From Moraxella nasicaprae (GTDB taxonomy: Bacteria; Pseudomonadota; Gammaproteobacteria; Pseudomonadales; Moraxellaceae): a DNA stretch of 32,000 nt. The translations under genes and the position numbers were made by a program. This document shows, one piece after another, positions 1-32,000 of the stretch. How positions within the stretch are numbered: the stretch's first letter is position 1; each line of letters begins with the position of its first letter. The stretch spans positions 660,001-692,000 of the forward strand of contig NZ_CP089977.1 in assembly GCF_025643275.1 (NCBI RefSeq). The letters run 5' to 3'. The notes below the pieces were generated by a model, which was not told the DNA's origin, made no database searches, and saw only the letters and a program-made list of their open reading frames with translations.

Positions 1-178
1 CTTTTTTATCAAGTTTTTATCACAAAAATCATCAAGCCTGACAAATCTTACATAAAAACCACGATAAATCTTGTACAAATTCCCAAAAAGGTGCTAGTAT
101 GATGGGGTTTTAACAAAAGATTTTTGATGTACTTGATTGAACATCAATACATCGATTTAACACGATTTTGGGTAAGCA

Positions 179-1216
179 ATGATGCATCATTATACCTTAC
201 AACACGGCATTCAAGATTGGCAAAACGCCCTACAAGCACTTCATTTAGCCCCTGAATCTGACTGGCAATCATTGCCACTGTTTGGGATTGTGTTGGTTGG
301 CGATGTGCCAATCCAGTCTGTGCAATCATGGGCTGATGAGCATCGTTGGCAACTGGTGCCACTGACTACTCAAAAATCGACGGTTGATGTGGTTAATAGT
401 TTAGATAATATTCACAATACCAGTGTGTATCGCTGTGTGATTTTTTCAAACGCCATCATCGACCAGCCAGTCGATGAGCTGCCACGCCTCATCAAGGCAC
501 AACTCACATCACGCATCAATCAAGCAATGGATATTCACATTTTACCCATTGATAAACTGCTTAGACCACATCGATTGGCGTGCTTTGACATGGATTCAAC
601 GCTCATTGAGCAAGAAGTTATCGTGGAGCTGGCTCGCTACTGCCACATAGACCAAGAGGTTAGCCACATTACCGAATCAGCGATGCGTGGCGAGATTGAT
701 TTTGCGACCAGTTTTAGTCGGCGAGTGGCACTCTTGGCAGGGGCAGACCAATCCATCATCGAGCAAATCATCGCCAATAACATCACCTTTCAATCTGGGG
801 CGTTGGCAACCATCCAATCCTTAAAGGCACTAGGCTATCATACCGTGCTGGTTTCAGGTGGTTTTGAGCCTTTTGCCAAGCATGTTGCCCATACGCTAGG
901 CATAGATGAATATCACGCCAATCCTTTGGATATTGCTGAGGGCAAATTGACTGGCAAAGTCAGCCTACCCATCTTGGACGGTCATCAAAAAGCCTGCATT
1001 GTCCAACATATCGCCAAACAACTTGGCATCACAAACGACCAAATCATCTGCATTGGCGATGGAGCGAATGATTTACCAATGATGTCCATCAGTGATATTG
1101 GCATTGCCTATCACGCCAAACCCATCGTCCAAGAACAAGCAACGCTTGCCATCAATCACACAGGGCTTGAAGGCGTGCTATACGCTCTTGGACATCAGTT
1201 AGTCTCATCATCTTAA
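179..1216 (+). CDS. serB: phosphoserine phosphatase, HAD superfamily (SerB type)
   Basis: 345-aa ORF. HAD motif I is DMDSTLI and the late motif is GDGANDLPM. The catalytic half follows a ~130-aa N-terminal extension, as is typical of SerB. Confidence 0.88.
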   Translation: MMHHYTLQHGIQDWQNALQALHLAPESDWQSLPLFGIVLVGDVPIQSVQSWADEHRWQLVPLTTQKSTVDVVNSLDNIHNTSVYRCVIFSNAIIDQPVDELPRLIKAQLTSRINQAMDIHILPIDKLLRPHRLACFDMDSTLIEQEVIVELARYCHIDQEVSHITESAMRGEIDFATSFSRRVALLAGADQSIIEQIIANNITFQSGALATIQSLKALGYHTVLVSGGFEPFAKHVAHTLGIDEYHANPLDIAEGKLTGKVSLPILDGHQKACIVQHIAKQLGITNDQIICIGDGANDLPMMSISDIGIAYHAKPIVQEQATLAINHTGLEGVLYALGHQLVSSS

Positions 1217-1234
1217 ACCAATAGAGTAAAATAT

Positions 1235-1744
1235 ATGTTCACAATTCCAGTCATCAATGTCAAAACAGACCCTTTGGACGCATTGCTTGCAGGTTTGGGG
1301 TTACGCATTCAGACTCTTGCTAAATCTCGCCATAACGAAGCCTTTAACAATCTGATTAAAGACAAAGTGGCGGTGATTGAATTTAGCTCTCCGCAGATGT
1401 CTCGCCATTATCGCTTTGACAATGGCTTATTTTCCCAAGAGATTGGCAAAACCACACAAGCTGATTTAAGCATCGAATTTACCGACAGCATGATGGGGGC
1501 AAAACTGCTTGCCAAAGGCGATGTCGCCGCCTTAATGACTGCCATTCAAGACGGCAAAGTCAAAATCACAGGCGATTATAAGCTGGTGCTGTGGTTTGCT
1601 GGAATCGGCAAACAAGCCGCCACCGTGCCTGATGAATATCGCACCTATGTTGAGCAAGCCAAAACCTATGCCCAACTTGCCAAGCCATACGCCCAAAGTG
1701 CCAAAGAACTGTTTGACTCGGTCAAACAAAAACTAGGCAAATAA
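1235..1744 (+). CDS. SCP2 sterol-binding-domain protein (function unknown)
   Basis: 169-aa ORF 19 nt after serB. The segment GAKLLAKGDVAALMTAIQDGKVKITGDYKLVLWF resembles the C-terminal SCP2 signature. A terminator hairpin follows. Confidence 0.55.
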   Translation: MFTIPVINVKTDPLDALLAGLGLRIQTLAKSRHNEAFNNLIKDKVAVIEFSSPQMSRHYRFDNGLFSQEIGKTTQADLSIEFTDSMMGAKLLAKGDVAALMTAIQDGKVKITGDYKLVLWFAGIGKQAATVPDEYRTYVEQAKTYAQLAKPYAQSAKELFDSVKQKLGK

Positions 1745-1755
1745 ATTTCAAAAAC

Positions 1756-1789
1756 AGCAAATCAGTCGTACGGTTGGTTTGCTATTTTT
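1756..1789 (+). terminator. intrinsic terminator after the SCP2 gene
   Basis: Arms agcaaatca (1756-1764) and tggtttgct (1775-1783) form a 9-bp stem with one G-U pair, followed by attttt. Confidence 0.6.
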
Positions 1790-1843
1790 AACAATATTAG
1801 GTACAATTGTTTACCCAATCATTCATACGGAATCTTTGACACT

Positions 1844-2887
1844 ATGCTGACCATGCACCCAAGCAAGGAAGAAATTGCACGCTTATTTGACCTGCCTTTG
1901 ATGGACTTATTGATGCAAGCCCAAACGGTGCATCGCCAGCACTTTAATGCCAATGAAGTCCAAATCAGCACTTTGTTGTCCATCAAAACAGGTAACTGCC
2001 CCGAAGATTGCGGCTATTGTAGCCAGTCTGGCCATCATCGTGACAAAACGGGTCTGACCGCCGAAAAACGCATGGAAATCAATAAAGTGCTTGCTGCCGC
2101 TCGCCGTGCAAAAGCGTCTGGCTCATCAAGATTTTGTATGGGGGCAGCTTGGAAGCACCCTTCTGCTAAGGATATGCCCTATTTGGTGGAACTCATCAGC
2201 GAGGTCAAGGCACTAGGGCTAGAAACCTGCATGACTTTGGGTATGCTAAAACCAGAACAAGCCAAGCAGCTTGCCGATGCAGGACTGGATTATTATAATC
2301 ACAACCTTGACACCTCTCGTAATTATTATGATAGCGTCACTTCCACACGCACCTATGATGACCGCCTAGACACCATCGCTCATGTGCGAAACGCTGGCAT
2401 CAATGTCTGTTCAGGTTCTATTGTTGGCATGGGCGAAAGCAGACAAGATCGCATTGATTGGATATACGAACTGACCCAAATGCCCATTCCTCCACAGTCT
2501 ATTCCTGTCAATCTGCTCGTCCCCATCAAAGGCACACCACTTGGCGATAAAGTGCTGGCAGAAGGCAGGCTGTCTGTCATCGAATGGATTCGCACCATTG
2601 CCGTAACTCGCCTTTGTTGTCCAACCAGTCATGTCAGATTATCAGCAGGTCGTGAAAGCCTGACCGATGGCGAGCAGGCATTGGCATTCATGGCGGGGGC
2701 AAATTCATTTTTCTATGGCGACAAACTACTCACCACAGGCAACCAATCACAAGCAAATGATGACCGCCTGATGGCAGAACTTGGCTTGACACCAACCAAG
2801 CCAATGCCAAAGCCCATCATTACTGATGCCATGAACGGCAAAGTCATCAACCAAACATTACCAGAACATTGCCCACTAAGTGCCTGA
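1844..2887 (+). CDS. bioB: biotin synthase (radical SAM)
   Basis: 347-aa ORF with the radical-SAM cluster motif [11 protein letters not shown] and BioB-like sequence throughout ([13 protein letters not shown]). Confidence 0.95.
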
Positions 2888-2892
2888 TGAAC

Positions 2893-2927
2893 AAAAAGAT
2901 GTGTTATAATGACACATCTTTTTTTAA
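2893..2927 (+). terminator. intrinsic terminator after bioB
   Basis: Arms aaaaagatgtgt (2893-2904) and acacatcttttt (2912-2923) with loop tataatg, followed by a T run. Confidence 0.7.
2902..2910 (+). promoter_or_regulatory. candidate extended -10 promoter element (TGTTATAAT) for hemJ
   Basis: Exact TGnTATAAT, 29 nt upstream of the hemJ ATG. It lies in the loop and 5' arm of the bioB terminator. No good -35 was seen. Confidence 0.35.
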
Positions 2928-2938
2928 ACTTTAACATC

Positions 2939-3364
2939 ATGTTTGACTACATCAAAGCCTTTCACATCATTGCCATGGTTTGCTGGTTTGCTGGCATTTT
3001 TTATCTACCTAGACTGTTTGTCTATCACGCCATGAGCGATGATAAAATCAGCCAAGACCGTTTTGCCCTCATGGAACGCAAGCTGTATCGTGGCATCATG
3101 AATCCTGCCATGATGGCGACTTGGGCATTGGGTCTGTCGATGGTCATCAGCCATTGGGAAGTTTATAAAACACAAGGCTGGTTGCACGCCAAGTTATTGT
3201 TGGTCATTCTGCTGACCATCTATCACATCGCCTGCGGTCGCTATCGCCTAAAACTTATGACCAACCCCACACTAAAAACACATACTTTTTGGCGATGGTT
3301 TAATGAGATTCCTGTGTTTATCCTGATAGCTGTGGTGGTTTTGGTTATAACTAAGCCCTTTTAG
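2939..3364 (+). CDS. hemJ: protoporphyrinogen IX oxidase HemJ family (UPF0093/CopD-like membrane protein)
   Basis: The N-terminus MFDYIKAFHIIAMVCWFAGIFYLPRLFVYH matches the characteristic HemJ N-terminus, and there are 4 predicted TM helices. The ORF-track start at 2909 lies inside the terminator hairpin, so I prefer the ATG at 2939. Confidence 0.8.
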   Translation: MFDYIKAFHIIAMVCWFAGIFYLPRLFVYHAMSDDKISQDRFALMERKLYRGIMNPAMMATWALGLSMVISHWEVYKTQGWLHAKLLLVILLTIYHIACGRYRLKLMTNPTLKTHTFWRWFNEIPVFILIAVVVLVITKPF

Positions 3365-3384
3365 CAATCCTTCGCCCAATAAAA

Positions 3385-3407
3385 AGACCAGTGATTACAA
3401 CTGGTCT
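3385..3407. terminator. hairpin between convergent hemJ and the minus-strand membrane-protein gene
   Basis: Arms agaccagt and actggtct (8 bp) with loop gattaca, preceded by an A run. It overlaps the last codons of the minus-strand gene. Confidence 0.5.
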
Positions 3408-3862
3408 GTGTCATTAAGCCTAATGTTGGCAAAGCGTGTAGCAACCGCCCTGCCTGACAGGATTTCTTTGGCAAGCATCAGCTCTTGTTCGCTGACAAAT
3501 CCACCAAACTGATATTGGATTTGTCCATCTGTTACCATAATCCAGTCATCATTGATGGTAATTTGGGCATTGGGCGAAAAAGTCAAACTCTTTTGGTCAA
3601 TTTCAAAGCGTCTGGGCGACAGCTTTAATGTACCAACACAAAAAATATGGCGATGTTTGGCTTTTTGTTTTTGGATGTTAAACAAAAACACCATCACCGC
3701 AAAGCCAAACATTGCCCCAATAGCGTAGGTTGAAGGCATGGTAAAACACACCCACGCCACCGCCAAGCCCAGCACCAATAGACCTAATGCCCACCAAATC
3801 ATGCCATCATGAGCATTGCCTGATAGCTCAAAAGTCGCCACACCGTCTGCCACTTGTACCAT
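3395..3862 (-). CDS. hypothetical membrane protein: two TM helices plus a ~90-aa soluble C-terminal domain
   Basis: The ATG at 3862 lies one nt after the rph stop codon (3864-3866), which suggests co-transcription. The TM hairpin is MIWWALGLLVLGLAVAWVCF / AIGAMFGFAVMVFLF. A beta-rich region ending in a helix follows, a topology reminiscent of YdbS-like bacterial PH proteins (weak inference). Confidence 0.5.
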   Translation of the reverse strand: MVQVADGVATFELSGNAHDGMIWWALGLLVLGLAVAWVCFTMPSTYAIGAMFGFAVMVFLFNIQKQKAKHRHIFCVGTLKLSPRRFEIDQKSLTFSPNAQITINDDWIMVTDGQIQYQFGGFVSEQELMLAKEILSGRAVATRFANIRLNDTDQL

Positions 3863-3863
3863 C

Positions 3864-4580
3864 TTACCAGCCCAATGCTTGCTTTTGCTGTTCGATGAGT
3901 TGGGCGATACCAACACCTGCCAAATCAAGCATCTGCTCAGCCTCTTCTTTGCTAAACGGCTTATCCTCTGCCGTTCCTTGAATTTCGATGAATCCGCCCG
4001 CCTGCGTCATCACCACATTCAAATCAGTATCGCAGGTAGAATCCTCAGAATAATCCAAATCCAACATCACTTTGCCATTTTTGACCCCAACCGACACGGC
4101 AGCCACCAAACCAAGCAAAGGGTCTTGGCTTAGCTTTTTGGTGCGTTGCAGCTGCTCTAAGGCATCAATCAATGCCACCGCCGCCCCTGTAATGCTGGCA
4201 GTGCGAGTACCGCCATCTGCTTGAATGACATCACAGTCGATATGAATGGTGTGTTCGCCAAGTTTTGACAAATCCAGCATGGCACGCAAAGAACGACCAA
4301 TGAGTCGTTGAATCTCTTGGGTGCGTCCAGACTGACTACCACGCACCGCCTCACGCTGGGTGCGAGTTCCTGTGGCTCGTGGCAACATGCCATACTCAGC
4401 GGTCAGCCAGCCTTTGCCCTGCCCTTTTAACCAGCGAGGCACGCCTGCCTCAATACTGGCGGTGCATAGCACTTTGGTATCGCCAAAACAGACAAGCACC
4501 GAGCCTTCGGCATGCTTGGTGTAGTGTCTGGTAAAAGAAATGGGGCGAAGTTCATTAAATTGACGACCGTCTTGACGCAT
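3864..4580 (-). CDS. rph: ribonuclease PH
   Basis: 238 aa from [13 protein letters not shown], with motifs [24 protein letters not shown] and [19 protein letters not shown]. The ORF-track N-terminal extension to 4646 was rejected. Confidence 0.93.
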
Positions 4581-4652
4581 GGCATTCTCTCTATAAAATG
4601 ATGATACGCAGCATTGTACCAAGTTATCCACGATATTACAAAGCAACTTGGT

Positions 4653-4681
4653 AAAAAACCCATCATGAAGACGGGTTTTTT
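4653..4681 (-). terminator. intrinsic terminator after fadD copy 1
   Basis: On the minus strand, aaaaaccc gtcttcatgat gggttttt follows the stop codon at 4695 and includes a T run. Confidence 0.6.
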
Positions 4682-4694
4682 GCTCATTGGCAGA

Positions 4695-6386
4695 TTACTT
4701 TTCTAGATTTCGCAGCTCTTTACGCAAAATCTTCCCAACATTAGACTTGGGTAGTTCATCGATAAAGGCGATGTGCTTGGGTCGTTTATAGCCAGTCAAA
4801 TGTTGTTTTGCCCAATTTTGTACTTCTTTTTCATCAAGGCTGGCATCTTTTTTAACCACATACACCTTGACCACTTCGCCACTATGATTATCAGGCACAC
4901 CAATCACGCCACATTCTAATACTTTTGGATGAGCGGCGATGGCTTCTTCGACTTCATTTGGATAAACATTAAAGCCTGACACCAAAATCATGTCTTTTTT
5001 TCTATCGACAATTTTCACAAATCCATCAGCGTCCATCACGCCAATATCGCCTGTGCGAAAATAGCCATCTTGGGTCATCACTTTGGCGGTCTCATCATCT
5101 CGCTTATAGTAGCCTTTCATGACTTGCGGCCCTTTGGCACAAATCTCGCCAGCCTCGCCAAGAGCAACCTCATTACCATCATCGTCCAAAATCACGACAT
5201 CGGTATTTGGTAGCGGAATGCCAATTTTGCCTGTAAAGCCCATCGGTGGTGGATTGACCGTCAAAACAGGGGAAGTTTCGGACAAGCCGTATCCTTCGGT
5301 GATTGACCGACTCGTCATCGCCTCCCAAGCCTTAGCGGTGCTTGGTAATACCGACATACCCCCACCCAATGCCAATCGCAAATTACTATGGTCTAGTCCC
5401 TTAAAGCCCTTATGATTGGTCAATGCATTAAACAAGGTATTGACAGCAGGGAAGAATGCTGGACGATATTTGGCAAATTGTTTGGTTAAGTCATCAAAAT
5501 CTCGTGCATTGATGATAAGCAGCAGACTAAATCCCAGCTTCATCGCCAGCAAGCTAACCATAAAACAAAAGATGTGATACAACGGCAATGCCACCGCCAT
5601 ATATTGCCCTTTGATATTGCCATCAGGAAATGCCGTTTTGACAAAATTGGTTGCCTGTTCGACATTGCTAATCAAGTTGCGATGAGACAACATTGCCCCT
5701 TTTGCCACGCCTGTCGTACCGCCTGTGTACTGCAACACCGCCACATCATCTAGGTCAAGCTGTGGACGCACATAATGACTGACTGGCACTTTGGATAACG
5801 CCTCTTTAAAGCTGATGGCTCCTGCAATGTGATAGCTTGGTACCATTTTTTTGATGTGTCGCACCACAAAATTGACCGCTAAACCTTTCAATCCCATCAT
5901 ATCGCCCACACTGGCGACAATGACATGCTTGACTTGACCCTTATTTTTGACCTGCTCAAAAGTCTTGGCAAAATTTTCGATGATGAACAACACCTTAGCA
6001 TCTGCATCATTAAGCTGATGTTCTAGCTCATGAGCCGTATAAAGTGGATTGACATTCACTAATGTATAGCCAGCACGGATAATGCCAAACATACAAATGG
6101 GATATTGCATCACATTAGGCATCATGACCGCCACTTTATCGCCTTGTTGCAGTCCAAGCGATTGTAAATAAGCAGCAATCTTACGACTGGCAACATCAAG
6201 CTCACCATAAGTCATTGACACACCCATCGAGGTCATGGCAATGCTATCTTTATGCTCACTGATACAGCCATCAAACACATCAAGCAATGAGCCAACATCA
6301 TCATTCCATGCCATCTGTGGGTCAATGCCATATTTTTCGTAAGTTTGATACCAAGGGCGTTCAGAAAAAATAGTCTGCACGGTCAT
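4695..6386 (-). CDS. fadD: long-chain-fatty-acid--CoA ligase (copy 1)
   Basis: 563-aa ORF with the AMP-binding motif YTGGTTGVAKGA, plus GYGLSETSP, TGDIG and the C-terminal PKSNVGKILRKELR. Confidence 0.9.
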   Translation of the reverse strand: MTVQTIFSERPWYQTYEKYGIDPQMAWNDDVGSLLDVFDGCISEHKDSIAMTSMGVSMTYGELDVASRKIAAYLQSLGLQQGDKVAVMMPNVMQYPICMFGIIRAGYTLVNVNPLYTAHELEHQLNDADAKVLFIIENFAKTFEQVKNKGQVKHVIVASVGDMMGLKGLAVNFVVRHIKKMVPSYHIAGAISFKEALSKVPVSHYVRPQLDLDDVAVLQYTGGTTGVAKGAMLSHRNLISNVEQATNFVKTAFPDGNIKGQYMAVALPLYHIFCFMVSLLAMKLGFSLLLIINARDFDDLTKQFAKYRPAFFPAVNTLFNALTNHKGFKGLDHSNLRLALGGGMSVLPSTAKAWEAMTSRSITEGYGLSETSPVLTVNPPPMGFTGKIGIPLPNTDVVILDDDGNEVALGEAGEICAKGPQVMKGYYKRDDETAKVMTQDGYFRTGDIGVMDADGFVKIVDRKKDMILVSGFNVYPNEVEEAIAAHPKVLECGVIGVPDNHSGEVVKVYVVKKDASLDEKEVQNWAKQHLTGYKRPKHIAFIDELPKSNVGKILRKELRNLEK

Positions 6387-6420
6387 CTTGTCATTCCTTT
6401 TCCATTCCTGTTATTTTGAT

Positions 6421-6469
6421 AAAAAAACACCTTGCCAAACCATAAGTTTAGCAAGGTGCGTTTATGGTT
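6421..6469 (-). terminator. terminator-like hairpin plus T7 tract in the fadD copy-1 leader, interleaved with a second helix
   Basis: Helix A is 6428-6435 caccttgc with 6451-6458 gcaaggtg, followed on the minus strand by TTTTTTT (6421-6427). Helix B is 6438-6445 aaccataa with 6462-6469 ttatggtt. The arm order is B5-A5-B3-A3. Confidence 0.45.
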
Positions 6470-6482
6470 GTTCACTGTTAAA

Positions 6483-6506
6483 TCTAACATAAATACTGAT
6501 GTTAGA
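6483..6506. promoter_or_regulatory. perfect inverted repeat TCTAACAT-N8-ATGTTAGA (candidate operator)
   Basis: 8-bp perfect arms in the divergent fadD / receptor intergenic region. Confidence 0.35.
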
Positions 6507-6654
6507 CAAGCAGTAAACTTAATTTTTAATCAATGCTACGATTTTTAACAAACCGATGATAATTTGGTAAAATGTAATCAAACACGATTTATCTTAATTT
6601 GCCCAATTACTCTTACAATGTACACATCTATCACTAATAGATACAAATGGAAAT

Positions 6655-6697
6655 TATTTTCACTATCATTTACTTAATGAATATTTTTGATTATAAT
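6655..6697 (+). promoter_or_regulatory. candidate Fur box overlapping a sigma70-like promoter of the TonB-dependent receptor
   Basis: The reverse complement of 6655-6673 (gtaaatgatagtgaaaata) matches GATAATGATAATCATTATC at 12 of 19 positions by hand. -35 tttact is at 6669-6674, then a 17-nt spacer, then -10 tataat at 6692-6697. Confidence 0.4.
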
Positions 6698-6729
6698 AAT
6701 TCGACAATAAAATGAATGGAGAAATTATT

Positions 6730-9000
6730 ATGCAATTACTCAAACCCAGTTTTCTATCATTATGCATATTAAGCATTTTAAGCACTTCTGCGTTTGCCGA
6801 TACATCAATTGCTCCCGTCGTGCTAGACCCTGTTGTCATTACCGTAGAATCACAAATAAAACAATCATTGGGAGCGTCCATCATCAGTCAATCAGACCTA
6901 GAACGCACACCAATCAAAAGTGATATTGCTCAAATTGTCCGAAAAATGCCTGGCGTCAATCTAACAGGGAATTCTGCCACAGGTCAACGAGGTAATAATC
7001 GTCAGATTGACATTCGAGGCATGGGACCAGAAAATACCCTGATACTGATTGATGGCAAGCCCACAACCTCTCGTCAGTCGGTGCGTTATGGCTGGCGTGG
7101 CGAACGAGACACTCGTGGTGATTCACAATGGGTACCTTCTAATCTCATCGAAAAAATTGAAGTACTACGAGGACCGTCCGCTTCTCGTTATGGTAATGGT
7201 GCTATGGGTGGCGTGGTTAATATCATCACCAAGAAAATCAGCGACAATCCATCAGGCTCGGTAGAGATTTATACTGAAAAACCACACAATGATAAAGAAG
7301 GAAATAGTCGTCGCATTAGTGCCAATTTTAGCGGTAGTATCATTCCTCAAAAATTAGGTTTTTTAGTATATGGCAACCTAAACAAAACCGACATGGACGC
7401 TGTGGACATCAATCCTTTGGTGCCGTACAAAAATGCCAATGGGCAAAGTTATCTAACCCGAGCAGCAGGTCGTGAAGGCGTGGAAAATAAAGATGTCGGG
7501 CTACGACTCAATTATCAAATCAATCCCAGCCATCATCTGCGTTTTGATGCAACCTATGGTCGTCAAGGCAATCAATACACAGGCGATACTCAATATTCCA
7601 ATCGTGATTCAAGTGCCACCACCACAAGTGCACAATCTGTCAGTAACGCCCATCTAAACAGCCTGATTGGCAGTGAAACTAATATCATGAAAAAATCAAG
7701 CCATGCATTGACTCATGAAGGCGAATATTCATGGGGTGATAGCAAGGTAATACTGCAATATGACCAAACCAAAAACACCCGCCTAAATGAAGGTTTGGCA
7801 GGCGGTCCTGAGGGAGTAATCAGCCATACTTTGCCACACTTTGAGGACACCAAACTAAACACCATGAGAGCTCATGGCGAGATTGTCATACCGCTATCTT
7901 TTGCTCTGCCGCAAACATTGACTTTAGGTGCTGAATATGTCAAAGACACACTGCATGAACTTGCCAACATGGAAGAAGGTACCAGCAGTGGTACAGACCC
8001 CAATGCCACTTATGCAAATACCCTATACCAAGGCGACCGCAGTAAATTGATTTCAAAAGTTGCTTCCATTTATGCCGAAAACAACATCAACATCAAAGAC
8101 AATACCAATTTTGCCATCACTTTGCGTTATGACCACCATAATCATTCAGGCTCCAATCTAAGCCCTGCTTTTAACCTAACCCATCATCTCAACGAACGAT
8201 GGACGGTCAAGGCAGGTATTGCCAAAGCCTATAAAATTCCAAATCTTTATCAAAACTCTCCCGCTTATATGCTTGGCACTCGTGGGCAAGGTTGTCCATG
8301 GAGAGCTCAGGTTTCAGGCTGGTGTGTTTTACAAGGCAATGCCAACCTAAAACCTGAAACCGCTGTTAATAGCGAACTTGGTTTTTTATATCGCAATCAA
8401 GGCGTTAATGCCAGCTTAACCTATTTTCATAGCGATTATAAAGACAAAATTGCCGCCAGTGATACCATTCGTGAAGTTATCGAAGCTCCTTATGGTCAAG
8501 GCACTACCAAATACAATGTATTAGACTGGATTAATATTCCTAAAGCTGTTGTTGAAGGATTGGAAGGCAGTATCAGCTATGTCAACAATGGACTACGCCT
8601 AAATAACAACTTAACCTACATGATTAAATCTAAAGACAAGCATACGGGCAATCCTTTGTCGTTGGTGCCAACTTATACTTGGAATACAACACTTGGTTAC
8701 GATTTAAACGATCGATGGGATATTAACGCCACTTATACCCATTACGGTCGCCAAAAAGCACGCCAATTTGCCGAAAGCAACATCGAAAATGTCAGCAAAG
8801 ACGGCTTATTACACAACCAGAACATGAAAGGTTATGGGATTTTTTCGGTCAATACTGGCTATCAATTTAACGACAATCTAAGCGGTCGTCTTGGTGTCAA
8901 CAATCTATTTGATAAGCAAAAATTGCGTGATAATACCATTGGTCAAACCTACAATGAAGCGGGTCGTTCCTACTTTGCCAGTTTAAAATATGACTTCTAG
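6730..9000 (+). CDS. TonB-dependent siderophore receptor (FepA/IroN-like catecholate type)
   Basis: SD GGAGA lies 7 nt before the ATG at 6730. Signal peptide is MQLLKPSFLSLCILSILSTSAFA, with a TonB-box-like DPVVITVES. Plug motifs are IDIRGMG and IEVLRGP..RYGNGAMGGVVNIITK. The protein is a long beta barrel ending in a terminal F (SLKYDF). Confidence 0.9.
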   Translation: MQLLKPSFLSLCILSILSTSAFADTSIAPVVLDPVVITVESQIKQSLGASIISQSDLERTPIKSDIAQIVRKMPGVNLTGNSATGQRGNNRQIDIRGMGPENTLILIDGKPTTSRQSVRYGWRGERDTRGDSQWVPSNLIEKIEVLRGPSASRYGNGAMGGVVNIITKKISDNPSGSVEIYTEKPHNDKEGNSRRISANFSGSIIPQKLGFLVYGNLNKTDMDAVDINPLVPYKNANGQSYLTRAAGREGVENKDVGLRLNYQINPSHHLRFDATYGRQGNQYTGDTQYSNRDSSATTTSAQSVSNAHLNSLIGSETNIMKKSSHALTHEGEYSWGDSKVILQYDQTKNTRLNEGLAGGPEGVISHTLPHFEDTKLNTMRAHGEIVIPLSFALPQTLTLGAEYVKDTLHELANMEEGTSSGTDPNATYANTLYQGDRSKLISKVASIYAENNINIKDNTNFAITLRYDHHNHSGSNLSPAFNLTHHLNERWTVKAGIAKAYKIPNLYQNSPAYMLGTRGQGCPWRAQVSGWCVLQGNANLKPETAVNSELGFLYRNQGVNASLTYFHSDYKDKIAASDTIREVIEAPYGQGTTKYNVLDWINIPKAVVEGLEGSISYVNNGLRLNNNLTYMIKSKDKHTGNPLSLVPTYTWNTTLGYDLNDRWDINATYTHYGRQKARQFAESNIENVSKDGLLHNQNMKGYGIFSVNTGYQFNDNLSGRLGVNNLFDKQKLRDNTIGQTYNEAGRSYFASLKYDF

Positions 9001-9940
9001 GAGACTTTATTTGTTTGGCATTAACACACCAATTAAGTCCATTGTCTCTAAGCGTATTGTCTTATTGCTTGGGCTGACGGGCATCATGCAAGGTTGTAGT
9101 CATGTGCAGTCATGGCAACCTGTTACCATCTCCAACAGCCAGCAGCAAATCATACATTCCACTTATACCGACAAAGACTATTTGATTCAAGTGGCAACCA
9201 TTGGTGATAAACCCATCAATGGTTATCCTGTGGTTTATGTGCTTGATGGCAATGCTTTTTTTACAACAAGTGTTGCCATTGCTCAACTGATGCATGGCAG
9301 ACCCAATCAAGCTTTACCAAAATCTCTGATGGTGGTCGGCATAGGCTATCCCATTTCCAAAAATTTTGACATCAAAAATCGCACTCATGACTACACTGTG
9401 CCATCTGCTAACTATCCCAAACCAAAAGGGGAGCAAATTAGCTTTGGTGGTGCTGATAAATTTCATCAGTTTATAAGCCAAGAACTCACCCCCATTTTAA
9501 ACCAGAAGTTTGGCATCAATGCCAATCATCGCACCCTATTTGGGCACTCTTACGGTGGTCTATTTGGATTATATGCCCTATATCGCCATTCCCAAGATTT
9601 TAATCGCTATGTCATTGCCAGCCCTTCGATATGGTGGAATGATAAAAGCATTCAGATTCATCAGGCTCTATTTACGCCCAGTCCCAACATCGCCCATGTA
9701 CTCATCACACTGGGCGAACATGAATTAAATGCCCCACATAAAAATCCTAATGCACCCACCAGCGATTTGCCAAATAGTGATGCCTACCTAACCCATCAAT
9801 TTTTGGTCAAAAAATTAGGGCAGTCCAAAACATCATTTGCCTTTCATTCTGATCATAGCCATGGAGACAACGCCTACCCATCTTTGTTAAAGGGCATCCG
9901 TTTGGCATATCAAGCCTGTCAAACAGATGCAGATTGTTAA
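8990..9940 (+). CDS. lipoprotein alpha/beta-hydrolase, IroE/Fes-like siderophore esterase family
   Basis: Lipobox LTGIMQGC, nucleophile elbow GHSYGG and a late HSDHSHGD histidine region. The ATG at 8990 overlaps the receptor stop by 11 nt. An alternative TTG at 9011 is preceded by AGGAG (8999-9003). Confidence 0.72.
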   Translation: MTSRRLYLFGINTPIKSIVSKRIVLLLGLTGIMQGCSHVQSWQPVTISNSQQQIIHSTYTDKDYLIQVATIGDKPINGYPVVYVLDGNAFFTTSVAIAQLMHGRPNQALPKSLMVVGIGYPISKNFDIKNRTHDYTVPSANYPKPKGEQISFGGADKFHQFISQELTPILNQKFGINANHRTLFGHSYGGLFGLYALYRHSQDFNRYVIASPSIWWNDKSIQIHQALFTPSPNIAHVLITLGEHELNAPHKNPNAPTSDLPNSDAYLTHQFLVKKLGQSKTSFAFHSDHSHGDNAYPSLLKGIRLAYQACQTDADC

Positions 9941-9974
9941 CCAAAACCCCAAGTCAAATAACTTGGGGCTTTGG
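9941..9974. terminator. bidirectional hairpin between the convergent esterase gene and fadD copy 2
   Basis: ccaaaaCCCCAAGT caaata ACTTGGGGctttgg. Confidence 0.65.
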
Positions 9975-11666
9975 TTAGTCTAGCTTTCTTAACTCTTTAC
10001 GCAGGATTTTGCCGACATTTGACTTGGGCAATTCATCGACAAACACGATGTGTCTTGGGCGTTTATAGCCTGTCAAATGCTCTTTTGCCCACGCCTTAAT
10101 CTCGCCAACGCTCAAATCATCTTCTTTTTTGACAATAAAAATCTTTACAGACTCGCCACTATGCCCATCAGGCACACCAATCACGCCACATTCTAGCACT
10201 TTTGGGTGAGCGGCGATGGCTTCTTCGACTTCATTTGGATAAACATTAAAGCCTGACACCAAAATCATGTCTTTTTTTCTATCGACAATCTTAAAATAGC
10301 CTTGCTCGTCCATCACACCAATATCGCCCGTGCGAAAATAGCCATCTTGGGTCATCACTTTGGCGGTCTCATCTGGTTTTTTCCAATAGCCTTTCATGAC
10401 TTGCGGCCCTTTGGCACAAATCTCGCCAGCCTCGCCCATCGCCACCTCACGACCCTCATCGTCCAACAAGATGATGTCTGTCGATGGAAAAGGAATGCCA
10501 ATTTTGCCCGTATAAGCCCCCAAAGGATTGAAAGTCAGCACAGGCGAAGTTTCGGACAAACCGTAGCCCTCGATGATATAGTTGCCTGTCAATGCCTCCC
10601 ATTTTTCGGCGGTACTAGGCAGAACCGACATACCCCCACCCAAAGAAATGACCAAATTGCTATGGTCAATCCCAGCAAATCCTTTATGATGAGCCAAGGC
10701 ATTAAATAAAGTATTCACGCCCGAAAAAAACTGCGGGCGATACTTGGCAAACTGCTTGGTCAAATCATCAAAATCTCTGGCATTGGGGATTAGCAACAAA
10801 CTAAATCCCATTTTCATACCAAGCAAACTAACCATAAAGCAAAAAATATGATACAGCGGCAACGCCACTGCCATATATTCGCCATGCTGATAAGGCTTGG
10901 CAAATCCTGTTTTTACATAGGTCATGCACTGCTCGACATTGGCAATCAAATTGCCATGCGTGAGCATCGCCCCTTTTGCCACACCTGTTGTGCCGCCTGT
11001 GTATTGCAAAATCACAACATCATCTAAGGAAACGGCTGGCTTTTGATAATTCTTGGGATTGAATTTTAAGATGGATTTAAAGCTGATGGCATTATCCAGA
11101 TGATAGGCAGGAATCATCTTTTTGATGTATTTGACCACCGCATTGACCGCCAAGCCCTTGATACCCATCATATCGCCAATCGCTGTCGTGATGACATGAC
11201 GCACCAGCCCCTTATTGCCAACCTGCTCAAAAGTATGGGCAAAATTTTCGATGATGAATAATGCTTTTGCCTCACTATCAATCAGCTGATGTTCAAGCTC
11301 ATGAGCGGTGTACAATGGGTTAATATTCACCAGCACCAAGCCTGCACGCACAATCCCCATCATTGTTGCCAAATATTGTGGCGTATTTGGCATCATCACC
11401 GCCACTTTATCGCCTTGCACCAAACCCAATGATTGTAGATAAGCTGCAATGCGTAAACTGATGCGGTCAAGCTCATCATAGCTTAGATGCACGCCCATAA
11501 AAGTGGTCGCAATCTGCCCACGATTGGTGGCGAAATTTTTATCAAAAAAATCCAATAAAGAATTCACATCATCAGGCATGACCAAATCAATGTCCAAGCC
11601 TTTATTGGTATAGGTTGCCTGCCAAGCTCTATCACTTGGCGTCTTAAAACTACGATAATCTGTCAT
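9975..11666 (-). CDS. fadD: long-chain-fatty-acid--CoA ligase (copy 2, paralog of 4695..6386)
   Basis: 563-aa ORF with the same motif set as copy 1. It is colinear with copy 1 over its full length at roughly 70% amino-acid identity by eye. Confidence 0.9.
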   Translation of the reverse strand: MTDYRSFKTPSDRAWQATYTNKGLDIDLVMPDDVNSLLDFFDKNFATNRGQIATTFMGVHLSYDELDRISLRIAAYLQSLGLVQGDKVAVMMPNTPQYLATMMGIVRAGLVLVNINPLYTAHELEHQLIDSEAKALFIIENFAHTFEQVGNKGLVRHVITTAIGDMMGIKGLAVNAVVKYIKKMIPAYHLDNAISFKSILKFNPKNYQKPAVSLDDVVILQYTGGTTGVAKGAMLTHGNLIANVEQCMTYVKTGFAKPYQHGEYMAVALPLYHIFCFMVSLLGMKMGFSLLLIPNARDFDDLTKQFAKYRPQFFSGVNTLFNALAHHKGFAGIDHSNLVISLGGGMSVLPSTAEKWEALTGNYIIEGYGLSETSPVLTFNPLGAYTGKIGIPFPSTDIILLDDEGREVAMGEAGEICAKGPQVMKGYWKKPDETAKVMTQDGYFRTGDIGVMDEQGYFKIVDRKKDMILVSGFNVYPNEVEEAIAAHPKVLECGVIGVPDGHSGESVKIFIVKKEDDLSVGEIKAWAKEHLTGYKRPRHIVFVDELPKSNVGKILRKELRKLD

Positions 11667-11820
11667 TGTTCTTATCCAAAATCACTGAAAATAAAAAACT
11701 ATCCAACCATCATTGAACGATTTATCACATCATTCGCTCATGTTCCGACCATGCCCAATCAGGTAAAGCACTTGGGGTATCTATGGTACAAACAAATAAT
11801 CACACTCACGACCAGATGGC

Positions 11821-13047
11821 TTAATTGCCATCGAGTAGCCGTGACATACATCCCACCAACCCCTTGGCAATGTTATCCTTACTCATTTTTGCCAAGTCCA
11901 CTTTATCCAGCCCGTATTTATCGGCAAAAAACACGCTCATCGCATTGTCATCACTTCCAAAGCCAATACTTTTATCCGAGACATCATTGACCGCAATCAT
12001 ATCCAAATTTTTGGCAACAAGTTTGCCTTTGGCATAATTTTCAATGTCCTGTGTTTCAGCAGCAAAACCCACCGTCAAAAGGTGCGGATAAGTTTGGGCA
12101 ATCGTTGCCAAGACATCAGGGTTTTTGACAAGCTCTAAGGTTAAGCCGTCATTATCAGCCGTTTTTTTAAGTTTTTGGCTGGCAACATTTGCCACTCTAA
12201 AATCCGCCACAGCAGCCGTGGCAATAAAAATATCCGCCTTTTCACAAACCTGTAAACACGCCGTAAGCATCTCATCCGCCGTGCCAATCGTGCATTTTTC
12301 TGCTCCAAGTGGCGTGGGCAAGCTCACCTTTTCGCCTGCGATGATGATAACCTTTGCCCCTGCACTCACACACGCCCTCGCCAAGGCATAGCCCATTTTG
12401 CCTGTGGAGTGGTTGGATAGGTAGCGAACAGGGTCAATGGGTTCAAGGGTTGCCCCTGCGGTGATGACGACCGTTTTGCCTGCCAAAGTTTGGGCGGCAT
12501 CTTGGCGGTCAAAAAAGCTCAAAATCTGCTCACAAATCGCCTCAGGCTCTGGTAGCCTCCCCATACCAACATCACCGCACGCTTGTTCACCGCTGTCAGG
12601 GTTTGCAACTTTAAAGCCAAATTGGGCAAGTTTTTTTAGATTATCCTGTAAAATGGCATTGCCCCACATTGCCTGATTCATCGCAGGATAGACCCACACA
12701 GGAGCGGTGGTGGCGACAATGACGGTGGTTACAAGGTTATCCGCCAAACCATTTGCCAATTTACCAATGGTGTTGGCAGAAGCTGGGGCAATGACAACCA
12801 AATCCGCCCACTTAGCAAGCTCGATATGCCCCATTCCCCTTTCGGCACTTTCATCAAGCAGTTTGGTATGCACTTCGTTGCCTGTCAAGGCTTGCAAGGT
12901 CAAAGGCGTGATAAACTGGCACGCCCCGTCCGTCATCATCACTCGCACGCTATGCCCTGCCTTGATTAACAGGCGTGCCAAAATGGCGGATTTATAACAA
13001 GCAATACCGCCAGTTAGGGCAAGTAGGATATTTTTGGAATGGGTCAT
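11821..13047 (-). CDS. coaBC: bifunctional phosphopantothenoylcysteine decarboxylase / phosphopantothenate--cysteine ligase
   Basis: Flavoprotein N-domain (ILLALTGGIACYKS, PAMN..MW) and a DFP C-domain (ITAGAT.EPIDPVRYLSNHSTGKMG). The ORF-track start at 13062 is TTG; I prefer the ATG at 13047. Confidence 0.92.
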   Translation of the reverse strand: MTHSKNILLALTGGIACYKSAILARLLIKAGHSVRVMMTDGACQFITPLTLQALTGNEVHTKLLDESAERGMGHIELAKWADLVVIAPASANTIGKLANGLADNLVTTVIVATTAPVWVYPAMNQAMWGNAILQDNLKKLAQFGFKVANPDSGEQACGDVGMGRLPEPEAICEQILSFFDRQDAAQTLAGKTVVITAGATLEPIDPVRYLSNHSTGKMGYALARACVSAGAKVIIIAGEKVSLPTPLGAEKCTIGTADEMLTACLQVCEKADIFIATAAVADFRVANVASQKLKKTADNDGLTLELVKNPDVLATIAQTYPHLLTVGFAAETQDIENYAKGKLVAKNLDMIAVNDVSDKSIGFGSDDNAMSVFFADKYGLDKVDLAKMSKDNIAKGLVGCMSRLLDGN

Positions 13048-13154
13048 TGGCTTAAAAATCAATTAAAAATGGGCTATTTTAGCATAAATTGGCAGTATTT
13101 GCTATTTGGGAAACTGCGTGAAAATACTCTAACATATTCTTTATCATAATGCTT

Positions 13155-13193
13155 AAAAAAAATAAAAGCACCATGATATTGGTGCTTTTATTT
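13155..13193 (-). terminator. intrinsic terminator after the PH-domain gene
   Basis: Arms ataaaagcacca and tggtgcttttat (12 bp) with loop tgatat, and A/T runs on both sides. Confidence 0.7.
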
Positions 13194-13210
13194 AGCATTG
13201 GCTGGGCGAC

Positions 13211-13585
13211 TTATTTAAGTACACATTCTGCAATCAAACGGTCAAGTTTTCTGATGTCGATTTTTTTATCCAAATTGATTTTGATGTGTCCTGCCCTTGT
13301 CCATAATTCAAGCTCTGCATTCACATCAAAAAATCCACCAGCATTTTCACTTGACCACATATTGATATTGGCATACGGCAAAGAATAAGTCTCAATCTTC
13401 TTGCCTGTCAGACCTTGTGCATCTCGTATAATCAGACGCTTATTGGTAAAAATGGCACTATCTCGAAAGGTGCGATACGCTGCTACCGCATACTCGCCAT
13501 CAACCAATAAAGCCTGTACATCTTCTGGAATGGGGCATTCTTCGACTAGCGTCCAAGCGGTAATGGTAGCAATTGATGAATCCAT
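13211..13585 (-). CDS. bacterial PH-domain protein (YokE/bPH_3-like)
   Basis: 124 aa from the ATG at 13585, with GGAG 8 nt upstream. The core FTNKRLIIRDAQGLTGKKIETYSLPY resembles bacterial PH-domain family members. The ORF-track extension to 13657 was rejected. Confidence 0.55.
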   Translation of the reverse strand: MDSSIATITAWTLVEECPIPEDVQALLVDGEYAVAAYRTFRDSAIFTNKRLIIRDAQGLTGKKIETYSLPYANINMWSSENAGGFFDVNAELELWTRAGHIKINLDKKIDIRKLDRLIAECVLK

Positions 13586-13841
13586 GATATTATCTCCAAA
13601 TCGACAGCCAACTCCAACATTGGCATTATTAAAAAACCAGCGGTTAAATGATACCACCTCATCAACATGATGATAACATCAAATCATCAGCACATCAATC
13701 CATATCGCCACTATCCACAGCCAATCAAACAACACGCCATCACCATTTTATTTATAAACAAAACCAAATCACCACAAGTCAAGATGAACTTCATCAAGGT
13801 TGTTTATTTTTTGATAACATGAGTAAACCACCCAAAAAAAA

Positions 13842-14591
13842 TTACCCAAACACATATCTTAGCACCATCAAAAAGCACATGAGTACAATCACAGGGCGGA
13901 TAAATTTCGCACCGCCTTTGACGACCATGTTTGAGCCAAGATACGCACCGATGATTTGCCCTGCCATCATCACAAAGCCCACCGTCCACACCACCTGACC
14001 GCCAATGATAAAAAAGATAAGCGAGGCAATGTTGGTGGCAAAATTTAAAAGTTTGGCATTGCCTGTGGCTGTAACCAAATCTTGCCCACGCCCAACCACA
14101 CCAGAGAGCGAAAAAAATGTCCCCGTCCCTGGTCCAAAATACCCATCATAAAAGCCAATGGCAGGCACAACGCCATTTTGCCACGCCTTGTGCGACAGTT
14201 TGGGTGGTTGTTGATAATTGCCCAAATTAGGGCTAAATAAGGTATAAAGCCCCATCGCCCCCACAATAAAGGTAATGGCAGTTTTTAAAAAATCTGGTGG
14301 CGAAAGCTGCACCAAAATCGTCCCCACCGCAGAACCAACAAAGGCAAGGATTAGAGCGGTTTTGATGATTTTGGGTTTGGCAATGCCCTTTTTTATCATG
14401 GCAAGACTTGCCGAAAGCGACCCTGCACAGGCTTGCAGTTTATTGGTGGCAAGCACCGCCACAGGGTTTAGACCTGTCAAAAGCAGGGCTGGCAAGGTCA
14501 AAAGACCACCACCGCCCGCCATCGCATCAACAAAACCTGCCAATATCGCCACCATAAATAATATGAACAATAATTCAATGCTCAACATCAT
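13842..14591 (-). CDS. TauE/SafE family sulfite/anion exporter (DUF81)
   Basis: ~249 aa from MMLSIELLFILFMVAILAGFVDAMAGGGGLLTLPALL. It is polytopic with an internal repeat and has a Gly-rich motif typical of DUF81. Confidence 0.8.
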   Translation of the reverse strand: MMLSIELLFILFMVAILAGFVDAMAGGGGLLTLPALLLTGLNPVAVLATNKLQACAGSLSASLAMIKKGIAKPKIIKTALILAFVGSAVGTILVQLSPPDFLKTAITFIVGAMGLYTLFSPNLGNYQQPPKLSHKAWQNGVVPAIGFYDGYFGPGTGTFFSLSGVVGRGQDLVTATGNAKLLNFATNIASLIFFIIGGQVVWTVGFVMMAGQIIGAYLGSNMVVKGGAKFIRPVIVLMCFLMVLRYVFG

Positions 14592-14780
14592 ACACACTCG
14601 CAAACCAACAAAAGGAAATTTTAGCAAAAATGATGAATTTTTGGCGATTTTTATGTCTAAAATGGCATAAAAAACACACAAAAACACACAAAATTACTTT
14701 ATTCACTGGCGAAATTTTGATATATTGGAAAAATTCATAAAATATATCACTATAAACAGATAATCCAATGATACCCACGC

Positions 14781-14799
14781 ACAACCATGCCATGGTTGT
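14781..14799. promoter_or_regulatory. perfect 19-nt palindrome just upstream of the nhaA ribosome-binding site
   Basis: acaaccatg c catggttgt, ending 5 nt before AGGAG (14805-14809) and 17 nt before the ATG. Confidence 0.3.
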
Positions 14800-14815
14800 C
14801 TAGGCAGGAGAATTT

Positions 14816-16027
14816 ATGTTTGCTTCCTTGAAAAGGTTTTTTGAGCTAGAAGCGGCTGGCGGCATCATCTTGGCATTAGCAGCCATACTGGCGATGCTTG
14901 TCGCCAATTCGCCATTACACGACTTATACCACGCTTTTATTCATGCCCCTGTGGTGGTGCAAATTGGTCATTTTGAGATTGCCAAAGATGCCCATCATTG
15001 GATTAACGATGGCTTGATGGCGATTTTTTTCTTTTTGGTGGGTCTTGAACTCAAACGAGAAGCACTGATTGGCGAGCTGTCCGACATCAAACAAATCCTA
15101 ATGCCAGCCCTAGCAGCGGTGGGTGGCATGATTGCCCCTGCGTTGATTTATGCCGCCTTTAACTGGGATAATTCAGCCAATCTGGCTGGCTGGGCAATTC
15201 CTGCGGCAACAGACATTGCTTTTGCATTGGGTGTGCTAAGCCTACTTGGCAATAAAGTACCTAATGCCCTCAAAGTATTTTTGGTGTCAATCGCCATCTT
15301 TGATGACTTGGGTGCAATCATCATCATTGCCTTATTTTATACTCATGATTTATCCTTGACCGCTCTTGCCATCGCTGGGGTGTGTCTGCCTATCTTGTAT
15401 CTGCTTAATCGCCTGAATGTGGTGCGTATCACGGCTTACATTCTGATTGGTCTTGTCATGTGGGCAGCATTGCTAAAATCAGGCGTGCATGCCACTTTGG
15501 CAGGGGTATTGCTGGCATTTTTCATTCCCCTAAAAAACAAACAAGACCCTGAGCATTCGCCACTTGAAGAGCTAGAACACGATTTGCACGGTACGGTTGC
15601 ATTTGGGATTTTGCCTTTGTTTGCCTTTGCCAATGCTGGCATTTCGCTGGCTGGCACAAGCATAGACACGCTACTACACCCCGTGCCACTAGGCATTGGT
15701 GCAGGCTTATTCATCGGCAAACAAATTGGCGTGATGGCAGCAGTTTTATTATGTCTTAAACTTGGTCTTGCCAAGCTGCCAACTGGTACGAATATCCGCC
15801 AAATTTATGGCGTTTCATTGCTATGCGGTATCGGCTTTACCATGAGTCTATTTATTTCAGGGCTTGCTTTTGGCGGTATTCCAGAAGGGTTTGATCCACG
15901 ACTTGGCATTATTTTAGGCTCTTTGATTTCAGGTATTTTGGGTTATTTATTGCTTCGCACTTGCATCAATAATGCCACCCACCCAACACTTGCCGTTGAT
16001 GATGGTAAAGGCTATTTGCATAACTAA
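14816..16027 (+). CDS. nhaA: Na+/H+ antiporter NhaA
   Basis: 403 aa with NhaA hallmarks: [21 protein letters not shown], the [23 protein letters not shown] motif, and 12 TM helices. Confidence 0.93.
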
Positions 16028-16038
16028 CCAACACCATC

Positions 16039-16077
16039 AAAAAACCGCTTCGCCCACAAGGTAAAGCGGTTTTTTTG
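16039..16077 (+). terminator. intrinsic terminator after nhaA
   Basis: Arms aaccgctt and aagcggtt with a 13-nt loop, followed by T7. Confidence 0.7.
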
Positions 16078-16231
16078 ATGCCAGACCATTCATCAAGTTG
16101 CCATCACGCCAAGTGTTTGTATCCCAACATCAATCGATAAGCCAAGCATGAATGGTTTTGTCGCACTTATTTAAATCCCTTGATGACAAGCAAGACATCA
16201 TTAGTCACTGCACTCATCATCACACCCCAAT

Positions 16232-16263
16232 AAAAAAACACCCCAAATCAGGGGTGTTTTTTT
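16232..16263 (-). terminator. intrinsic terminator after pta (symmetric, could act in both directions)
   Basis: aaaaaaacacccc aaatca ggggtgttttttt. Confidence 0.75.
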
Positions 16264-16273
16264 GTTCATCGCC

Positions 16274-17653
16274 TTAGATGGCTTGGATTGCGGTCAGGGC
16301 AATGGTATAGACAATATCATCAACCAAGCAGCCACGAGATAGGTCATTAACAGGTTTGTTTAGACCTTGTAGCATTGGACCTACGCTGAGTACATTGGCG
16401 TTTCTTTGTACTGCTTTATATAAAGCATTACCAACGCTTAGGCTTGGGAAAATAAAGACATTAGCTTGTCCTGCCACAGGCGAATTAGGTGCTTTTGATT
16501 GAGCAACCGAAGGCACGACAGCAGCGTCATACTGCAATGGACCCTCAACGGCAAGCTGTGGCTGTCTTTCTTTGACAATCTGAGTGGCATTGGCAACCAA
16601 ATCCACATCAGCACCAGCACCAGAAGTGCCAGTTGAGTAGCTAATCATCGCCACTTTCGGGTCAATACCAAAGGCTTTGGCAGACTCGGCAGTTTGAATG
16701 GCAATCTCAGCCAGTTCTTCGGCAGTTGGATTTGGATTGACTGCACAGTCAGCATACACCACCACCGACTCAGGCAATAGCATGAAGAAGCAGCTAGACA
16801 CAAGACTGTACTGCGGTGCGGTCTTAATCAACTGAAATGCTGGACGAATAGTGTTGGCAGTCGTATGTACCGCTCCTGATACCAGACCGTCCACATCGCC
16901 CATTTGAAGCATCATCGTGCCAAGCACCACCGTATCTGTCAGCTGTTCTTTGGCACCTTGCTCGTCCAGCTTGCCTTTACGGCGTTCTACCATCGGAGCA
17001 ACATACTGTTCGGCAATGCTTTGTGGGTCGATAATTTCAAGGCCTGCTGGGATTTGTAAGCCTTTTTCGCTGGCTACTTGCTGCACTTCTTCTGGCTTGG
17101 CAAGCAGTACGCATTGAGCGATACCACGAGTTTGGCAAATGATGGCAGCCTCAACGGTGCGTGGCTCAGCACCCTCTGGCAAGACGATGCGTTTTTTGGC
17201 ACTGATTGCCTTTTGGGTCAAGGCATGGCGAAATGCTGATGGCGATAGATTTGGCTTGCGGCTGCTTGGTTTGATGAACGCATCAATGCCATCTGTGGTG
17301 GTTGCCTGACCGATGACTCGTTCGCCAAAATCCGCCTTGCTGATGTTGATTAAGGCTTCATCATCGCCCACCAAAATCACATCAGCATCAAGTGCTAAGG
17401 CAAGCTCACGATTGACACGGCTGGCATAAGGATATTGCTGACTTACCCCTGCAACCAGCGTAATCTCATCACTGCTTTCGCCCGCTTTGGCATAAACCAG
17501 CTCCAACAAATCGTCCAAATTATTTTTGGCAAGAGCGGTCTCAAAACTGTCTTTGCCAAACACTGCAAACGGACTAAATACCGCTTTACCAGTACCAGCA
17601 ATAAAAGCATCAAAATCAAATGCTTGGGTTGGGACAAGTAGAATGGTTGTCAT
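16274..17653 (-). CDS. pta: phosphate acetyltransferase (intermediate-length form)
   Basis: 459 aa. The C-terminal ~325 aa is the PTA_PTB domain ([61 protein letters not shown]). The N-terminal ~135 aa looks like a remnant of the DTBS-like domain without a P-loop. Confidence 0.9.
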
Positions 17654-17994
17654 AATTTTTCCTTAACTAAAACTTGTTTTGGTGATGTCTTTTGAGTATT
17701 GACCGCTTAGATGGTCATGCTATTTTGCACCATGTTGCAAAAAAGTTCCTATTTGGGTCAAAAATCTCACGCCCAAAACACATCGCCAATGGTGTGATTT
17801 AGCCCAAACGCCCTGCCATGACAAACCAACTCATGGCACGCCGCTTCATTAAATATAGGGCTGGTGTTATTTGTGTTTTTTAAATTTGTTTTTGGACAAG
17901 ACATCTTGAATGTATTCATGCCTCAAAAAAGCATTTTTTTATCATCAAATATCATGTTGATGACTTGCCCAAATGGTCAATTTTTTTAAAAAAT

Positions 17995-18030
17995 AGGCAA
18001 AAAATGCACCGTTTGACACAGTGCATTTTT
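17995..18030 (-). terminator. intrinsic terminator immediately after ackA
   Basis: On the minus strand, aaaaatgcac tgtgtcaaacg gtgcattttt followed by more T residues. Confidence 0.65.
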
Positions 18031-18034
18031 TTAC

Positions 18035-19222
18035 TTACAGACCCAAAACAGCTTTGGTTTCAAAGGCGATTTGGAATTCTTCATCGGTTGGGATTACCCA
18101 TAGCTCAATGCTAGAATCAGCAGTATGGAAGCTGCCTTCTGCACCACGGAACAAGGCTTGGTTCTTGTCTGCATCAATCTTAGCACCCAAATGTTTTAGA
18201 TGAGAGACGATAGATGCACGCATATCTGCACCATTTTCACCCACACCGCCTGTAAAGGCAATGCCTGTGAAAGTTGGTAGAGCAGCGGTCAAGCCCAAGA
18301 TGTACTTGGCAGTACGATAAGCAAACATTTCTAGTGCCAAAATCGCATCAGCATTGCCTTCTTTGGCGGCAGTTTCTAGGTTACGCATATCATTTGAGAT
18401 GCCAGAGACACCAAGCAGACCGCTTTTTTTGTTCAGCAAGGTATCAATCTCTTCAATGCTAAGACCTAGCGTACGATGTAGATGAATGTGCATGCTTGGG
18501 TCTAAGTCGCCACTGCGAGTACCCATCATCAAGCCTTCTAGCGGGGTAATGCCCATACTGGTGTCTAGACTTTTGCCCTCATACACAGCGGTCGCTGAGC
18601 AACCATTACCCAAGTGAGCCACTACCCAGCCGTGCGGTGCTGGCTTATCGGTCAAGGTGCTGGCACGATTAGAGACATAAGCGTGTGATGAGCCGTGGAA
18701 GCCGTAACGGCGGATTTGATGCTCTGTATAAAGCTCTTTTGGAATGGCGTAACGATAGGCGTGAGCTGGCATACTTTGATGGAATGCGGTGTCAAAAATC
18801 GCCACCTGTGGCAAATCTGGATAAATTGCGTTAATCGCACGGATACCAGCAGCATTGGCTGGGTTGTGTAGCGGTGCAAGACTTGCCAGCTCTTCGATGG
18901 TTGCCAAGACTTCGTCAGTAATGACAGTCGCTGATTTGAATTTATCGCCACCATGCACCACACGATGACCAACCGCCACAGGCTTATACTCGCTGATTAG
19001 CTCGCCCAAGATGATTTGTAGGGCTTCGGTATGAGCACCTGAATTGGGGATATTGATTTCAATTTTTGAACCATCTAGGTTTTTATGCTTGATGCGAGCA
19101 TCGGTGTTGCCTAAGGCTTCGGCAAGACCTTCAATGCGGCTTTCGCCATCTTCGCTGATTAGGGCATATTTGATTGATGATGAACCACAGTTTAGGACTA
19201 GGGTTGGATTGATTAGACTCAT
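18035..19222 (-). CDS. ackA: acetate kinase
   Basis: 395 aa with LVLNCGSSSIKY, GHRVVHGG, FDTAFHQ, YGFHGSSH and FTGGVGEN. Confidence 0.95.
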   Translation of the reverse strand: MSLINPTLVLNCGSSSIKYALISEDGESRIEGLAEALGNTDARIKHKNLDGSKIEINIPNSGAHTEALQIILGELISEYKPVAVGHRVVHGGDKFKSATVITDEVLATIEELASLAPLHNPANAAGIRAINAIYPDLPQVAIFDTAFHQSMPAHAYRYAIPKELYTEHQIRRYGFHGSSHAYVSNRASTLTDKPAPHGWVVAHLGNGCSATAVYEGKSLDTSMGITPLEGLMMGTRSGDLDPSMHIHLHRTLGLSIEEIDTLLNKKSGLLGVSGISNDMRNLETAAKEGNADAILALEMFAYRTAKYILGLTAALPTFTGIAFTGGVGENGADMRASIVSHLKHLGAKIDADKNQALFRGAEGSFHTADSSIELWVIPTDEEFQIAFETKAVLGL

Positions 19223-19366
19223 AAAAGCTCCAATGGGGATTTGTGTTGGCGAAGTGGTTGCTTTAAGAATGATGAATTTTTAAAATCATGCCACCAAACG
19301 CCCGTGATTATCAAACGATATACCGTCTATTTTACAATGTTTTGCCTCATTTTGCCAAAACAATTT

Positions 19367-19396
19367 TTGACCGAATAATTGTCATTATGCTACAAT
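19367..19396 (+). promoter_or_regulatory. candidate sigma70 promoter for lptM-lysA
   Basis: TTGACC (19367-19372), an 18-nt spacer, then TGcTACAAT (extended -10, 19388-19396). Confidence 0.45.
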
Positions 19397-19430
19397 ACAC
19401 GGTGTTTTTAATAAAATTTGATGGTATTGT

Positions 19431-19538
19431 ATGAAATTATTACCAATAGCACTCATCGCCCTATTGTGCCTGACAGCCTGTGGTCAAAAGGGAGCGTTAT
19501 ACCTACCTAACCAATCCACCAACATTTCTCAACAATAA
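19431..19538 (+). CDS. lptM: small lipoprotein, LptM/YifL family
   Basis: 35-aa ORF not in the supplied track: MKLLPIALIALLCLTACGQKGALYLPNQSTNISQQ. It has the lipobox LTAC followed by the family-typical GxKGxLYLP, and sits directly upstream of lysA-dapF-xerC, as yifL does upstream of dapF in enterobacteria. Confidence 0.65.
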   Translation: MKLLPIALIALLCLTACGQKGALYLPNQSTNISQQ

Positions 19539-19558
19539 AAAATTAAGGAAATTTTGTC

Positions 19559-20869
19559 ATGACTTTTAGTCCTGCCAGCCGCATGATTGATGACGCCTTA
19601 TTGATTGACGCTGATGTTCTGACCCAAGCATTGCCTTATATTGATTATCAAAACCACCACCTAACCATCGATGGCGTGCCTGCTGATGAACTATGCCAAA
19701 CCTATGGCACGCCTTTATATGTCTATTCTAAGCGTGCTTTGCTAGACAAATATGCTGAGTACTGTCATGGTTTTGCCAATATCAACCATCGTATCTGTTA
19801 TGCGGTCAAGACCAACTCAAATCTTGCTGTTCTAAAAACTCTGGCACAGGCAGGGGCTGGTTTTGATATCGTTTCCAAAGGTGAATTGGCTCGTGTATTG
19901 CAGGTGACAGACGGCAAAAAAGTGGTTTATTCAGGCGTGGGCAAAACCAAGGAAGATATTGCTTTTGCTTTGGAGGCTGACATTGATTGCTTTAATGTTG
20001 AAGCGATTAGCGAGTTGGATTTAATCAACCAAGTTGCCCAAGAGCTTGGCAAAACCGCTCGTATCTCACTACGCATCAATCCTGATGTCGATGCCAAAAC
20101 TCACCCTTATATTTCAACAGGCATGAAAGATAACAAGTTTGGCATCAGTCACGAGCAAGCCGTAGCAAGCTATCTACACGCCAGCTCATTGCCAAATCTG
20201 CACATCAAAGGCATTGACTGCCATATCGGCTCACAACTGCTCGACACGCAGGGCTTTTCAGATGCTTTGGATAAAATTATCGAACTGATTGACGCCCTAA
20301 AAGCCCATGGCATCACGCTAGAACACATTGACCTAGGTGGCGGTCTTGGCGTGCGATACATCGATGAAAATCCTGCCAGTATCGCAGAATACGCCCAGAC
20401 GCTATTGCCACGCTTGCAGGCTTTGGGTTTGACATTATATCTTGAACCAGGTCGCAGTTTGGTTGCCAATTCTGGTGTGCTTTTGACTCGTGTTGATGTG
20501 TTAAAACCCACCGAATTTAAAAATTTCGCTGTTGTTGATGCCTCGATGAGCGAATTGATTCGTCCCGCTCTATATGAAGCGGTCATGGCAATCATTCCAG
20601 CCAACAATGAACATCAAGACAATCCAAAGGTTTGGGATATTGTCGGCTCAGTCTGTGAATCTAGTGATGTGCTGGGCAAAAATCGCCTGCTTGATATCAA
20701 GGTTGGCGACACACTTGCCATCACAGGGGCTGGGGCATACGGCTTTACGATGGCAAGCAACTACAACAGTCGCCCACGCCCTGCTGAGGTGATGGTTGAT
20801 GATGGAAAACATCGTCTGATTCGCCAGCGTGAGACACTAGATGACTTATGGAAAGGCGAATTTGCCTAA
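19559..20869 (+). CDS. lysA: diaminopimelate decarboxylase
   Basis: 436 aa. The PLP-lysine region is YAVKTNSN, plus GIDCHIGSQ, EPGRSLVA and CESSD. Confidence 0.95.
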   Translation: MTFSPASRMIDDALLIDADVLTQALPYIDYQNHHLTIDGVPADELCQTYGTPLYVYSKRALLDKYAEYCHGFANINHRICYAVKTNSNLAVLKTLAQAGAGFDIVSKGELARVLQVTDGKKVVYSGVGKTKEDIAFALEADIDCFNVEAISELDLINQVAQELGKTARISLRINPDVDAKTHPYISTGMKDNKFGISHEQAVASYLHASSLPNLHIKGIDCHIGSQLLDTQGFSDALDKIIELIDALKAHGITLEHIDLGGGLGVRYIDENPASIAEYAQTLLPRLQALGLTLYLEPGRSLVANSGVLLTRVDVLKPTEFKNFAVVDASMSELIRPALYEAVMAIIPANNEHQDNPKVWDIVGSVCESSDVLGKNRLLDIKVGDTLAITGAGAYGFTMASNYNSRPRPAEVMVDDGKHRLIRQRETLDDLWKGEFA

Positions 20870-20882
20870 TGCCTCCAATCTC

Positions 20883-20911
20883 AAAACCGCTCCATGTTGA
20901 GCGGTTTTTTT
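20883..20911 (+). terminator. intrinsic terminator after lysA
   Basis: Arms aaaaccgctc and gagcggtttt (10 bp) with a 6-nt loop, followed by a T run. Confidence 0.75.
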
Positions 20912-21114
20912 ATCATACAAACCAAGCCACACTCAGTATCTGCAATCCCATCATAAACCATCATCAAAACAAGGCAACAAATTTGGCAAACCGCCTGACT
21001 TTTGGACAAAATAAATCGCCTCGAAAATCCATCATTTGGCATAAAAACACCTAGCCAAGCCCATGACAACATGGTAAGATAGCAGGCAATATTATAAAAA
21101 TGAAGGACACAATT

Positions 21115-22014
21115 ATGCTGATTGAATTTACCAAAATGCACGGACTGGGCAATGATTTTATGGTCATTGACTTGGTTACCCAAAGAATGGTTCTAACCCC
21201 AGAACTGGTTAGACTGCTTGCCGATCGCCGTATTGGTGTGGGTTTTGACCAACTACTGATTGTTGAACCACCCACCCGTCCCGATGTGGATTTTAAATAC
21301 CGTATTTTTAATGCTGATGGCAGCGAAGTGTCACAATGTGGTAATGGTGCTAGATGCTTTGCCTCATTCGTTCAAGCACGCAAGCTGTCTTTTAAACAGC
21401 GACTAAGAGTCGAGACCGCCAGCGGCATCATCACTCTGAACACCGACCGTTACGGCTGGGTGCAGGTCGATATGGGCAAGCCCAAGTTTGAGCCTGTTGA
21501 AATTCCTTTTACCCCAAAAGCCATCACTCGCATTGGTAATGCTTATCGGCTGGATGTTGATGGCGAACCTGTTGAGCTGTATGTTGCCAACATGGGCAAT
21601 CCACACGCCGTCATCAAAGTGGACGATGTTTTGACCGCTGATGTTGAACGATTAGGAGCGTTAATTGAGTCGCACGAAGCATTTCCTGAGCGAGTCAATG
21701 TCGGCTTTATGCAGGTTGTCAATCAACGCCACATTCGCTTGCGTGTCTTTGAACGAGGTGTTGGCGAGACCCAAGCCTGTGGCACAGGGGCATGTGCGGC
21801 AGTTGCCACAGGGATTCGAGAGGGCTGGCTAGATGAAGGTGTGGACATTCGAGCTCAGCTATATGGAGGTAGTCTGGCGATTCGCTGGCAAGAGGGCTAC
21901 TCTTTGATGATGACAGGTCCAACTGCCTTTGTCTTTGAGGGTGTATTTAGCCCAGATGGACTGGCGGCATCGGCTGGTATCAAGCTCAACCCAGACGCTG
22001 ACAACACCTTTTAG
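21115..22014 (+). CDS. dapF: diaminopimelate epimerase
   Basis: [19 protein letters not shown], with catalytic cysteine motifs SQCGNGARC and [15 protein letters not shown] lies 7 nt before the ATG at 21115. It carries a ~20-aa C-terminal extension compared with a typical DapF. Confidence 0.93.
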
Positions 22015-22016
22015 CC

Positions 22017-22982
22017 GTGAGATTATCCGCCATTCTCAACCCAAAAACCCCAAGACCCGATGATGCGGCTTGGGGTTATCTGACTGCTTGGCTAAAAATC
22101 TTATCCCAACAAAATTTCTCCACTCATACCATCAATGCTTATCATCAAAGCATCATTCGCTTGCTGAATTTTTTAGAAAATCAACAAAAAAACCTACTGC
22201 ACGCCACTCGCTTGGACATTGAACAATATTTTGGCACTCGCCTAGAAGAAGACGGCTTGCAAGTCAGTAGTATCAAACAAGAATTGGCAGGCATTCGTAA
22301 ATTTTGCCAATATCTGACTGAGCAACATTACTTGGCTTACAATCCCACCACAGGCTATAAGCTAAAAACCCAACCCAGAAATCTACCCAAAGTCGCTGAT
22401 GAATCGCTCATCGCTCGCCTACTAGACCAACCAATGCCATCAGAGCCAATGGCTGCACGACTGTGGGTGCGAGATAAGGCAATGTTTGAATTGATGTACA
22501 GTAGTGGATTGCGGGTCTCAGAATTGGTTGGGCTGAACATGGGCGACATCAATTTTGATGAGAAAATCGTACGAGTGCTGGGTAAAGGCAATAAAGTCCG
22601 CCAAGTGCCTGTTGGTTCCAAGGCTTTGATTGCCATCAAGCACTACCTACCCCATCGAGATTTGTGGCAAGAACAAAACAGCAATGCCCTATTCATCAGC
22701 GAACGATTTGGAACCAGATTATCGGTGCGTGCAGTACAACTAAGACTGACCGCCTGTGCAACACGAGCAGGCATAGAACTGTCCTTGCACCCACATCTGC
22801 TGCGACATTGTTTTGCCTCTCATTTGCTGACCGCCAGCGGTGATTTGCGTGCTGTTCAAGACATGCTTGGGCATACTAACATCAGTACCACGCAGATTTA
22901 TACCCAAGTGGATTTTGGTACGCTATCACAAGTTTATGATGGCACACACCCCAGAGCCAACAAAAAATCACGCCCAACATGA
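22017..22982 (+). CDS. xerC: tyrosine recombinase XerC
   Basis: Catalytic residues are in context (GLRVSELVGL, HPHLLRHCFASHLL, GHTNISTTQIYTQV). The position after dapF is conserved. The only canonical start is GTG at 22017, with no SD, so the start is uncertain. Confidence 0.85.
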   Translation: MRLSAILNPKTPRPDDAAWGYLTAWLKILSQQNFSTHTINAYHQSIIRLLNFLENQQKNLLHATRLDIEQYFGTRLEEDGLQVSSIKQELAGIRKFCQYLTEQHYLAYNPTTGYKLKTQPRNLPKVADESLIARLLDQPMPSEPMAARLWVRDKAMFELMYSSGLRVSELVGLNMGDINFDEKIVRVLGKGNKVRQVPVGSKALIAIKHYLPHRDLWQEQNSNALFISERFGTRLSVRAVQLRLTACATRAGIELSLHPHLLRHCFASHLLTASGDLRAVQDMLGHTNISTTQIYTQVDFGTLSQVYDGTHPRANKKSRPT

Positions 22983-23008
22983 CGCTCATCAAGCGACACA
23001 CCAGCAAT

Positions 23009-23404
23009 TTAATGCCCATCATTTGTCTGATATTGGCTTAGCTCAATCAAATTACCATCAGGGTCTTGGATATAGATGGATTGAATTGTACCAACCGCCC
23101 CTGTGCGTGTCACAATGCCATCAATGATGGGTATCTGTCTTTGATGTAAAAATTCAAGCCATGCCTTTAAACCACCATCAACCAATAAGCACAAATCAGC
23201 ACTGCCTGTGGTGGCATGCTTGGCATTGGGCAACACAGGATTGTCTTGATGATGTAGGTTGATTTTTTGCTGACCAAATCCCAAAGCATGACGATGATGA
23301 CCAAAAATCATGTGCGTCATACCCAAAATCTGAGTGTAAAACGCCACGCTTTGCTCAATATCCGACACGGTCAATACCAAATGATCAAGTCCGACCACCT
23401 TCAT
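23009..23404 (-). CDS. VOC family protein (glyoxalase/bleomycin-resistance/dioxygenase fold)
   Basis: 131 aa with the N-terminal LDHLVLTVSDIEQSVAFYTQILGM and the C-terminal YIQDPDGNLIEL, both typical of VOC modules. Confidence 0.7.
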   Translation of the reverse strand: MKVVGLDHLVLTVSDIEQSVAFYTQILGMTHMIFGHHRHALGFGQQKINLHHQDNPVLPNAKHATTGSADLCLLVDGGLKAWLEFLHQRQIPIIDGIVTRTGAVGTIQSIYIQDPDGNLIELSQYQTNDGH

Positions 23405-23735
23405 TCATCATCTCCTTGTTTGACGGTAAAGTAGTTTTGGTAATTTTTTATTCATCATCATTAACATCACAAGATTGCACATGATGACTTGGCAACTCGA
23501 CCAAAAAACAGTTTTTTGTTGATAATTATTTCACAAAAATTAGGCATGAACACCCTTGGTGCATATAACCAAAAATTAAAAACCGCCCATGATTACCATC
23601 ATGGCGATGAGTACATCATCGAGACTGACTCTCATGACAACATGGAATTTGGTTGTATTTTGTGCAGTGTTGTGCATTGATGATTCATTGCAATCCATGT
23701 AGCAATCACATGATGAAAGATAAGTTTTTTACAAT

Positions 23736-23770
23736 AAATAAACCCCAAGATAGCACTCTTGGGGTTTATT
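23736..23770 (-). terminator. intrinsic terminator after groEL
   Basis: aaataaACCCCAAGA tagcac TCTTGGGGTttatt, followed on the minus strand by a U-rich tract. Confidence 0.7.
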
Positions 23771-23790
23771 GTCAATGTAGCAAAAGCAGA

Positions 23791-25458
<1,668 letters not shown>

Positions 25459-25466
25459 TTAATCAA

Positions 25467-25754
25467 TTATGCTTCTAGCACGCCAAGCACATCGCTTTCT
25501 TTCATGATGAGCAATTCTTCGCCATCAACTTTGACCGTTTGACCAGCGTATTGGCTAAACAGCACCACATCGCCAACTTTGACATCTAAGGGACGCACAC
25601 CATTGTCGGTGATTTGACCATTACCAGCAGCGATGATGGTGCCTTGTTGTGGCTTTTCTTGGGCAGAACCTGGCAATAGGATACCGCCAGCGGTTTTTTG
25701 CTCTTCTTCGGTGCGGCGAACCACGATGCGGTCGTGCAATGGACGAATTTTCAT
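25467..25754 (-). CDS. groES: co-chaperonin GroES
   Basis: 95 aa beginning [14 protein letters not shown], 35 nt upstream of groEL. Confidence 0.97.
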
Positions 25755-25820
25755 AAAAACTCCTTAACTTTGACAATTATTTTTTCATTAAGCAAATGAT
25801 TTGCTCAAAATCTTGGCTTA

Positions 25821-25850
25821 CAGATGGTGTTTGTGGTGCAATTTTTCAAG
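25821..25850 (-). promoter_or_regulatory. candidate sigma32 heat-shock promoter of groES-groEL
   Basis: The minus strand reads CTTGAAA aattgcaccacaaa CACCATCT, compared with the consensus CTTGAAA-N13-15-CCCCATNT. It lies ~65 nt upstream of the groES ATG. Confidence 0.55.
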
Positions 25851-26087
25851 CAATTTTTTACAAATAGCCATAAATTTTTTCTTGATTGATGCCAGATTGT
25901 CCGTCAATTTACCCAGACCGCCACAAAAATATCCAAATCTTAGCAAATAAACCAAATTGTTACGCAATCTTGGGAAAATTTGACACAAGCACTACAAACA
26001 AAAGCGATTATTTACTTGAAATTGTAACAAAAATTGTCCATTATAAGCACACAAACACAGATTTCTATCAGATGATGGAGTTTTATA

Positions 26088-26771
26088 ATGAAAATGACTA
26101 AAACAATCCTAGCATTAAGCACTCTTGTTATGTTGCCAGTTGCCAGCTTGGCAGCTGATTTACCAGCGTTTTCTGCCACTTATAATGTCAGTGCTGACGG
26201 CTTTAAAGGCAGTGCCACTCGCACCCTAACCAAGTCAGGCAATAGCTACAAATACAGAGTATCAGGCTCTGCCGCCAAAGTTGCCAACCTAAGCCAAGAG
26301 GCCAATTTTAGCCTATCTAACAACCAAATCGTCCCAAATAATGCACAAATGTCAGCAAAAATCTTAGGCATTGGTAATACACACAGCATTAAATTTAATA
26401 ATGCGGCAAAAACTGTGGTCAGTACCTATAAAGGCAAAAGCAAGACGCTCAATATGAGCCGTCAAGCCTATGATGACCTTAGCATGGAGGCTCAAATTCG
26501 CCAAGAACTCATCAATGGCAAGTTTAGTGGCAGCTACCATCTGGTCAAAAAGAATGAGATTGAAGTCACCAAATTCAAAAAAGCAGGCAACAGCAAAATC
26601 ACTGTCCCTGCTGGCACTTATGAAGTGATTCGCATTGACCGCATTCATCACGACACCGACCGTGCAACCAGCTTTTGGCTAGCACCACAGCTAAACTATC
26701 TGCCCGTCAAGGTCAGTCAAATCGCTGATGGCAAGGTCATCTCGATGGAGCTAAGCAGAGTTAATCAATGA
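26088..26771 (+). CDS. exported protein, DUF3108-like
   Basis: GGAG lies 7 nt before the ATG. Signal peptide is MKMTKTILALSTLVMLPVASLAA. The protein is beta-rich with a C-terminal FWLAPQLNYLPVKV motif recalled from DUF3108 proteins. Confidence 0.55.
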   Translation: MKMTKTILALSTLVMLPVASLAADLPAFSATYNVSADGFKGSATRTLTKSGNSYKYRVSGSAAKVANLSQEANFSLSNNQIVPNNAQMSAKILGIGNTHSIKFNNAAKTVVSTYKGKSKTLNMSRQAYDDLSMEAQIRQELINGKFSGSYHLVKKNEIEVTKFKKAGNSKITVPAGTYEVIRIDRIHHDTDRATSFWLAPQLNYLPVKVSQIADGKVISMELSRVNQ

Positions 26772-26787
26772 TTGGATAAGTAAATCG

Positions 26788-26822
26788 ATGGCACAAGTAC
26801 ATTAGGTGGTTGTGCCATTTTT
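26788..26822 (+). terminator. intrinsic terminator after the DUF3108-like gene
   Basis: Arms atggcacaa and ttgtgccat (9 bp) with a 13-nt loop, followed by tttt. It overlaps the 3' end of the convergent gene. Confidence 0.6.
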
Positions 26823-27224
26823 GTGCATGGCAGGCAATCGTTTTAGTAGCACAAACAGCAGTCCGTTAATCAATACCAGTAGCACAGTTTGAATGATGCC
26901 ATAGAACAGCAAGACAGTTGGCAGCTGCTGATACACACCCATCAATAATTGCACACCTGCCACACCTAAATAAATCAGCGTCACAAAACTAAGCACAATC
27001 AACGCATAAGGCTTTTTACCGTGCCAAATCCAGATACTGCCAATCAACGCAGGTAAATATGCCAGCAATTGCACACTAAAAAATTTCAACCAGTCTGATG
27101 ATGTCATCATCGTCAATATCACAGGGTGCACCACCACCCCCATCACCAGCCACAGCCCCCAACTCAAACGCAATTTTTGCTGAATTGGTGCAACGGGCTT
27201 GGGTTGTTTATCGGTTGCTTTCAT
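26802..27224 (-). CDS. small 4-TM membrane protein, possibly DUF2069-like
   Basis: 140 aa starting 11 nt after the wrbA stop on the same strand. It has four hydrophobic helices. The family assignment rests only on its size, topology and position next to wrbA. Confidence 0.45.
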   Translation of the reverse strand: MKATDKQPKPVAPIQQKLRLSWGLWLVMGVVVHPVILTMMTSSDWLKFFSVQLLAYLPALIGSIWIWHGKKPYALIVLSFVTLIYLGVAGVQLLMGVYQQLPTVLLFYGIIQTVLLVLINGLLFVLLKRLPAMHKNGTTT

Positions 27225-27234
27225 ACCATTTCCA

Positions 27235-27831
27235 TTACTTGATGAGCTGTAAAGCAGTCTGTGCCAATCTACTGCCTTGTGCCATTGCCAAGATTTTTTC
27301 GTCTTGGCTGAGTGTCAAATCATGACGAGACCCCGACACACCTGTTGCCCCATAAGGCGTACCGCCACGAGTGGTGTGTGATAACTCAGGGTGCTTATAT
27401 GGTAAACCCATCACCATCATGCCGTGATGCAATAATGGCATCATCATCGTCAAAAGAGTGCTTTCTTGACCGCCGTGCAAACTGCCCGAACTGCCAAACA
27501 CACACGCAGGCTTGCCCTGCAAACCGCCAGACAGCCAAACCGACACCGTATTATCCCAAAAATACTTCATATTTGCCGACATATTCCCAAAATACACAGG
27601 GCTGCCCAACGCCAGACCGATGCAATCATGCAAATCATCAGCCGTGCAATACAAATCGCCAGCGTCAGGAATGACATCTGCCACCTGCTCGCAAACGGCA
27701 GAAACTTTTGGTACGCAGCGAATACGCACCCCAACCCCAGCGTCCGTCACGCCCTGTGCAATCAGATACGCCAGCTCTTTGGTTGTGCCGTGTGCCGAAT
27801 CATACAATACCAAGATATACTCTGACATCAT
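27235..27831 (-). CDS. wrbA: NAD(P)H:quinone oxidoreductase, type IV (WrbA, flavodoxin-like)
   Basis: MMSEYILVLYDSAHGTTKELA is the flavodoxin-like FMN loop, with GSPVYFGNM and GGQESTLL. SD AAGAGG lies upstream of the ATG at 27831. The ORF-track extension to 27861 was rejected. Confidence 0.85.
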   Translation of the reverse strand: MMSEYILVLYDSAHGTTKELAYLIAQGVTDAGVGVRIRCVPKVSAVCEQVADVIPDAGDLYCTADDLHDCIGLALGSPVYFGNMSANMKYFWDNTVSVWLSGGLQGKPACVFGSSGSLHGGQESTLLTMMMPLLHHGMMVMGLPYKHPELSHTTRGGTPYGATGVSGSRHDLTLSQDEKILAMAQGSRLAQTALQLIK

Positions 27832-28002
27832 TGACCTCTTATTGATGTGATGTTTGCCCATATTATAGCAAGTTTTGGCATAAAAATCGCATCACACAAC
27901 TCATCGTGATACACAATTACTCACATAAAATCCCAAAATGTTGGTGCATTTTTTGATACACTATACAGATTAAACAAACAACTTGATTGATTTTTTATTA
28001 CC

Positions 28003-29472
28003 ATGACTCATTTATTAAACAAACTTCCTTTTGCTCATCATGGCTGGTTCATGTATTTACGCCTGCTGTTTCGTCATTTTACCCAAGATGAATGCCAGCA
28101 AAAAGCCGCCAGCCTGACTTATACCACGCTACTGTCCATCGTACCTGTTTTGACGGTTGTGCTGGTGGTGTTTTCCAGCATTCCAGCCCTACAAGGCGTG
28201 CGAGAACAAGTCCAAAACATCATCTATGATAATGTCATGCCATCATCTGGCGTACAAATCAGTCAATATATCCAAACCTTCGCCGAAAAATCAAGCAATC
28301 TTGGCATTGTGGGCGTACTGGGGCTGTTTGTTACGGCCATTTTGACACTCAACACCATCGAACATACATTCAACCATATTTGGCGAGTGCAAGAGCGTTC
28401 TGGCGGTATGGCAAGCCTGATTCGTTACTGGGTCATGATTACGCTTGGCCCGATTGTGCTTGGTGTGATTTTTGGTGCATCTAGTGCCATTCAAAGCCTA
28501 AGTTTTTTGAACCAAAAATTTGCAGGCTACGGCATTGATTGGGGTGTTTGGGCGTATTTGGTGTCTTTTGCCCTGATGGTGGCAGGCTTTATTGGCATGT
28601 ATTGGTTTATCCCAAAAGCACAAGTACCCATCAAAAACGCTGCCATTGCAGGTTTGGTCATCGCCATTTTGTTTGAAACACTCAAACAAATTTTTGGCAC
28701 GGTGATGAGCAACTTTACCAGTTATGAGGCGATTTATGGTGCTTTTGCCGCTTTGCCGATTTTTTTATTGTGGATTTATTTGTCGTGGAATTTGATTTTA
28801 TTGGGGGTGCAAATCAGCTACACCTTGACCATTTTTGATACCAAAGAGACACCCGTTCGTCACCCATTGCTTAGCCTGCTTGATATGCTAAATTTGGCAT
28901 ACAAAAAATATCAACAAGGCGAAAGTGTCAGTGAAAATGAACTGCGTGGTATGTTGGGTCGCAAGGAATTACCAAAATGGAATATCTATCTAGGTCAATT
29001 ATTAACCAATAATCTACTCATCCCCACCAAAGATGGGCAATACACCCTCAAAACTGACCTAAAAACCGTTAATTTATGGCAATTTTACAAAAAGCTCCCT
29101 TATCCTTTGCCCATTCGAGATGAATTGGAGCAGCTGGTGTCAGCCGATAATGACCCATGGTTTGATGAACTGTATGATGAGCTGATTAAAATTGAAAAAG
29201 TCGCCAGCAAAGAATTAGACATCACGCTGACCGACTTGTTTGATGGCGTACCACTTCGTAAAAAACAGCCCATCGTCAGCATTGATGATGAAGACCATCA
29301 AGAAACTGGCGAACTGCTGGGTTTTGACCAAAAAGCTCGTAAAACCATCGATGAATTTGGCAATGCCGTCATCATTCCAGATGGTAAGGGCAAGTCTGCA
29401 ACCACACTCAAAAAACTCATCAGCTCAGTACCAGCTTTCATCACACGACATCTATCTAGATTTAAGCGATGA
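28003..29472 (+). CDS. yihY: YihY/BrkB-family inner-membrane protein with a ~200-aa C-terminal soluble extension
   Basis: ASLTYTTLLSIVPVLTVV, a polytopic core of about 290 aa, and then a hydrophilic tail that the 290-aa E. coli YihY lacks. Confidence 0.8.
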   Translation: MTHLLNKLPFAHHGWFMYLRLLFRHFTQDECQQKAASLTYTTLLSIVPVLTVVLVVFSSIPALQGVREQVQNIIYDNVMPSSGVQISQYIQTFAEKSSNLGIVGVLGLFVTAILTLNTIEHTFNHIWRVQERSGGMASLIRYWVMITLGPIVLGVIFGASSAIQSLSFLNQKFAGYGIDWGVWAYLVSFALMVAGFIGMYWFIPKAQVPIKNAAIAGLVIAILFETLKQIFGTVMSNFTSYEAIYGAFAALPIFLLWIYLSWNLILLGVQISYTLTIFDTKETPVRHPLLSLLDMLNLAYKKYQQGESVSENELRGMLGRKELPKWNIYLGQLLTNNLLIPTKDGQYTLKTDLKTVNLWQFYKKLPYPLPIRDELEQLVSADNDPWFDELYDELIKIEKVASKELDITLTDLFDGVPLRKKQPIVSIDDEDHQETGELLGFDQKARKTIDEFGNAVIIPDGKGKSATTLKKLISSVPAFITRHLSRFKR

Positions 29473-29478
29473 GTTTTT

Positions 29479-29515
29479 ATCCCTGCCATCCCTACTTTTG
29501 GCAGGGATTTTTTTA
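29479..29515 (+). terminator. intrinsic terminator after yihY
   Basis: Arms atccctgcc and ggcagggat (9 bp) with a 12-nt loop, followed by T7. Confidence 0.75.
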
Positions 29516-29873
29516 TAAAATTTTATCGCAAACATCAAATCCATCGCACCAAAAAAAGTAGTCAAAGCACCATTGGCGATGTCGTTAAGATGCACGCCAT
29601 GATTTGCCATGGTTAATGTAAAAAATCCAACGCAAGCCATCACGCCATGATGAGACTGACGAATGATTTTTGTGGTGTACTAAGATGAATTTGACATCAC
29701 TTTTAGCCGACACAAGCCATCATATTGTCATGGCTTGCTTGTTTTGATGGTGTAATGGTATCCAAACGGTCATTATGACACCCCATCAATCCATCGCAAT
29801 GACATCAAGCATAGATTTAACATAATCCAGCAAAATGATACCAAAAAACACCGATGTCATCTTAGCTGCAATC

Positions 29874-29906
29874 AAAAACCCCAAATCGACTGACTTGGGG
29901 TTTTTG
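29874..29906 (-). terminator. intrinsic terminator after the autotransporter gene
   Basis: aaaaACCCCAAatcgactgaCTTGGGGTtttt. On the minus strand the hairpin is followed by tttttgattg. Confidence 0.7.
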
Positions 29907-29928
29907 ATTGATTGGCTTGTGAATTTAA

Positions 29929-32000
29929 TTAGAATTCATAGCCTAAACCAACGCCTGCACCGATGGTTTTTTGGGTATTGGCATCGACATTCATCTTAAT
30001 CGTGATTCTGCCATTGTCGCTACGGCTTGAAAAGCCCACAGCAACCGCAGCTTGGTCTCGATAAGAACCTAAGCCAAATGCCAGCATTGATTTGCCAACC
30101 GTGCTTACCTGTGGCAAGGCGGCAGTAGCACGAGAACCTGCCAAACCTGCTTCTAGGTTTTGCTCCACACCATCAATGTGCTGACGCAAATTGTTGATGT
30201 ATTGGTTGGTTGCAAATAACTGCGACCCATTGACAGCATCGGTTGAATTGGCAGAAATCACACCTGGTGCAACATTGCTCACCACATTATGACCCATATT
30301 GACCGTACCTTGTGCATTGACCGTTAGGCTATTTGTCGTGATTGCATTGGCTGTTACCGTGTCGGCTGTCAGCGTGTCTGCAACTTTAACATTGTTAAAC
30401 GATACATCATCGGTCGTGGTGATGCTTAATTTACCAGCATTTTGGGTGATGGCGATGTTATCACCTGCATTGATGGTAACCGTATTACCTGGATTAACCA
30501 GCTCTTTGCTTGAACCTGATACCTTGCCTGTGCCAGATGCACTGGTGGTTAGGGTAAATCCTGAGTTGTTAATCGCTTTGGCAACATCATCAGCAGTCAC
30601 CAATGCAGCAGTCGCCACCGCCAAGTCTTGTTGGGCGTTAGTCACAGCGGTTTGGGCTGCTTGACGCTCCGCTGGTGTGGCGGTTGTTGGCAATTTCGCC
30701 AATGCAGTTTGGGCATTGGTTAATGCAGTTTGGGCATTAGTCACAGGACTGATGGCAGAACCTGCTTTTTCTTGACCTGCTGGAACACCCTCAATGCTGG
30801 CTGTATGTGCGTCAATCTTGACGGTGCTATTTTTACCATCGCCATTTGTAACGGTAGCGATTGTGCCTTTGCCATCAATAAAGTTGATGTTGTCGCCAGC
30901 TTGTACCACATCTTTGGTTTCGCCATTGTTTTGCAGATTCCAATCGCCAGCTGCTTGACCTACCTCGCCATCTTTACCATCTCTACCATCTTTGACTACG
31001 GTAGTGGTGGTGCCATTGACATCGGTAACGGTGATGGTATGGGTGCCATCTTGATTGTTGGTTACTGTGGCGATGGCATTTTGACCGTCTTTACCGTCTT
31101 TACCATCAGCACCTTTTTCACCTTGGTCACCTTTGTCACCTTTTAGGCCTTGGATACCTTGTTCGCCTTGGTCACCTTTGTCACCTTTAGCACCGTCTTT
31201 ACCGTTCTTGATGTCAAAGGTTTTTTCGCCAGTAGCATCAGTGATGGTGACGGTTGAGCCTGTGTCGTTGGTGTCAACGGTTACAGTTGGGCTAAAGCCG
31301 TCAGCACCTTTTTCACCTTGGATACCTTGTTCGCCTTGGATACCTTGTTCACCTTTTAGGCCTTGGATACCTTGTTCACCTTGGTCACCTTTGTCACCTT
31401 TTAGGCCTTGGATACCTTGTTCGCCTTGGTCACCTTTGTCACCTTTAGCACCGTCTTTACCGTTCTTGATGTCAAAGGTTTTTTCGCCAGTAGCATCAGT
31501 GATGGTGACGGTTGAGCCTGTGTCGTTGGTGTCAACGGTTACAGTTGGGCTAAAGCCGTCAGCACCTTTTTCACCTTGGATACCTTGTTCGCCTTGGTCA
31601 CCTTTGTCACCTTTTAGGCCTTGGATACCTTGTTCACCTTGGTCACCTTTGTCACCTTTTAGGCCTTGGATACCTTGTTCGCCTTGGTCACCTTTGTCAC
31701 CTTTAGCACCGTCTTTACCGTTCTTGATGTCAAAGGTTTTTTCGCCAGTAGCATCAGTGATGGTGACGGTTGAGCCTGTGTCGTTGGTGTCAACGGTTAC
31801 AGTTGGGCTAAAGCCGTCAGCACCTTTTTCACCTTGGATACCTTGTTCGCCTTGGTCACCTTTGTCACCTTTTAGGCCTTGGATACCTTGTTCGCCTTGG
31901 TCACCTTTGTCACCTTTAGCACCGTCTTTACCGTTCTTGATGTCAAAGGTTTTTTCGCCAGTAGCATCAGTGATGGTGACGGTTGAGCCTGTGTCGTTGG
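29929..32000 (-). CDS. trimeric autotransporter adhesin, C-terminal part (the gene continues beyond the window)
   Basis: The YadA-type anchor reads AVNGSQLFATNQYINNL...ALPQV...AFGLGSYRDQAAVAVGFS...GAGVGLGYEF-stop. A Trp-ring/GIN-like segment GDWNLQNNGETKDVVQAGDNINFIDGKG lies upstream. My hand translation shows the frame stays open from 30909 to 32000. The ORF-track start at 30909 is an internal GTG codon, so it reflects only the absence of any ATG, GTG or TTG codon further upstream in that frame. Confidence 0.9.
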   Translation of the reverse strand, partial: NDTGSTVTITDATGEKTFDIKNGKDGAKGDKGDQGEQGIQGLKGDKGDQGEQGIQGEKGADGFSPTVTVDTNDTGSTVTITDATGEKTFDIKNGKDGAKGDKGDQGEQGIQGLKGDKGDQGEQGIQGLKGDKGDQGEQGIQGEKGADGFSPTVTVDTNDTGSTVTITDATGEKTFDIKNGKDGAKGDKGDQGEQGIQGLKGDKGDQGEQGIQGLKGEQGIQGEQGIQGEKGADGFSPTVTVDTNDTGSTVTITDATGEKTFDIKNGKDGAKGDKGDQGEQGIQGLKGDKGDQGEKGADGKDGKDGQNAIATVTNNQDGTHTITVTDVNGTTTTVVKDGRDGKDGEVGQAAGDWNLQNNGETKDVVQAGDNINFIDGKGTIATVTNGDGKNSTVKIDAHTASIEGVPAGQEKAGSAISPVTNAQTALTNAQTALAKLPTTATPAERQAAQTAVTNAQQDLAVATAALVTADDVAKAINNSGFTLTTSASGTGKVSGSSKELVNPGNTVTINAGDNIAITQNAGKLSITTTDDVSFNNVKVADTLTADTVTANAITTNSLTVNAQGTVNMGHNVVSNVAPGVISANSTDAVNGSQLFATNQYINNLRQHIDGVEQNLEAGLAGSRATAALPQVSTVGKSMLAFGLGSYRDQAAVAVGFSSRSDNGRITIKMNVDANTQKTIGAGVGLGYEF
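30701..30742 (-). repeat. 21-nt tandem duplication within the adhesin stalk (encodes TNAQTAL twice)
   Basis: aatgcagtttgggcattggtt followed by aatgcagtttgggcattagtc, with 2 mismatches. Confidence 0.8.
31084..32000 (-). repeat. nested tandem repeats encoding collagen-like G-X-Y tracts alternating with a beta module
   Basis: The same >140-nt block (agcaccgtctttaccgttcttgatgtcaaagg...) recurs at 31189, 31447, 31705 and 31918, giving spacings of 258, 258 and 213 nt. The length difference equals one 45-nt sub-repeat (GLKGDKGDQGEQGIQ). The array runs off the window. Confidence 0.92.

Follow-up and report, generated by a model that had tools for sequence, protein, structure and literature searches.

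The window analysed here, a stretch of 32,000 nucleotides from the genome of Moraxella nasicaprae (contig NZ_CP089977.1, positions 660,001 to 692,000), ends inside a minus-strand gene in which collagen-like Gly-X-Y tracts precede a YadA-like membrane anchor. This raises two questions: what such tracts do in the stalk of a trimeric autotransporter adhesin, and whether they define a new type of stalk.

Overall organization of the adhesin gene

The minus strand is open over 690 codons, from 31998 to a single terminal stop at 29929-29931, and the translated product ends in ...GAGVGLGYEF, which is typical of YadA anchors. The frame exits the window at 32000, so that the N-terminus of the adhesin, which lies beyond the window end, is missing from our fragment; for the same reason the list of open reading frames gives only a 326-aa internal GTG ORF. 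The gene, its stalk and anchor domains and its 3' flank are as follows.

29929..32000, minus strand: 3' portion (690 codons, stop included) of the gene for a trimeric autotransporter adhesin (open frame and Pfam matches)
30865..30951, minus strand: possible Trp-ring/GIN-like connector, GDWNLQNNGETKDVVQAGDNINFIDGKG (motif-level resemblance only)
30157..30282, minus strand: YadA_stalk coiled-coil segment (PF05662, PDB matches)
29932..30114, minus strand: YadA-like membrane anchor, the subunit's share of the trimeric β-barrel (PF03895, Hia 3emo)
29869..29910, minus strand: hairpin directly 3' of the adhesin stop, followed by a U-run, likely an intrinsic terminator (RNA fold)

The anchor model YadA_anchor (PF03895) matches residues 629-689 with an E-value of 1.6e-15 (57.4 bits against a cut-off of 22.7), and the anchor structures of Hia in the PDB (3emo, 2gr7 and 2gr8) match with E-values of 8e-20 to 1e-10 (8.1e-20 for 3emo). 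The YadA_stalk model (PF05662) matches residues 573-614 (E-value 5e-10, 40 bits against a cut-off of 28.4), a segment that also matches stalk fragments of Hia, SadA and AtaA in the PDB. With a C-terminal YadA-like anchor and a coiled-coil stalk leading into it, the protein is a type Vc autotransporter. These results bear out the original prediction, which had named the gene a trimeric autotransporter adhesin and had described the anchor frame as free of stops through the repeats: both Pfam models score above their cut-offs, the Hia anchor structure is matched, and the only stop stands at the end of the frame. The segment GDWNLQNNGETKDVVQAGDNINFIDGKG resembles ...SGWNLQANGKPVDAVTHGNNVNFA... in two of the retrieved proteins (P0023 and P0088) and may represent a Trp-ring/GIN-like connector, a resemblance at the motif level only; Pfam made no call at 30865..30951 in the window fragment.

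The hairpin downstream of the stop folds with -30.4 kcal/mol (z -9.2 against shuffles) and is likely an intrinsic terminator, although a scan for consensus terminators called none at this very strong hairpin. Three of the neighbouring genes are yihY/BrkB, a wrbA-like gene and groEL.

A first protein search was dominated by low-complexity collagen matches, and therefore the non-repetitive C-terminus was used as the query. It revealed a syntenic orthologue in Moraxella sp. GCA_030530725.1, a gene of >2335 aa whose assembly breaks inside the repeat at a gap of 100 Ns. In this genome the upstream, N-terminal piece is intact over 1972 aa; it contains ESPR, YadA_head and Trp_ring domains and runs into the same collagen sequence as the window adhesin. 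The two strains share 92.5% identity at the 3' end of the adhesin and 96.7% in the flanks, and the sister strain is without one of the modules described below, the type-B module at the junction. The window most likely carries the C-terminal third of a very large (>2300 aa) Moraxella trimeric autotransporter adhesin.

The end of the window inside the repeat, with the 5' part unseen, and the break of the sister assembly at the same point would also fit an array that lies outside any working gene, as an assembly artefact, a pseudogene remnant or a chance translation. However, the 690 open codons pass through a 98%-identical repeat into a canonical stalk, an anchor and a terminator hairpin, the other translated minus-strand frame has stops throughout the repeat, and the upstream piece of the sister genome is intact where it enters the collagen sequence. 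We therefore regard such an origin as highly improbable, and treat the array as part of a functional adhesin gene.

Collagen-like tracts and the modules between them

The array consists of the following elements.

31921..31998, minus strand: type-A module, truncated at the window end (aa 1-26), its residues matching the last 26 of each full copy exactly
31807..31932, minus strand: collagen-like tract 1, 13 strict G-X-Y triplets (translation; Pfam Collagen)
31708..31812, minus strand: type-A module, FSPTVTVDTNDTGSTVTITDATGEKTFDIKNGKDG (PF19079, TIGR04203)
31549..31719, minus strand: collagen-like tract 2, 18 triplets (translation; Pfam Collagen)
31450..31554, minus strand: type-A module (Pfam, translation)
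31291..31461, minus strand: collagen-like tract 3, 18 triplets, a variant ending in GLKGEQGIQGEQGIQ (best Pfam Collagen stretch, aa 180-234)
31192..31296, minus strand: type-A module (Pfam, translation)
31078..31203, minus strand: collagen-like tract 4, 13 triplets (translation)
30976..31080, minus strand: type-B module, NAIATVTNNQDGTHTITVTDVNGTTTTVVKDGRDG, the subtype usual in autotransporter adhesins (best Pfam stretch for the module, aa 302-348)
30952..30987, minus strand: short run of four G-X-Y triplets, GRDGKDGEVGQA, which links the array with the remainder of the stalk
31111..32000, minus strand: tandem DNA repeat array with 258-nt units, a 213-nt variant unit and a 45-nt sub-repeat (TRF)

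The strict counts of 13, 18, 18 and 13 triplets include the GKD that closes the module; when the terminal G-F-S/G-Q-N positions are counted as well, the tracts and the short run comprise 14, 19, 19, 14 and 4 triplets, i.e. 70 in phase, with neither a proline nor a break in the glycine register. The X positions are occupied by D/E/I/A/K/L and the Y positions by Q/K/D, and K-G-D/E motifs occur 19 times. The Pfam Collagen model (PF01391) matches four stretches with an E-value of 8.7e-35 (118.7 bits against a cut-off of 27.2), far beyond chance, and the unbroken periodicity is accompanied by a trimerisation domain, the YadA stalk and anchor, C-terminal to it in the same frame. At the DNA level, TRF detects a period of 258 nt in 3.1 copies at 31111-31917 (98% matches), a 213-nt variant unit that extends to 32000, and a 45-nt sub-repeat (90-94% matches) corresponding to five Gly-X-Y triplets.

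Most of what had been read from the letters alone is recovered here. The block and module sequences quoted in the original prediction are present in the translation, its 258-nt and 213-nt units are both found by TRF, and Collagen and YadA_anchor, the two Pfam models it proposed to run, both score above their cut-offs. Its 12 and 17 triplets per block become 13 and 18 once GKD is counted, and its description of the tracts as proline-free, charged, rich in Gln and of the bacterial type agrees with 70 triplets that contain no proline. The span it gave, 31084-32000, does hold the repeats, but is slightly too short, as the array begins at ~30952.

The 35-aa module between the tracts occurs three times in full as FSPTVTVDTNDTGSTVTITDATGEKTFDIKNGKDG, once truncated at the window end and once in a divergent form, NAIATVTNNQDGTHTITVTDVNGTTTTVVKDGRDG. 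It belongs to the Pfam family “Collagen-flanked surface repeat” (CFSR, PF19079), with 45.5 bits against a cut-off of 27 in four stretches, and the NCBIfam model TIGR04203 matches five stretches (80.8 bits against a cut-off of 60). The Moraxella module thus exceeds the cut-offs of both models and is collagen-flanked as the family name says, each type-A copy having a G-X-Y tract on both sides. AF2, run on the CFSR alignment, predicted the monomer as a three-stranded β meander (pLDDT 90.4) with strands at residues 4-10, 13-20 and 23-30, the two termini lying at opposite ends of the module. A search of the CFSR profile against PDB sequences gave a best E-value of 0.024 (filamin, Spb1) and no solved homologue; Foldseek with the 35-residue model returned 0 matches at E <= 0.001, and a literature search for the module found unrelated acronyms only.

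A putative membrane-proximal spacer of variable length

We propose that the array probably serves as a membrane-proximal triple-helical spacer, which is registered as a trimer by the anchor and varied in length through its 258-nt and 45-nt repeats. The repeating cassette is a proline-free tract, 13 or 18 triplets long, with a single 35-aa CFSR module after it. The anchor and the coiled-coil stalk would force the three chains to run parallel and in register, and the Gly-X-Y tracts could then zip into short triple helices, stabilised by Lys-Gly-Asp/Glu ion pairs in addition to Gln; K-G-D/E motifs reportedly stabilise the triple helix in the host-guest studies of Persikov et al. Given the predicted up-down-up course of the meander, three CFSR modules could pack around the fibre axis to form a node that restarts the helix register. 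Collagen rises by 0.286 nm per residue, at which the four visible tracts would span ~53 nm, as a thin and length-efficient spacer that may keep the YadA-like head at a distance from the cell surface. As the 258-nt repeats are 98% identical and contain the 45-nt sub-repeat, recombination or slippage could add or remove whole cassettes or steps of five triplets in frame, and stalk length would consequently vary between strains, a variation that we infer from two strains and from the literature on another genus. In collagen the chains are staggered by one residue, which must be reconciled with the threefold-symmetric neighbours of each tract.

The tracts are short and without proline or hydroxyproline, features that speak against a triple helix and that might equally be expected of flexible, hydrated low-complexity linkers between β modules, kept for their charge and flexibility. 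Such linkers would be in keeping with the literature, where we found no CD, protease resistance, structure or other biophysical data showing a triple helix in the collagen tracts of autotransporter adhesins, and where some Burkholderia 'collagen-like' proteins are described as intrinsically disordered (PMC10224339); the latter, however, are PF15984 lipoproteins, a family other than PF01391. A disordered linker needs no Gly at each third residue, whereas the 70 triplets stay in phase unbroken, and the length changes are whole multiples of a triplet (45 nt, or five triplets). Moreover, the strict periodicity is also seen in distant homologues of other families and in phage fibres, and the obligate parallel trimer provides the nucleation that short bacterial collagens need. 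Disordered linkers are therefore quite unlikely in our estimation, and short triple helices remain the preferred reading.

Occurrence of the architecture and comparison with VtaA adhesins

Among the proteins retrieved with the window sequence as the query, 60 of the 129 anchor-bearing matches have Gly-X-Y tracts of >=5 triplets, i.e. at least five, and 45 of the 129 have CFSR modules in addition. YadA-family proteins that combine Collagen, CFSR and anchor occur in Haemophilus, Neisseria, Mannheimia and Glaesserella; a complete example of 1140 aa (P0009) has the order ESPR-stalk-Collagen-CFSR-Collagen-CFSR-stalk-anchor. They are listed by NCBI and UniRef under names such as 'collagen-flanked surface repeat-containing protein' and 'YadA family autotransporter adhesin'. 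The nearest relatives outside Moraxella are 42-43% identical, and the sole relative returned by a scan of genome contigs, from Pasteurella testudinis, is 39% identical.

These figures answer the search that the original prediction had suggested for other proteins joining collagen tracts to the anchor. Its list of stalk domains fits the 2008 daTAA paper, where 'collagen' stands in the reference list only. The novelty it implied nevertheless falls, because the module is already catalogued as PF19079/TIGR04203 and because collagen repeats in the passengers of VtaA adhesins have been published, including deletion, antigenicity and mimicry studies (PMC6755704, PMC2820231, PMC6211672, PMC8415917). 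The window adhesin is a further example of a catalogued design, represented by the Pfam CFSR family and the VtaA adhesins.

[quoted passage not shown] The domain order of VtaA, with ESPR, head, stalk, collagen repeats and anchor, matches that of the window fragment taken together with the upstream piece of the sister genome. The Moraxella adhesin is not an orthologue, however, as the best G. parasuis match (P0236) aligns to 33% of the C-terminal query at 40% identity. In one published example, the collagen segment of a VtaA is rich in proline (AGPTGPQGPAGPTG...), whereas the Moraxella tracts are proline-free and built from D/E/K/Q. A relative from Glaesserella australis (P0119) carries CFSR modules, and its units are 74% identical to the type-B CFSR of the window.

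Streptococcal Scl proteins bind host factors via their collagen region, which favours the view that the tracts themselves are a ligand-binding or host-mimicking element, acting by collagen-collagen contacts with the host or by mimicry of host collagenous proteins towards immune receptors or as T-cell epitopes; spacing would then be incidental. In line with this, deletion of the collagen domains of VtaA2 lowered collagen binding and left binding to mucin, fibronectin, BSA and plastic unaffected (PMC6755704), and a collagen-domain peptide of VtaA10 also stimulates T cells that recognise human collagen II 261-273 (PMC8415917). By contrast, the one immune pig serum used in the VtaA literature failed to recognise the collagen fragment of VtaA10. 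In the Moraxella sequence we found no receptor motif, the tracts having neither the integrin-type motif G-x-x-G-E-R nor a proline-rich surface of low charge, and the array adjoins the membrane anchor, with ~2000 residues of head and stalk in front of it, where a ligand site would be least exposed. A binding element, or the host-matrix or immune-receptor mimic that the original prediction had put forward as a candidate, is thus an unlikely primary role for these tracts. Either would be compatible with a spacer.

Relation to other collagen-like fibres

The Moraxella tracts are similar to those of Scl1/Scl2 and Lcl in several respects: they are proline-poor or charge-stabilised Gly-X-Y tracts on a bacterial surface protein, their length varies through tandem repeats, a neighbouring trimerisation domain is needed, and the family HMMs show partial similarity. 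They differ in that anchoring is by a trimeric β-barrel, with no LPXTG motif or V domain, and in that the Gly-X-Y stretches do not build a single long helix but alternate with CFSR modules. Membership of the Scl1/Scl2/Lcl families was rejected, since the three HMM scores are far below their cut-offs (NF038330, 127 vs 400 bits; NF038329, 103.5 vs 325 bits; NF046116, 124 vs 500 bits) and the protein has a YadA anchor, not LPXTG. Membership of EmaA, a collagen-binding autotransporter, was also rejected, as its model NF033477 gives 88.7 bits where 3000 are required and matches generic stalk segments only. That a coiled coil and a collagen helix can be joined in one fibre is illustrated by the eukaryotic collectins and the class A scavenger receptor, which combine both in the stalk of one parallel homotrimer; they share no sequence relationship with the Moraxella adhesin, rely on hydroxyproline and differ in membrane topology. 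The Burkholderia 'collagen-like adhesin' was rejected as a precedent, being a PF15984 lipoprotein and not an autotransporter (PMC10224339).

Collagen-like phage tail fibres share the same collagen-CFSR-collagen cassette, including the G-A-D-G-F-S-P-T junction, but their tracts contain proline, the domains at both termini are of phage type and a YadA anchor is lacking. The gene of one such protein (P0095) belongs to a tail module and immediately precedes a GH25/CW_7/LysM endolysin gene, and a scan of viral contigs with one cassette returned 492 relatives, the best of which are 53-55% identical over the whole cassette. The GADGFSPT junction occurs in 76 of the hit proteins, and the window protein alone among them has a YadA anchor. 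The amplified Moraxella unit is of the 'SPTV' subtype, which elsewhere in the hit sets is found almost entirely in anchor-less proteins, including phage tail fibres and Gram-positive surface proteins. Type-A CFSR is 62-65% identical to these anchor-less 'SPTV' units, compared to 51% for any adhesin unit.

A possible, though doubtful, explanation is that the collagen-CFSR cassette is a portable, self-registering block of trimeric fibres, exchanged among phage fibres, Gram-positive wall proteins and autotransporter stalks, in which the CFSR meander would act as a trimeric node nucleating short proline-free helices; the amplified Moraxella cassette would then be a graft of the phage-fibre type. 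The idea draws on the affinity of the type-A unit, whose nearest family is that of the phage-fibre proteins, on the shared GADGFSPT junction, and on the contrast within the array, where the amplified unit adjoins a resident CFSR of the adhesin type (type B) to which it is only 40% identical.

Implications

Collagen-like tracts in the stalks of trimeric autotransporters do not constitute a new stalk type, but an architecture common in Pasteurellaceae and Neisseria and now seen in Moraxella. The collagen-CFSR cassette is a clean structural target, with no solved structure and with registration supplied by the anchor, and its short proline-free tracts, which need no hydroxylation, are of interest to designers of recombinant collagen. 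Many database entries of such adhesins are 'partial', and the sister genome is gapped at the same spot; near-identical repeats break short-read assemblies, so that adhesins of this kind are systematically truncated in databases. Finally, the gain or loss of repeats in frame would offer a simple way of tuning how far the head projects, which bears on variation between strains and on adhesin-based vaccine antigens.

Reading frame and domain identity

Translation of the minus strand from 31998 revealed 690 codons, the sole stop being the last (29929-29931), and a C-terminus of YadA type, placing the repeat array in one frame with the anchor, as the original prediction had stated. The frame starting at 32000 has stops throughout. 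The ORF listing contains only an internal 326-aa piece of the adhesin, because the true ORF extends beyond the window end. The Pfam calls, all exceeding the curated cut-offs, include the two domains proposed for checking, Collagen (PF01391, E 8.7e-35) and YadA_anchor (PF03895, residues 629-689 of the fragment), in addition to YadA_stalk (PF05662, residues 573-614) and the spacer module PF19079, "CFSR, collagen-flanked surface repeat". The NCBIfam repeat model TIGR04203 was also passed, with 80.8 bits against a cut-off of 60. Searches against PDB sequences matched the tracts to collagens, and the stalk and anchor to Hia, SadA, AtaA and YadA. Membership of Scl1, Scl2, Lcl or EmaA was rejected, as these NCBIfam models match partially and far under their cut-offs. 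A reading of the array as an artefact or a pseudogene conflicts with its long open frame and canonical domains, and with the upstream piece preserved intact in the sister strain, Moraxella sp. GCA_030530725.1.

Downstream of the adhesin stop codon lies one structured element:

29869-29910, perfect 19-bp hairpin with an A-run on one side and a U-run on the other (-30.4 kcal/mol, z -9.2, RNA folding)

Its form suggests an intrinsic terminator working in both directions; a consensus terminator scan did not pick it up. About 450 bp (29473-29928) separate the BrkB/YihY gene from the adhesin stop, an interval in which an 88-aa gene with no Pfam match is called in the sister genome.

Gly-X-Y tracts and spacer modules

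The adhesin fragment contains strict uninterrupted Gly-X-Y tracts of 13, 18, 18 and 13 triplets, in addition to one 4-triplet run; with the terminal G-F-S/G-Q-N positions included, a script counted 14, 19, 19, 14 and 4, giving 70 triplets in phase. The tracts possess no proline, their X positions being mostly D, E, I, A, K and L and their Y positions mostly Q, K and D, with 19 K-G-D/E motifs. Interspersed between them is the 35-aa module FSPTVTVDTNDTGSTVTITDATGEKTFDIKNGKDG, in three complete copies and one truncated at the window end; one divergent copy is NAIATVTNNQDGTHTITVTDVNGTTTTVVKDGRDG. The underlying tandem DNA repeat has a period of 258 nt (3.1 copies, 98% matches) and contains a 45-nt sub-repeat corresponding to five triplets, and a 213-nt variant unit is also present. 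Translation and repeat analysis agree with the earlier description of tracts and repeat, the triplet count alone shifting with the chosen starting point. The metagenomic protein P0015, an unrelated 902-aa lipoprotein carrying a PF13306 domain, has more than 20 copies of GEKGDKGDQGEQGIQ, nearly identical to the 15-aa sub-repeat GLKGDKGDQGEQGIQ of the window; the proline-free pentad is therefore shared by bacterial surface proteins of very different kinds.

The strict glycine periodicity over 70 triplets, the length variation in five-triplet steps and the plentiful K-G-D/E pairs argue for a true triple helix. A disordered, floppy linker fits poorly, being at odds with that periodicity. Short bacterial collagens require parallel chains in register to fold, and the anchor and coiled coil would keep three chains in this arrangement. 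AlphaFold2, given an alignment of 34 diverse units, confidently predicted the CFSR as a three-stranded meander (pLDDT 90.4) with termini at opposite poles, a geometry appropriate for a node inserted between two helices, at which three copies might pack together. Neither a profile search against PDB sequences nor Foldseek with the predicted model found a solved homologue of the CFSR. The textbook collagen rise is 0.286 nm per residue, about twice the coiled-coil length per residue, and at this value the four visible tracts would span ~53 nm. Altogether, the array is plausibly a triple-helical stalk spacer.

Two CFSR subtypes

The CFSR modules of this one protein fall into two subtypes sharing just 40% identity:

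31192-31296, 31450-31554 and 31708-31812, minus strand, amplified type-A 'SPTV' CFSR
30976-31080, minus strand, single type-B 'DGTHT' CFSR

Within hit sets chosen with the window sequence, the type-A unit shares 62-65% identity with its nearest counterparts, which belong to an anchor-less protein family, compared to 51% at best for any adhesin unit. One member of this family, P0095, is the product of a tail-fibre gene from a Gram-positive siphophage module. For the type-B unit, the best matches are adhesin units of Pasteurellaceae (74%). In the hit set, 76 proteins carry the junction G[AK]DGFSPT, and of these the window protein alone has an anchor. Moreover, a scan of viral contigs gave hundreds of collagen-like relatives, the best spanning the whole cassette at 53-55% identity. 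These similarities hint that the amplified cassette might be a graft of phage-fibre type, a lead rather than a result because the units are short and the hit sets were selected with the window sequence itself.

Genomic setting and the sister strain

The window is ordinary chromosome (GC ~44-48%) encoding groEL, xerC, dapF, lysA, ackA, pta, the BrkB/YihY gene and a WrbA-like gene. It also contains two paralogous 563-aa AMP-binding acyl-CoA-ligase-type genes (4695-6386 and 9975-11666, both minus strand; 72% identical), between which lie a TonB-dependent receptor and a putative esterase (6712-9940, plus strand).

A search with the C-terminal 389 aa retrieved the 90%-identical P0121, "YadA-like family protein, partial [Moraxella sp.]", from a sister-strain contig in full synteny with the window. 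Nucleotide identity between the strains is 92.5% at the adhesin 3' end (29614-30951), compared to 96.7% over the flanking housekeeping genes (20060-29617). The sister gene is split within the collagen repeat by a 100-N scaffold gap (9901-10000 of the sister sequence L002) into a 1972-aa upstream piece and a 363-aa 'partial' protein. The former carries an ESPR signal and YadA-head repeats, along with stalk segments, a Trp-ring and a pair of CFSR-like modules, and terminates in GDKGDQGEQGIQGLKGDK. As many database relatives are likewise labelled 'partial', short-read assembly systematically truncates such adhesins. In the sister strain, which has no type-B CFSR, the collagen runs directly into ...AGDWNLQNN, so close strains vary in module content.

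A catalogued architecture

The proposed novelty of a collagen stalk element was not borne out, given the VtaA literature and database proteins with the identical domain set. All 13 VtaA trimeric autotransporter adhesins of Glaesserella (Haemophilus) parasuis Nagasaki carry two to eight PF01391 domains ahead of the YadA anchor (PMC6211672). The VtaA10 collagen fragment runs as a multimer, and its orthologues vary from two to four repeats (PMC2820231). Collagen binding is lowered in VtaA2 without its collagen domains (PMC6755704), and a VtaA10 collagen peptide is a proposed mimic of human collagen II (PMC8415917). For the Moraxella tracts a role as ligand or host mimic is possible and compatible with that of a spacer; against it, they contain no integrin-type motif, and the array is membrane-proximal, the least exposed position. 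The 2008 daTAA paper confines the word collagen to its reference list, which may be why this stalk element had seemed unlisted.

Database searches found PF01391, PF19079, PF05662 and PF03895 combined in many Haemophilus, Neisseria, Mannheimia and Glaesserella proteins, some already named "collagen-flanked surface repeat-containing protein"; P0009 (1140 aa) is a complete example. The suggested search for proteins uniting collagen and anchor was likewise productive: in a local census of 239 search matches plus the window fragment, 60 of the 129 anchor-bearing proteins have a tract of at least five triplets, and 45 of those 60 also have a CFSR.

Since the DNA repeats are near-identical, in-frame gain or loss of cassettes is likely, which accords both with the difference between the two strains and with the published work on VtaA. 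The adhesin is thus a new example, from Moraxella, proline-free and with a putatively phage-type CFSR, of a catalogued architecture.
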